Assembly: GCA_000708835.1 (NCBI GenBank)
Contig: DF237519.1
Span: 1-58,088 of the forward strand
Direction of reading: 5' to 3'
DNA from: Klebsormidium nitens
Lineage: Eukaryota; Plantae; Klebsormidiophyceae
DNA length: 58,088 nt
Part shown: positions 1-58,088 of the stretch, one piece after another
Numbering within the stretch: position 1 is the stretch's first letter
Layout of the letters: each line of letters opens with the position of its first letter
Position numbers and translations under genes: made by a program
Notes under the pieces: generated by a model
Seen by the model: the letters and a program-made list of their open reading frames with translations, nothing else
What the model was told of the DNA's origin: nothing
The model's database searches: none

Positions 1-858
1 CACTTCGCGCGCCCACTCGCGGACTAAGCGTACTCGTTACCGGTGGTGCTAACAGCTAAGTGGCGGTCACGGGGAGACGGGGCAGTACACCGGTTGGTTT
101 CGTCATACCTAAATTACAAAAATCATGATGCACTGGCTTCCACTACCTAGGACCAGAAGCCACGTTCAACTTCCATCAGAGTCCAGACGGTATTATATGA
201 CAAAAAATCTGTGTGCCCTTTTTGGGTTCTGGTCATAGCTTCCACCAGGCTGCGACAGTGGCCATCTCTTCCTCCTTCCTGCATTGTTTGACACATGCAA
301 GGCCTCGTCTGGGCTGTTTGGGGTGTGCTCAGTGTGCTCTATCCTGACTCAGAGCAAGAAGTGCTTCCTGAAGTTCTGGTGTCGTCCGAGGGTCTTTAGA
401 AAAAGCCGCAAAAAATGCAGACCCTGGGTTAGCTGAATAGTGGGTTTGGCAAAATCCGGGCCAGGATATTGATGGCATGAGACGTTCACCTCTTGACAGT
501 TTTTAAGGTTACCTGTTCGAGCCATTGAACCCGCCGACCACTAATAATAGGCAAGTTAGCCACAGACCATGCTTTGAAAAGATGTATTCACACAGAAACC
601 ATCGGATCTGCTAGACAAGACGAGGTACCGGTGTGAATACCTTGATTTCATTACCCCGGAAACCAACTACGAGGGTTGACTGTAGAGGCTGCATGCAGCT
701 TTTCCCAGCTCGAAGTGGTGCACGCTTTTGTCATTGATCAGGAGTCTGTTGTCGCCTGCTTGCAGTGGCACCTCGCTTTGATCGTACATGACCGAGCCTG
801 AGAGTGCTGGATTGTGCCGCCTTATCCCGTTACAACCAGGAACACTTGGTGTCACAGA

Positions 859-3800
859 ATGCAGGAGGATCGGGGGGATCAAGCAGATGCCGTGGACTTT
901 GACAAAGAAGCTGTTCACGAGAAGGAGGAATTCCTACAAGGAGGTGTGTGTTTCAATCATATGCAGTTGGCCTTTGAGAGTGTCATATGAGAAACTTCCG
1001 AAACAATTTTTTGCTAGTTCACGCTGTTTTCAAAAATAGATGTTTCTTCCCACACTTTTTCATCGTCCCTTGCAGTCGTTTACCCACACCTCTATTGCAA
1101 CAGCTGGGATAGGATCCAGTCTCAAAATCGATCACACCAGAGTGCTTCGTTCAGCACTTTTTAGAAACTGAAGTGTGTGTGTAGAGTACGCTTTCTGGGT
1201 ATGGTCCTGAGCAGCGTGTCTCGTGAGGCACCTTTTAGGAGCGGTCCGTTCTTCCCTCACCTGTTCTTGTTGGGCTGGCCAGGTCATTGCTTCCAAACCA
1301 CATGAAGATCAGATTGACTGAAGGGCATTTTCTTAACTGACGGGCATTCTCTTGACCCGCGAGATGTTTGGGGCAATCTATCATCCCTTCCCTGAGTTCT
1401 AAGAGCCGCCTTCTATCCTGGTACCGCATATACATTCTGCAAATGCTTGCTTCGCTTAGGCTGGCTTTGTACTTAGGATAAGTGTCATGTTTCCCTGAAG
1501 CAAACTCATCTTTCTTGGGGTGTTTGGTCCTCTTCAAATCGATTTTGCTACGGGTATTTTGACACAAGCCTTGTCCTCAACCTACTTTCGTTTGCTCATG
1601 TCTAATATTCTGGATTCGCCGCTCTCAAGGTTCTTTCTCCTACCTCGACAAAACTCCGCTTCTGCACGCCAGAAAAGTCAATCTATGCACAAGCACTTGG
1701 ATTCAAGTTCAGTGTTCATTATTTCTTCTAAACGATTGTTTTCATTATGACTGAATTTGTCTGTACATGGTTGAAACCTTCTCATACTGATGCCCCTCCT
1801 TATCATAACCCCGGAAACTTGGATTAAGAAGGTGCTCCTCCATTGTGCAGTAACAGACGTGCTTCTCTGGAAGCGGCCGCTCCTCACCGTCCTCATGCTG
1901 GCGTCAGCAACCCTCTCGTACTACCACCTTGTCTTCCGCTACCCTGGGATTGTCTCGCTCGTGGCGGACGTGCTTCTGATTCTGACGTGCGCTGCTGGGG
2001 TAGTCAAGGTCGTGGCCAAGCAATTTGACATCAGGTGATTCTTCCTTCTCGCTTTTCTATTGTCTATATTCATTTCGAGAATGTGTCCACTGGGGCCTGT
2101 TACCAAACTATGTAGTGCAGGAATATTTTTACTGAAGTATGACTGCTTTGTCGATCTTCATCGCAGGGACTAGGCCTGGTTACGCCCTCCTAAAACTTTC
2201 TATGCTAAAGAAAACTGTCTGGAGATAGCCACTATCCTGTAGTAGTAGCATTACTGTCCTCCTTCTACTACTCCAGAGTGGGACCCAGAACGAGCTCTCT
2301 GGATTACGTCCATGGTTCAATCAGTCTTGGAGTTGTCTTCGAGTTAAACTTCCATAGCCATTTTTGTATATTAAACAAGGCCCCCGAAAAGACAGTTTCT
2401 TGAAGACTCGGTCACCTCTGTCCTGCAAAGGTTGCCACATTCAAGGTAAATCAGACCTATGTTCGTTGTTGCATGCGAATCTCGAGCTCGCCCTTCCAAA
2501 GCCGGTCTTTTGCTCAAAAGCAAGGGTGCTTTGAACATCAGTCTGCAGGACCAAGCAGATGCATTCCCTGTTCGCAGCCTCCGGTATGTGCCCCGGAGAG
2601 GAGTGTCCAAATCCTCGTTTTTTAGCCTATCCCATCTTGGAGGTACGGTCCAGAGCCTGACTCTTAAAACAGATTCTGGCCTTATATTCATCCGAAACAA
2701 GGCTTTCGGGACAAAACTTTGGTCCGCAAGATCGGACGGTTGCTTTTTTGACAGCCGCCTTCCTTATGCGCCCCGGTTTGGGTTGGTTTTTACCCATCGT
2801 TCGAGTTTTGGGGAACTGGTCCCAACCTGTCCTAAAACCAACCTTTTATGCGGAAAGTTTAATTATCCGAGAGATTCTGTCTCCCGAATCATAATTCACA
2901 AAACAAACCCGTTCCTCCTCTGCAGTCTCCAGGACGTTCCACCGTACGAGGTGTCCGAAACCACGTCCGTGTGCATCGTTGCGTCCATCGTTAACACACT
3001 GGGGGCCGCAGAGGGCGTCCTAAGGGGGGCCGCCAACGGGCAGGACTGGAAGCTGTACGGCAAGGTGAAGTCCTGGCGAAACTTGACTTGATTCATGAAA
3101 AAGAAACGAAATCTGGCTTCATTTTGTTCCTTAAATTTCAAGGTTCGTCGCTGCTGTGCTTCTTCGCCGCTCCTCCTCCGTTTTTTCCTGCCAGCCTCCA
3201 GTGGTTTCTTCGAAGATGCGTGTCAAGTAGCTATGATGGCGGTCAGTAACTTTCTGGCGGGAGTATCGGACCCGTTCACTTTTGACACGTTCAGCCTGTT
3301 TTCTTGAATTCTTCCTTCAGTATGCTTTTGTTTTCAAGGCAATCCGCTCGTGGGCGCCGCTCCTTCGTGTGTCTCAGCTCCTAGACTCCCTCTGCGAGGC
3401 GTCTTGTGAAGTTCGCACATGGGTGTGTCGTTTCGGATATTAAGACGTGAGATCGCGCTGCATTTCAGGGCTCTGCCTCCTTGCTAGCGAAGCTTTTGCA
3501 GTGCTCGACATGCTGTGCCGCTTCGCTTCCACGATTGACCACCGTTGAATGCCTATTGAACGGTCTTGCCTTGTACGAGGCTCTCTCGATTGCGTTTGAA
3601 GGGGTGTCCTCGACCGTTGATCGCCCTCCCATTGCGAAGGAATCAGATACAATCTTTTCGAAATAAAAGATTACAAATACCCCGCTGGATCTTCTGACCA
3701 TGTGACCATGGGCCATCATTTTCAGCAAGGCTTTGCAAGAGTTGGGTTCAAAGTGGGTTTGGTCCGCTGTGACAAATGGTCCGAGATCGTCCCTCTGCTC

Positions 3801-4872
3801 AATCCTTGATCTGTCCTGCGCACTGCTCAAGACTGGACGAAGTGACTATCTTCGAGAGCAGAAATTGATGTCTTTTTTCGCTTCTTTTCTGACGTCTCTT
3901 CCGTATACAGGTCTGCGTAAGCCTGTACATAGCGTCGATTGTCGGACGGGCAGCCTCGGGGGCGACCGTTCTGTTCCTAGGCAAGTCTTCCTATCTCAGT
4001 CTCTCCCATCTCCGGGTCGCCCTTTTTCACGAATCGCCAGAGGATTTAGAGGGTCTCACAAGAGACTTGTTTCGGCAATTGCTTGTAGGTTTGGTTGGAA
4101 AGAGGCGTGCTTGGGTGTCAGGGGTGCAGGCGTGCAGGGGGAAACGGGGGCGTTTGACACGTCATACGTTCCTTTATGTTGGCTTTAGGCGGCTGTCTCG
4201 TTATTCGTTACCAAGTCGGAAGCGGATTCTGCACTATACTGCTCTCCTTAGTACTAAATCCAAGTAGCGACGCGACTGGCTGGAGAGTGGATTGTCATTG
4301 ACGGTCTCGAAACTAGTGGCTAGTTGCAATCTGAAAGACCCACGTCGCTGCTTCTCTTACCTTCTCATTGAGGATTGTTATGACAACCTATGCTAGGAGA
4401 CAGTCCTGCGTGAGTTTCTATGACATTGGGTTGAAGCTTCTTCCATTCGGCTTCATTGTAGGCTCTGTCATGCGGTCTTGCCTCTGCAATCTGCAGATCA
4501 AAGATCACAGTATATCAAGTGGCTGCAAATTAGCAGCGGTCACACAATCGCACTGCTTTTGCCACTACGTCTGCAGAACGTCGGGAGAGGCTGAAGATCC
4601 GTTAAGGACCGGGTGCGAGAACCCGCCAACTGTTCTTGATGGTCCAAATGCAACGACAAAGTGCTTTCGGCAGGGCCTCACGTACTCTATTCTCTGCAGG
4701 CACTTGGCTGCTGTTTCTGCTGCCCCCTCTGTTCAGATTGTTGCCATTACCTGAGCTAGCGAAAGAAATGGACTTGGCGGAGCCGCCACCCGGGCAAACG
4801 TACGAAGATGTGGAGGACGTCCTGCTGCCCGCTCTGAGTCGGATAACCACTCCCCGACCATCGCTTCAATAA
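859..4872 (+). CDS. Reticulon-like protein (RTNLB22/23-like), 5 coding exons, ~216 aa
   Basis: Model join(859..943,1851..2034,2926..3064,3911..3980,4700..4872); phases match at all four introns. The translation contains the reticulon motifs VTDVLLWKRP, LSYYHLVFRYPGIVSLVADVLLIL, VNTLGAAEGVLRGAANGQDWKLYGKV and SLYIASIVGRAASGATVLFLG. Intron 4 has a GC donor. The first exon and start codon are the least certain part. Confidence 0.85.
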
Positions 4873-6769
4873 GCCAGGGTGGTCAAGAGCATTGGATCTT
4901 TGTTGAAATTATCAATGTGCTGGTCATTTTAAGGAAGTAAACCCACATGCTTTGTCCGGTCAACCATGTCTTCAAAAAGGCCCAACCTTACAAGCATGCA
5001 TTCGATTGTGTGCAATGTCGTCCAGATTCCGTCTGAGTTCAACGTTCATCCTGATGTACGATGTGAATCAAAGCGTGACACTCTGGAGGTTCATGACCAT
5101 TCAATTGGTCCAGCATTCATGTATTTATGCAATGCCAGCCGCTATTGGCGTTAGTGACTGCCTGGCACTGGCGCGTGTGGATTGAATGACATGCATGTGC
5201 CATGGACTCAGCCGCAGGAGATCCTCAATGTGATCATTCCCAAAGCATGGCCGCCCGGGGAAGTTGATGGCGAGGCCACATGGCCGGTCACTAGCTCACG
5301 CCTTTGCAGATCAAATATCGAAATGGGGTAGCGCTAGCGCTTTATAACTCGAGCCTACAGTCTCGACGAGTGACCGCGCGGCCGTCATATAATTAAAGCT
5401 GCATGCATGGCTGATTGATCCGCCATGCAGATTACTTGATTGTACTTGACTGCGTGCGCGCCCATGCAGAACTGCTCCAAGCTTTTTTTGGGGAAAACGG
5501 GAGTTTTAATTTTACAGATCACGATGTAGGCTGCAATTGGCTCGATGAAGAGCTCTCGCGTTTGCAACTGTTCGAGTACCTAATAACAGCCAGGCTAACA
5601 TATTCATGCATCCAGCCTCACTTTCTGCACATCAAAGAATTGACCATGATGAAGACGTTGCCTACTAAAGAATATAGAATAGATAGATATTGCATGTGGT
5701 ACTGCAGATTAGGTGCATCATTGCAAACTTGAATTCGAGATTCTAGATCAATTCAACTTAACAGCTCCCACTCTTATAAGTGCGGCCAAGTTATTAGCAG
5801 TCTGCCTAGAAATCCAAGCCTGAGAAGATGGTCTTTGGACACAAATATCCGTACAGCTCATGTCTCTGTCCAGAGGAGCGACTAGCCCTCACCATTGCTC
5901 ATATCAGCTGCTACTTGCGAACCTTTAGTCTTGCATGATAATCAATTGACTGTACCTAAACGTGTCGCTACTTAAGCAATATGATCTGCTACAGTAAAGC
6001 TGAACTCTCTGTTATCTATGCTGAGCCTACCAACGACCACAACCCGCCTACTTGCTGCTTCTTATTTTGCGCGTACACTGGCTCCTATTTTACACCTTAC
6101 CGACCTCTAGTCAAAAACGAGGCCACTCAAGCCTGATATGCCAAATGAATGAGACTAACTCCAAAGCTCAGTCTTACCCTACAATACGAGGAGCGATCCT
6201 GCTACGCCCGCCAAAGACCTCCTTTTGCTTATTACTGGGGTCAGAAGACTGGGGCTTCCTCGCCGCGCACCGAATCACTTAGCAAACGAAAGAAGATATG
6301 TCGACTTGCACTACCGCACTCTGTCTGTGAATGATGCCTCCTCATGGCGTGGTCAGGGCTTACTTTCTTACTTGCGTACTCTCTTTTTTTTTCTCACAAT
6401 TTGTACAGCGCTAATCTCTCCGCTGCTCTTACTGGGGCCGCCATCGAACTTGTCATCTGGTGACCATCAAGCTCTGTCAACGGCCGTCCCCCTGGCTCCG
6501 TTTGACGCGACAAATTCCACCCATTCGCCCCAACCACGCGTTTCCTTCTTCCTGCTTTGCCGTTTCGGCACTCTGCTCTTAGCACTTCTTCAATATCGCT
6601 CTTCTCTTGTCCACCCAAACCCGCCGTCATATCAGACCCGACCTCCAACAGACCTTACCAAACCCATCCTTTTCCACTTCAAACCGAACCTCGTCTCCGA
6701 CTGCGCCCCCGCCTCGATCCTCCCCCATCTCCCCAATACCGTTAAATTCCACCCTTTTTCAGAAACTCA

Positions 6770-6904
6770 GATCCCCGTCCTCAACCCCTAGACCCCCGCC
6801 CTCAGAGCTCTGAACCCTTTTTCTCAAATCCTAACCCCTCTTCCTCATAGCCGTACTCCCCACCCGCTCAAACCCTTAACCAACGCCCCGAACCCTAACC
6901 CCCC
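6770..6904 (-). repeat. Degenerate telomere-like (GGGTT/TTAGGG) G-rich tract just after the CID7-like stop
   Basis: The plus strand shows aaccctaacc, aacccttaac, cctaacccc, aaccccta and gaaccct within about 130 bp. The units are imperfect and not in register. Confidence 0.5.
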
Positions 6905-9900
6905 TCAAACCAGAATCCTCAGCAATCCCGGCTGCGGCTCCGAGAAGTTGACCCGCTCCTCCTGCAGGAACTGCTCCACTGCCAGGGGCAGTCTCGCGGG
7001 CGTTCTCGCCCCCTTGGTGTGATGCCCCGTCCCGACGACGACGTAAATCTGCTGGCGCTGACGGGTGTGCGCGGCCTGCGCCTTCAGAGCGGCGAGTTCG
7101 CGCTTCAGGATGGGGATCGCTTCTGCCACGTGGAGGCCATGGAGGTCCAGCATCGGGGGATCCCCCGGGCGCCGGGGGTTGCGCTCAGCAAAGATGGCCT
7201 CGCCGGCGCGCGCATGGGCAGCCTAAAATGGAGAAGGAAGCAGATCTTAGAGCGAGTCAAAAGAGCAATGAAACTGGGACGACAAGCCAGCCAATAATTG
7301 GCAATTTTTGACAAGAGTGAAGAGCCGAAAGGCCGGGTGAACAGGGCTGCGGAAAGGCTGGGGAACTGGAAACTAAAATCGCTTTCGCTTGAGATGAGGC
7401 TGGGTCCCAGATGATAGCCAAAGTCCGCAAAAGCTCATGTGCAAAAGCACTTCAGCTCTTGTTTGCAACGGCCGTGAATCGCATCTCGTCGAGAGACAAA
7501 GAAGCACATTTAAGCAACATGACGACGCGCACAGTAGCAGGAAAACAAGAGCAGAATAGCAAGCGACGACTGCCCACCTTCATCCTCTCGTTGTGCCACT
7601 GCCCCTTGGCGCTCAGCTGCTTCGCGAGGGCCTTGTTTCCGGCAAGATACGCCGCAGTCGCCTGCTCAAAGCATGCGTTTCTCGCCCTCGCATAATCGCG
7701 CGCCTCATCCCTCAGCTGGCCGTACATTCCCGCAACGGCATCCCCAGTTTCGAGCCAGGGGGGTGGAGACTCCCCACGAGGGACCCCCCTGGGGAAGTCG
7801 CTCCGGCGCGGGGGGGGTGCATCGTAGGCCCAGCGGCTGGGGGCGTTTTGGGCGGCGGCGGCCTTGCGGACAGCGGCGGCGAAGTCTTGGACGTCTGCCT
7901 CTCTGCAAGTGGGAGAGATTTGACGAGGATGAGAACGACATTTGGTCGTAAGGGTACTTTAGCAATGCTTTAGAGGCTCCCTTTGGAACCTTTTACCATT
8001 GCCGTGTGCTTTCTTGAGATGTTCTTGATGGTGCCCACAGACAAAACGTACGAAGTGTCGAGGACACTCTTTCTAGGATTCCATCAGACACTCTTGGGCA
8101 GCACTCGCCAGACTTTGGGTCACGACGCATCAAGTGACACCGATCTCATCTGAGGGAGAAGCTGACCAAACGGACAAAGGCTTCAATCCTGACTTCAACC
8201 TATAACCAGTCTATGATTCAAAGCCCGTTGCATAGAGGAACTTAACAGCAGACAATGGCTCCAACGACTAAGCCTTACCTGGCTTCTCTGTGGGATGGGA
8301 ATGGTGGTTCTCCTCCCCCAAGGGCAGGGAAGTCGTTCATGCCCAGGGAAGGAGGCGGCGGCGGGGGCTGGCGTCTCCTGACAGCACTGTTGCCCTCCTG
8401 CACCTGGGGTACAGAACGAAGATACTTTGAGAAATTATTCGACCCAGAAGCTATCGGCACTAGTCACGCCAATCCAGGATTTTCCCCAATTTTTGACACG
8501 ACAAGAAGATCTTAGTGAATGACAAGAGAGAAAGTGATTAGGGAAGGTTCTGGACGCAGCACAAAACAAGCACAATCACAAGCAGATAGAAAAAAGCCAG
8601 AACTCGACTTGACTTAACAGTGGAAACAACTCTGAACAACCCAAAGTTCTGACATTACAGTGCGCAAGATGTTATGACGTTCACCCAACCTTCGCAATCC
8701 TAAAGCTATACCCACCTCGAGCTGAGTCAGCATCTCCATTGTCAGCGCCAGGTCACAACCGTTGGAGAAGAAAATCTCCGCCAGTCCCTCCGCAGGGAAC
8801 CCTGGGAATTCCGCCGCCAGAACTTGCACGGGATCCGGCCCCGTCTCCTCAATAGGTGGACCCCTCATGCCCCCGCCCCTCATCGGACTGGGGGGGAAGT
8901 CGTATCCAAGAGGGGGGGGTGGACCGCGGGGCGATGGGAACCCCCTGCCGAAGCCCCGAGGACCAAACGCCGGGTCGAAGTCCGGTCTCATGCCGCGGGG
9001 GGATGGGAACGGGGGGTGGTCGAACCCCCTGTCGAAGCGGGGGGGAGGGCCGTCGTCGAGCCGGCCCCTGGGGGGTGGCGCGTCGAAGAACTCGCCGAAG
9101 CCAGGACGGACTGGCTCGCCCATGTAGTCTAGAGGGGGGGGTCCGTCGAACGGCCGGTTGAAACCGAAGGGGGGGGGTCCCCGCAGGTTCTCGCGGCTGG
9201 GGGTGCGGTGCGCGAAGGGGGGGGGACCTGGGGGGGCGGACGGGCCCAGCGCAAATCGCGGACTGCCCCCCGGGGGGGAGTGGTCCAGGGGAGGGGGTCC
9301 GCGGAAGGGGGGGGCAAACATTGCGTCGCGACGGGGAGAGGGGGGGATGCCAAGGCTGCCTTCGCTCCCCCTGCGGTGGAAAAGGGGGCCCTCGCGGGGG
9401 CTGAAGTCGGGGGGGAAGGGGGCGCTGTGTTCGGGGAGCGTGCGGCCCCCCCTGAAACGGGGGTCGAAGCGGCCCTCCTCGGAGAGGTCCATGGCCAGGG
9501 GGGGCAGGCGGGCGAGGTCATCGTGGAGCCTGTACGAAAAAGGAAAAGGGGCGTTGTCAGATTGGCTCAAACTACACCGACCAGACTTTGTAATGTTGAA
9601 AGCAAACAAGGATGGCCCTGACAAGATCCAAGTAACGGTTGTTCGGATTGGTTCTGCAACAGTACCAGCGGTCATGACATCGACTCGAATTGATCAGGAG
9701 TTGCGAAAGTGACAATCAGCTGAACAGAAAATTTGATCAGAAACACAATTGCTATGATAGAAAGCCAAAGCCACAACCTTTTACTTCCATAAACCGTGGC
9801 AAGCTTTCATATCCGAAGAACTTCAGAAAGCAGACAAGCTCAGCAGCACACTGACCTGCGGTCAGCCTCAAACTGCGCGCGCCTCATGTCCTCTTGGCTG

Positions 9901-12195
9901 CGCCTCCCGTCGTCTGGCACTCTGATAGGCATGCCCATGCTCTCCCCCCTCATCGAGTTCATCGAGACACTCCTGTTAATCTCAGCACCCCGCAGCACAT
10001 CGTCATACGCACCAGGGGGGAAGGCCCGAGACTGGGCCCCAGGGCTGTGGCTCCCCCCTGAAAGAGTGCTCGGGCTGCCCCCCCGCGCCAAACTTGCGCC
10101 GAAGATCATCTCGTCGCTCATCTTGAGAAGGTCCCTCGGGAGCGACTCCTCGCCAAAGTGGAAATCCTCCGGGAGGCCGCCGAAGGGGGGCTCTGGCGCG
10201 CCCGTGTTGATCTTCCGGGGGGCAGACATCGCTGGTATCTCGACCCCCTCACTCCCTGGGCTCTCTGACAGGGGGGCTTGAGAGTCCGCCTTCTCTGACT
10301 CGCTCTTGCCCCCCTGAGGAGGTACAAACTCGGCCGCATTGGGGTTGAGACTCAGTGCCGCCAGCTGTAAGCTCGTCAGCCCACTATCCTCGTCCCAGGG
10401 GGATCCCCCATGCCCCAGCTCTTCCTTCTCCTCACCCCCCTTTTTTTGCCCCTCATTCACCCCCCCCTCCTCGTCATCCGAAGACGAAGCCTCCGGGCTG
10501 CTTTTAGAACTGGGCCGCTGGGCCTGTGCCAAGGCCAGGCCACTGAGGGCCTCTTTCTTGCTAAGGGACTCCAGGCTGCTCGGGCTGGTCATGTCAGAAA
10601 GCGGGCTCTTTGGGCTGCACTCAAAGATATCCTGGTCAGCCTTAACCTCGTGCTTAATCAGCGCCAAACCCTCGTTCTTGACCATCGGCATACCCAGCTC
10701 AAACATCCCCTCCGGAAGCTGCTTCTGGGCTCCCTCGCTCAAGAGGCGCGACGTCTCAATCTTTCCCGGCGCGCTTTCCGACACGTTGAACCCCGTGAAC
10801 CCCAGCGAATCCAGCCCCGCCAGACCTCCATTCCCCCACAGACCCTTGACCCCCTTCACCGGCACAGGTACCCCTTTTGCATTTTCCGGCCCATCTTCGT
10901 TAGACTGCCCGTTCTCCCCAACCACTGACAGGGCGCCACCTGGCACATAGCTCGACTCGACACTTGTCGCACTCAGGTCCTTCGCCGCCAGCTCCTTCTT
11001 GTCCTCGTGGTCCGAGGCTCTGCTGGCAACCGAACAGCTGCTGGCTGGGCGGCTGAGGCCCCCAAACGGGGGGGTGCTTTTCCCCTCTTCCTTGCCCCCC
11101 GGAGACTTCCGAGCAAGAGGAACTGGGGCAACTAGATTGGCCGCATTGTTGAGCTCAGCAGAGCTAGCGCTTGAGAAGTTGGAAATCGCCGACATGCTGC
11201 GCTTCATAGCGGGGTTGAGAGAAGATGAGGAACTAGATAGGGAGAAGTTGGAGCTCCAGTAGTCGCGGTAGTCGTCCCGCGGCTTCCCGGCAGCGGCGTT
11301 GCATCGAATTTGCTCGAGGAGGCCTTGCACCCGGCCCTCAAGGCCATCCATTCGCAGCTGGAAAAACAGGAATTGACACTCTGTTCGCAAAAGCAAGCAG
11401 GATGCTAGAACATGGTGATTCAAGTGTCAAATTGCTGAAGCTATGAAGGAGAGGGACATGGGCCAACATTCACCAAAGTAGAGATGGTCAAAATGGGAGT
11501 CCACTGCTTTGAACGAGGAATGTACTTGAAAGTTACACGGAAGGTACCGTGTGAACTCAGAGCTCGGATGCAGCCGTGGTTCAAACATGCTGCAAGAGAC
11601 CCAGATAGTGTCCTGGTCTCACCATCTGTGATCACAAATAAGAGCTCTTTTTAGCTACACACGAGCAACGAATACAACATGAATCAGTTGAGCTGATGAA
11701 AATTTGCATCTGTCACTCACTGTTGGAAGGAAAAGGTGGAGGTTTTCTGTCACTGCTTGAGTGCTCTTGCCATTCTTGTGTTGCATTGCCTCCTCAAAGA
11801 TGATTCTGCACATCAGAGTACTAGTTTAGGTTAATTTCTGGATCAAGACCTTGGCACAATTCTGCAGCGCGATCCAGCTGGCGGCAAAATACAGCCAAGC
11901 AGATTTGACAAAAAGGTCAATTTCACGATCGGCTTTGTCAATACACGTTACACGGGATTTGCATTAAATGGCTGCTGACACAAGAGAGACGGTCTCCGGT
12001 GGGATTGCATTTCCCACTCTATGATCGTCCCCCATCAAAACTTATTCTGCTAATGAACATATAGTGAACAGAACCCAATACTCACTCGCTCAGATAATCC
12101 ACCACGGGCTCGTCCAGCTCGCTGTTCGTCTCCCAGAGGAAACGCGCCACCGCCGGGCGCGCTGCATCAGAAGCCTTCACCTCTGGCGCTCCCAT
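6905..12195 (-). CDS. CID7: CID7-like PABP-interacting protein (PAM2, CUE-like, DUF1771, Smr), 7 coding exons, ~1092 aa
   Basis: complement(join(6905..7222,7578..7902,8279..8403,8716..9529,9856..11357,11721..11805,12086..12195)) = 3279 nt, with GT-AG introns and consistent phases. Motifs: PAM2 SLNPNAAEFVP; CUE-like VLAAEFPGFPAEGLAEIFFSNGCDLALTMEMLTQLE; PWLETGDAVAGMYGQLRDEARDYARARNACFEQA (DUF1771); Smr LDLHGLHVAEA...VVGTGHH. An in-frame ATG at 12222 is an alternative start. Confidence 0.88.
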
Positions 12196-14756
12196 TTTGC
12201 AGGAATTGTCGGCCTGCACCATGCATGGGGGTTTATTGTAAGAAGGGGCATCAGAAACAAGAAGGGCTGAAGATGAATGAGAGGTAGAACAAAAATAAGG
12301 CAGGAGAGGGCCAAAAAGGATCTAAGAACAAGAGAGCTGGTGATGCGGCCAACTGTAGCCACAGTCTCAGCAGGTGCAAATTTAGGTATCAGCTAGACGG
12401 AAGACAGCTCCTTGACAAAAAGTGGCCCATCTCAAACTTCTGTCCTACAAGCTTCCATCTTTCACAACCAAAGAGAACTCGCAACACGATGTAAACCTTT
12501 TCCCCTGTTTGAATAGTTCCTACCAAGATTCTTAGCAACTTCGGCAAAGTGCAATTCATGAGCCTCCTTCCGTGCAATTCCAGGCATGTATGAGGAGAAC
12601 AACAAGTGCCTTCTCCCATAGCCTGTTGGTCAAAGTTATGGACAGCGGGCTGATTCTGAGCTAGTCCAAATATTGAAGCAACACAACTCCACCTATGGCG
12701 GCTTCCATGAGAGGACGTGCAAAGCTCTCAACCTCATACCACAGGCACAGCTGCAACAGCTGGACTGTTCCCGCGCACTTGCCAAGCCAGAATGCACTTT
12801 CAGGGACTTGCGTAGGGCAAGGCAACAACTCGCCTGGCATCCTCAACTTACACCAACAGCATGCCCAGTGATAATCTTAGTTATAGAAGAGCTACTCAGC
12901 TTGATGTGGGTGTGATCTCACAAAGCTTTGCTTGTCCAAGAAAGCTTGACAGCTTGCCAATCTTTTAGGAACATCACGGTCAGCAGTAGAGGTATCCCAC
13001 ACGTGCTTGCATCAGGCACTTGCACCTTGAGGGGATGCCTATCGTGTTTGCTACTTGAGGAGGTGAACAAAAGAAACCCTTGCTGCGAACTTTTGAATTG
13101 ACCTGAGGGCTCACACTCAAAGACAAACAACCACTCTCCATAACCTGGCCAGCTTTTACTTACGCGTTGAACACTCTCCTGACAAGACAGTCATCCGGAT
13201 GGTGCGTTAACCGCGGAAGTCACTCCCCAACATGCATTAACAACTCTTGTAAAGACACAGCTCCAAGGCTTGACTTCAGGAGCACGGTCCAACACGACAC
13301 CCAAGCGCAGCTCACCTAGCTCAGTCTCTTCCTGCTCTTGCGCACTTTCGAGCGGGCACATTCATTTCCAGGTCCTGCAGACGCTGCGAACCCCCTACGC
13401 CTTGCTCTGAGCTCTCAGCAGCTGGCCACACAATCTCACGGCCCAGTTTCTCTTGCAAGCAACTCAGACAGCAGCTTCCGCCGAAGCAGACCTACCTACC
13501 GTGCTGCAATTGCCTGCCTACTGTAGAAGGAAGCCATGCCCTTCCGGGTTCCCTCTGCCATTGGTAGGAGGTAGCCATAGAAAGCTCACCGGTTTTACCG
13601 GTACGTGGTATTCTCTGCTTCTTTTTGCAAGCCATGTGCGGAGTCAAGATGCCGCGTACCCTAGCGTCTGGGGATTCCCATGTGGGCATGCCCCCGAGCA
13701 AGAGGCCAAGAATTGATGACGAGGCTTGCAACTTGGAATCTCCGATAAATACGGTAAGGTTCCCAATGTTCCAGTCATTCTCATGTTCAGCTTGTAATGG
13801 TGCCTTATGACCTCCAAGAAAGTCTGAAGAATCAAACGATGCCGGCACAGGGAGCATCAAACAGTTGAGAGGCGGTTACCGAGCCACACCTTGCTTTAAA
13901 TGCTGGGGTTTTCCGTACATGGGGCCCAGAAGGACCCCGAAGAAGGGCCCCCTGAAACTAGTGATTCCGTATCTATCCCCCTGAAATAATGAAGTCCGAT
14001 TCTGGAAAAAATTTCACGTTCCCGGAATCCAGTGTTTGGTTCCTCTTCAAGGCGGAAAAGGAATCTTTTGATCCGTTCATCTGCGCCGTCGATGACCCCA
14101 CTTTTCGCTGGCATTACACACTCTGGGAAATCACATGCCAACCAGAGGATTCCGGTGCCAACACCTACCCAGGTACAGCTGGGTACGGTATCTCCCTACC
14201 TACGGTACCTGTAGGCTGTAGTCGAGTACCGGTAGGTACCTAGCTGGAGCCTGGTCGGACCGGGTGGGCCTGGTACGGAGAACACCGTACGGACCGCTGA
14301 AGACTAAAGTTGCATGGAAGATCCTCCCGACGTACAGTTTCTGGTCGGGATTGTCCAGCAAGTTCATTTTCTTGACACAAAACAAACTTAGCGTCTTGTA
14401 TTGTCTAACGTGTCATACTCTATGTATGCCACCAGGTTCACTGAATGAGGACGGCTGGACATCGGTTGTCACCGCTGGTCAGTGGTCACATTGGAATTTG
14501 GAAACCGAGTCAGTCGGGTTGAGCCACGTGGCGATGCTCGGACTCCTAACAGAAGTTGCTACAAACAACAATTTAATACAGTATCCCTGCCGGCCGTTCC
14601 TGTTCGCATGCGCGGCGGCGCGGCCGCGGAACTCATCCCCGCCTACTTTAGCGCGCGCGTGCGCCCCCCGGTACTTGTGGCGTCAAAATTGTCGTGTCCA
14701 GCCTCGCTTGAACTTGCACATTTCAATCCACATTACACCGTCAGCCGGAGCTAACG

Positions 14757-17700
14757 ATGGCTGCAGCGGAGCGAGTAGTTGTGATGGACAATGGGGCTGC
14801 CTCCCTCAAGGTTGGCTTTGCTGGCGAGGTAGCCCCCCGGAAGGAGATGCCCAACTGCATCGTCCGAGGGAAGGGGGCAAAGAGGCAGTATGTCGCCGAT
14901 CAAGTCGAAAGTTGTGAAGACATCCAATCCCTCACGTTCCGCCGGCCATTTGACAGGGTAGGTGTGCGATTTCAAGTTTGCGCGGGGGAGGTTTTCCACC
15001 TTGATTCTGAAAGCCTGGCGTATGCAGATCTTTCTCAATCAATTCTGGTGCGCAGAATGTCTGCTGACTTTGGTTCTCAATGGTGGTGCTCTTCGTGCCT
15101 GCCATTGCTAGAAAGTTTACGGGCCAACTAAGTAGTTTGAGCAGGTTGCCCTGCTCCTCCCTATATAAAACGTTGGCTCTTTCAAAGACTGTGAGAATCT
15201 CAGAATCTTTGCATTCATAAGTTTGACGGAATGGTGGAATAAACATAAGGAGCTCAGCTTGTAACATGCAATTAATTTTCCTGGGACGGGTGGGGTTAAT
15301 CAGGGATTTGGAGTTGGGCCCCCATGCACATCAGGTAAAGTTTGGGTTTAATGGCAGTTTTCCTCCGTTTGTATCATACCGTGAGCTTATGATATTGTTT
15401 CAGAGAGTCATGTTGGTGGTAGTTGTGCTTTGATTGCTGGTCAGAGAGAATCATTGGTGGTTCTTCGCTTGATGGAAGTTCAGGAGTTTTCAAGGAAACA
15501 AAAGTTCCTTTGAAACTTATGACCACAACTGCAATCACTAATCATGCCCACTGATCTTTTGGTCATTTTGCTTTGCCCCTTTCATTTGTTGCCGTTAGCT
15601 TCTTCTGTTTTTCTCACTTGGACTCTCAGCTGAGACTTGTCCTCTTCTTATGCAGGGCTACGTTGTTTCTTGGGAGACGCAGAAAGAAATCTGGGACCGT
15701 GCTTTCTACACCATCCTTAAAGTAAGCCCTCTATTTCATTTTCTCCACACTTCATTCGACTTCCAACTTTCCACTTGATTCAGATGAACAGATTCTTTGA
15801 ATCACATCCGTAAAAGGTCAAAGTATTTGCACAGCAATTATGGCCCGTATCCTATGTTTGAATATCTACCACTTTCTTCCAGGCTGTAGCTAACTTCATA
15901 TGCAAATTCCGCCAAACCTTCTTTCTTTCAAATAGTCGACGCCAATTACAAGCACAAACCTGATTCATTTTGAAACACAGATTGAGCAGCTGAGTCACGA
16001 AGCACAACGTTGATGTCTTCGAACGATTATACCTCCCAGAAATCCTGGAGGTCCAGGTCTTTGGAATCAGACAACAGAGACAACAAAGCTCAGGACCGTC
16101 TCCATTGAGCAGCCTTTTCTGTTCCTTCTAAGCGGCGTGCCTTCTAACTACGACTTGGTCTGCAGGTCAAACCGTCAGAATGCAGCCTCCTAGTCACAGA
16201 ACCCCCGTTCAACCTGCCCTCCATTCAGAGTTCTATGGACGAGGTGAGAATCACAGGCCTGTTTCAGATGGTCTCCACGCTACAGATGGTGAACTTAAGC
16301 TCGAGGGACGGGTGGGGTTAAGTCGCTTGGTCCGCATAGTATTAGTGAGCTACTTCCTTCCGCTTTCACTCTGGAGTGTTTGCCACTTGCGAGCACCCCC
16401 CGTTGGCAGCCCTCCTGCTGCCTTTGCGCTAAAATACTCGTTTTCTGATTGGAACCATCTCACATTCTTTCTTTTTCGTCCTCGATTCCTGTTGAGCAAT
16501 CTTAAGCCCCCATTTCGGATCCAGTTAATCAGCATCCGTTCAGACCAATTGCTTTCGAGCAGACAGCTTCATTCGCCAAGAACTTTGGCTTGTTGCTCTG
16601 ACCTATTTTCAGAGTTTCCGCTGTCTTGAACTGACGCCAAATCTTCTGGTTCCAGAGAACTGACTCCTCCCCATTGGAGAAGCTTGCTTTGGACGAGTGC
16701 CTTTCCCATGTCTGATAGAGCTGTTTCTTTGCGACCGTACCAATATCATCGTAGCGACATCACCCTTGTCCGTGCTGACGTCACAGGTTCTCGCCCTGCC
16801 AGATGGTCTTTGAGGAGTACGGCTTTCGAGCGTGCCACGTCGCCCTTCCCGCCGTGCTCTCCCACCGCCACGTGGCAACCTCTGAGCCCGCCAGCACGCT
16901 TGCAAGGGGCGGCTCGAGCCTTGTGGTCGACTGCGGGTTTTCGTTCACGCACACGGTGCCGATTTTTGACGGGTTTCCCGTTAGTCATGCGGTGCGGCGA
17001 TTAAACTTGGGGGGCAAGGCGCTGACAAACTATCTCAAGGAGCTCGTCTCTTACAGGTGAGCGATCGGGGACTTTTGCAGAGGTCCCCGAGAAGATATTC
17101 GCGTCTTCTTTGGCGGGTAAGCTTTTGATTTCATGATTGACATCTTAGAAAGGCGTTCGGCAGCCCTCTGGCAATGATGAACAGTCGATCGAGAGAAGCC
17201 GTTTGCGTCCGATTTCTTTGAGAGAAGGCTAGATGCTGACAGTATGCGCAACAGGCTACTCGACTTGTGGAAAGTATGTTAAGGGCCGGATCACGAATGT
17301 AGCAGCGGAGTTACTCGAAAGCGGTCGAGGACCCTCTCGTTGTATCTGCGATGTCACTTTTGAGAAGGGCGCACGAGTTACATGGCAGACGAAGACCATT
17401 GAGGTCGTGCTATTGGTTTGCGAGCATAGCGTATGCAGGTGCATCGAGGTTGTTTCCTTCGTTTCTCCGAGTTTGAGTATATATCGACTAACGTAGGATC
17501 TCAACGTGTCCATAAGGGGCGAACTATGTTGTGACTTTGACTATAAGGAAAACGGGGCATAATCCGAATCGGTACAAATCCTAAACCGACCAGAATCACC
17601 ATACCAGGGCCTCGTTCTTGATCCGGAAAACAGCTCTTTACTGAGGACGGGAAAGGAAACAGGGCCTCGAACATGCTGAAAGAGAAGGCCAGCACCGAGG

Positions 17701-20576
17701 ACGGTGAAAAAAGAGGGCCTTGGAAACTCTTGCCCTTATTGTTTTATCTGGTCGTATCCAATTGCGTTCGTCTCCACAGGGCTCTGAAGAAGCTGACTGA
17801 CCGAGAGCGAGCCTGTAAACTTTCAGCCCGTGCATTTCGCAGCTCTCGAATCGATCCACCTTCTTTTCGACAGGGCCTGGAACATGATGGAAGAAACGGC
17901 CATCATCGAAGACGTGAAGGAGAAGCTCTGCTTTGTGTCCCTAGACATTCCCGGCGACCTAGTTTTAGCGCGGCCCCCGGGAGTGGGAAACCCCGTCCGT
18001 TGTGAATACGTTCTTCCCGATGGTGTCAAGCATAAGAGGGGCTTCGTCAAGGTAAGAGCGTTGACACCTAGTCGGGTAACTTTGCATGTCTGACCTTTAG
18101 CTTCAATTCTGTCTCGAATCCCATTGACAGGAAGATAGCTAAAAGAAAGCCTCAACTTTACTCTCAAGTCGAGCCTGCCAAGAACGGATCTGAGGGGGAG
18201 CAAACTTTACACTTATCAATGAGACAACTTCTTGCTCACCTGTTACTTCGAACGACCATTATCAGGACGTCAAAGGCATGCTGACAGGGTTGAAATAGCA
18301 GATAGCGTCATGCTGACGTCAGGGAGGACCATTCCATGCAGGACCCAGAAGCAGCGTCAGCTTTCTTGAAGCGGCGACGGCTCGACCCAGCCGCGGACGA
18401 AGCCGAGCCAAGAGAACCTCAAGCCGACTCTGCGGTCCAGTCAGGAAAGCCAGACGCTAGCAACCGGGAAGAAGGGTCTGCCGAGCGGAATCCGCGGGGC
18501 GTTGGGCCGGCACACGATTCCGCTGACGGAAAGCCGGACGAAGCGGCTGACGGAAAGAAGGGGCGGAACGTCGTGGATCAAGTTCTGGCGCTGACGAACG
18601 AGCGCTTCCTGGTGCCAGAAATGCTGTTCCATCCGGCGGATCTTGGTACGATTCAAATCCTCGAGCTTCTTATCGTACGAGTATTGTGCTCCGCTGTCTC
18701 ATCAGTCGTTTGCTTGTCGGATATGTTCTAGGTTTGCATATTGAAACTCTTCTTTCTAGGAAACTCTTAGAAGGTTTCTCGTTGTGTCATTTCGACACCT
18801 TGCTCTATTTGCACCGGATAGCGAGCCTTCTCGAGGAGCTCAGTCTAGCACGGAGCACGAATGTATATTTTCCACGTTTATTCTTTTCTCGGGGTCGAAA
18901 GTGTGCGTCTTGTAGATTGTGGTCAATCTGGACAACTGGAAGTGCGTTCGTCATCCAAGTTAAGCAAGCTTCATGTGCTTGCTACTTACTTTTTTTGACG
19001 TTTCGTCGGACAAACGGAAGGAAAGGTCCTCATCAATTCGTATCCGCTGACACGTGTCAAACGGACGACTCTGCGGGTTGCCATGAGTGACGTACGAGGC
19101 GCCAAAAGATGTTTTCCCCATCCAATTACTGGCACGAAGAAGATCCTTCCACACGACTTTGCTGCTTTGCATTGTTCCAGGTGTCAAGCAGGCGGGCCTA
19201 ACAGTTTGCTTATATGGATTCGTCAGCGCTTTCCGAAGGCGTCTTTGGGAAATGCTCCCTCCGTTTTGAGTAATTGTGCGGCGTGAAATGTTGCTCCATC
19301 TTCACCCGTGCGAGCCAAACGTGCACCGCTCGCCTGGTCTTCTCTAACCTTCCCACCTTGTTTTCCTAACCTCTCACCTGGCCTGCCCTAAACTGCCCGC
19401 CTGATCTTGTTAACCTCCCACCTGGTCTGCCCTAACCTGCCCACCTCGTCGTCTCTAACCTGCCAGGTGTCAATCAGGCGGGTCTCGCAGACTGCATCGT
19501 GGAATCCATTAGCGCCACCCAAAAGGACCTCCAACCCCTTCTCTACTCCAACATTCTTTTAACGGGGGGTAGCACGCTCTTTCCGGGTTTCCGGGAGCGA
19601 CTCGAACTAGAGCTGCGGCCGCTCGTTCCCGACGAGTTCGACGTGCGAATATTCACACCGCAAAGGTGGGTCATCCGGTTTGGCATTGTGATTGGAACCT
19701 TTAATACGGCGGGGGATATTTCAATGAAAGAAGATCCACAGGCAAAAGTGAGCGAGGGGATCGGGCGTCTGACTTCGCTTGATGACCGGCTTCGACTTGT
19801 GGGTTTCCACTGCTCAAGAGCATACGAGGGAGATTATTGACGAATTGGCCACTTGACCGGGGTGCGAAAGACGAGAATTGCAAAGGCGACGTAGTGAATT
19901 GCCAATTGGGTTGGTTGCAACTTCTGCATCGATTCGGAGCTTGCACGTCTTGTCTGCAAGGACGTAAGACGGCGAAAATCTTGGAGTGCACGCTACTGCG
20001 TGCGTAATCTTGTAAGCCCAGGACAGGCGTGTTGGAACCTTTCAACTCCAATGACCATAGCCTTATTTTTTCGCCAAGAGAATCTGCTACCAATTATTTG
20101 CTTTTGCGACCAGGTCCGACAGGGACTGCAAATCGCTACTCCTTAAGCTGACTCAATGGGCCATCTCCTCTGTGTCCACGCCTTTATTACATCCTGTGGG
20201 CAAGAGCCCGTTGCCGAAGGTCTGCTTCTAAACCAAATCTGGTCAGAAGAGCCCATCGTTGCAAAGTGGATGCTCGAGGGGGCTCGTTCTGCTAGCATCT
20301 CGTTTCAATCCGATGTGACGTCATTTTCCTTCTGTTCCTATTTGCGCTCATGCCAAGATCGGAGTTCGCGGGCGAAAGGCAAGGATTGTTGGTTAGGGAG
20401 GGAAAAGCGCACGCTGAATGTGCAATTGATTTTGGTGCAGGCCTAGCTTGAGTGCGTGGTTGGGGGGGTCGGAATTTGCGGCAAGCGACGAGTTTTCGGC
20501 ATCCGCCATCACGAAGTCGGAGTACGAAGAGCTGGGGTCGTATCGATGTCGAAGGAAGGCCTTGCACCTTTGCTAG
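14757..20576 (+). CDS. ARP6: Actin-related protein 6 (SWR1 complex), 8 exons, ~471 aa
   Basis: join(14757..14957,15656..15721,16166..16243,16803..17056,17874..18051,18342..18645,19467..19665,20441..20576) = 1416 nt, all GT-AG with consistent phases. Motifs: VVVMDNGAASLKVGFAG, LTFRRPFDRGYVVSW, LVVDCGFSFTH, GGKALTNYLKELVSYR, CEYVLPDG, LTNERFLVPEMLFHP, NILLTGGSTLFPGF, ITKSEYEELGS. Confidence 0.95.
19331..19464 (+). repeat. Six ~22-nt degenerate tandem repeats, each with a YTAAC-like branch-point motif, ending at the ARP6 intron 6 acceptor
   Basis: Consensus about CACCTGGTCTGCCCTAACCTGCC. ctaacc/ctaaac/ttaacc cores recur about every 22 nt (near 19344, 19366, 19388, 19410, 19432, 19455). The last unit runs into the acceptor AG at 19465-19466. 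Confidence 0.75.
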
Positions 20577-21499
20577 GCTTACACTGGATTCTTAGCACAC
20601 GGCGCCCTTCGTCAAATGCATATTGGAGCTAAACTTGTACATCATACATCCGACAAAGTCCTTGAAGATGGAGGATTGTGTTGTCCTCTCAACGCGTTTG
20701 TTTCGAACAAGGAGGAGGATGCTTGTGGTAAAGCTGCAAATCATCGTGTTTCATATGAGCCATATTGCGGTATCGACTTGCACAAAGACCAATCTCGGAC
20801 TAGCTTGGGCATCTATCTCGCGTCCTGGCCGCCCTTTCGTCAGTTGCAGGACCTGCATGCCTCATACCTTGAATTTCACCCTTCAAAACTCGAACAACGG
20901 TGAAGAACTAGTGTCATAAACTTTAAGCAGTCTTCGACGATTCAATATGACAAAAGTAAACATGCATGCGGCAAGCATGATCCACGTTGAAACATAGGCA
21001 TGCATTGACATCAAATAACATGCTAGGACGGGATCGCGCGATCTGACATTCGCAATCGCATGAGTACCGTAAGCCGCTCGTCCGTCACCAGGCTCATGCA
21101 GCACGATGTCCCGGGCCGCGGCCGCGTGCTTTCTTTTGTGGTGTAACTAGGTACAGGAAAAGCAAAGTTCGGAACCCCTGCATCGCGGCGCCGTTACCAC
21201 ACATCTTCCGATCAGATCAAGTTTAGCGTCGGTAATTGATTGCGCAAAGGTACGATTAAGCGTTACATTCTCAAATCGGCTCAGCCCAGGCTAGGGTTTC
21301 GATACCATTACCGAGTGCCAACTTGGTGACGTGGGACGTATGTTGAGCACTATTGAAAGTTGGATGTTCAGAGGAGCCTTCGAAGGGAGCAGGGGCCATG
21401 GCATCCACTTTTTGCAGCTCGGACCTTCCTGATGTTGGTCTACTTGCTTGAGAAGCGCAAGGTCTTCACAGGGCACGCGGACTAAAGCGTGTGCCAACT

Positions 21500-24400
21500 A
21501 TGGCGCTGCGGGGTCTAGCCGCTCGGTATCTGTTCCGAAGGTCTTCGTATGCGCCTCCTAAAGATCCGGGACCAAAGAAATTGTTTGGCCGTAGAGCAGC
21601 TCTGGCGGGCGTGTTGTTTGGGGCGACCGGTTATCTTGTCTTCAGCGAGCAGGTGAGGGGTCTTATGATTGCTTACAATCAAATATAGAAGTTGCAGAAT
21701 CCATCAGAATCTAGTGGGACTTGCTCCAATCAGAGCAACAGAAGTACGATCAACTTTCTTCGACTGGCTCAAATAGATTTGGAGAAGGATGAATTCTGGT
21801 GAGTAGACACATGCATGGCGCCTGCGAGCGAAAGCGCCCATGATGTGATTTTCACTGGAGGTTCTTGGGCATAGCAAGGTCATAGATGCTGCGAGCGGCG
21901 GAAGCGATGTCACGCGAGTTTGGTGGTGGCATGTCTTTGTTGTTCGTCTTGAAACTGGTTTCCAGGAGATTTTGAGAGGGTTTCCAGGAGACTGCGGAAG
22001 CCATCAAGGTTGTCAAGTTTCGCAGCTTGTTCAACAGCTAATATTCTGGGGAGAAAGCTTCTAGGTTACTAGAAACTGGATAAGCTGTTGCGAGACTTGA
22101 ACCGCTGGATTCGGCTAGCAGCAGCAGAGAAAGCTTTTCGCCTGTAGACTCCTCAACAATCCTCATGAGGCAAGGCAGTACGGTGGGGAAGGATTGAGCT
22201 CGCTTTTGATGTAAGGGTGGTGGTGACTGTTTGGCACTCCAGGATTCACTTTGTGACCTCCTTCTCGACCACCACGAAGCCCCTGCCATCAAACAATTTG
22301 ATTTCAAGCGCAGTTTCTCTCTTCAATCAAGCGATTGTGACTGGTGGTGAGCTGCTTGGGTCCTCAGGATGCAACTGTGAACTTGTTCAACCTCTCCTTC
22401 AAAAGCCTTGTACTTGACTACCCAATATGAAGCGCAGTTCTACTTGTCTCGGTAAGAGAAACCTGATTGGTGATGCGGTTGGGGCCTTGGGACGCAATCA
22501 GGGAATTCCTCCGCCGTCAGGTTTGCCTTCTACTTAACCGTTCGATGTCAAGCGCAGATTTGCCTTAACCCACTTTGTCCCCCCCAGTTGCCGGAGTCAG
22601 CCCCGCTCAAAGACACGCCCCTCGCTGGGATCCGAACAGGAGGCCAGGGCGTGCTGAGGTCATCGAGGGCCATCCGAGCGTTCGTTCTCAACAGCCTAGA
22701 CTACAAGTATACGCTGCGGGACATGGACAAGATGACCGATGAGTACGACGAGCTTCGGGCTAAAGTAAGATGGCATACATGGTGCCATCTTTAGAAACGC
22801 AAAGGGTGCTGAGATTATAATGGATGCTGGACAATCGAGCCGTCGTTTTGAACGGTGCGGTCTTGTTACAGTAGCGTAATCCAAAATGATCGTTCAGAAG
22901 GTTCGTTGTTAGGGTGACAGGAAGTCGTATGTTGCGTTTGGAAGTGCAAGTTCGGAAGGGCAACTAGAAACGGCCGTCGCAAAGCAGAAAAGAGCCTGAT
23001 CGAGTCCATGAAGTTGCTCCTATAGGAATAGAAGGGAATCGGTCTCTTTTTGAAACAGAGGAAGTGGTATCTTTATGAGCACCACTCCCCCAGCGCTGCT
23101 CACGGTTGCTACCAAACTCCTCATTTAGGTACATCAACGTTCCGCCAAGCGGATCCTCCAGCTGTGCGAAAAGAACACGGGGACGTACGTCAAAGCGGGG
23201 CAGTTCCTAGCATCGTTGCAAGGGATCCCCCGAGAGTACACGCAGACGTTGTCGGTCCTGCAGGACCAAGCCAAATACCAGACGTTCGACAAGATCGACA
23301 AAGTGATTGCGCAGGAGTTAGGCAGCAGCGCGACTGAAATGTGAGCCCAGACCTAGTTATTGATCCATCTTTTATGGTAGATTATCGTTGGCAGTGACTA
23401 AGCGCTACTTCGAAAACCCCATCACCGACCCAGGCGCTCCTCAACTCGTTTCCGACAAAATCAACGGGCCAACGAAGAGAAATTCTAGTTTCTTGCTCCC
23501 AAGCAGATTTCAGTCTTAGTACGCTCCTTCTTTGAACTTAACCAGCTTTCATCCCACCAGATTACTGGAATCGCTTGCGCAGGTCCATGGCGCGGTATTG
23601 TCATCCACTGGCGTATTGCGAAGATTATCCGACATTTCCGGCAGGCCGGATAATCCTTCTCTCTTTTCCGGAATCAGATACCGACATCGTACGCCTCCTC
23701 TTGCAGCTTCGCCGAGTTCGACACTGTTCCGATCGATGCGGCCTCTTCAGCGCGAGTCCACCGAGCAGTGCTCAAGTCTAAACAACTGCTAAAAAGAACC
23801 ATTGTCGACTATTTTCACTTTTTGTTGATTCTCCAAGTTATCCGGCAGGACGAACAATCATCAATCCAAAAAGATTACAGGATCACTGACCATCAGCCTA
23901 CCGTTCCATTTTGCAGTTTCGCCGAGTTTGACCCGGTTCCAATAGCCGCGGCATCTCTAGCGCAAGTCCACCGTGCAGTGCTCAAGTCTACCGGCCAGGA
24001 GGTGGCTGTCAAGGTGCAATACCCCGGGCTACAACAGCAGTTTGAGACGGACATTACAACCATGCACGTCCTCTCCAAAGCCATTGCCTGGGTGCGTTAA
24101 ATTGAGCTTTCTCTGGGTGTTCTCCTTTTCTATTTTGTTCGTTTGGTGTTGGCTTTCTGTTGGTCTTTGAGAAGGGTAAAGAGGAAGCATTTTGAGAACA
24201 TTATCATTGTTATGCACGTGGTCTCCAAAACCTATCGACAGGGTGAGTCAACAGAGCTCTTTAGACGTTTTTTTTTTTGTTTTTTTTGTTTTTTTTTAGC
24301 CACATTTTTTTAGAGAAAGAGGAAACAATTTGAAATTGACTTTATATTCATGCACGTCCTCTCCAAAGCGATCGCCAGGGTAAGTTGGTTGTGACCTCTT

Positions 24401-27400
24401 CTCATGTTTTCTGCTCTCCATGTTGTTTCTCGATTTCTGCGTACGTTTCTGATCTCACATTGACCAGAGAGGGAGCGGCTCGAGAACGACATCAACTCTA
24501 CGCACGTCTTCTCTTAAGGAAGATGATTCAATTGATATTTTATTCCGGAGGCTGTTTGAAAAGGACATCAACGAAAAAGATTTCAAATCTCACAATAAAA
24601 GGCGTCCTTGCAATCGTTTCCTGGGTATCGTTCACAAAGCCGGTCCCCGAGTCTTAGAGCAACTTGCAAAAGGAGCTTGACTTCCTCGGGAGGGCAAGAA
24701 CCCTGGAATTCCAACATCGTATATCTAGATTCTCTCCACTGCAGTTCTTTCCTGGGTGTACCAATATCCGTGCCTGGACCCGAGCGCCCTAGCAACTTGC
24801 AGAAGTAGCTCGAATCCACGAAGAGGGCAAGATTCCTGGAATTTTACAAGTTCCTACGACCTTCAAATGTATCTTCCTCGCTGCAGTTGTTTCCTGAGTA
24901 TCAGTTTACGTGGCTTGTACCCGAGTTCCAGAGCAACTTGCAAAAGGAGCTCGACTTTCACGAAGAGGGCAAGAACGCGGAGCGGGCAGCGGCCAACTTT
25001 GCGCACCGAAAGGACCTCAAAATTCCGGAAGTGCTGTGGGATCACACTACTAAGCGCGTGCTTACGATGGAGTTTGTGCACGGCTGCAAGGTGAGGGGTT
25101 TGCTTGCTGTTGAGCATGTATAGTCAGGGGTTGAACAGGCTTTCTTGGATCTAGGAACGAGGGTTGAGCTGGGTGGATGTGTGAATTCTGCCTTTGATCG
25201 CGACGTCGACATGTCGTAAGACCTCACCGTCAAGCGGGTGCTACAAATGAAGTTGTACACAACTGCAAGGTGAGGGGTTTTACGTGTTCCGTTTGAAGGT
25301 CTGAAATAAACCTCGTAAGGATCACGATCCCATTGCAAAAACAGTCAATAGGGTGTTCAGGTCCCCAACGAAGGGGTCAGGGGTTCTGACGTTCGAGTTT
25401 AGCACTTGCTGCAACTTCGACCTCTCAAAATTACTCTTTTGAACACCAAGCGCATGCTGACTGTCACCTTGGTTGCAAGATGACAGTGAGGGGTTTGAGG
25501 TTGTAGGTGAATTTTATTATCAACAAGCGTGTCTCTGCTTGCAAGTCTCGCCCTTGCCTCTGCTATCAGTTCCTTCCTCATGGATGCGTATTGGAACACC
25601 GAAAGCCCTTTGTAGCCCGACGATAAGGTCCGCCCTGTGGGATAAGGAAATGGGGACTGGGCAATTGCATCTTTCTTGTTGCGAAGCGTTTTAGCCCGCA
25701 AAATTGCACGACCATGCAGCAAACCCTGAGTAGCAAAGGGAGTGCTGCAGAACCCTCACGCGATAGACCACGCTTCTGTGGAATGCCAGCGGAATGTCTG
25801 CGTTTGCGCAGCGGAACCTAGGATCACGATCTTTGGTTGACTCCAAGTGGAGAATCCTTAGCTAATTGACAACAACCAACTTCGTGTTTGCATTCCTCCA
25901 AGTACCAGAGCTTTGAAGCGTAATTGTTCTCCTTCCTCGTCCATTTTCCCCCACTCCCTAGTTGCTAAAAGGTGACGGCCCATTGCGCCTCTGCAGATAA
26001 GCGATCGCGCAGCCATCGAGCGGTTGGGCTTGAACGCGCAAGCGGTGTCGAGCCTCCTCGTCGAGATCTTTGCCGAGATGGTGTTCTGCCATGCATGGGT
26101 GCATGCGGACCCCCACCCCGGCAACATCCTCGTCCGGCAAGTGGGGACGGCTAAGAAGCCCCGGGCAGAAATAGGTGAGTGGAGAACTTTTGATCGTTTG
26201 CAAGAATTCTTCTTGCTCTTTGATGTAAGATCCTCCGGCTATCAGACACTTGTTGGACGCCCTCCCGACGCTGTCTTCCTCTGCTCGCATTCTATTCGAC
26301 CATGATCTATGATTTTTACCGAACCAGCGCTTGTCTCGTCGCCCATTTCAAAGTTGTAGGAACATTCCGGACGCTCTTGGAACCCGTAGTTCGCTTGCCT
26401 GGACGCTTTTTTCGGACGCTCGCTTCTTGAGTCGGCAGTATTGTTGGACCACGGGCTGTACTGTTGCTTCGACGAGCGCCTTGTTTCGTCGCACGTTAGA
26501 TGTTGGAGAAACATTTGTGACGCCTGTTGTACACTTGCTTACCCTTTTGCGTGTCTCCGGACGCTTTTCGGACGCCCCTTTTTTCATCCGTTTGGTCATT
26601 GGTACCTCGGACTGCACCGTCCGATCGACGAGCGCTTATCACTTCACATGTCCGAATCCATACCCATTCCGGACGCTCTCTAGGACACTTTCCCACCTTT
26701 TCCTGCTGTTGGAATGCTTTTCGGACGCTTTTCGGACGCTTTGTATCTGCATCCGCAGTCTTGTTGGACCACGGATTGTACCGTGAAAGCGAGCCGTTTC
26801 CTTGTTCACACACGAACCCTTGGGAACAGTTACGGACGCACCTCGGACATTTCGCCACCTTATTTGCCCTTCTTCGGACGCTTTCCGGACGCTCTCTTCC
26901 TTCTTCCGCAGTGTTGCTGGACCACGGACTGTACCGTCAAATCGACGAGCGATTCCGCGCGGACTTCTGCCAGCTGTGGCGCGCCCTGGTGCTACAAGAC
27001 CGGGCGAAGATGAAAATCTATGGGGACCGGCTGGGGGCCGGCGACTACTACAAATACTTCCCGGTGATATTCACCGGGCGCTCGTTCAGCAGGTGAGGCT
27101 GCTTTACATTATTCTGTATTCATTGGGATATGTTTCCGGGCGCTCTTTGGTTGATTATATCGAAGCTCTTTGGTTGCTCGTAGTACTGCCCGGTGATATT
27201 CACCGGGCGCTCGCTGAGCAGGTGAGGCTGACTTACCTAGACGGTTGGTTAGAGGTCGGGGAATCATACTGGGCACCCTTTTGGCGTAAAAAGACGGAGT
27301 TCTTTGGTTGCGGTGATATTCACCGGGCGCTCGGTGAGCACGTGAGGGGGATGCGAACGACTGGTTAGCATTGGAATTGAATATGGTTGATGAGGAGAAT

Positions 27401-29842
27401 CTTTTGTTGGCGAAGGTAGTCGCGTGCACAGACTGTGCCGTCTTTCGAGCAGTAAGAATGACTTTCAGTGGGTGTGAAGGGGGAAGGACCATGCAGCACG
27501 GTCAAGTTTGGGTGTCGATCGAGATCCCCTTGCGACACTCTATCTATTCACTTGGGGTTGGATGCCTAGGCTGACCTTGATTGGGAATCTAATTGAGCAC
27601 ACCTTCGGCGATTACCGTAGTAATACTCTCTGGTTTCATTTAACGGTTGCAGGGCAGCCGGTATTGATTGGTTATGTTGGTCTCTGCTGGAGGCATCGGT
27701 TCAACCGTAATTTCTAGAGGGTCAAAATGGAATTGAATAAACGGTGGTCGGAGACCCTTACAATGACTATAAAACCCTAAGCTTCTAAAACCCTGTCTCT
27801 TCAACATGAAAGAGTAGTACTTGAACAGTCTTCGAGATGTTAAATTGCTTTGCAGCAAGTCGAAGTTGGGCGAGGGCATGAGCGACGCCGAGCGTGCGGC
27901 GCTGCGTGAGGAGGTGCGCGCGTTCACGATGGGCGACCTGAGCGCGTTCATGGAGCGGCTGCCACGTGACATGCTCACGGTGCTCCGGACAGAGTACGTA
28001 CGAAACATCGTTTCCTCGGACAAATCGGACGAAGAACATCTACTTTGTGGGAGAAACAGGCTTGTTTTGGAAGATAGTGTGATGCATGCTGCCACGTGGC
28101 ATGCTTACCGTGCTCCGGACAGAGTCCGTACGAAACCGCCGCTTTCTGGCCGTTTGCCGTCCCCAATTCTGGGGCAAAAACAGATCTTCAGTGAAGATGC
28201 TGTGCGGTGCGTTTCGTGTCAAACCATAATGTGAAGGGTCTATCCCTCTGTCAACTCTGCTCGACCTCACCTTGACGTCGTTGCTGACGTGGCACCTCTC
28301 CGCAGCGGTTTGGTTCGGTCGATCGGTCGGGCGTTGGGAGGAGACGTGCGCGAGCGGTTGCTGATCAACATCAAGTACGCCATTCTGGGGGCCAATTTGT
28401 CGCGGGGGGGCAATCCAGGTGAGCGATTCAATGTGTTTGTTTTTTCTCTGTCTCTCTCTCTCACTCTCTTCTCTCTTTTCTCTTTATTTTCGAGCTTATT
28501 TCCCCCTGGCCAGCGGATCGTCATAAGCTAGTATCGTCGACTTCCAATCTCGGATAAATGCAAGCCCATCGGTCACAGGAGGGGTGCTCGAACGAAGCAC
28601 TCTCGACCGGTCTATTGCTGCTTAGAAGTGAGGAACTGTAGGATCCATTTACAGCCACATGTTGAACAGGGACGTCTCACTTCCGGCTTGTATTGTAAGT
28701 CGTGTAAGGGTTTGGCTTGGCAAGGTACGCTTTGGGGACGGAGCACAAACGCTTTGTAATGCGACGCTGTGTTCCCCTTGAAAGACTCGGCCTCGGTCAG
28801 TGGCGTACCCAAACCAATCCTTTGTTATACAGGTTTTCGGGGCGCTGTAACGTGCAAATACGAACGAAAACTGTGTCGAGGACAATTCCTTTTTTAGCAG
28901 AAGATCCAAGCAAGAGCTCAAATATTGCTCTACTCTGTCCCCCTAATCTGTAAGGAGTTCATAAGGTCCAAATCAAAAGAGGAAGGTTCTTTGGACAATC
29001 CTCCTGCAAAGAAGGTTGGATCACTTACTTAGGTAGGGTTCCTCCAACCTAGAGAACGGTTTCGCGAAGCTTCATCTTCCAGGAAGTCAGTGACGTGTCT
29101 ATGCGACAGCGACGTATTCTGACGTCAGCAATCCGTTTCCGCGCGTGCAGACGCTCAGATCCGGTCATGGACGTCGTCAATTCGCGTAAAGTACGAGTAC
29201 GCCCAAGTTCGGCTACGGATAGGTGAGGCCTTTGCCTTTTCTTGCTTGAGCAGACTGCATGATTTCGGAGAAGTCTCCCGAACCACCTCTTTCGGTCCCC
29301 CTTTCAGTGATATAAACAACATGAGAGGCCTTATTTCTATGGAGTTTGCAAGCCACGCTACAAAACGGCGTCCTCCGGATCCATCTCAGACTTCGTTTGT
29401 GCATTCGTGGCTCTGCGGAGCAGGTTGTTAAGAACGCGTCTCCCGTTTCCCCTTCTCTCTGCCCGTTACTTTTTGCTCCGTCTTCACGCAAGCGTCAGGT
29501 AGAACTGCATTGGTTCCCCTTGGCTGCGGTTCATGCTCTCAGCGGGCCACTAGCTGAAAGATTGTTACTTGTCGCTCCTTTCTGTACGTTAAGACAACAT
29601 CACCGGCGCCAAAGTTAGCACCAGAGCAAAGTATCGACCGGCTAGACGTGACGTCAGCAAACAGCGGGTGAGATTGACATAGTGCTCATCCAGCCAAGCT
29701 GCAAGAGGCTCATACATTTTGTTTCCCGGTTGCAGCTCTCGTGGAGTGGGTATTGCGCGTCCGAACCATATGGAGCGCTTTCATGTCAAACTTCGAGAAG
29801 ACCGTCAATACAAATATGCAAGCTGCTAGAATAGAGATCTGA
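21500..29842 (+). CDS. ABC1 (aarF/UbiB) atypical kinase, ADCK5/ABC1K14-like, 11 exons, ~569 aa
   Basis: join(21500..21652,22588..22764,23129..23340,23917..24091,24887..25090,25997..26174,26912..27092,27856..27993,28306..28418,29151..29222,29736..29842) = 1710 nt with consistent phases. Motifs: [60 protein letters not shown]. The Arg-rich N-terminus looks like a mitochondrial targeting peptide (inference). Confidence 0.93.
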
Positions 29843-31483
29843 GCCCAGGTAAGGTTGCACGCGATTAATCATGGCCCACTGACAATGAGTTAGGTCAATT
29901 GTAGGTCCGATTTCACCGCAAAGGTAATCCTTCATAGTTATTCTACAGGTGCAGCTAGTTGGATATTGTGCAAGCGCAAGATGCTTGAAAGATTACAATT
30001 GACAGAGCAAGAGTTTGACGTAAGTTCGACACTATCATAGACTTGACATCATTCGAACAGGACAGAAGGCTTTCGCCCTGTACGAGATTCAAGCAGTACC
30101 TCAGCGTCAGTTTCGGCATTAAGTCCGAACCCATGGAATTTTGTACAACTGCTTAATTTGCTCATATCATGGTTGCCATATTATCTTCCACGTAATACGC
30201 GCAGCCTGCAATTGGGCTTATAGAGCTCGCTGCACAAATGCCCGTTTTTTAAGTGCAGAGATCTGACTTGCTAGCTGGCACATTGCAGTGCATTGGAATT
30301 ACCGCATGTGTTTGCATGCTGATCGGATCCTGTGCAGCTAGGCATGTATATGTGACTGGGAATGCATGCTTATCACCCGATCGATCCAAGTCAGATCGTA
30401 CGTACGTCTGTTTTCCAGCTAGATCGATTTGGTGCCGCCATCTACGAGTTTGGTTGCTAAATTTCCATTTACATGTTAACTCAAGGCCTTTTGCGCTTGT
30501 CAAATGACGCAAAGATTAAGCATTAACATGATTGAGAGAGGAAAAAAAAAACGCAAAGTGTGACAGCAGAATGGGATGTACGTACTTGCAATTGAGCGGC
30601 CAGTACCCGCAACATTAGCATATGCGCAGATTTGCATAGCCAATCCAGTGATGCTACAAATGCTCGATACCTACAACCATGAATCCATAAACCAGGTTCG
30701 ACAATGACATGCATGCCATGTGCTCTCCAATGGTCGGACTTGTGTAGAGCTACTAGCCATTGTAACTTAAACTACATGAAAAACCTGATCGAAACCTGTG
30801 AAATCTTCTGACGAACCTTTGGGATGAAGAGATTGCAGGCTGATTCCACTCTGTGACAAACTCGCTCACTGATCCAGCCCGCTAAAAAATGACTATGAGC
30901 GATCAAAGCATCTACAGATGTGAATGCAGAACGGCCGCATGGACATAAGAATCCAGAGATGTTGTGAGGGAAAAAGGAGAACAGCAGAGGAAGAATGAAG
31001 AGAGTATATTTACTTCGTTACAAACACCGTCCTTCAGAGTTTTGGAACCCTGCAAACACACACGAAGGAGTGGTTGAAGACTTCGCAAATGTGTCGTTTA
31101 AGACTTGCGAACTGATTTAAATGCTCACACGATGTTATGATTTCCAGTGCTCACACGATGTTGCGGAACAGGTAAGTGTGGAACTGGGTGATCAGCTCAT
31201 CCAAACACACGCTCAAGAACGTTCTCTCCTTCAGTCTTAAGCTTTGCACCATGCCCACATGGCATCTGGCCATGCTTTGACGAAAACCAAATTTTTCAAA
31301 AGCCATTGCGGCAGGTTTGACAAAGTAGTATGAGATGACTTCAGCAGATGTGAACAGCATGCTCATACAAACTGCGATTGTTGACCAAAGATTTGAGATC
31401 GTTAACGCTGACCATCTGCTCCCTAAGTTGCCAGATAAGGATTCAGCGTGCAACTGCCATCAGCGCTTACCATCATTTGCAAC

Positions 31484-33349
31484 TTAGGTCTCAATCTGCT
31501 CCCTGAGTCGCCGGATGGTACTCCGTACTGTGACCGCACTAGCCGTGTTCAAAGTGTATGCGCCCCCTGCCTTGGTCTTCCCGCTCTTGTTGCAGTGCCA
31601 GATGCCAACAGCTACCCGCTTGAACGAGAACTGCACGCGGAACAGGGCGGCCAACTCGTCAGCAATAGGTTCTATCTTTCCCTAGAATCAAATCGAGATA
31701 GCGTCTGCATCAGCTACCGGCCTAATCACCCCTAGCCAATCCCCCAGACTCTAACAGTCCTTACAATCCTTTTCTGCACTTGACTGCATTCCACTGGCAT
31801 CTGGCCCCTAAAGTATCTGGGCGGCCCCAGCACCATCTCAGATACTAGTTACTCTCAATTGACTTGACGAGCGTGTAACCAGCACTTCAGCTACCCGGGT
31901 ACTTTGGTAAAACCCTGACCCGGAGATGCACAAGCTCGCACCCAGACCCACACTAGCCGCCCAACTAACCGCATCCGTCTCCCATCTCAAGTCGCCTGCT
32001 TCTTTGGTCATGTGAGTTAACCAGAGTCATCGACACATGATAAGCCTGTAGAACCACCTGACTTCTCAAGCTGACGTCCACTTTCAGCCACCGTACAAAA
32101 AGAACTCAGCCCACAAGCGCACCGATGCTCATGCAAACCCGTGAATGTGCCCGCCATAAAGGAGCAATGCCTTACCGTTCCGCTGAACTCGCTGAAGTAT
32201 TTGGAGTGCTGACTGATCTCCATCTTCTTAATCTGCTTTCGCAGACTGGCACCATACCTGGTGCCTGTTACATCGAGCAAGCGGCTTGTCACCAACTAGA
32301 CGCGTGATGCAAAACTACTAGGGAGTACTGACAAGTGGCTGACCGCTATTCGCAATGATAGTACATCACCGTTTTCCATCTCTTGCTTTCAAAGCCTCAT
32401 TGAGAAAGTAACTTCGGGCTGATTGCAATGCTTTCAGCGAGGCTGCTATATCCAAACCCCTAATTGCAAGCGGGTGGAAAGTGGACAGCCTGCCACAGTG
32501 ATTGCGCCCGTACTTTGCAACGCTGACCCGCAGGAACTTAGCAGGATCCTCACAACTTGACATCCCTGCGACTATGTTGTATTCTGCTTAAGAAGACCAT
32601 TACCATCTTTTCGTCGTGATGTCCTTGACATGCCCCACAGTATACCGTACACAGTGGAACTCTGACTTTTCCCACTAAACTGAAGCGGCTTAAGCAACTG
32701 ACTACAATTGTCATTTCCAGTGCCAATGATCAACAAGATGTGCCAAAGCAGCTTAAGCTGCCAGCCCATAAGGCGCCAACCGAGCTGCTGTTGTGCCCCT
32801 TAATATGCATGGATGGGCAAAACTCCTTCGTTAAGCAGAAAAGAGTCGGTCAAGATACAGGCAAATCTTCTATCCAAAGTAACAACTGAAGAGCTGACAT
32901 CAGCTTATACCAAATGGTAATGGTATCTAGCCCTGAGAAAAGTCAAAACAACTCACCATACTTGCCGACGATGCCGGCCTTCTTGGTGCGCTTCGTCTGC
33001 AAAAGGAACGAGCAAAATCCCTTCAGTGCCTTCGAACCAGGGCTGCTTGCAGCACTTTGACTTGTACTGTGGTTGCCTACAGCACAAAAACGTGCAGATT
33101 TGCGCGGCTCAACAATTTCAAAGTAGAAGGTGATAGGCGGATGTAGGTATTCAGAGATGAAAGCAAAACACAATCTAAAAGGTGCCCCCGCTAAACCCCC
33201 TCCGCTGAACGCGTGTCGTCATCAAAGGTGACCGCCACCAAACCGGCGGGACATCCAATGTACCCAGACGAAAGTGACCATCTGCACACACAAAAGAAGA
33301 CGAGCCTCAAGGTGAGGAAGGAAGACGACAGAGCATTTGACCTCACCAT
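31484..33349 (-). CDS. RPL37a: 60S ribosomal protein eL43 (L37a), 92 aa, with three zinc-ribbon Cys replaced by Ser
   Basis: complement(join(31484..31630,32176..32264,32957..32996,33347..33349)) = 279 nt. Translation [92 protein letters not shown]. The first coding exon is ATG only. Confidence 0.96.
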
Positions 33350-34471
33350 GGCGGCCGACTCCTTGTCTGCTCTTGTACACGACGTTGAAAGAGGGAGAGC
33401 TCGGCGCCGAAGGTTGAGCTTTCAGCAGACCCGCGATCCAAGCTTATGATTGATTCGAAAGTACCCAGAGGTTGGGCAGGGGCATCAGGATGCTCGGGAG
33501 GTTTAGTTGACACTTTATTGATCGACCGGGACCAATGACCGGATTCTACGGCATTTGGTCTCAATCTGGGTACACATGCACGTATCGAGCGTAAGTACTA
33601 AGAAAGATTGGCGTCTTCAACTTTAAAGTTCTGGCCTGGGCTGCTGATGTCATCAGGGTGCGCCCCTGCTCGCGGGTTTCATGCGAGCTTCTGCAAGTCA
33701 AGCAGCCGGTGCAGTAGGTGGATAAGTTACCCAGTACGGTATGCATACTGTACACGAAGTACCACCGGTCACAGGGCACAGGCTGACACCTAGAGACACA
33801 CTACCTTGAGTCTTGAAACCGCGTACAGCACCGTTCAGTACTGATACAGGTGAATGGTGAAAATTACATAAGATGCAGCACGAGTACTGCAGCAGAGCTG
33901 CAAAGCTCTCTAAAACAGTAGCGTTCCTTCTCCGCCAGGTCTAGGGTCGGGTCAAAGGGGTTTCGATTTCTTGGATCCGCCCGCGTTCATCTTCATCTTT
34001 GGAAGCTGGAGGACGCAGATTGTTACGAGTAGCGCGGCGAGCTCTCAGTGCTGATTCAAGTGGATTTGTGGATTCCACGTTAAATCTGGTCCACAAATGA
34101 GAAGAGTCTGATGGTGGTTTCTTTGAGCCTGCATATCTCTATTTGACTTTCATAACTTGAAGCCTGACAGTGTTCTTACGCCTTTCGAAGGGGCCTGCAT
34201 TAGGGTTCCAAAGCTGCAGAGAATCTCCAAATCGGGCTTCCCAGACTTCTAGACCTGCTGATCAGCAAGCTCTTGCAAATGTGCACAGCTTTCATATCAT
34301 CTTTTTGCAGAAGTCGTGCTGCTAAGGGTCGTGCTGTCAAGGGTGTCGCTTTTCTCAGCCTAAGTTCGGTAGTTTCTGCGATTCAAAGCTTTGACAAGAA
34401 AGAAGCCGAAAAAGGCGCCTTTCAGGCTCCAACATCTGTAGCTCTGTAACCGGGGGAAGCAAAAAGCAACC

Positions 34472-37400
34472 ATGTATTCTTCTCAGCATCGAGGGTCCCC
34501 AGAGCGTGGTAAGCCACTAGCCAGCACTAGGGTTTTCTTCTTTCAAGAGTTTCCAAGCACTGATTCGTTTCAGGATCCAGCTTCTGCTGAGTTTCTAAGG
34601 AGACCTTGCAAAGGGTTCACCTGGAGATCTCTAGGCGCCAGATTCCATTGCAGCACATGCTAAAACATTGATGGAACTGAGATGGAAACTTAAATCTCGA
34701 AACTCCAGTCTGAGGAGGGGTTCATACGGCCTGAAAAGGGCAACGCGATCTGACTTTGTGCATGCATCATAACCTTCAGTAAACTGCCGACCTTCACGGA
34801 TTGGCTGCCTTTCGTTGGAAGAATCACAGCCAGCAACAAAGGCATTGACTCTAGCGAACAGGGGCGATTTAGATGTAGCGTGCCCATGGGATAGCATCCT
34901 TGCTTGGTGTGTCCTTCTCTTGCTCGTTGCTAATTCTAGCATCAGCAATAGAGCAGAGAATGTCTCATAACCGATCTGGTGTTTGTGTTGACAAAGTCAG
35001 CAATGCTGTACTGGCCTCCAATCACTGACGCGATCTTGAAACGTTCCCAAGGATGAGTGGCTCAAAAGCTGGGCTCAAGGTTATGAGTAGGCCGAATCAA
35101 TGGCCCCCTGTAGTCGCTTATTTCGATGGTCGAAGCAGCCTGATCTCTGCACCAGTTTGACCTTTTTGTCTCAGGCAAGGTGTCTTTCCAATCAATTGTG
35201 GTCGTGACTCTAATCCAACCATAGCTTACGGCTGCACCCCTGCTTATACAGTGCTCAAGCCGGAGATCAAGCGCCAGGTGGCAGGCTACGTATCCACGGC
35301 GCCCATCTCTCCTACCGGGGGGCACCATCATTATGACTACGCATCCCCCCCCGGCTCTGCTGCCCAGAAGCTGGGCCACGTGGCTGAGCGCTTCTCCTCG
35401 TTTTACAACGACTTGGAGAGCGAGAAGCAGCACAGGTGAGAAAGAGACTCTTCAGCGCTTTCCTTTGGTTTCATCCGGTTGTCCCAGCGTTGAGGGTCAG
35501 GGAAAACGTACCCGCAGATGTTCAAAGCACATACTGCTTGCTTATGCAGTCGGACGCCTTACATTATGGGCCAAAGACATGGACGGCCCAGCAACCAGAA
35601 CTACTACGTTGCGCTTGTCAACAAAGCTGTGAGGAGTTGAAGTCTCATCTAGTCGAGAAAGACAGACGCCCTGCGGCGGGCATTGCCTAGTGTCTGAAAG
35701 GGAGAGAAGAACGATGAAGAGGACCTGTTCGTGCAAAGGCTCAGGAGAGGAAGTTGCACCGCTTTCCCGTTTCTCAAGAGACGATACTGAAAGAAAACCG
35801 GGTCGTCCCGACCTGCTCCGGAGCGCCGTCTTCTTGAAGAAGCAAATTTTTGGCAGTTCCAGAAGACACCATTTCCCTTCAGTGTCGTCTTTCGGCGCTT
35901 CAATTGTGACTACTTGAAGTCCGAACGACTGCAGGAATGAGACGGTTGCTCAGTTCCTGCAGTTCTATGAAGTAACAGCAGCCGGAGCGCAAGCGCAATT
36001 TGAGCTGGCTTCGGCATCGGCTTCACCAGCGTTTTTGCCAGCAATACAGAAAGATGTAACACATTTTTGGGCTACCCTTTCGACCTTCGCTTAATATCAG
36101 TTGCAGGCAAGCGGGACGGTCACCGGTGCGCAGCGCTGACGGATGCGGTGCAAAAGGTGGGGCGGAGTCTGGGAGGGGGCGTAATCCTTACACTCCGTTT
36201 GCAACCCCATTTGAACGTCGCACACCTTTAGCTTTATCTATTACCAGAGGACGTTCAGCTTGCAGACGCAAGACTTATGCCCAATGGCGTGCGGCAAAGG
36301 GGACTTCATGGCGAAGCTAAATCGCCAAACGGTTTGAAACAAAGCCTACCAATAAACCTACTAACATGTCAAGAAAAAGTAACCTATCTCAACTCACAAG
36401 ACCGTTCTTTTTCGCAGACGTGAGACCGACGCCCAGCGGCGCGCGGCGCTGACGGAGGCGGTGCAGAAGCTGGAGCGCGGTTTGGAAGCGATAATCGGCC
36501 TCGTTGAACCTTTCGCGAAACACATTCCAACAAGCAAATCTCCCTCTCATCTTCTAGAAGCTAATTACATACTTTTCCGCAGGCGCGAAACTGACGCCCA
36601 GCGACGCGCGGCCCTGACGGAGGCGGTCCAGAAGCTGGAGCGCAGTTTGGACGCGGAGATCAAGCGGCGCGCGGAGGCGGACAAGGGCCTCCAAGCGAGC
36701 CTCGAGGCGGAGATCAAGGCCGTGCACGAGAAGCTGGCGGGGCAAATTCGCGAACAAAACCTGCAGCTCAAGGTGGGGTCAGCGTTCGATTTCGGAACTA
36801 CAACCTGACCACTTCTTTTCACTCGGTCGAAACCATGGTGCAAGAGAAGCGGCGGGCGGGGCAGCTCCGCGAGCAGAACCTGCAGCTTAGATCGAGTTCC
36901 ACGCTTGTCTTCGATATTTGTTTGTTTGTTTGATTTTTCTTCTTCCGCTCTTTTTCGGTTTCGAAAAGACCCATGGCTCTCGAGTTCTTCCCGTGGGAAG
37001 TTGTCTGATTTCATCCTTGTAAGAGGACTGTTGGTCTTTTTCTGTGAAATAATCTCTGACTCAAACCTGGTGCAAGAAGGAAGCTGGTGGGCAGATCCGC
37101 AAACAGATCCGCGAACAAAAGGCAACGCCAGTCTACAATAATACATCTGGGTTGATGTTCTTTTTGCTATCTCGTTCTTTTGCTATCTCGTTTGAGGACT
37201 TGATGCGGGAAAGGAGCCTGCAACTGAAGATAGATAAGATGTCCGTCTTGGATCTGACTTTTTCAATACTGCATCCACTCAGTCTGCTAAACCCTCCGAA
37301 CCCTTGCGCGGGGGAGTATCCACACACTGCACGAGGAGCTGCACGAGGAGAAAGAGCAGCGGCGCACGAAGCTGAATTCTTATTTGGAACCTTGAAGCTG

Positions 37401-38764
37401 AACTCCTATCGCTAAATCCTTAAACCCTCGCGCAGGCGAGCATCGACGCGCTCAGCCGCACGTTCGCGGAGCTGCACGGGCAGCTGCGCGAGGAGAAGGA
37501 GCAGCGGCGCGTCGACTTGGAGCACCTGACGCAGACGATTGGCGCTAAAGTGGAGGAGGCGCACTCGGGGCTGGACGATGAGCGCGTCGCGCGGCTCGAG
37601 CGCGAGGCGCAAACCCTGAAGCGCGTCGGCGAAGACGTCTTCCGCGTGCAGGTAAACCCTAAACCCCTGAGGTTTCAGACCGCAGGGTTTGTGTGATGCG
37701 TGTTGAGCCGCAAACGCGAAAAGCATTGCGCGGCTCGAGCGGGAGGCCCAAACCCTGAATTCCGTCAGCGAGGTGGTCCTCCGCGTGCAGGTAAGGTTGC
37801 TGCGGAAAAACAGCCAGATTCACTCTAATGGAAAGTTGCGAAGTGAGCGTCAAACGGGAAGTGCGCGGCGCAAAAGCTGATTTCTTAGCCCTGGAAATGT
37901 TTGGACGGCAGAAAATCTTACCGAAGCGTATTCGAAAAGCTCATGGGGCGGCTCGAGTATGAAGCGCGGTCGTACACCCGCGAATCAATAGCAGCGGGTC
38001 GAAGGTCACGCAGCCTTCATATTCAGCAGACACTTTTAGAATGGAAGCAAGCCATGAGGAATCCTTTGGACTTGTGAAGAATGAAAGATGTTTGAACTTA
38101 TGAAAAATGAAAGATCTTCAAGATGCAAGAGACGGCGAGAGACTCTGAGCGATGAAGGAAGGAAGGTAGTTTGGGACTTGCGGTAAACTCCTCCAAGCCT
38201 TACGCGGCGATACGTGCGTTTGCAGGAGAAGATCGACGCTGAGCGCGCGACGCGCGAGGCCGCTCTGGAGATGATGCAACGCGAGGTGCGCGACTCGATG
38301 TCCGCGCACAACGAGAGCGAGGAGAGCTTTCAGCACATGGTAAGGAGGCGGAATCCACGAAGTCGCGAGTTGAACCTTGGGTCACCGAGTTTTGTTCTTG
38401 ACGTACATGATGCGCTCTGCCACCAAAAAGCAAGGAACCTTCTCTTGTTCATTTTTTTGGATTTGAGCGGCGGTGAGTCTTCGTTCGTTTCAAGTCTCCA
38501 ATTAGGTTACTTCTTTTGGTGTCACAGACGATCCGACCACAACTGGAGCTGCTTTTATTGCCTGAAAATTGAAGTCTGGATAAAGACAACGAGCTAAAAT
38601 CTAATCTTCTCGTGTTGATCCAGGTTTTGGACGACATCGCAACCCTGAAGAATCAAATGCTCGTCGAGAGGGAGGAGCGCATGTCGGAGGACGAGCAGAT
38701 TGTGCAGGCGATAAATGACTACACAAAGGCGCTCCAAGACGGCCTCAGGATAGTCAACAACTAG
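34472..38764 (+). CDS. SF-assemblin / beta-giardin family striated-fibre coiled-coil protein, 6 exons, ~293 aa
   Basis: join(34472..34508,35252..35435,36583..36772,37436..37651,38226..38339,38624..38764) = 882 nt with consistent phases. It has a Pro/Ser-rich head, then KLGHVAERFSSFYNDLESEK, LDAEIKRRAEADK, and the C-terminal EREERMSEDEQIVQAINDYTKALQDGLRIVN characteristic of SF-assemblin. Confidence 0.9.
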
Positions 38765-40028
38765 AGCGATCAGAATCCACAAGCGCGCTCAGCATCTTGG
38801 ACTTCGAGCAAAAATCCGGCTCGAGAGCTGGTAGAAAGACCGATATTGATTTAGACAGGACTGTTTGACTGGAGTTGATACGTATTAAACTAGAGGGAGG
38901 ACTTCAAGAGTGGATGGTTGTGACGCGCGCGTCAAAAGGCGGTAGAGAGGTTTTCGATGGTTGGCGGATGAGGACTGCCGGCGCCCGGTGTAATAACGTA
39001 GGATAAATAACTTCCTAAAATTAGCACAATTGACCTATTTGTACCCGCGTTGAGCATCTTTAGAAACAAAAAGCTCGTCATTTGACACCCGCGATCGATC
39101 CCGCAGCACAGTCAGGGGTTTCGCGGTACGCTTTCTATGCCGCTTCACAATCATGTAAGACTGCCAATCACCAACAACTTTCAGTTTGCATCAGGCATGG
39201 CGTAGCACATGCGTACCAATGGCGCGCGAAAATCTTTTAAATCGCTTCTCAAAAAACATGTATGGTCTGGCACTAGGGCCCTGATGACTCGGTGTGCAGT
39301 TATGAATGAAATCAACGGATATACAGAGCTTCGCTTGCCCATATGCCCAAACTATGCAATCATCAAGTCAACCTGGGTGATCGGATTCAAACCTGACCTC
39401 TAATGGACTGAGTAGCTGGGTTTCACGAGCCCTTAATTATTGACCATATGAAGATCCTGCGCCTGGCCATGGGCATCAACAGTGTTCACGATAAATGGCT
39501 CGGGCTCAGCTTCCAGGAAGTGCTGAGAAACTTCCAGTCATTGTGCCAAATCAACATTTTTAGGGGGGAAGGATCTGGCACGCATACAGGCCACACATCG
39601 AGTACGTGATCGAGCTGCAGATAGCACGTGGTCCAATACTTTTGCAATCTATCAATGCTGTTTCAGGCACGAGTCTGTCTCCACAAGCGCTTGGAAAGAT
39701 ATCCACGAGAAGCGACCCGTCAAGAGAAGCTCGCCCAGGAAACGGTTTTGATCAAAGAAGTCAGAACGTGTCGAAGGCATCATTTTTTTATTGCAGCAAT
39801 TCGTATCCAGAAAATCTGTCTAGTTGAATTGACCTAGTGACGCAAAGGAGCTGCACCTGCCGACGCAAAGAAGAAGTACAACCTGTAATTTTGCGCAATT
39901 CTGTAAAATTCGCTACATGTCTTCGCCATAGGATTATCCATCTCAAATTGTCCAGATTTGTGCAGAATCGACCTGCTGTTGCTCAATGTCAAGTATCGTC
40001 TCTTCTCGTTTATCGGACACAGGCGATG

Positions 40029-42254
40029 CTAATTCCAGGTGTTATCGCCCCCGCCCTCTGCGTAACCCCCGGTGTCTCCGGCAGAGAAACCGTCGCCGCC
40101 GCTGGAGAAGTCAGCGCCTCCACCCCAAGCGTCCGCAGCAGCAGGAGTGGCGTCGAGTCCTCCGCCCCAAACGTCCGTCGCAGCATGAGGGGCGTCAAAG
40201 CCCCCGAATTCCTCGTCCGCAGGCGCGGGTGGGTCATATGCAGGCGCAGGAGGAGCGTCCGCAGCCGCTAGAGGGTCGTCCGCAGCGGCGGGAGGGGCAT
40301 CCGAAGGCGCGGGAGGGGCGTCCGCAGGCGCTGGAGGGTCGTCCGCAGGCGCTGGAGAGGCATCCGAAGGCGCGGGAGCGGCTTCCGCAGGAGCGGGAAT
40401 ATCGTCGGCAGGCTTGAGAGGAGCGTCCGCAGGCGCGAAAGGGGCGTCCTCAGGCGCGGGCAGGACGTCCGCAGGCGCGTCCGCAGGCGCTGGTGGGGCG
40501 TCCGTAGGAGCAGGGGGACAGTCCGCGGGCGCGATGTGGGCATCCGCGGGCGCAGGAGGAGCGTCCGCAGGCGCGGAAGGCGCGTCCGCGGCCGCGCCGA
40601 TGGGCAGGTCCTTGTATTCGCCTCCAGTCTGAAACGCGCCTTCGCTTCCATCCTCGAAGATCAGGCCCCCTCCGTTGCCAGCGGTGTTGTCGCATAAGTC
40701 TTCCGGATCGCCTCCGCTGGAGTGACTCGAGTGACTAGACTGGCGGGAGTGACTGGACTTGCTCGAGTGGCTGTGATGGCTGCCTTCGCCGAAACCGTGA
40801 CCGCCGTGTTTGGGGTGTGCTGTGACCATGTGAGCGACTTGGTGTAGGGGATCTGCAAGATGCAGAAAGTGTTCGTATGACTTTCTTGTTGCCGACAGAA
40901 GGGCGTTGAAGGTATGCGGTAGCGAGCGGGACAAGCTTGTTTTCCCGTCCAATAGACTCCGATGGAGTACATCAAAACATATTCGGTAGATACAAAATGT
41001 TCGCAAAGCGTACCCTTGGCTCTGCTGCAGTCAAAGTCTTCAGAGATTGATCAACAGAGCCTGCAGTGTTGCACTTGTTCAGGTAGGGCTGAATTCCACT
41101 ATTCGCAACCCGGTCCACCCCTAATGAAAGTCATCTGCTTTCATTAGAATGCAATCGAATATTCTTAAGGAACAGATGAATCCGAACCTGCGACTTTTGA
41201 GCATCTCTTTCAACCTGAACAAAGGTAGAAGGCAGGAAACCAAGGATTCATGTATACAAGCCAGATTGAGTTCCAAAGAGGAAATGCGATAGAGAGATGC
41301 CTACTCACCCCTTTTCTTCTTGCCGACATGTGGCTCTTTGTGGAGTCCAAGCTGCAAGAAGTGGAAACGGCGAGTTTCTTGGAAAAGTCAGGAAACATGT
41401 AGATAAGTCGACCGTGGCACACTTACGAAGCATGTGACTTCATCATCCGACAGATTTGGAAGTTCTCCGTGAACAAGCCTGGAATTCGCTTCTTGCGAAC
41501 TTCTTCAGATCAAGTTCTTGTGATTTTTTATGCGCCTTTTTTAAAAACCATGGCTTCGTCCTTCTTTGATCTCGGACAAAATCAAATAGCAGCCCTGTCA
41601 AGCGGTCTTTCGCAGTTCTACAAATACAAGGGCAGCGCCTTTGTTTACCTCAGAGGGCTTCACAGCCCCAGCGATGATACTCAATGGGATCGTCTTCTCT
41701 TGAGTGTTGCCCTCGATAGGTTGTTCTACAAATGGAGACGCTATCTTGGTTTGGCACTCTTCAATTCCATGATGTTGCGCATTCAAGGTGGCAGCCTGTT
41801 CGTCTTTGACGGTCCCCGCAGGATCCTGCTCCTTTCTTTTCTTTTCACCACCGAAGGCCTTCTGAAGGACGGCTTTCGCCTTGTACTGCAGGAAGATCAG
41901 CAGATTAGCGAGTCAATTCAGCAGTCTGTAAGAATCAAGGCTAATAAAGACAGTCTGCGCGAAACAAAAAGTGATAAGTTGAACAAAACAATGATACTTT
42001 ATCCCCTGATCCCCTTTAAACGGACTGGACGCGATTCTGAATCTGGACAGATCTGTATAGCTACGCTGGATTAGAAGAGCTTGCCGCTCTGCTAGGTCGT
42101 TACGCTGCATCTGGGGCCTTCACCCAAAACTTGACCCTTCGATTCCGCACAATCCATCGTTCATTGGGCTTGATCATTTTCTTACCTTGAACGAAGGTCT
42201 CGGATGATCAGCAGACTCCGACGTTTGAGGCGCTGCCCCACAGCAAGAACGCAT
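40029..42254 (-). CDS. Orphan low-complexity protein (~390 aa) with a His/Ser tract and Asp-Ala-Pro heptad repeats
   Basis: complement(join(40029..40852,41309..41351,41649..41885,42186..42254)) = 1173 nt with GT-AG introns and consistent phases. Likely non-coding upstream exons have an acceptor near 42466 and a donor near 42617. No family recognised. Confidence 0.65.
40250..40595 (-). repeat. Coding 21-nt tandem repeat (~16 units) encoding D[AD]PPAPA-type heptads
   Basis: The plus strand repeats variants of gcaggcgctggagggtcgtcc. Translation: DAPSAPA DAPPAPA DAHIAPA DCPPAPT DAPPAPA ... DDPPAPA DAPPAPS. Confidence 0.9.
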
Positions 42255-42876
42255 GGCTGTGCACTGGGAAGAGCTGACTACAGCAGCTTTGCTTTTCTCG
42301 AAGTTCGATTTGTTCAGCTACAATCGCAGGCGCAGCAACAGGAAAGGGAGAAAGATGGTGATCTATCACGGCGGAATGCGAAGCTCGAAGGAGAATGACA
42401 GCCAATCTCGAAGGGAATGCTCGCAAGAGGTTTAAGTGCTTGTCATGTGACACACGCGCTGACTCTGCAAATAAGATCACCGTCTGCGCACACCTCGTAT
42501 TGATTTTATGCGGGCCGCAGCAAGCGTGTGGCCTGTGGACCAGGCGAATTGCGGCCGCGCAGCGCGTGCGCGCGACTGGACCGTCCAGTCACTTGTTGAG
42601 GGGTTTACAACAAGTACCTTGCCACGCGGCCGTGCCCTAGTGCAGATCGCGGCCGCAACTAGCGGCCGGTCGGACGATGGTGGCGCAGCCTGGCGCGGCC
42701 GCACAAGCTTCACGATTGAGTCACTGGGCCGGGTGCGCTCGCAGCTATGCGACGCGACTAACGCTCGCTTCGCGTTCACAATTCGCGGAAGCCTACAACG
42801 GATTCTCGTTATGCATGAGGAGCTGTATCCTATACGATACGAAGATTAATGCTCCCGACCTCCTCCCGCTCCCATG

Positions 42877-42958
42877 TGTTAGAAGTATTTGCGCACTGCC
42901 ACTCGGGCTACACTGGCGCCAGTGTGGCCCGAGTGGCAGTGCGCAAATACTTCTAACA
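42877..42958. mobile_element. 82-bp palindromic element, copy 1
   Basis: TGTTAGAAGTATTTGCGCACTGCCACTCGGGCTACACTGGC|GCCAGTGTGGCCCGAGTGGCAGTGCGCAAATACTTCTAACA: 41-bp arms with one mismatch, no loop, TG...CA ends. It directly abuts the Copia 5' LTR. Confidence 0.9.
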
Positions 42959-43240
42959 TGTTAGAATATTGCCAGTCTAGTTACTGAGACAGTAGCTAGG
43001 TCCAGTCAGTAGTCTTCGTACCGTACGATGATGCTAAGATTGACTACGACCGTCGATATGACAAGTAGAGGGAAACCGTGTAGGAGAAGATCTATGCCGT
43101 GACCCTGAGAATTTCATTCGTAGTGAATCCTCCTCCACGACAAGTCGCCTTCTCTCTTACGAGCGCTTCTCTGCACATGGTTTCATGGTGTCCATGCACG
43201 AGCCTGCAATAGATGCTTCTATAGACGCTGCAATCTAACA
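42959..43240 (+). mobile_element. Ty1/Copia 5' LTR (282 bp)
   Basis: Starts TGTTAGA and ends TCTAACA (7-bp terminal inverted repeats). It is followed immediately by a PBS and then the gag-pol ORF. No second copy was found in the window. Confidence 0.85.
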
Positions 43241-43253
43241 GGTTATGGGCCCA
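43241..43253 (+). promoter_or_regulatory. Primer-binding site GGTTATGGGCCCA (tRNA-iMet half-molecule type)
   Basis: Lies flush with the LTR 3' end. It matches the PBS type of Drosophila copia, which primes from the internal anticodon-stem region of initiator tRNA-Met (established knowledge). Confidence 0.8.
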
Positions 43254-43533
43254 CCATCACACGGATGGTGAAAGAAGCTCTTAGAAGGAAAGCTGTTAGA
43301 TGTCATTCTGATTGGTTTGGTTTGGGGCCGGTCACAGCAAGGCTCATTTTTGAGAGTGCTGTGGGAAAGGCTTGAGGGAAATTCCCAACCACCTTTCAGC
43401 TCTCCCTGGGGAGGGCGTGGCATAAATTTCCTTGAGCTTAGGAGAAGCAGCAGGTTCAGAATTCCTTCGAAGGGAGGCAGCACTTCAGTATCCGCGAAGA
43501 AAGCGGATAGAGTGAGCTCCAACAGGAAGGAAG

Positions 43534-46119
43534 ATGGACACCAATGAGAAGATTCACATTGAGAAGCTGAAGGGAGCAGAGAACTATCAGACCTGGAAGG
43601 TGCTGATAAAGCTTCTGCTGACTGAGAAGGGTCTCAAGAAGACGATCGATCCTGAGACCAGGTCAAGCGAGGAGTTGGCTGCAAGGACTGCAGCAGTGAA
43701 GGCAAAGGAAGAAGAAGATCAAGAGAAGGCTCTGGCAGCAATTGGTCTTCGAGTGTCTTCAGAATTCCTTGGGATCATCACAGATGCTGATGGATCTGCA
43801 AGAGCAGCCTGGGAACAATTCTCAAGGATGTTCCAGTCTGTGACAAATGCAAGAAAGATGATGCTCAGGGAGAAGCTGGCATCACTGAAAATGGAGAGTG
43901 GAGAATCAGCAGCGAAGTATGTTGCTAAAGCAAAGGACCTCAAAAGAGATTTGCTGCAAGCAGGTCTAGACGCTGGAGACGTAGATCTTGCTGCTGCATG
44001 TGGTTTGTCCAGGTCCTACAGGGAGATTAGGATGGCACTAGAGCTGCAAGAAAAAGCTATCTCCCTGGATGAAATGCTTCCTCTCCTCCTCCAGCATGAA
44101 GCCAGACTCGAACGTGATGAGGAAACAGATCATGGAGAGTCCTCCAGTTCAATGGCCTTCGCGAGCAAAGGCTTCAAGCAGCATGCGGGGAAGTCTCAGA
44201 GCAGAAGACCAGGTCCTAAGTGCTGGACGTGCGGAGAAGAAGGTCACAGATCCTCGGAGTGCTCTCAGAACAGAGACAAGGACGAGGAGTGCAGGAAGTG
44301 TGGACTGAAAGGCCACATCGCAAGGAACTGCAGAAAGAGAGATTCGGGCGAAGGAAAGAGTGGAGAAAACAGGGACAAAGGGACGAGGAGATCCATGGTG
44401 TTTGCCTGTCCTCCAGAAACAACTCTCTCAACACTCTGGATTCTGGACTCTGGAGCAAGTGCTCATCTCTGCTGTCAAAAGGAGATGTTCTCAGAGCTCA
44501 GGGAACTCAAAGGTGGCGAGGCAGAGGAGATCCAAGGGGTTGGAGATGCAGTCAGAGTGGAGGGCATTGGGAAGGTGCCTCTGATTTGCAAGACCGAAGA
44601 GGGAGAGATGACAGAGGTCATTCTCGAAGGAGTCAAGTTTGCTCCTCAGGCGCAGGTCAATTTGGCAGCACTTGGCAAGTTTCTCAGCAAGGGAGCAACT
44701 CTGCACAGCGAAGGAAGCGTGGTCAGCCTGAAAATGGAGGGAGAAAAGTTCCTAGAAGCGGAGAATCAAGATGGAGTGTCGGTCATCAGGACAGTTTCGC
44801 AGAAATCTCTGGCCTTTGCAATCACTCAAGCTGATGAGGGAAGACTGTGGCACAGGCGCTTTGGTCATGCGAGCTGCGAAATCCTGGCGAAAATGGCGCA
44901 AGATTCTCTCGTTGAAGGACTCCCCCCAGCAGCAGCCTTCCGAAGAGCCGGCGAAACCCTCTGTGAAGACTGCGTCCTCGGCAAGCAAACTCGGAAACCC
45001 TTCTTCCCCAGTAACCGTCAAAGTCAGAACCCCCTCGATCTAGTTCATACGGACCTCTGCGGTCCGATGCAAACGACGTCAGCCGGGGGCGCTCGCTACG
45101 TCGTCACTTTCATAGACGACTACAGCCGGTGTGGGACGGTGCAGCTGCTAAGAACCAAGGAGCAGGCGAAGCAAGCCCTGGAAGCTTACGTCAGCTGCGT
45201 GGAAAACCAACTGGGGAGAACGGTCAAGAAAATCCAGAGCGATAGGGGCGGAGAGTACTGGAACGGGGAAGTCAAGGCGTTCTGTGCGCGCAAGGGGATC
45301 ATCCATCAGAAGACCAATCCCTACTCGAGTCCGGAAAACGGGGTAGCGGAACGGTTGAATAGGACTCTGATGGATAAGGTGCGCGCGATGCTGTCTGAGA
45401 GCGGATTGATACAGAAGTGGTGGGGCGAAGCGGTTCTGACTGCGAGCTACGTCAGGAACCGGACGGCGACCAAGACGCACGGGAAGACCCTCCTGGAGCT
45501 CTTCTTCGGGCAGAAGCCAAGTGTGAAGGAGCTCCGCGTCTTCGGTTCCAAGGCCTACGTCCACACCCCCGCTCAGAAGCGAAAGAAACTCGATCCTGTC
45601 GCGAAAGCCGGCGTCTTCCTCGGGTACGAACCAGGAACCAAGGGGTACCGGATCCTGCTGACGTCAGATCAGAAGACCGTGCTGATCTCGCGTGACGTCA
45701 CGTTTGACGAAGCGGAACGGAAGGACCCCGAGGGAGCGGAAGCCTGGGAAGACCCTCCGCCTCTGCCGTCAGTCTCGTCTGAGCCCGTCGAGCCTGAGGG
45801 AGAGAATGAAGAGGCGGAAACGGAAACCCCAGAACCGGAGCCGGAGAACGGAACGGAAGAGGGGAGCGGAACGGGAGAAGAGAGAGCGGAACCGGAAGCG
45901 ACGGGAAAGAGGGAGAGAAGACCGAGTCAGCGCTACCCCTCGAACGACTGGGTAACGGCAAACCTCGCAAAGGAGACGGCGGAACCGGTGGAGCCGAAAA
46001 CCCTGGAGGAAGCGCTAAGCAGCCCGGAAGCCGCATTTTTGTTAGAAGTATTTGCGCACTGCCACTCGGGCCACACTGGCGCCAGTGTAGCCCGAGTGGC
46101 AGTGCGCAAATACTTCTAA
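43534..46119 (+). mobile_element. Ty1/Copia gag-protease-integrase ORF (861 aa), truncated before reverse transcriptase
   Basis: Contains Gag N-terminus KLKGAENYQTWK, two CCHC knuckles (CWTCGEEGHRSSEC, CRKCGLKGHIARNC), protease WILDSGAS, HHCC (LWHRRFGH...CEDC), DDE core (HTDLCGP, SDRGGEY, GVAERLNRTL) and a C-terminal GVFLGY..KGYRI motif. It ends at EPKTLEEALSSPEA, the usual pre-RT motif. The last ~26 codons and the stop come from palindrome copy 2. Confidence 0.95.
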
Positions 46120-46121
46120 CA
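46040..46121. mobile_element. 82-bp palindromic element, copy 2
   Basis: Exact reverse complement of copy 1 (the single arm mismatch is on the opposite side). Flanks ATTTT / CACCC show no target-site duplication. Confidence 0.9.
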
Positions 46122-46558
46122 CACCCAACACCCAAAGTTCTCCATTTCTTAAACATTTCGTTGAAATAGTAAAGCTATTGCGAGCGAAAGCGAACTCGAA
46201 ACTCACAACATGTCGCTCTCGAACATATCAATTCTTGACGTCTACGTCTAGATTGAGCTCGAAGAGAGCGACAAGATCAAAATTGAGTGAGCGAAGCGAG
46301 CTATAAAACGCTTCTGAGCAGCGAAATGTTTCATTCCAAAGAATCAAGAACCGCTAGCGCCTTCCCTCCGCCAAACAAGCCCTTCCAACTTAGCACGCTT
46401 TCAATCTCGCCCTCCCCCCCCCGCCCTCAGTATCATTGCTCGCTCGATTCGCCTAACTCAAACCCGAGCTCCCCAGATGTTGATTTTGCGTCGAAGAGCT
46501 GCACCCAACACCCAAACTTCTCCATTTCTTAAACATTTCGTTGAAATAGTAAAGCTAT
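46122..46558 (+). repeat. 57-bp direct repeat pair (46122-46178 and 46502-46558)
   Basis: CACCCAACACCCAAA[G/C]TTCTCCATTTCTTAAACATTTCGTTGAAATAGTAAAGCTAT twice, with one mismatch and a 380-bp period. The first copy begins at the base after palindrome copy 2. Confidence 0.85.
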
Positions 46559-49500
46559 ACGGAGGTTACGAGACAGATATCGATGCACGCAAAAGATAGT
46601 CCTTCCGCGCTCAGAGTACCCCAGTCCCACCCCGGGCGTCACGGAGGCGGGCTCTATAAAAGGCTCGGGCAGCGCAGACTTTCGCATTGAGAAAAACACT
46701 GCTATCCGTGCAAATTTATCAAGTCGAAGTCGACCTCAATTAGACCATCATCAACCATGCGGCGTCAGCGACAAGAGTGGCCGTGGTGAGCATCGTTACG
46801 TCAGCTCATCGCAGCAAACGTCATCAGAGCCGCAGCACTAACGGACGCTTTAAGTGGAAGCAACTAACGCCGTTATGAACTCGCAAAAGAAAAAACCCCT
46901 TGACCAAGGCATGAAAGACAGCAGTTTTTTCAATCTCCAGAAAGAAACGCTGGCGGCAAAAGTATCCCAGTCTTGTGGAGTCCCATTGAGATGACGTCCC
47001 TCAGACTTCCAGCCTTCTTTCAGTCCCGCCTGGCAGAAACTAACTCTTGGGTGCGTGCTAATGGTTTCTGTAAGGCGTGCCGTTGGTTTCGCTAACAGAA
47101 GGACGTTCATCTCGACAGACCGACTTATTTGCGGCACAACAAGCGGCTGCCCGCTTCGCTATGATAAGAGGGTTACTGAGAGGGAAACAAAAAACAAATG
47201 CACCGTAGAATATCTCTTGCTGGAAAATGGAGTCTTCTCAATCCGCACTGCAGGCTGAACCTAAAGAGCACGGGTAGGTTCCGTTCCTTGAAACAGCAGG
47301 CACTAAGAGCATACGGAAACGTTGGCTCGACGTACTTTCCGGTTTCTCGACAGCTAGACGGACTTCTTCAGCGCTTCAGACGGGATGGATCCATCGTGTG
47401 ATCGTCTTGACGAGATACTTCCAGCGGCACAATCAGATTTACGCGGTCCGAAAAGTAGATCCTCTCAAAAGCAGACAATCTCTACTTCTTGCTCCGCTCA
47501 GAAAGAACCTCGAACCATCGGATCTAGAACGTCACGGTTCCCATGCGTTGTCAGCCGGGCCAGCGGGCCTAACCAAAGGCACGAAGAAGCAGCCCGCAAA
47601 TTGTTTCTACCAACTTGAAATCATAATTTTGACCTCCGTTGTCACACAAGGGGGCTCTCTGGGGGCGCATGCACCGCTTGGAGACATGCCCATTGGCGTA
47701 CTGCTAGCCCACTACATCATAGCCATCCTAGGATTGCCCGGCCGTGCTGTTGTCGAAAGACCCGGTAGGGGAAGACGGGAGCCTCCGCCAATATCATCTG
47801 TCCAAGCAGCCGGCAAGAGAAGGAAAGAGAAGGAAACGATGAGGCATAACTAGGAGCATACACTGCAGAGCCCATTCTCGATTCTCGGACTACCCGAACG
47901 CAGCTGAGATCGGTGTCTAAAGGTGCATGGGTGTCCAACTTGTAAGAAGCTGATAATAAAATTGGTAATCCGTAGAGACGAGGAGAGTTACTTGACCAGA
48001 AAAGCTCGTCTTAATTGTGTAGCTGTCATGGTCTCAGACCTGAGCTCGTAGCTCAGGGGTCTCGAGCTTCTCAATCATTGCTAAACAGAGTCGTTGTTTC
48101 CAAAAAGAGCAGTAAACAAAGTAGGAGTTGGCACAAACCTTGACGGAAAGAGCGTAGAAGGGAGAACTTGACGAAAGCAGCATGGGAAGCTGAGCTTTTA
48201 GAGTAGGGAGTAGATTGAAGGCTCAGCCGAACGTGCGGCAAAGATATGAACCTTTAGCATACACCAAGAGGAGAAGAGGTTTAATTGCATCTAATGCATC
48301 TAAGAATATTGAACTGTCATTTACAACGCGCTTGCCACGAGCAAAGGATTCATGCTGTATAGCACGAGATAGATGCTGACGCCAATATTAGCTGGATGAC
48401 TCTGAGTCATGAGCACTGGCAGATAAGCAAACATAGCCGGACGTCAAGCAAAGGACTCTGTTACTGGAACGTAGAGTCTCGACGCCACCTCCTCAAACGT
48501 CATCCTTGATTATCTGTACATGCACACGCCATCAGGAGCGCTGAGGTCCTATGGATTGAAGATTCTGACCTGAGCACGTTAGCGGCCTCTGAGAGGACCA
48601 TGAAGAGTCTAGGTGGATCGTGTAGACCAAACCCACCTCCTGCAATCGTCACAGCCACCAGTGTGAGCGGGAAATTAGGAGAACTTAGCGAACACAGCCA
48701 GCTTATGATGGAATTGAAAGGAAAGAATTTATTTCTTGAGTACCTGGTCGTGTAGATTTTATCATCACGGAACGATGCGCCGACCAAGGGGTTTATGAAC
48801 GGAATGCTGATTCCTCTGGGCGCTGTGTGGGCAACCCAAGGGATGGACACACCCTAACACTCACTGCTCACTGCCAGCATCTGTTAACACTTTAGAGTCG
48901 CAGTAAAACCTGGTTGAAAGCATTCTGAGCGTAATTCCATGCCGTGTAGTGATTCTTTGGGCCCCTTGGCAGAGCTCAGGCGCAAGCCCACGACACCCAG
49001 ATCTGGCGACTACAGTAATGCCACGTATGAGAGAGGCGGGCAGGATGACCAGGTAAGAAGCTGTGAAAATAGACCTTTTTGTCTCAAAACGTCCTTTGAC
49101 AAACCTCATAGACCGGACCCTTCATGGATCCAGAGCAGAGACCGACGATGATCGGAAAAACCTACGGGCCTCTATGAGGGAGCGGTTGGCTGCAAGACGT
49201 TCGACCTGGCTTCCGCTCAGATCTGCATCTCCGTGATTGACGGATATTCGGGAATGCGGAACATTTAGATGCAATCAGTCGATCAGTGCAAAAAGCCTCA
49301 AAGATACAAAGACTTCTGAAGTCTGCAGGTCACAACCATTTTCTTTGAATGCGTAAACGGGTCAAGAAAATGAGCAGAGTCCCCAAAGCCTAAGCCAAAG
49401 CCGAAACAGAGTTAGAAACTTGCGGTCGCAAAGCGGCTCATCTGCGACCATTATCCTTGTCAACATTCTGACAGGCCAAGTGTCTGTCATAGCCGGTCCT

Positions 49501-49761
49501 CATGCAGCAGCACTTCGTGTTGGGATGACAGAACACTTCTCAGAACGATCGTGAGAGGGTTGAATGCCACGAAGCGGTTTTGTACCGAACCTAACCCAAA
49601 AACCTGACACCTCGAGCAAGCTAACATGAAAGGGTTTGAAACCAGGCTAGCTTGCGGCAGAAACAGGAGTTTCACAGCCATGCCCAAGCGAGAGATAGAA
49701 CTGTGAAGGATTCAAGGGACGAGAACATGTGGCGAAACACGAGCCACTTTGACGTTGAGAC

Positions 49762-49918
49762 CATTGAGTTGGGGTCCAATAGGAGAGCGCCCACGACGAT
49801 AGCTGTCAGCAGGAGACTGGACGAGACGCCGGAGATGGCGATGCCGGTGAGGCGGGAGAAGCCGCGGACCCAGATGGACGGGAGGACGGCGGCCAGGCTG
49901 CCGAGAATCACGGAGTGC
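49762..49918 (-). pseudogene. Isolated exon of an AVT1-like amino-acid transporter (TM4-5 region)
   Basis: Acceptor ctctccttgaag| is followed by GC-rich codons for HSVILGSLAAVLPSIWVRGFSRLTGIAISGVSSSLLLTAIVVGALLLDPNSM, which resembles the Aa_trans LP..WLR.LS.L motif. I could not find flanking exons, and the 3' boundary is approximate. Confidence 0.55.
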
Positions 49919-51796
49919 CTTCAAGGAGAGACTGACACGATTCCTCTAGAGATCTCAGAACCAGACTACCGGACAAGATGAGGAAAGCTTTGGAATCCAA
50001 CCTCGAGAGCACAAGACTTCGTGAGAACTTTCTCCCTTGTCGTTTTGCAGTTATAAAAGCCTGGTGTCTTCTCGGCCGACGTCAGGACCAGGGTAGCCGC
50101 GATGCGTCTCGAACGGAGGCATCCAAGGGCTTTTCACGGTCCAGCCTTCCGAAAGTGACCCCATCCATGGGTCCTCAAGTCAAGGTTGATGAGACAAGCT
50201 TGGTGCGCTCTTTTGGTCAGACAAATATGGCAAAGAGTAACACAATTCCTTAGTGGCAAGCAAAGCAGGGGCAGGGTACGAGCAACTTCGTGGCAGTTCC
50301 ACAAAGGTACATGCCAATCTTCTCGGGACGAAATTCAGATCATCAGAAATTCAAGAGCCAAAACAAATATAAGGGAGGCGCAATACCGAGGTGATTGATG
50401 ACTGTAAAAGTGGCTTCGGGGACGGGAAACTTTGAGGCGGTCAATGAGCAAGAAGCTCTTGGTGTCGGCTCACTCACGGCCAATGTCCACAGGAGCTTGA
50501 CAAAGTGCGCAAGGAAGATAATCAAAGGCACGCAAGATGATATCCGGCGGAAAGTATGAGAAGCGAAGAATCATTGATGTGCAACAGTTCACAGAAACAG
50601 AGATGTGTCAGCCAACTGCGTGCAACGAGCTCGAAGATTGATCACCAGACCGGATAATGTCGGCGTCCGCGGGTCACCCGGTTCCTGTGAGCAATCGATC
50701 GCTCAATAGCTCCTATCTTCATAGCCTCTCTTAAAGCTTCTACCAAAAATGGACTTTTACATGGCCGTTTCAAAGCCGTCTTGCGCGCCCTGAGGAACTA
50801 ACTACGATACCTCGGATCAGTCGCACAGCCCAAGAGAATAGACAACTACAAAAGCAAACGCTGATCCAAGTTTTGTGGCTAGGCCCCGCGAAGCTGATGC
50901 AAAATAATAAATGTACGCCGCTTTGTAACATACACAAATCAGGAATATCCTCGCTGCAGCTCATTGGCTCATCCCCCAACGTCCAACAACTTCGACAAAG
51001 TCGATGGGGACGCCTTCCACATCGTTCAAAAGGATTGTGCGACCCTCAACCATGACGTCGGGGAGTAACGGCTCGCATTACACCAACTGAGCAAACAAGC
51101 TCATGCATAGCGCCTATCATGACAAAAGTGCGAGATACTACGCGAGTCCGGAAACCAAGAATTTGTAAGAGGCTTACATGCGCAAGCAGACGTTCGACAC
51201 AAATCGTACGAGACGCACTTCCTTCTGTCGTAAACGCAATTAGTGTTCGGGGCGTGCGAGTACAACTGATTGCAAGGCGAGTCCGTCTTAACGTCTGTGG
51301 AAACGCAGATGCCCCCGAAGCTAGCGCATGTCCAATTTTTCAAAGCCGACGCGATCGAGAAGCCAGTAAAGAAGCCGCACTGCGCAAAAGAAGGCGCTCG
51401 ACTGTACCTCTTTGAGTTGTACCGTATGCTTCCTTTCATGACGGAAGACAAGGTCAGACTAGCTGGTGACAGGAACAGTACGAGGGAAGAACTTATGCCA
51501 CCGCTTCAAAGTGGGGCAAGAGTCCCCAATGGGAGCGGCTCAGAGCGGCTAGAGAGGGGTGAGCTGATAATCCCAGCCTGCAAGTTTTCATAGCCACTGG
51601 TAGCGGGGAATGGTGCGTTTGGCAGGACCAGAAAGAGCAGACTCGTGTCATCGGCACGGGCACGTGTCCGTAATACAGAAAGAGACTGCGAAAAAGCTGG
51701 ACAAGGGTTTTGAGCATCGGAACGGGACGCTGTCATTCTTTTGCAAAACATTGCCCCATGGTTCCGGGCGGGCAACGTCTTTGTTCACAGGGACAG

Positions 51797-52781
51797 TGTT
51801 AGAAGTATTTGCGCACTGCCACTCGGGTCACACTGGCGCCAGTGTAGCCCGAGTGGCNNNNNNNNNNNNNNNNNNNNNNNNNNNNNNNNNNNNNNNNNNN
51901 NNNNNNNNNNNNNNNNNNNNNNNNNNNNNNNNNNNNNNNNNNNNNNNNNNNNNNNNNNNNNNNNNNNNNNNNNNNNNNNNNNNNNNNNNNNNNNNNNNNN
52001 NNNNNNNNNNNNNNNNNNNNNNNNNNNNNNNNNNNNNNNNNNNNNNNNNNNNNNNNNNNNNNNNNNNNNNNNNNNNNNNNNNNNNNNNNNNNNNNNNNNN
52101 NNNNNNNNNNNNNNNNNNNNNNNNNNNNNNNNNNNNNNNNNNNNNNNNNNNNNNNNNNNNNNNNNNNNNNNNNNNNNNNNNNNNNNNNNNNNNNNNNNNN
52201 NNNNNNNNNNNNNNNNNNNNNNNNNNNNNNNNNNNNNNNNNNNNNNNNNNNNNNNNNNNNNNNNNNNNNNNNNNNNNNNNNNNNNNNNNNNNNNNNNNNN
52301 NNNNNNNNNNNNNNNNNNNNNNNNNNNNNNNNNNNNNNNNNNNNNNNNNNNNNNNNNNNNNNNNNNNNNNNNNNNNNNNNNNNNNNNNNNNNNNNNNNNN
52401 NNNNNNNNNNNNNNNNNNNNNNNNNNNNNNNNNNNNNNNNNNNNNNNNNNNNNNNNNNNNNNNNNNNNNNNNNNNNNNNNNNNNNNNNNNNNNNNNNNNN
52501 NNNNNNNNNNNNNNNNNNNNNNNNNNNNNNNNNNNNNNNNNNNNNNNNNNNNNNNNNNNNNNNNNNNNNNNNNNNNNNNNNNNNNNNNNNNNNNNNNNNN
52601 NNNNNNNNNNNNNNNNNNNNNNNNNNNNNNNNNNNNNNNNNNNNNNNNNNNNNNNNNNNNNNNNNNNNNNNNNNNNNNNNNNNNNNNNNNNNNNNNNNNN
52701 NNNNNNNNNNNNNNNNNNNNNNNNNNNNNGCCACACTGGCGCAAGTGTGGCCCGAGTGGCAATGCGCAAATACTTCTAACA
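51797..52781. mobile_element. Insertion bounded by palindrome copies 3 and 4 with a 5-bp TSD (GACAG); interior unsequenced
   Basis: GACAG (51792-51796) | TGTTAGAAGTATTTGCG...N872...TGCGCAAATACTTCTAACA | GACAG (52782-52786). The two partial copies differ at three positions where they overlap, so they are distinct copies. Confidence 0.85.
51858..52729. other. Assembly gap (872 N)
   Basis: Run of N. All ORFs crossing it are artefacts. Confidence 1.
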
Positions 52782-54827
52782 GACAGTTGGAAAAAGCTGT
52801 CCGACGCCTTGGTTGAGGGGTCGGACGTATGATCGTTCAACCAGCCAGTCATTCAAAGCCTTCTGACGAAAAGTTCGGAAAAATGAGAGGTTAGCTACCC
52901 AAAATCGGCTTTTCGGCTTCGTTGGATGGAGGGCTTCGCTTCTCTTTGTGTGCGTAGAACGCACTGGCAACTTTTAACAAGACGCTGCCCTCTTTCTGGT
53001 TTATGAAGAAGAGGAGTGTATCACAAACCAAAGGAGCCATCCTGATTCACGAAACCGATACGAAACGAGCCATCTTCACTGTTTATTTTCTTTCTTCCAA
53101 GACGTAGCTTCAGGGCGACCTGTTCGAAAACCATGTGAGCTTCAAATGCTCAGGTGCTCTCTATCATAGCCAGGTATACACAACTTCTAAGCAACTTCGC
53201 TTCTGAGACCGTCATAAAGGTCCAGCCGCATCAGGTCAGCCCTGCCCAGACCGTGAGCTCGACATCACGACCAGGATATGTGCACTCAAACGAGGCCAAG
53301 CATGCCAAGCATGAAGCCTACCTAGCTGAGAGCCGTCAAGGTCCTTGCTCGGTTGTGAGCTTTTGAACCTGATCAATCAGGGTTCTGATCGGACAAACGT
53401 ATGCGGCATCTGAGACAAGCCAAACCACGCAAAGAACTGAGCACCAAGGCTCGCGCCCAAGTTCGTCACAGGCGCACACAAGTCCGGCCAGGCGGTGTCC
53501 GCGCAACCCGATAGCGGTGTGAGCAATAACATGGACACATATCACCGCAACCGTACCATTCAGTATTCTTGAAAAGCCTCCCCTGGCTAGCTTGACCAGA
53601 CTGCTCAAGGACTAGAATCAAGTAACCTTCTACCTAACCTGTTCAAGAAGTTTCGTACAACGACCATTGACTTCCACTGCTGTCAGCGGTTCTGAGAGCT
53701 TCAAGGAACACGGGCGAAGCAGCTGGGCGAAATTCTAATGCACATCAACAAGAGACCAGAACATTGCCTTACAAGCGGCTCAGAAGACAGTGACAGTTCA
53801 CCGTGTGAGCTCCTCAAGCTCACCGGACTTATCACAGCCATTATAATTGAATCGCTCTCACAGGTCTACTCTTGAGAGGTTGATGGAGTTTCAGTCCGAA
53901 ATGCTCTCACGTCGAGCGAGGCAGGAAACGTTTTCACCAAAGAAATGAATTGGATTTGGAGACTACTTAGATTAGGCTGCGAGACACATGACGTTGGGTC
54001 GGAAACAAAAAGGTGGCTCCCGGATGCCATCATAAGCTAAGGCAAGTGCAAAACACTGATGATTACATGACACGCCACATGAAAAATTCTGAAGCTCTTC
54101 TGATGGGCAAGAAAATCAGAAATCACAAGCTGCCACAAGGTCCCTTCCGCCCAGAACTCGAAGTACGTGGCAGAATCGTGAAGTCTGATATCTACCGAGA
54201 AACGCCAGTAGTTTTGATTCGTCGTAGCCACCACTCGAGTGATCCGGGAGGTGCGAGTAAGCAGATGAAAGATGATGCCCTGCTAGTTCCTGAAGCGAAA
54301 TCTTGTCACAAGGAAGCGTAACGTCAAGGCGAACACACCTGAGCAATCAGATTCCACATTCTCAAGAGCTTGCAAATGGCACACTCCAGGCTGCAGCGAC
54401 GTATAACTTGAGCAGACCCTTGAAAGGTACACCAACTGGTACTCCCACCCAAGCCAGCAGAATACTCCATATCTATGCTGGATCGAGGCAGATCGGACAC
54501 TTTCCTTTCCAGAGGCACTATAAGTGCTACCTCAACTTGAAAGCAGTTTGAAGAAGCGGTCAAGCAAAAGCTGGCAGACTCCTCGGTCTCAGAAGTCGGG
54601 CGTGACACGGAAACTAGCTCGAATGATAGGGTGACAAGCACCTGCTTCGGCAGATCAAGAATGGCATACACACTTGCATGCATGATGAAAAGTGCCCAAT
54701 GACAGAAAGAACATTCGATCGAACATTCGTGAAAGTTGTGATGCTGTTTAGACCATCTCTTTGAATGGTTGGGTCCGCCCAACTGAGTGTTCCCAATAGA
54801 CTGTCAAATGACGAATCGCGACTGGAA

Positions 54828-57194
54828 TCAAGACGGTGGGAGATATCCAGGCGCTTTTGTCCTTCTTAACTTCTCAACGTCTATGACTCCGATGAACACC
54901 GCACAAGCTGCCCCTACGCACACCAGCGCAGCTACTAGAGTCCGTTGCCGCAAACCCATCTCGTTCCGGTGCAACCTGCAGAGACAAGAAGAACGACCTA
55001 GAGCTTGTCGTTTATCTGGATACTAAACATCAACCGAGCGGAGTCACGCAGTCAACTGGAGAACCATCGAAAGACGACACTGCTCCGAACGGGGTCAAAT
55101 GCAGATAAGGGCTGTCGCCTGAATTGTAAGACGAGTTATGGAGCCCATGACATAGCCTGAAGTTTGATCCAGGTGATTAGACCCTGTCCGGATTGCAAGC
55201 GAAGTAAGCAGATCTGCAAGGAAGCCAAGATTGACGCATACTGAGGTAGGCTTGTGACCGTGCACGACTCATGCATATTTCTAGAATGCCCAGAAGCAGG
55301 CGTTCTTGGCCCGAAATGACCAGCAACTCAGCCTTATCTTAGGTATACCAGAACGACTGCGCTCGTTGCCGCAGCTTGCGCTATTGAAGTTGCAGGGAAC
55401 AGGGCAACACACATCCCTTGCACTAGGAAATGACGGGAAACAGAAAGGTGTCTACTCTTGGTACTAAAGTACAGCTGGCAGGGACTCTTTGCAAAACTTG
55501 ACCAGGAGAGACTTCATAAAGACCGGACTAGTATCACGTGTTATCGAGGAGCTTGGCAGCAGCAGTGAGAAGCAGAGATTCCAAATTCCCGACCCTGCCA
55601 AGTCTGACGAGAAGCGGACACGTGGCATCCACAAGGATTACATGACCCCTGGCAGCATTGGGGCAGAGCCCCGTGCTTGCGAGCTTCTGCCGGATCAGTG
55701 ATTTTTCAAGAGCGGCCACGTGGCACTCACGTAGTACCTAGAAAGACCTGCACTAGCAGCAAGGAAGATCCCCACGCTTGCAGCTGTTCCTCAATCTCAG
55801 ACAATCAAGTTGCAAAAGCTGACACGTGGCACTCACACGTAGTAGAAGACCCCTGGCAGCAGCAGGGAGGAGCACATGCTGGCGACGCCGCCGACGAGCG
55901 ACTCCACGTAGCCCAGCACGTCGTACGCCACCACGGACACCGCGTACGCCACGCCCAGGACCGGCGTCCGCAAACACCGCTCCACGATAGCTGCAAAAGC
56001 GGATCGAATGTCCATTTTATGAGGAAGGCACTATACTGAGCGCTTCTTCTTAGACTGGTTGGTTTGAAGTAGCCAAAAGCAGGGAAACCCATACGCTACC
56101 GCCAAATCAGCGTCCGCAAACTCCGCTCCACCACAGCTGCCACAGCGGACGGAACTTCTTCATCAGAGGAGGGCATATTCTGAGGGCTTGTTAGACGGGT
56201 TGGTCTGAAGTAGCAAGAAACATGGATCGCGTCTGCCACGCCCAGGACCAGCGTCCGCAAACACCGCTTCACCACAGTTGCGAAATATACAAAGGCGCCA
56301 CCTCCTCCCAAAGTGGTTTTGACATCCTCGGTTGTCGCGGGGGGAGTCCATGAGGCTGATAATCAATGACGTCGTGTCTCACCAGGAAAACATGGAGAAG
56401 ACAGAATTCGCCCAAAATCACCCGACTCGAGCGCTTTCGCTGGCATGTACGCCACGTCAGCGGTGAGCTCCTCGAAACGAAAATGAGCGATGAGAGCGTC
56501 AGGGCGTCAATGGTTCGCTCTGAAGTCGACTGAAGCGGACTGCAACAGTCTCACGCGGATTAACATATTGCAGTCTGATCGCGGGTCCGAGCTTCGATGT
56601 TTCTTGAGCCGCCAAATGCCGAACCTTTTCCGAACTGGAAGGGTCTCCAGGATGCCGCGAGAGACAAAAACAAAAGCGCTCCAGAAGACAAATATTGGAG
56701 GAAGCAGGCAAGCAAAGACAATGGAACGACGTACGATAAGAAACAACAGTCGACCGTACCTGACGCCCCCGCCTTTGTGGTCCCATGCGCCGTATTGATA
56801 TTGAATTTCCTCGAAAGCAAACACGAGGGGCAAACTCCTCAAGCAGGCGTGAAAACTTGTACAAAATGATGCAAACCCTCTTGAGTAGCATTGTAGAAAC
56901 ACCTCTAGGTAGAAACAAACGTTTGGAAGGTCTTTACCTGATGCGCGCGCTTTCGTGGTCCCTTGCGCCATGTCGATAATGAGCTCCGCGAGCACAAATA
57001 CGAGCGGCGAGATGGTGGAGAAGGAGCTCAGCGCAACTAGAGCGGAGAGCAGCTGCGAGAGGCTGATCTCGAACGCGCCCAACTTGAGGAGCTTCCATCC
57101 GGCGACGGAGGAAGAAGTGGCCAGGTTGTGGGTGACGAGAACGGAGCAGCTCTCGCCGTAGTACTGGTAAGCGGCGGCGCCCATCAGAGCATAC
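54828..57194 (-). CDS. 3' part of an AVT1-like (Aa_trans family) amino-acid transporter; 5' exons lie beyond the window
   Basis: complement(join(54828..54975,55837..55990,56938..57194)) with consistent phases: YALMGAAAYQYYGESCSVLVTHNL...SFSTISPLVFVLAELI / AIVERCLRTPVLGVAYAVSVVAYDVLGYVESLVGGVASMCSSLLLPGVFYY / VLHRNEMGLRQRTLVAALVCVGAACAVFIGVIDV...PPS*. The 5'-most exon has AC rather than AG at the expected acceptor. Confidence 0.8.
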
Positions 57195-58088
57195 GTGCCA
57201 GAAAGGGTAAGACGCTGCTCAGAGAACATTTTCTGAAGTTCAGATTCAAGTGTGATATCATGCGACTGTGTTCAACATCTGGAAAGGTTTCAAGACCGCT
57301 CCGGATTGAGTCGCCAGATTGTGGGTGTCGAGGACGGAGCAGTTCTCGCCAAAACATTGGTAAGCAGCAGCACCCATCAGAGTGTATTTGCGAGAAAGGA
57401 CAAGATTCTGTTGCAGGCTATTTCTTGCTTCCGGGGTTCACATGAGCCTGCCAAGATAGAGGTTTATTTTTAACCCTTTATACGCTCCATAGGGCGATAG
57501 TAAAATACTGCCAGGTGGTAGTTAGTCGAGAACGGAGCAGCTGTCGCCAAAGTACTGGTAGGCAGCGTCACCCATCAGAGCGTATCTGCAAGGAAAAGCG
57601 ATGTTCTGCGTATTAAAACCTTGCTTGCATTTTGAACCTTGCCGATGTGTCAAAATACGATTGTTAAAAGCAAGGGTTTGGGTTCAAGGTTTTTCTTCCA
57701 CGCCCGATGTTTCAATAGTTGCCGATGTTTCAATAGTTGCCAGACAATCAGTGACGTCATCGGAGCGGCACTTGCTAGAGTACTGTCATGCGGCAGCTGG
57801 CATCCGAGCGTACCGTCAACAAATCAAAATTCTATCTTGACTTCTGAATAAAGTTCAGGAACCTGAAGCTAGAGCCTGAGCTTTAAGAAGCTTCAAGCTG
57901 GCGACGGAGGCTGACGTAGCAGAGTAGTTCGCGGCAGAATATAAAGGCACTTTGCCGGAGCTCAACCAAACCATGTATGCGGGACGTGCAGAGGAGTGGC
58001 CTTGGTTTCAAAGTTCGTATCGTTCTACCAAGTGCCAAGACGACTCTCATATCTCGCTGAAAGGGCCTCAACGGAGCTCAGAATGGAT

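What the first reader, a model, noticed from the sequence alone, without database searches (positions are those of the whole stretch)
31484..33349. Zinc-free (C-minus) eukaryotic ribosomal protein eL43
eL43 normally has a C39-x2-C42...C57-x2-C60 zinc ribbon (plants: KYFCEFCGK...WGCKDCGK). Here it reads KYFSEFSGT...WHCNKSGK, i.e. S39, S42, C57, S60. All three Ser are AGC, one transversion from TGC. The rest is highly conserved with intact introns, which argues for purifying selection rather than decay. Cys-less paralogues used under zinc limitation are established for bacterial ribosomal proteins (L31, L33, L36, S14) but are unusual for cytosolic eukaryotic ones. Either this lineage has a constitutively Zn-free eL43 or this is a metal-sparing paralogue (inference).
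Basis: partly seen in the sequence, partly recalled or inferred. Interest (0 to 1): 0.7.

Follow-up and report, generated by a model that had tools for sequence, protein, structure and literature searches.

The report
Zinc-free ribosomal protein eL43 in Klebsormidium
This green alga's very highly expressed gene for ribosomal protein eL43 has serine in place of three of the four cysteines that hold a zinc ion in eL43 elsewhere. It is a natural zinc-free version, previously described only in some salt-loving archaea and in yeast mutants.

Summary
A minus-strand gene with four coding exons (CDS 33349..31484) encodes a 92-aa eL43/RPL37a reading S39, S42, C57, S60 where other eL43 have CxxC...CxxC. 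All three Ser codons are AGC.

- **Real and expressed.** In three RNA runs from three studies, exon depth is about 200-22,000 and depth in introns 2 and 3 is 6-76. The contigs skip introns 2 and 3 exactly as modelled and show no other letter at the Ser codons.
- **No second copy seen.** No other eL43-like contig at 80% likeness or more was laid in those runs.
- **Shared within the genus.** A Klebsormidium subtile transcript protein (P0093:17-108) is 100% identical. An environmental relative differs in exon 4 by six synonymous changes (including AGC to AGT at S60) and one replacement.
- **Rare in this sample.** Of 299 fetched eL43 sequences that cover the ribbon, 286 are CCCC. The rest are one alignment artefact, gene mis-models, or sequences lacking a single Cys.

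Best reading: this is the constitutive eL43 of Klebsormidium, and its ribbon folds without zinc. It is not a zinc-limitation paralogue.

Precedents lower the novelty. eL43 of Haloferacales archaea lacks the finger, and in yeast only one of the four Cys is essential (PMC8305020).

I could not search the whole genome, so a divergent Cys-type copy is not excluded.

The parts
33350..33376 (-). 5' UTR. The upstream limit is approximate.
   Evidence: Unspliced RNA contigs end at 33371-33376 in three runs. A pyrimidine tract, CTCTCCCTCTTTC, lies just upstream.
33347..33349 (-). Exon 1 coding part: the ATG only
   Evidence: The sequence reads ATG|GTGAGG. The K. subtile transcript protein reads ...AAM-TKRTKK. 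A loose end in metatranscriptome X20 at 32997 joins ...GCCGCCAT(G) to exon 2.
32997..33346 (-). Intron 1 (350 nt, GT..AG)
   Evidence: RNA depth is 55-487, higher than in the other introns.
32957..32996 (-). Exon 2 ([13 protein letters not shown] plus the first base of the G15 codon)
   Evidence: The RNA joint 32263|32956 is seen in three runs.
32265..32956 (-). Intron 2 (692 nt, GT..AG)
   Evidence: Contigs skip 692 bases, with ends CT..AC on the + strand, in X4, X8 and X13.
32176..32264 (-). Exon 3 (G15-T44). It holds the first ribbon knuckle, which reads S39-E-F-S42-G-T44 where other eL43 read C-x-x-C-G-K.
   Evidence: Pfam PF01780, 36.6 bits. A 90-nt RNA contig with no other letters lies here at depth 8,367, 19,250 and 1,038.
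32191..32193 (-). Codon 39: AGC, Ser (Cys in other eL43)
   Evidence: No other letter is seen in the RNA runs.
32182..32184 (-). Codon 42: AGC, Ser (Cys in other eL43)
   Evidence: No other letter is seen in the RNA runs.
31631..32175 (-). Intron 3 (545 nt, GT..AG)
   Evidence: Contigs skip 545 bases in X4, X8 and X13.
31484..31630 (-). Exon 4 coding part (F45-T92 plus TAA). It holds the Trp motif RVAVGIW and the second knuckle, C57-N-K-S60.
   Evidence: Pfam PF01780, 58.5 bits. The best solved relative is plant eL43, E = 2e-19. RNA depth is 579-5,355 with no other letters.
31592..31594 (-). Codon 57: TGC, the only Cys kept
   Evidence: It is invariant across alignment A1.
31583..31585 (-). 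Codon 60: AGC, Ser (Cys in other eL43)
   Evidence: An environmental relative has AGT, which is also Ser.
31050..31470 (-). Intron in the 3' UTR (421 nt, GT..AG), starting 13 nt after the stop codon
   Evidence: Loose ends at 31470 in X4, X8 and X13 match 31019-31048 exactly. Splice sites were read.
30950..31049 (-). Exon 5 (rest of the 3' UTR). The downstream end was not determined; 30950 is a placeholder.
   Evidence: Only the first 30 nt are confirmed by RNA contigs.

Best explanation
This is the working, constitutively expressed gene for large-subunit ribosomal protein eL43 (RPL37a) of Klebsormidium.

In this lineage three of the four zinc ligands of the C4 zinc ribbon became serine (C39S, C42S, C60S). 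Each change is a single TGC to AGC transversion. Neighbouring knuckle residues also changed (K44T, K58N, D/A59K). A single remaining thiol cannot form a tetrahedral zinc site, so the protein most likely enters the 60S subunit without zinc. The small three-stranded ribbon would then be held by its hydrophobic core (F38, F41, F45, F47, the Trp motif RVAVGIW), by hydrogen bonds from the serines, and by its contacts with 25S rRNA and uL2.

Shown: the sequence, the splicing, high expression, identity in a second species, and mostly synonymous divergence in a relative. Inferred: absence of zinc, presence in the ribosome, and that this is the only copy.

The likeliest history is drift. Yeast mutagenesis indicates that zinc binding is largely dispensable, so once one ligand was lost the others were free to change. 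C57 was kept for a role that does not depend on zinc. An adaptive gain, such as fewer oxidation-prone thiols or lower zinc demand in an alga that lives on land, is possible but untested.
For: - **Family and orthology.** Both main exons match PF01780. The protein is 83-84% identical to Chara and land-plant eL43. All alignment-wide invariant residues outside the ligands are kept.
- **Not a retrocopy.** The gene has four GT..AG introns.
- **Expression and splicing.** In runs X4, X8 and X13 (three studies), exon depth is about 200-22,000 and depth in introns 2 and 3 is 6-76. The joints lie exactly at 31630|32176 and 32263|32956. No other letters appear at the Ser codons, and every contig laid is at least 99% alike. 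Sixteen probable RNA runs from six studies hold 78-93% of the sampled words of the stretch.
- **Second species.** EukProt K. subtile P0093:17-108 is 100% identical, while its 5' leader differs from the window's.
- **Selection.** A relative in metatranscriptome X20 shows seven listed changes in exon 4. Six are synonymous, including AGC to AGT at S60, and one is H56Y.
- **Where the changes fall.** The ribbon (residues 36-64) differs from other eL43 at 12.8 positions on average, against 8.3 among the others. Outside the ribbon the figures are 8.3 and 8.9.
[quoted passage not shown] Haloferacales eL43 naturally lacks the finger (PMC8305020 main text and Supplement S8.c).
Against: - I could not search the whole K. 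nitens genome, so a Cys-type copy below 80% nucleotide likeness, or one that is not expressed, is not excluded.
- There is no direct evidence that the protein sits in ribosomes or lacks metal.
- The AlphaFold models are uninformative. Ribbon pLDDT is 72-80 for Klebsormidium and 73-82 for the Cys-type Chara control.
- K. nitens and K. subtile may be close relatives (my recollection, not checked here), so identical proteins say little about how old the trait is.
- Which yeast Cys is essential is not stated in the source I could read. If it is not C57, compensating changes would be needed.
Confidence: 0.75

Rival explanations
1. This is a metal-sparing paralogue. Klebsormidium would also carry a Cys-intact eL43, and this Ser-type copy would serve under zinc limitation, as the C-minus L31, L33, L36 and S14 paralogues do in bacteria.
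For: The bacterial analogy is well documented (for example PMC5912738 and PMC9825181, listed). The whole genome could not be searched. The exact 92-aa protein is absent from the public protein collection, so the public annotation may list a different eL43.
Against: - The Ser-type mRNA is at very high depth in all three runs laid, and 16 probable RNA runs from six studies hold it. That is not the pattern of a gene induced only under limitation.
- No second eL43-like contig at 80-99% likeness was laid in the K. nitens runs. The same call did lay 80-90% alike eL43 contigs of other organisms from the metatranscriptome, so such a copy could have been seen.
- No Klebsormidium Cys-type protein turned up in three word searches and one exhaustive search.
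- Only one eL43 locus lies in the window.
Confidence: 0.12
2. This is a decaying or non-functional copy, a pseudogene in the making, whose ligand loss reflects relaxed constraint.
For: Three of four otherwise invariant residues are lost, and further residues unique to this protein cluster in the ribbon.
Against: - The reading frame is intact and all four introns are canonical.
- Exon depth reaches the thousands and splicing is correct.
- Every invariant residue outside the ligands is kept.
- The protein is identical in K. subtile.
- Exon 4 of a relative shows a 6:1 ratio of synonymous to replacement changes.
- The degenerate eL43 sequences in the databases look different: they lack a single Cys and carry scattered damage elsewhere.
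Confidence: 0.03
3. The ribbon still binds a metal through a new ligand set, for example C57 with H56 and the serine or other side chains, so the protein is not metal-free.
For: H56 sits next to C57, and serine hydroxyls can occasionally coordinate metals.
Against: - H56 also occurs in Cys-type eL43 of Pyramimonas, Tetraselmis and Mesostigma.
- H56 is replaced by Tyr in the environmental Klebsormidium relative, so it is not a conserved new ligand.
- In yeast, changing any single Cys abolishes zinc binding (PMC8305020 Supplement S8.c).
Confidence: 0.07

Closest known systems
Eukaryotic cytosolic eL43 / RPL37a / yeast Rpl43 (YL37a), Pfam PF01780
   Same: It is an orthologue by sequence, 83-84% identical to Chara and land-plant eL43. 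It has the same length (92 aa), the same N-terminal basic tail with the GKYGTRYG motif, the same Trp motif (RxxxGIW) and the same C-terminal helix. An intron follows the start codon directly.
   Different: The C4 zinc ribbon (C39, C42, C57, C60) reads S, S, C, S, and the invariant K44 of the CxxCGK knuckle is Thr. Of 299 fetched eL43 sequences covering the ribbon, 286 are CCCC and none lacks three ligands.
Archaeal eL43 (L43e) of Haloferacales and most Natrialbales, which lacks the C2-C2 finger (Pfeiffer & Dyall-Smith 2021, PMC8305020)
   Same: It is the same ribosomal protein family. The zinc ligands are lost naturally across a lineage, the Trp motif is retained, and the copy is apparently the organism's regular one rather than a conditional paralogue.
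   Different: That case is in archaea and this one is in a eukaryote. The same paper states that eukaryotic orthologues contain the finger. I did not compare which positions are retained in the archaeal proteins.
Yeast YL37a Cys-to-Ser mutants (Rivlin, Chan & Wool 1999, J Mol Biol 294:909, as summarised in PMC8305020 Supplement S8.c)
   Same: They are Cys-to-Ser replacements at the same four positions. Each abolishes zinc binding, yet only one of the four Cys is essential. A eukaryotic eL43 can therefore work without zinc.
   Different: Those are single laboratory mutants, whereas this is a natural triple replacement with extra changes in the knuckles. I could not read the original paper, so I do not know whether the essential yeast Cys corresponds to the retained C57.
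Bacterial C-minus alternative ribosomal proteins (L31B, L33B, L36B, S14B), regulated by Zur
   Same: A zinc-ribbon ribosomal protein has lost its Cys ligands and still works.
   Different: The bacterial forms coexist with a C-plus paralogue and are induced under zinc limitation. Here no C-plus copy was found and expression is high in all runs examined.

Membership tests
eL43 / Ribosomal_L37ae (PF01780) | Profile match above Pfam's gathering score | tested here: met
   Exon 3 scores 36.6 bits and exon 4 scores 58.5 bits, against a cut-off of 21.9. phmmer against PDB finds plant eL43 at E = 2e-19.
eL43 / Ribosomal_L37ae (PF01780) | Conserved Trp motif Rxxx[GAS][IVL]W between the two knuckles. 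The Trp is essential in yeast according to PMC8305020 Supplement S8.c. | tested here: met
   The motif reads R49-V-A-V-G53-I54-W55. R49 and W55 are invariant in alignment A1.
eL43 / Ribosomal_L37ae (PF01780) | C2-C2 zinc ribbon, CxxC-x14-CxxC | tested here: not met
   The four positions read S39, S42, C57, S60, and RNA confirms this. The feature is also absent from accepted eL43 orthologues of Haloferacales. It therefore defines the zinc-binding form, not the family.
eL43 / Ribosomal_L37ae (PF01780) | Being a component of the 60S subunit | not testable with these tools
   This needs ribosome purification with mass spectrometry, or cryo-EM.
C-minus alternative ribosomal protein paralogues (bacterial type) | Loss of the Cys ligands of a zinc ribbon | tested here: met
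   Three of the four ligands are Ser.
C-minus alternative ribosomal protein paralogues (bacterial type) | Coexistence with a Cys-intact paralogue in the same genome | tested here: inconclusive
   None was seen in the window, in the K. nitens RNA contigs at 80% likeness or more, or in the protein searches. The whole genome could not be searched.
C-minus alternative ribosomal protein paralogues (bacterial type) | Expression restricted to, or induced by, zinc limitation | tested here: not met
   Exon depth is very high in three runs from three studies. Sixteen probable RNA runs from six studies hold the gene. Culture conditions were not available, so this is indirect.

The most novel reading that the evidence does not exclude
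Loss of the eL43 zinc site may be part of a wider, selected reduction of zinc-thiol sites in the Klebsormidium cytosolic ribosome. Such sites are prone to oxidation. Losing them could be an adaptation of this desiccation-tolerant land alga to oxidative stress or to zinc-poor surfaces. C57 would be kept because it has an essential role that does not involve zinc, possibly the same one that makes a single Cys essential in yeast.
Probability: 0.1. Interest if true: 0.6.

Novelty: new member of a known kind. Interest (0 to 1): 0.35.

Why it matters
eL43 is one of nine cytosolic ribosomal proteins whose CxxC motifs are described as conserved across eukaryotes and are discussed as zinc stores and redox sensors (PMC13090322).

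A natural, highly expressed eukaryotic eL43 with only one of its four ligands shows that the zinc site is dispensable in a free-living eukaryote, not just in yeast mutants. It also gives a ready-made variant for three questions:
- what the zinc contributes to 60S assembly (its known chaperones in yeast are Puf6 and Loc1; this is my recollection, not checked here);
- why one Cys is retained;
- whether Klebsormidium ribosomes carry less zinc.

The practical lesson is modest. Zinc-binding annotation transferred by homology would be wrong for this protein, and the exact protein is missing from the public protein collection I could query.

Tried and rejected
- **Joined model not sent.** Following the operators' rule, I did not send the joined (spliced) 92-aa model to any search or fold tool as typed letters. 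Exons went in by reference. Once K. subtile P0093:17-108 proved identical, I used that database reference instead. The joined CDS was translated only inside a local script, for checking.
- **Metagenome scan.** A scan for the Ser-type first knuckle, using KYFSEFSG back-translated with AGY Ser codons, gave 11 loci. None showed an eL43 match beyond the motif; several look like bacterial polymerase genes that share the motif by chance. TCN Ser codons were not scanned.
- **AlphaFold2.** Models of the Klebsormidium protein and of a Cys-type Chara control gave the same moderate confidence for the ribbon. This is driven by the alignment and says nothing about zinc.
- **Tree.** A tree of 33 eL43 sequences is unresolved. 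The Klebsormidium branch is 0.19 against a median of 0.094. This dates nothing.
- **Rfam.** No snoRNA or other RNA family was found in the introns or anywhere in the window.
- **Promoter.** I found no telo-box upstream and only one site-II-like hexamer.
- **Literature.** Rivlin et al. 1999 and Makarova et al. 2001 are not held. I could not establish which yeast Cys is essential. I found no paper on Cys-less eukaryotic eL43.
- **Exon 3 in the metatranscriptome.** Run X20 mixes many organisms, so I could not tell from it whether the relative keeps S39 and S42. One spliced contig does run through T44 into FSFKRVAV, which is Klebsormidium-specific.

Full report
**Observation.** On the minus strand, an ATG at 33349-33347 is followed directly by a GT..AG intron. 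Three further coding exons follow: 32996-32957, 32264-32176 and 31630-31484. Together they make a 279-nt CDS for a 92-aa protein. Exons 3 and 4 each match Pfam PF01780 (Ribosomal_L37ae) above the gathering score. Exon 4 finds plant eL43 chains as the best solved relatives, at E = 2e-19. The four zinc-ligand positions read S39 (AGC, 32193-32191), S42 (AGC, 32184-32182), C57 (TGC, 31594-31592) and S60 (AGC, 31585-31583).

**Is it real?** Earlier notes of this scan name the genome as Klebsormidium nitens. I did not verify the species, but the identical K. subtile protein described below fits the genus. Twenty public runs hold the 2,051-base stretch. Sixteen of them are probable RNA runs from six studies. 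I laid three of these (X4, X8, X13, from three studies) and one plant-associated metatranscriptome (X20) on 31400-33450.
- In the three Klebsormidium runs, exon bins have depth of about 200-22,000, and introns 2 and 3 have 6-76.
- Contigs skip 31631-32175 and 32265-32956 exactly at the predicted GT..AG borders.
- The 90-nt exon 3 contig (depth 8,367, 19,250 and 1,038) and the exon 4 contigs (5,355, 5,297 and 579) carry no other letter.

The serine codons are therefore in abundant, correctly spliced mRNA. An assembly error, RNA editing back to Cys, and a silent pseudogene are all ruled out.

**Intron 1 and the 3' UTR.** The intron 1 joint is not listed for these three runs, probably because the 5' exon is very short. 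It is supported in three ways: the canonical splice sites, a loose end in X20 that joins ...GCCGCCAT(G) to exon 2, and the K. subtile transcript. Loose ends at 31470 match 31019-31048. This reveals a fourth intron of 421 nt in the 3' UTR, starting 13 nt after the stop codon.

**Relatives.**
- The exon 4 ORF found 91 proteins. Nearly every full-length one has CxxC...CxxC, and none has the S-S-C-S pattern.
- A search centred on exon 3 found P0093, a Trinity transcript ORF of Klebsormidium subtile in EukProt. Its residues 17-108 are identical to the model over all 92 aa, while its upstream leader differs from the window's (AGKEPAAM against ADKESAAM). This confirms the splice model independently and shows the S-S-C-S pattern in a second named species. 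From then on I used P0093:17-108 as the reference for the whole protein.
- A third word search centred on the ribbon and an exhaustive HMMER search of 1.84 billion representatives added no other Ser-type protein.

Of 299 fetched sequences that cover the ribbon, 286 read CCCC. The other 13 are one alignment artefact (a 2-aa insertion), gene mis-models, or sequences lacking a single Cys. Most of the last group look degenerate, with damage elsewhere too. The sample is biased towards green plants and algae, because only the best 150 of 1,610 hits are returned.

**Selection.** Metatranscriptome X20 holds a Klebsormidium-type relative. One spliced contig runs through T44 into FSFKRVAV, and its 5' leader matches that of K. 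subtile. In exon 4 the seven listed differences are six synonymous changes and one replacement. The synonymous ones are codons 60 (AGC to AGT), 61, 65, 67, 71 and 77. The replacement is H56Y. C57 is unchanged.

Against 45 full-length eL43, the residues unique to Klebsormidium are S39, S42, T44, N58, K59, S60 and the C-terminal T92. The ribbon (residues 36-64) carries 12.8 differences on average, against 8.3 among the other sequences. The rest of the protein is as conserved as in any other lineage (8.3 against 8.9). The pattern is a remodelled ribbon inside an otherwise fully constrained ribosomal protein. It is not decay.

**Paralogue question.**
- The window holds one eL43 locus.
- In the three K. 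nitens runs, every contig laid at 80% likeness or more was at least 99% alike. The same call did lay 13 contigs below 90% likeness from other organisms in X20. An expressed second copy in the 80-99% range would therefore have been seen.
- No Klebsormidium Cys-type protein appeared in any search.
- High depth in all runs does not fit a gene reserved for zinc limitation.
- I could not search the complete genome, so a divergent or silent Cys-type copy remains possible. I put this at about 0.12.

**How it probably works.** With one thiol left, a tetrahedral zinc site cannot form. [quoted passage not shown] The Trp of the central motif is essential.

The Klebsormidium protein keeps that Trp motif (RVAVGIW) and exactly one Cys. 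I therefore read it as a zinc-free eL43. Its ribbon would be held by its hydrophobic core, by serine hydrogen bonds and by its rRNA and uL2 contacts. This is inference. The AlphaFold models are uninformative, with ribbon pLDDT 72-80 against 73-82 for a Cys-type Chara control. Which yeast Cys is essential is not stated in the text I could read, and the original paper is not held. This should be checked, because a match with C57 would be a neat concordance.

**Comparison with what is known.** The same paper documents that archaeal eL43 lacks the C2-C2 finger in all Haloferacales and most Natrialbales, and states that eukaryotic orthologues contain it. A 2026 survey lists eL43 among nine CxxC ribosomal proteins conserved in six model eukaryotes (PMC13090322). 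Bacterial C-minus paralogues are the classic analogue, but they differ in being conditional second copies.

**Verdict.** It is a new eukaryotic member of a known kind: ribosomal zinc-ribbon proteins that have shed their ligands. That includes eL43 itself in haloarchaea. Yeast mutagenesis already predicts that such a protein can work. Interest is moderate to low. It would rise if other zinc-binding ribosomal proteins of Klebsormidium show the same trend, or if the retained C57 proves to be the residue essential in yeast.

Noticed in passing
window 32997-33346 (intron 1): In RNA contigs, intron 1 has depth 217, 487 and 55 (X4, X8, X13). Introns 2 and 3 have 6-76. This suggests slower removal or partial retention of the intron that directly follows the ATG. 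Rfam finds no snoRNA there.
   Followed up: partly
window 31050-31470: A 421-nt GT..AG intron lies in the 3' UTR, starting 13 nt after the stop codon. It is spliced in three RNA runs.
   Followed up: yes
window 31484-33349: The exact 92-aa product is not in the roughly 15-billion-protein public collection. The only identical entry is a K. subtile transcript ORF with a 16-aa upstream extension. The gene may be missing or mis-modelled in the public K. nitens annotation.
   Followed up: partly
run X20 (plant-metagenome metatranscriptome), laid on window 31400-33450: X20 holds spliced eL43 mRNA of a Klebsormidium relative. Its 5' leader matches K. subtile, and H56Y is present in part of the depth. 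A Klebsormidium-like alga was therefore active in that plant-associated sample.
   Followed up: partly
window 52001-54000: G+C drops to 0.32, against about 0.50 elsewhere in the window. The stretch overlaps the palindrome and Copia region that other notes on this window describe.
   Followed up: no
proteins P0082 and P0241 (database hits): A maize 'metallothionein-like' entry carries an eL43 C-terminus, and a 923-aa Closterium protein clusters with eL43. Both look like chimeric or merged gene models in public databases.
   Followed up: no

Follow-up and report, generated by a model that had tools for sequence, protein, structure and literature searches.

A loopless 82-bp palindrome with Copia-type ends is a scattered, multi-copy mobile element in Klebsormidium nitens

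Contig DF237519.1 of Klebsormidium nitens (GCA_000708835.1; positions 1-58,088 of the forward strand, the whole 58,088-bp stretch analysed here and referred to as the window) contains a short palindrome that recurs beside and around part of a Copia retrotransposon. The question raised by this locus is what kind of element such a palindrome represents and which enzyme would move it. A first-pass annotation had read it as the head-to-head fusion of two U3 ends from a related LTR, mobilised by Copia integrase and unlike either TRIMs or MITEs. If Copia integrase does serve its ends, no smaller substrate of an LTR-retrotransposon enzyme would be known, and the unit would show in a living genome how a retrotransposon integrase turns into a DNA transposon, a transition so far inferred only from comparisons of Ginger with Gypsy. 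The ordinary reading, too, adds an undescribed repeat family composed of terminal inverted repeats (TIRs) only to a key streptophyte reference genome; this family explains a scaffold gap, and its perfect 41-bp hairpins are likely to be fragile and to give rise to small RNAs.

The palindromic unit and its copies in the window

The copies of the unit and the features adjoining them are as follows.

42877..42958, no strand assigned: palindrome copy 1, 82 bp; left arm with the GGGCT variant, right arm consensus; flanks CCATG/TGTTA, no target site duplication (TSD)
46040..46121, no strand assigned: palindrome copy 2, 82 bp; exact reverse complement of copy 1; flanks ATTTT/CACCC, no TSD
46122..46178, + strand: 57-bp direct repeat beginning right at the boundary of copy 2; second copy at 46502-46558
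51792..51796, no strand assigned: left copy of the TSD GACAG, 5 bp
51797..51857, no strand assigned: first 61 nt of palindrome copy 3 (full left arm plus centre, then 20 nt of right arm), abutting the gap
51858..52729, no strand assigned: assembly gap (run of N), length estimated only
52730..52781, no strand assigned: last 52 nt of palindrome copy 4, abutting the gap; two private changes in the right arm
52782..52786, no strand assigned: right copy of the TSD GACAG, 5 bp

The four copies, two of them partial, were confirmed at the coordinates first annotated. In copies 1 and 2, two 41-bp arms, complementary at 40 of 41 positions and bounded by TG..CA, meet without a spacer at a GGCGCC centre. 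A 32-nt arm pattern searched with up to three mismatches gave six matches against 0.00 expected, and the unit was predicted to fold as a DNA hairpin of -49.7 kcal/mol (z = -15). The reverse-complement identity between copies 1 and 2 extends to their single asymmetric site, and together they form a perfect 84-nt inverted repeat (42875-46123) around 3081 bp. The asymmetry recurs in copy 3: in each of these three copies the GGGCT variant is found in one arm only, other arms having GGGCC or GGGTC. The 82-bp unit contains no ORF, primer binding site (PBS) or polypurine tract (PPT). The peptide of its reading frame was found in no protein of two libraries, ORFs reading through the palindrome yielded no further genomic copies, and Rfam returned only sub-threshold matches to generic hairpins (miRNA precursors).

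The 5-bp TSD taken at first as the integrase signature was found in one of the three testable units. GACAG directly abuts both sides of 51797-52781, a unit that contains the unread gap, and has the same length as the TSD (AAAGC/AAAGC) of L004, a Copia element of the same genome; copies 1 and 2 lack one. No homology exists between the flanks of copy 1 and the DNA following copy 2, and the window therefore provides no empty-site paralogue.

Dispersal of the unit and the assembly gap

Genomic copy number was estimated from re-assembled K. nitens reads of four runs, all from one sample that is probably the source of the assembly itself, so that they do not constitute independent evidence. Word depth in the 45-nt arm unitig was 397, 359 and 575, compared with 16-19 in unique flanks, which corresponds to ~22-31 arm equivalents for precisely this subfamily; 45-54 contigs per run fell on the unit. 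Since the gap has room for up to ~21 arms, some of the excess depth may come from this locus. Many distinct flanks in the re-assembled contigs have the first T of TGTTAG as their exact starting point, confirming the precision of the TG..CA termini, and the count of distinct flanks is of about the same order as that of the arms. Sister subfamilies were also recovered that share the core and have other TGTT ends (..AAAACTTAACA or ..AAAACTCAACA); they vary more at the termini than in the inner core, the opposite of many TIR families. Taken together, the arm depth, the many precise flanks and the sister subfamilies indicate a dispersed repeat family and not an artefact. One contig runs through an arm to 6 nt past the centre and then continues for 1.7 kb in other sequence, with ~2x unique depth; this contig may mark one end of a longer parent element.

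A hairpin linker, a chimeric join or another assembly or library artefact came into consideration because one palindrome pair flanks the scaffold gap. Palindromic linkers are in use in some mate-pair libraries. However, copies 1 and 2 lie within uninterrupted sequence, point variants, subfamilies and a TSD exist, depth is only ~25x unique depth, and the core occurs in none of the other collections scanned. Exact scans of metagenome, prokaryotic genome and viral collections with the arm and the degenerate core gave 0 matches, so the unit is not an adaptor or contaminant. We give the artefact reading next to no credence and consider it largely refuted. A single collapsed palindrome lying across the gap was ruled out as well. 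Copies 3 and 4 both span the palindrome centre and, over the 31 positions in which they overlap, show 3 mismatches; to the left of 52737 the re-assembled reads have 22 different letters, which identifies them as two separate palindromes. The same reads suggest that the left arm of copy 4 is degenerate; no re-assembled contig bridges the gap at 51858-52729.

Copia-type ends and the Copia 5' half between copies 1 and 2

Copies 1 and 2 bracket the 5' half of a Copia element with the following features.

42959..43241, + strand: Copia 5' LTR, 283 bp; starts TGTTAGAATATTGC / TGTTAGAA, ends TCTAACA
43242..43256, + strand: PBS GGTTATGGGCCCACC, common to the related elements L002, L004 and L006
43534..46039, + strand: open Copia frame for gag, zinc knuckle, protease, integrase and SH3, without RT
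45793..45804, + strand: internal copy of the 3' PPT, CCTGAGGGAGAG, candidate for a central PPT; the break point follows 235 nt further on

The LTR, whose TCTAACA 3' end was correctly annotated, abuts copy 1 with a CA/TG junction and has no second copy in the window. It is followed by the PBS, which we take to be complementary to the anticodon arm of tRNA-iMet. The Copia ORF of 861 aa, for which no record was found, terminates inside copy 2 (stop at 46117-46119), and homology to intact relatives stops at 46037-46042. The internal PPT copy is conserved in 6 of 6 elements compared, and a relative from an environmental sample ends at the matching point of pol. Several explanations of this arrangement were rejected. 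A break at the central PPT itself is incompatible with a break point 235-279 nt downstream; an intron at the break point was rejected for the window and is possible in L006 (GTAAGG). An inversion between copies 1 and 2 predicts directly identical hybrids, whereas the copies are reverse complements, and exchanging the flanks also produced no TSD. A crossover integrating a circle into a resident palindrome fits the topology but became unneeded once copy 3 was found to have the same hybrid arms. No Pfam domains were detected in the surrounding ORFs.

All five K. nitens Copia LTRs sampled start with TGTTAGAA, which matches the arm at 8 of 8 bases, and the L002 LTR matches it at 11 of 11 (TGTTAGAAGTA). 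The match to LTR starts is confined to the first 8-14 nt, and the arm end is closer to the 5' (U3) ends of LTRs than to their 3' ends. Of the proposed fusion of two U3 ends, the resemblance of the arm to LTR 5' ends therefore stands, but none of the five fetched LTRs begins with the full arm, and the arm was found in none of the six related Copia loci fetched and neither in nor beside five of them. Judged by these loci, the unit does not have the sequence of a complete element's LTR, as a solo LTR would. It does display the features of a Copia-type integrase insertion, namely TG..CA, TGTTAGAA and, at 51797-52781, the 5-bp TSD. Assignment of the unit's ends to the local Copia lineage is thus supported at the level of sequence.

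Mode of movement and comparison with known elements

With TIRs at both ends, a TSD at one of three testable units and a small, non-coding, homogeneous, multi-copy unit, the palindrome has the anatomy of a MITE, contrary to the view first taken. MITEs driven by integrase-like transposases are documented, including Ginger2_NA, and Ginger/TDD MITEs are comparable with the unit (PMC3845634, PMC2836005). The palindrome is a genuine mobile element, present in many scattered copies; as a parasite of an integrase-type enzyme it is unusual, though not without precedent. That it is specifically a MITE-like, TIR-only element moved as DNA by an integrase-type enzyme is the explanation we prefer, and we regard it as an even call. 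The element consists only of two 41-bp TIRs joined at a self-complementary centre (..CACTGGCGCCAGTG..) and would propagate at the DNA level as a whole double-stranded unit. The one-arm mismatch common to copies 1, 2 and 3 indicates that the 82-bp duplex is copied as a whole; it also disfavours the fold-back self-priming suggested earlier, because fold-back copying would erase a one-arm variant each generation. A DDE integrase-type enzyme would recognise the local Copia-lineage ends (TGTTAGAA.../...TTCTAACA) and make the 5-bp target duplications. Within this explanation we infer that an integrase-derived transposase has slightly better than even prospects of being the enzyme and Copia integrase acting in trans slightly worse than even; the adjacent open gag-PR-IN element might supply the latter. 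The loopless form may have arisen in abortive gap repair, by fusion of two inverted ends at a 14-nt self-complementary motif. Pairs of units can apparently bracket other DNA (42877-46121, 51797-52781), and the four copies within 10 kb probably reflect local movement. An autonomous partner with these TIRs was absent from the limited K. nitens sequence examined, and we know of no retroviral-type integrase that excises chromosomal DNA.

A bolder and improbable version holds that Copia integrase mobilises DNA without any RNA stage. The 82-bp palindromes would then be chromosomal parasites or, more strongly, the gag-PR-IN unit at 42875-46123 would be a nascent Copia-derived DNA transposon, the Copia counterpart of Ginger.

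In Ginger elements the termini read TGTNR, the TIRs span 40-270 bp and the TSDs are 4 bp long; TDD-4/5 make TSDs of 5 bp (PMC2836005). The palindrome resembles Ginger1, Ginger2/TDD and the Ginger2_NA MITEs in its TG..CA (TGTNR) ends, TIRs of ~40 bp or more, lack of coding sequence and multiple copies and, at 51797-52781, in a short TSD. It differs from Ginger MITEs in having no internal sequence at all, its TIRs meeting at the self-complementary centre. Whereas Ginger is related to Gypsy integrase, the ends of the unit match host Copia LTR starts over 8-11 nt, and the target preferences of Ginger1 and Ginger2 (CCGG, TATA) are not seen in its GACAG. It is unlikely, in our judgement, that the unit is a MITE of a Ginger/TDD-like or other integrase-related cut-and-paste DNA transposon with no functional link to Copia, its likeness to LTR ends being due to shared integrase-att ancestry or chance. 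Such an origin would agree with the arm (TGTTA start, 41-bp TIR), with the existence of Ginger2-derived MITEs (PMC3845634) and with the DNA-level propagation indicated by the shared one-arm variant, and the 1.7-kb contig could represent the end of the parent. Yet the match to LTR starts exceeds TGTNR (8/8 in five LTRs, 11/11 in one; chance estimated at ~1e-4), no Ginger/TDD-like transposase was seen in the window, and the plant member GingerRoot has 6-bp TSDs and is not reported from algae. We consider equally unlikely a larger unit of palindrome, internal DNA and palindrome (foldback-like, TRIM-like or composite), of which solitary 82-bp copies would be recombination remnants. The sole TSD does flank two different palindromes ~0.9 kb apart, copies 1 and 2 do form a perfect inverted repeat, and a 4-bp repeat, CCCA, lies 2 bp outside each end of 42877-46121. 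That unit has no canonical 5-bp TSD, however, the interior of 51797-52781 is unread, and most flank contigs start at the palindrome end, with flanks and arms similar in number, as fits solitary units. Copy 1 is followed directly by the LTR start and not by a PBS, and no PPT precedes copy 2; these absences, with that of direct terminal repeats, also bear out the earlier distinction from TRIMs as far as the first pair is concerned, the interior of the second pair being unread.

Somewhat less likely still is the model of the first-pass annotation, a Copia replication product in which the first 41 nt of an LTR were joined head to head, by fold-back or nascent-strand pairing at GGCGCC, and inserted by integrase as a dead-end or self-primed parasite. 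The Copia-lineage U3-like ends, the 5-bp TSD and a self-complementary centre able to prime fold-back speak for it, as do the natural-looking ends of the adjoining Copia piece (U3 start; recurrent break after the internal PPT) and the central PPTs, flaps and autointegration products of Ty1 and EVADE (PMC7197481). Against it, fold-back yields perfectly complementary arms, no fetched LTR has the whole arm, and sister subfamilies with the same centre and different ends suggest descent as palindromes. An immobile unit, spread by local segmental duplication or rearrangement around a fragile palindrome and flanked by GACAG by chance, is very improbable: two of three units lack a TSD, the copies are clustered and the 57-bp duplication begins at the edge of copy 2, but dozens of unrelated flanks elsewhere start exactly at the element end, diverged subfamilies exist, and flanks would match over 5 bp by chance in ~1 of 1000 cases.

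Three further groups of elements share features with the unit. The bracketed Copia piece resembles replication by-products of Ty1 and EVADE (central PPT flap, autointegration circles): it reaches from its U3 start as far as a break that recurs 235 nt downstream of the conserved internal PPT copy, in the region where autointegration of Ty1 is reported (Garfinkel 2006, as cited in PMC7197481). Those by-products are extrachromosomal dead ends, whereas the Copia piece is chromosomal and lies between two palindromes. Copia solo LTRs and TRIM/SMART elements are like the unit in being very small, in their TG..CA ends with terminal bases of Copia type and in a 5-bp TSD, but the 82-bp unit is an inverted and not a direct repeat, has no adjacent PBS or PPT and allows no U3-R-U5 to be inferred. 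To our knowledge, 82 bp is below the size of any known LTR, and chromosomal capture of retrotransposon by-products between two palindromes has not been described. Like foldback elements and short palindromic repeats, the unit could form a near-perfect hairpin and occurs in pairs on either side of other DNA; foldback elements have long arms of subrepeats, whereas the arm here is one undivided 41-nt sequence whose ends are of integrase type.

The 82-bp palindrome and its copies

Re-reading of the sequence bore out the palindromes as the first-pass annotation had described them, with paired arms, no spacer, TG..CA termini and four sites in the window. Both complete copies consist of two 41-nt arms, complementary at 40 of 41 positions and without a spacer, with TG..CA at the termini and GGCGCC at the centre. 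A 32-nt arm pattern (up to 3 mismatches) has six matches in the window against 0.00 expected, and the single-stranded unit is predicted to fold into one unbroken hairpin (-49.7 kcal/mol, z = -15).

Palindrome copies in the window
42877-42958: copy 1, complete, 82 bp
46040-46121: copy 2, complete, 82 bp
51797-51857: copy 3, partial, adjoining the N run
52730-52781: copy 4, partial, adjoining the N run

Copy 2 matches the reverse complement of copy 1 at every position. No TSD was found in the flanks of these two copies, either as they stand or swapped as by inversion. Their inverted repeat reaches 2 nt further out (TG/CA), and a CCCA repeat lies next to this extension, 2 bp beyond each end of the pair (extension and CCCA together at 42871-42876 and 46122-46127), a pattern for which we estimate a chance probability of 0.001-0.005; the CCCA pair could be a 4-bp duplication around a 3.2-kb unit. 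A 57-bp direct repeat (46122-46178 and 46502-46558, 98% identical) starts at the base right after copy 2, and a GC-rich 21-bp tandem array of ~14-16 units (40128-40602) lies within a 325-aa minus-strand ORF without a Pfam match.

GACAG stands immediately outside both partial copies, which flank the gap at 51858-52729. Both run through the palindrome centre and, on common coordinates, overlap at 31 positions, 3 of which differ. Logan contigs from four runs of one sample of the same organism were placed on 51200-53400; as these public reads are probably the source of the assembly itself, they amount to a second assembly and not an independent sample. Contigs entering the gap from the left end within the arm. 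On the right side, the 22 letters that the incoming contig has to the left of 52737 are unlike both the scaffold and the left partial, and no contig spanned the gap. The two partials are therefore different palindromes, ~0.9 kb apart. No joint of an element end to an element start was seen among the re-assembled contigs, in which rare forms are dropped; a simple head-to-tail array is thus less likely.

The unit is dispersed well beyond this contig. In three runs the word depth of unique flanks was 15.7-19.3, and a 45-nt unitig starting exactly at the arm's first T had depths of 397, 359 and 575, which as a rough guide only corresponds to ~22-31 arm equivalents, or ~11-15 full palindromes of the exact subfamily. 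Each of these runs gave 45-54 contigs on the unit (23 in the fourth, of low coverage), many of them 0.5-10 kb long, with unrelated flanks that join the element at position 1 and are absent from the window. Loose contig ends lead to sister subfamilies that have the same inner core, differ in terminal stretches of ~18 nt (ending, for example, in ..AAAACTTAACA or ..AAAACTCAACA) and all begin with TGTT. Given that the ~104-Mb genome has some tens of loci in all, four copies within 10 kb form a strong local cluster. A common linker or contaminant was ruled out by the absence of the core from prokaryotic-genome, viral and metagenome collections. One contig leaves the arm 6 nt beyond the centre and runs on into other DNA for 1.7 kb, with roughly double the unique depth; a parent element may end there. 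In one contig from another genomic locus (run X4), a sister subfamily's right arm is repeated every 41 nt, so that arms occur as direct tandem repeats too.

Arm ends and Copia LTRs

The arms were compared with the neighbouring Copia LTR and with six related Copia loci (L001-L006, the last an environmental relative).

LTR features beside copy 1
42959-43241: Copia LTR, 283 bp, TGTTAGAA...TCTAACA
43242-43256: primer binding site GGTTATGGGCCCACC, directly after the LTR; also in L002, L004 and L006

Four K. nitens Copia loci supplied five LTR families, every one of which starts with TGTTAGAA, and the L002 LTR has TGTTAGAAGTA in common with the arm; we estimate the probability of identity beyond TGT by chance at ~1e-4. 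These LTR-start matches show the arm terminus to be a lineage-specific Copia-type end. The likeness of the arm start to the neighbouring LTR, proposed earlier, holds over 14 nt from the LTR start if two 1-nt indels are allowed; past ~20 nt no fetched LTR keeps resembling the arm, and at the LTR 3' ends only CTAACA is shared. A Copia LTR starting with the full arm did not appear among the fetched LTRs, and the arm was absent from all six loci.

One of the compared K. nitens Copias has a clean 5-bp TSD, AAAGC: it is the inner member of a nested insertion (L004 8667-16101), its 264-bp LTRs are identical, and it lies inside an older element whose LTRs are 97% identical. By its sequence, the primer binding site GGTTATGGGCCCACC seems to pair with the anticodon arm of initiator tRNA-Met, and not with the 3' end of that tRNA, much like the half-tRNA priming of Drosophila copia. 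No tRNA gene was found in the window.

Probable propagation of the unit and candidate enzymes

With arms set in one orientation, one arm of each of copies 1, 2 and 3 carries GGGCT and its partner GGGCC (GGGTC in copy 3). Fold-back synthesis yields a palindrome whose arms are at first fully complementary. That the same one-arm mutation arose three times independently is unlikely, and copies 1-3 would thus go back to a single master that passed on its asymmetry, the 82-bp duplex being copied or moved in its entirety. On this view the reverse-complement copy 2 is the same variant in opposite orientation and nothing more. This favours propagation at the DNA level and disfavours fold-back self-priming, which the first-pass annotation had entertained, as the generational step. 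Gene conversion among neighbouring copies is an alternative account of the shared one-arm variant.

The unit was earlier held to be unlike typical MITEs, yet its anatomy is most likely that of a MITE cut down to its two TIRs. The arm's inner edge carries a 14-nt self-complementary motif, at which the inverted termini of some longer parent might have annealed during abortive gap repair, the classical model for deletion derivatives, to give the loopless form. The integrase-type ends, together with the 5-bp TSD, suggest that a DDE enzyme related to retroviral integrases is at work. One candidate is a trans-acting Copia integrase (an open gag-PR-IN frame lies between copies 1 and 2); the other is a transposase derived from an integrase, as in Ginger/TDD elements. 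Those elements are described with TGTNR ends, 40-270-bp TIRs, 4- or 5-bp TSDs and MITE derivatives, and the unit resembles them in its ends and TIR length. The long match to host Copia LTR starts favours a Copia integrase or a recent derivative of it; to our knowledge no excision activity is known for retrotransposon integrases, which favours a Ginger/TDD-kind transposase.

The reading we prefer, at about even odds, is that the unit is a MITE-like, TIR-only element moved as DNA by an integrase-type enzyme. A Ginger-like MITE unrelated to Copia is unlikely given the LTR-start matches. We also see little probability that a larger palindrome-X-palindrome element is the mobile unit, the CCCA pair speaking for it and the many single junctions at position 1 against it. 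The observation of the first-pass annotation was confirmed and its interpretation in part supported, through the Copia-type ends. Its model of a retroelement by-product, two fused U3 ends mobilized by Copia integrase, is improbable, the shared one-arm variant speaking against its copying step. Non-mobile duplication, which the local cluster might suggest, is very improbable beside the unrelated flanks elsewhere, and an artefact is scarcely credible. That Copia integrase moves DNA-only elements, or that a Copia-derived DNA transposon is nascent here, is a doubtful prospect. A full-text literature search found no description of the family or of palindromic Copia-end elements; relative to known kinds, a streptophyte-alga MITE that is loopless, consists of TIRs only and has ends of Copia lineage would be new.

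The bracketed Copia piece and a recurrent break

The Copia piece between copies 1 and 2 runs from the very first base of the LTR to 46037-46042; neither a reverse transcriptase nor a second LTR was found across the window. Its closest proteins are annotated Klebsormidium nitens proteins (GCA_000708835.1).

Coding region and polypurine tracts
43534-46119: ORF with gag, zinc knuckle, protease, integrase and SH3-like domain, without reverse transcriptase
45793-45804: internal polypurine tract copy; homologous sites in L002, L003, L004 and L006
L001 2408-2419 and 4211-4222: polypurine tracts

L006, from a different organism (83% DNA identity, dS ~0.6, dN/dS 0.11-0.19), stops matching intact elements inside the same short stretch of a few bases (L006 2981-2984, the IN/RT border). 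Beyond the break it is unrelated DNA without a palindrome, and the window piece likewise continues into unrelated DNA. With both broken within the same few bases, the break point at the IN/RT border is recurrent.

All six elements compared repeat their 3' polypurine tract (CCYGAGGGAGAG) internally, within the sequence that encodes the integrase C terminus. This internal copy lies 243-279 nt upstream of the break point, and the recurrent break falls 235-279 nt after it; the L001 copy agrees with the 3' tract at 12 of 12 positions. It is a candidate central polypurine tract of the kind known from lentiviruses, Ty1 and EVADE. In Ty1 and in Arabidopsis EVADE such tracts go with DNA flaps, and Ty1 autointegration takes place close to the flap (PMC7197481, citing Garfinkel 2006). 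Very tentatively, the bracketed piece may be a left-half replication product (from the U3 start to the upstream plus-strand end, or an autointegration product) captured in the chromosome.

What the first reader, a model, noticed from the sequence alone, without database searches (positions are those of the whole stretch)
42877..46121. RT-less Copia with intact Gag-PR-IN bracketed by two oppositely oriented palindromes
The 861-codon ORF has no stop or frameshift and keeps all integrase motifs. It is cut at EPKTLEEALSSPEA, just before RT, and palindrome copy 2 supplies the stop. There is no PPT or 3' LTR. The 3245-bp unit therefore starts TGTTAGAA and ends TTCTAACA, with att-like ends at both termini and an integrase inside. 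This resembles the step from LTR retrotransposon to integrase-only DNA transposon proposed for Ginger elements (inference). Caveat: the flanks CCATG / CACCC are not a TSD, so a deletion by recombination between palindrome copies is an equally good explanation.
Basis: partly seen in the sequence, partly recalled or inferred. Interest (0 to 1): 0.75.

Follow-up and report, generated by a model that had tools for sequence, protein, structure and literature searches.

The report
Truncated Copia capped by mirror palindromes
A jumping gene of the alga Klebsormidium has lost its copying enzyme and one end repeat and is instead closed off at both ends by mirror-image copies of an 82-letter palindrome whose tips imitate the jumping gene's own ends; a second, diverged copy of the same joint exists elsewhere, so this may be a new way of hitch-hiking on the element's pasting enzyme, but that is not yet proven.

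Summary
Window 42877-46121 holds an 82-bp near-perfect palindrome (pal1), a complete 282-bp Copia 5' LTR, a half-tRNA-Met primer binding site and an intact 861-codon Gag-protease-integrase ORF. A second palindrome (pal2), the exact reverse complement of pal1, supplies the stop codon. Copia homology ends at SSPEA, where relatives start reverse transcriptase. The window holds no RT, PPT or 3' LTR.

New evidence:
- The palindrome tips equal the first 8 nt of the LTR.
- A second palindrome-bounded site (51797-52781, spanning an assembly gap) has a clean 5-bp duplication, GACAG.
- A 46-aa ORF from an independent ENA contig (P0025) carries a diverged palindrome plus the same ~19-nt Copia/filler joint, but unrelated sequence upstream. 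The joint is therefore not unique. One arm-to-arm compensatory change keeps the symmetry.

Best reading (0.45): a Copia-derived, palindrome-ended unit inserted as a whole by Copia-type integrase. Rivals: a dead-end rearrangement (0.3), an autonomous integrase-only DNA transposon (0.12), an assembly artefact (0.05).

Unit 1 has no 5-bp TSD. The scan noted this stretch before (s1-332500) and other odd Copia copies in this genome.

The parts
42877..42958 (.). pal1: 82-bp palindrome with no loop. Its tips are TGTTAGAA / TTCTAACA. The left arm has T and the right arm C at arm position 33.
42951..42966 (.). Exact abutment of the pal1 end and the LTR start. It forms a 16-nt perfect palindrome, TTCTAACA|TGTTAGAA, like a 2-LTR circle junction.
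42959..43240 (+). Copia 5' LTR, 282 bp, running TGTTAGAAT...ATCTAACA. There is no second copy in the window.
43241..43256 (+). Primer binding site directly after the LTR. Its first 13 nt are the antisense of the initiator tRNA-Met anticodon arm, i.e. the half-tRNA-Met type of the Osser/Bryco lineages.
43534..46032 (+). Copia-derived part of the ORF, aa 1-833. Domains: Gag 43609-44121, zinc knuckles 44221-44316, protease 44437-44694, integrase zinc/pre-integrase 44794-44988, integrase core 45031-45330, SH3-like 45505-45720, acidic linker up to SSPEA.
46033..46039 (+). 7-nt joint, GCATTTT, between Copia and pal2. It encodes AF plus the first base of L. P0025 also has AF at this joint.
46040..46121 (.). 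pal2: the exact reverse complement of pal1. It encodes the 26-aa tail and the stop codon (46117-46119).
46122..46178 (+). 57-nt direct repeat R1, starting at the first base after pal2. Its twin R2 lies at 46502-46558 (98% identical). It marks a rearrangement whose edge coincides with the palindrome edge.
51792..52786 (.). Second palindrome-bounded site: GACAG, pal3 (51797-51857 visible), 872 N, pal4 (52730-52781 visible), GACAG.

Best explanation
The stretch is a 3'-truncated Ty1/copia element of the green-algal half-tRNA-Met (Osser/hemivirus-like) kind. The 5' LTR, the PBS and an intact Gag-protease-integrase ORF are kept. RT, RNase H, PPT and the 3' LTR are gone.

It is bracketed by two mirror-image copies of an 82-bp palindrome whose outer 8 nt copy the LTR's integrase-recognition tip. 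The most likely reading is that this is one member of a small family of palindrome-ended, Copia-derived units. Each unit is pasted into the genome as a whole by a Copia-type integrase, either its own or that of full-length relatives. The integrase would act on the palindrome tips as if they were LTR ends.

Shown:
- the anatomy
- the tip mimicry
- a second palindrome-bounded insertion with a 5-bp duplication
- a second, diverged copy of the same Copia/palindrome joint in another context
- retention of palindrome symmetry by a paired change

Inferred:
- that integrase does the pasting
- that the unit is the thing copied

Unknown: how a new copy is made. The unit has no 3' LTR or PPT, so ordinary reverse transcription cannot regenerate it. 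A DNA route is the simplest guess, for example a circle or linear molecule with abutted or free palindrome ends.
For: 1. pal1 and pal2 are 100% identical as inverted repeats, including their single asymmetric position. Both outer arms carry T33 and both inner arms carry C33.
2. The palindrome tip TGTTAGAA equals the LTR start, and the LTR ends TCTAACA.
3. The site at 51797-52781 has palindrome sequence at both edges and GACAG on both sides. The chance of a 5-bp match is 0.0011 in this window.
4. P0025, a 46-aa ORF on a 5324-bp ENA contig, shares 86% of the palindrome-encoded tail and also the 6 residues before it (SPGAAF versus SPEAAF). The next 14 residues upstream match nothing in the window in any frame. 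The joint is therefore older than this copy and sits in at least two contexts.
5. Relative to the window, P0025 has H>R and V>A at mirrored palindrome positions 19 and 64, a compensatory pair.
6. This copy looks young. Its terminal palindromes are identical and the ORF is intact. Private substitutions at otherwise invariant columns are 2.8%, against 1.4-3.1% in full-length relatives.
7. The T33/C33 asymmetry is shared by pal1, pal2 and pal3. The palindrome is therefore inherited as a whole unit, not re-made by fold-back each time.
Against: - Unit 1 has no 5-bp TSD (CCATG versus CACCC).
- The only TSD-like pattern is CCCA around an 84-nt inverted repeat. The extra CA on the right also belongs to the host repeat R (R2 has it without a palindrome), which weakens that reading.
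- Only one other copy of the joint is known, and its DNA context could not be fetched.
- The second site spans an 872-N gap. It could be a single 82-bp palindrome broken by the assembler.
- Gag, protease, LTR and PBS are retained although the model does not need them.
- No Copia integrase is known to mobilise chromosomal DNA.
Confidence: 0.45

Rival explanations
1. Dead-end rearrangement. The 82-bp palindrome is a small mobile or fragile sequence in its own right. A Copia copy or a partial Copia cDNA became trapped between two palindrome copies. This could have happened by end-joining at a palindrome-induced break, or by deletion or recombination between palindrome copies. The resulting unit is not itself mobile.
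For: - There is no 5-bp TSD around unit 1.
- The left joint is a blunt end-to-end abutment of a CA end and a TG end, like an end-joined circle junction.
- The right joint carries 7 nt of filler.
- A 57-nt duplication starts exactly at the outer edge of pal2. This suggests breakage and repair at the palindrome base.
- Capture of Ty1 cDNA at chromosome breaks and breakage at long palindromes are both established in yeast (my knowledge: Moore and Haber 1996; Teng et al. 1996; Lobachev et al. 2002).
Against: - The same Copia/filler/palindrome joint recurs in a diverged copy with a different upstream partner. A one-off event does not predict this.
- The terminal palindromes are identical although the joint is old.
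- The second palindrome-bounded site has one shared TSD rather than one per palindrome.
Confidence: 0.3
2. One reading: an autonomous, integrase-only DNA transposon born from Copia. Its own integrase would cut or copy the chromosomal element at the palindromic ends and re-insert it, as a Copia counterpart of Ginger.
For: - The 82-bp terminal inverted repeats fall in the Ginger range, and the termini fit TGTNR.
- The integrase is intact, with all catalytic residues.
- The joint is not unique.
- A palindrome-bounded site has a 5-bp TSD.
- The integrase half of the ORF has normal CpG content while the gag-protease half is CpG-depleted, which would fit a different history or constraint.
Against: - No excision footprint or empty site was seen.
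- Gag, protease, a complete LTR and the PBS are still present and unaltered.
- The nearest relatives are the same along the whole ORF, so the integrase half does not look like a separately evolving lineage.
- Unit 1 has no clean TSD.
- No integrase-only ORF family was found in the protein databases.
Confidence: 0.12
3. Assembly artefact. The 2014 Newbler assembly of 454 and Illumina reads mis-joined Copia and host sequence through a short repeat or a library-derived palindrome.
For: - Palindromes lie at every odd joint and at both edges of an assembly gap.
- The assembly is short-read based.
- Copia is a multi-copy family.
Against: - The palindrome occurs in a diverged form, with a compensatory pair, in an independent ENA assembly. 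It is therefore natural sequence, and the pol/palindrome joint is seen twice.
- Copies differ at several positions.
- Unit 1 lies in gap-free sequence, and 82 bp is shorter than a 454 read.
Confidence: 0.05

Closest known systems
Ty1/copia LTR retrotransposons of the Osser / hemivirus type (half-tRNA-Met primed)
   Same: It shares the Gag-protease-integrase order and Pfam domains and has 53-88% amino-acid identity to K. nitens and related Copia polyproteins. The LTR has TG..CA ends. The PBS is complementary to the anticodon arm of initiator tRNA-Met.
   Different: It has no RT, RNase H, PPT or 3' LTR. Instead of direct LTRs at both ends it has an 82-bp palindrome at each end in mirror orientation. 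This copy has no 5-bp TSD.
Ginger1 / Ginger2-TDD DNA transposons (Bao, Kapitonov, Jurka 2010, PMC2836005)
   Same: It has an integrase-family enzyme inside, terminal inverted repeats in the 40-270 bp range and TGTNR-type termini. Ginger TSDs are short, 4-5 bp.
   Different: Ginger transposases are Gypsy-type, some with YPYY and GPY/F motifs, and have no Gag or protease. Here the integrase is Copia-type and still fused to Gag and protease, with a complete LTR and PBS inside. Multi-copy mobility is not shown.
Non-autonomous LTR elements (TRIM, LARD, TR-GAG)
   Same: It is a coding-deficient derivative that would depend on enzymes of an autonomous partner and shares that partner's terminal nucleotides.
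   Different: Those elements keep two direct LTRs, a PBS next to the 5' LTR and a PPT next to the 3' LTR, and they replicate through RNA. Here the terminal repeats are inverted palindromes, and neither a PBS nor a PPT abuts them.
IS3/IS481-type copy-out-paste-in elements and retroviral 2-LTR circle junctions
   Same: The enzyme is of the DDE integrase fold, the termini are TG..CA and the TSDs are short. The palindrome/LTR abutment (CA|TG, a 16-nt perfect palindrome) looks like an abutted-ends junction.
   Different: No circle was observed. This is an analogy only.
Retrotransposon cDNA captured at chromosome breaks (yeast Ty1) and breakage at long palindromes
   Same: The Copia fragment is truncated, starts at a natural cDNA end, has filler at the other joint and lacks a TSD. 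A repair-like duplication lies at the palindrome edge.
   Different: Such captures are unique events. Here the joint recurs in a second, diverged copy.

Membership tests
Ty1/copia LTR retrotransposon (complete) | Polyprotein with Gag, protease and integrase, followed by RT and RNase H | tested here: not met
   Gag, protease and integrase are present. RT and RNase H are absent from the ORF and from the whole window.
Ty1/copia LTR retrotransposon (complete) | Two direct LTRs | tested here: not met
   Only the 5' LTR (42959-43240) is present. No second copy turns up with word-7 blastn.
Ty1/copia LTR retrotransposon (complete) | PBS directly after the 5' LTR | tested here: met
   The PBS lies at 43241-43256. 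Its first 13 nt equal the antisense of the tRNAMet(i) anticodon arm printed in PMC1797187. Half-tRNA-Met PBSs are typical of Osser/Bryco.
Ty1/copia LTR retrotransposon (complete) | PPT before the 3' LTR and a 5-bp TSD | tested here: not met
   There is no purine tract before pal2. The flanks are CCATG and CACCC.
Ginger DNA transposons | Terminal inverted repeats of about 40-270 bp with TGTNR termini | tested here: met
   The inverted repeats are 82 bp and 100% identical. The termini are TGTTA...TAACA.
Ginger DNA transposons | 4-bp TSD (5 bp in TDD-4/5) | tested here: inconclusive
   CCCA flanks the element only if it is extended by TG/CA. The CA also belongs to host repeat R. The neighbouring site has a clean 5-bp GACAG.
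Ginger DNA transposons | Gypsy-type integrase/transposase with no Gag, protease or RT | tested here: not met
   The integrase is Copia-type: gag_pre-integrs, rve and SH3_retrovirus domains, and its best relatives are Copia polyproteins. It is fused to Gag and protease.
Ginger DNA transposons | Multiple copies with the same ends at different loci | tested here: inconclusive
   One further diverged copy of the right-hand joint was found (P0025).
TRIM / LARD / TR-GAG non-autonomous LTR elements | Direct terminal repeats with an adjacent PBS and PPT | tested here: not met
   As direct repeats the two palindromes differ at 2 positions, and as inverted repeats at none. The sequence after pal1 is the LTR start, and the sequence before pal2 is coding sequence plus filler.
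MITE / foldback element (the palindrome alone) | Each copy flanked by its own TSD | tested here: not met
   pal1 has CCATG / TGTTA and pal2 has ATTTT / CACCC. Only the outer flanks of the pal3...pal4 pair match.

The most novel reading that the evidence does not exclude
A Copia-derived element has switched from RNA-based to DNA-based propagation. Its integrase would recognise palindromic, hairpin-capable ends that mimic LTR tips and would move or copy the unit through a DNA intermediate, either a circle with abutted palindromes or a hairpin-ended linear molecule. Short internally deleted derivatives such as the P0025 copy, and perhaps the 1-kb site at 51797-52781, would ride on it. This would be the first Copia counterpart of Ginger and a living intermediate between LTR retrotransposons and integrase DNA transposons.
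Probability: 0.13. Interest if true: 0.85.

Novelty: new variant of a known kind. Interest (0 to 1): 0.55.

Why it matters
LTR retrotransposons and integrase-type DNA transposons (Ginger, IS3/IS481) are thought to share ancestry. No intermediate is known on the Copia side. An RT-less Copia derivative that has intact integrase, ends mimicking LTR tips and signs of propagating as a unit would make that transition testable in a culturable alga close to land plants. If integrase only supplies the pasting step in trans, palindrome-ended units would still be a new type of parasite of Copia. The 82-bp palindrome would then be a useful minimal substrate for studying which ends a Copia integrase accepts. 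If it is a dead-end rearrangement, it is still a clean example of a palindrome acting as a breakpoint in a small algal genome.

Tried and rejected
1. Other genomic copies:
- Scans for a 20-nt palindrome-arm pattern in metagenome contigs and genome contigs gave only chance 20-mers with no palindrome.
- Viral contigs gave nothing, by protein or by a degenerate arm pattern.

2. Is the palindrome-encoded tail diverged RT sequence? No. Local alignment against the RT N-termini of four relatives is not better than shuffles (p 0.09-0.44).

3. Is the palindrome arm homologous to the LTR beyond its tip? This was not demonstrable. After fixing the first 8 nt, 223 of 2000 shuffles score as well.

4. Is the left flank a paralogue of the right region, giving an empty site? 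No similarity was found.

5. Do proteins carry the C-terminal 100 aa? None were found. A search with P0025 found only itself.

6. Does the N-terminus of P0025 match the window in any of six frames? Only chance-level matches appeared.

7. Rfam gave only sub-threshold miRNA-hairpin look-alikes on the palindromes. There are no tRNA genes in the window. The bacterial promoter/terminator scan was empty and is not relevant here.

8. Is the palindrome a library adaptor? This is rejected. It does not match the 454 linkers I know (memory), its copies differ from one another, and a diverged copy exists in an independent assembly.

9. Could cruciform breakage of one ancestral palindrome have produced both copies? 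By my working, symmetric processing of the two hairpin ends would give direct copies, not the mirrored copies observed. It is kept only as part of the dead-end rival.

10. dN/dS could not be computed because no DNA of relatives was available. A protein-level proxy was used instead.
Full report
**Source and context**

Earlier notes of this scan name the genome as Klebsormidium nitens. In agreement, the closest proteins to the ORF are K. nitens Copia polyproteins. The rest of the window looks like ordinary intron-containing host genes. Nine other long ORFs gave no transposon domains.

**Observation**

The ORF 43534..46119 is open for 861 codons. Pfam finds, in order:
- Copia-type Gag
- two CCHC knuckles
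- the Pol beta-barrel (protease)
- the GAG-pre-integrase zinc domain
- the rve core
- the SH3-like integrase C-terminal domain

No RVT_2 or RNase H is found. The protease DSG, the integrase H440/H445/C477/C480 and D507/D570/E606 are all in place.

I aligned the ORF with full-length relatives P0002 (1199 aa), P0003 (1318 aa), P0005 and P0006. The ORF is collinear up to ...EALSSPEA (aa 833, nt 46032). The relatives continue ELW... into about 470 residues of RT and RNase H. The window instead reads 28 residues that are encoded by 7 nt of filler plus the palindrome. This tail is not diverged RT. tblastn finds no RT anywhere in the window.

The two palindromes lie at 42877-42958 and 46040-46121. 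Each is 82 nt with a single arm mismatch, and copy 2 is the exact reverse complement of copy 1. They fold as loop-free hairpins of -49 and -48 kcal/mol (z about -15.5).

**The 5' side is a normal Copia end**

Directly after pal1 the sequence starts TGTTAGAAT. It ends ATCTAACA 282 nt later, at 43240. The next 16 nt (43241-43256) begin with 13 nt that equal the antisense of the anticodon arm of initiator tRNA-Met, as printed in PMC1797187. Half-tRNA-Met primer binding sites are the mark of the Osser, Bryco and some Gymco-II Copia lineages (PMC6317226).

So the LTR boundaries are firm, and pal1 abuts the first base of the LTR exactly. Together they form a 16-nt perfect palindrome, TTCTAACA|TGTTAGAA. 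That is what an end-to-end (circle-type) junction of two integrase-ready ends looks like.

The palindrome shares its first 8 nt with the LTR, and 12 of 13 nt allowing one gap. Nothing beyond that is demonstrable.

**The palindrome is a repeat family, and pairs of it bound something**

A third and a fourth copy lie at 51797-51857 and 52730-52781, on the two sides of an 872-N gap. In the part visible from both sides they differ at 3 of 31 positions, so they look like two palindromes rather than one. Contig ends built from reads of other copies cannot be excluded.

The outer flanks are GACAG on both sides. A 5-bp match has a chance of 0.0011 in this window, and 5 bp is the usual Copia TSD length. 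By contrast, neither pal1 nor pal2 has a TSD of its own, and unit 1 as a whole has CCATG versus CACCC.

If the inverted repeat is taken as 84 nt (TG plus palindrome, and palindrome plus CA), the flanks are CCCA on both sides. However, the CA is also the start of a 57-nt host repeat. Its twin at 46502 has the CA without any palindrome next to it. I therefore do not count this as a TSD.

pal1, pal2 and pal3 each have one arm with T and one arm with C at arm position 33. This shared asymmetry means the palindrome is inherited as a whole 82-nt unit. It is not re-created by fold-back synthesis at each event.

**A second copy of the joint**

I therefore searched the 30 residues encoded across the joint and the palindrome against 1.84 billion representative proteins.

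One real hit came back: P0025, a 46-aa ORF on a single 5324-bp ENA contig.
- Its last 26 residues are the palindrome-encoded tail at 86% identity, ending at the same stop.
- The six residues before the tail read SPGAAF, against SPEAAF here. That is the last four Copia residues plus the two filler residues.
- The 14 residues further upstream match nothing in the window in any frame.

The Copia/filler/palindrome joint is thus identical by descent in two copies that differ upstream of about 19 nt. This is the pattern of an internally deleted derivative, not of a one-off scar and not of a simple orthologue.

Two of the four amino-acid differences, H to R and V to A, fall on mirrored palindrome positions 19 and 64 and are complementary. 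Symmetry has therefore been kept. By my rough estimate the chance of this is about 0.03.

The evidence is a single extra copy seen only as protein.

**Age**

The joint is old enough to have diverged by at least 5% within the palindrome. In this copy, however, the two terminal palindromes are identical and the ORF is intact. The ORF shows no excess of private changes at otherwise invariant columns: 2.8%, against 1.4-3.1% in relatives. An old joint in a young copy argues that the unit has been copied.

**Mechanism**

Ordinary reverse transcription cannot regenerate this unit. It has no 3' LTR and no PPT. The complete U3 of the internal LTR would not be present in an LTR-driven transcript. Neither palindrome is followed by a PBS or preceded by a PPT, so the palindromes are not miniature LTRs.

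What the anatomy does offer is two ends that a Copia integrase should accept. By my recollection (Devine and Boeke 1994, not checked here), Ty1 integrase needs only about 4 terminal base pairs in vitro. The neighbouring site also has the right TSD length.

I therefore favour insertion of palindrome-ended DNA as a unit by Copia integrase, with the way the DNA copy is produced left open (0.45).

The main rival is a dead-end rearrangement: a Copia copy or partial cDNA end-joined between palindromes at a break (0.3). It explains the missing TSD, the blunt CA|TG joint, the filler and the 57-nt duplication that begins exactly at the pal2 edge. It does not predict the second copy of the joint.

The strict integrase-only DNA transposon is possible (0.12), but no feature specifically supports autonomy. 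Gag, protease, LTR and PBS are untouched, and the same relatives are closest along the whole ORF.

An assembly artefact is unlikely (0.05). The palindrome and the joint recur in an independent assembly. The K. nitens assembly is 454 plus Illumina with Newbler, and 82 bp is shorter than a 454 read.

**Comparison with known systems**

The unit works most like a terminal-inverted-repeat element with an integrase inside, as Ginger does. But it fails Ginger membership on the enzyme, which is Copia-type and still fused to Gag and protease.

It is a Copia derivative by descent, but it fails three of the defining features of a complete Copia element. It is not a TRIM, LARD or TR-GAG element, because its terminal repeats are inverted and lack an adjacent PBS and PPT.

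I file it as a new variant of a known kind.

**Earlier notes of this scan**

These are leads, not tested here:
- the same stretch read as a minimal integrase-mobilised palindrome (s1-332500)
- a Copia with inverted end repeats and a clean 5-bp footprint (s1-310339)
- a 164-letter palindromic unit joining a Copia 3' end to a Copia gag (s1-353351)
- Gypsy elements with permuted LTRs suggesting circle integration (s1-344046, s1-351009)

They suggest that aberrant or circle-based integration is common in this genome. None was used as evidence.

**Limits**

The decisive test is to count both joints and their flanks in the whole genome.

Noticed in passing
window 43100-46099: There is a sharp compositional boundary inside the ORF at about 44900, where the integrase begins. 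CpG observed/expected is 0.26-0.61, with TpG and CpA excess, over the LTR end, gag and protease. It is about 1.0-1.1 over the integrase. GC3 rises from 0.36-0.58 to 0.70-0.78. The nearest protein relatives do not change across the boundary.
   Followed up: partly
window 46122-46178 and 46502-46558: A 57-nt direct repeat (98% identical) brackets 323 bp of unique sequence. The first copy starts at the very first base after pal2. Both copies begin with a tandem CACCCAA CACCCAA. It may be a repair scar of a break at the palindrome base. It remains unexplained.
   Followed up: partly
window 51858-52729: An 872-N assembly gap lies exactly between two partial palindromes that share one 5-bp TSD. Its content, one palindrome or an internal domain of about 0.9 kb, is unknown.
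   Followed up: partly
window 40150-40602: An array of a 21-nt tandem repeat (14 or more overlapping 126-nt registers) lies about 2.3 kb upstream of the element, inside long ORFs on both strands.
   Followed up: no
window 26400-27356, 36094-37794, 55612-57608: There are several families of 130-200-nt periodic direct repeats at 60-90% identity. They are probably repeated exons or domains of host genes.
   Followed up: no
P0025 (ENA contig of 5324 bp): The diverged palindrome copy carries T at arm position 33 (Y instead of H). This is the same variant that is polymorphic among the window's arms, so the T/C asymmetry may be old.
   Followed up: partly
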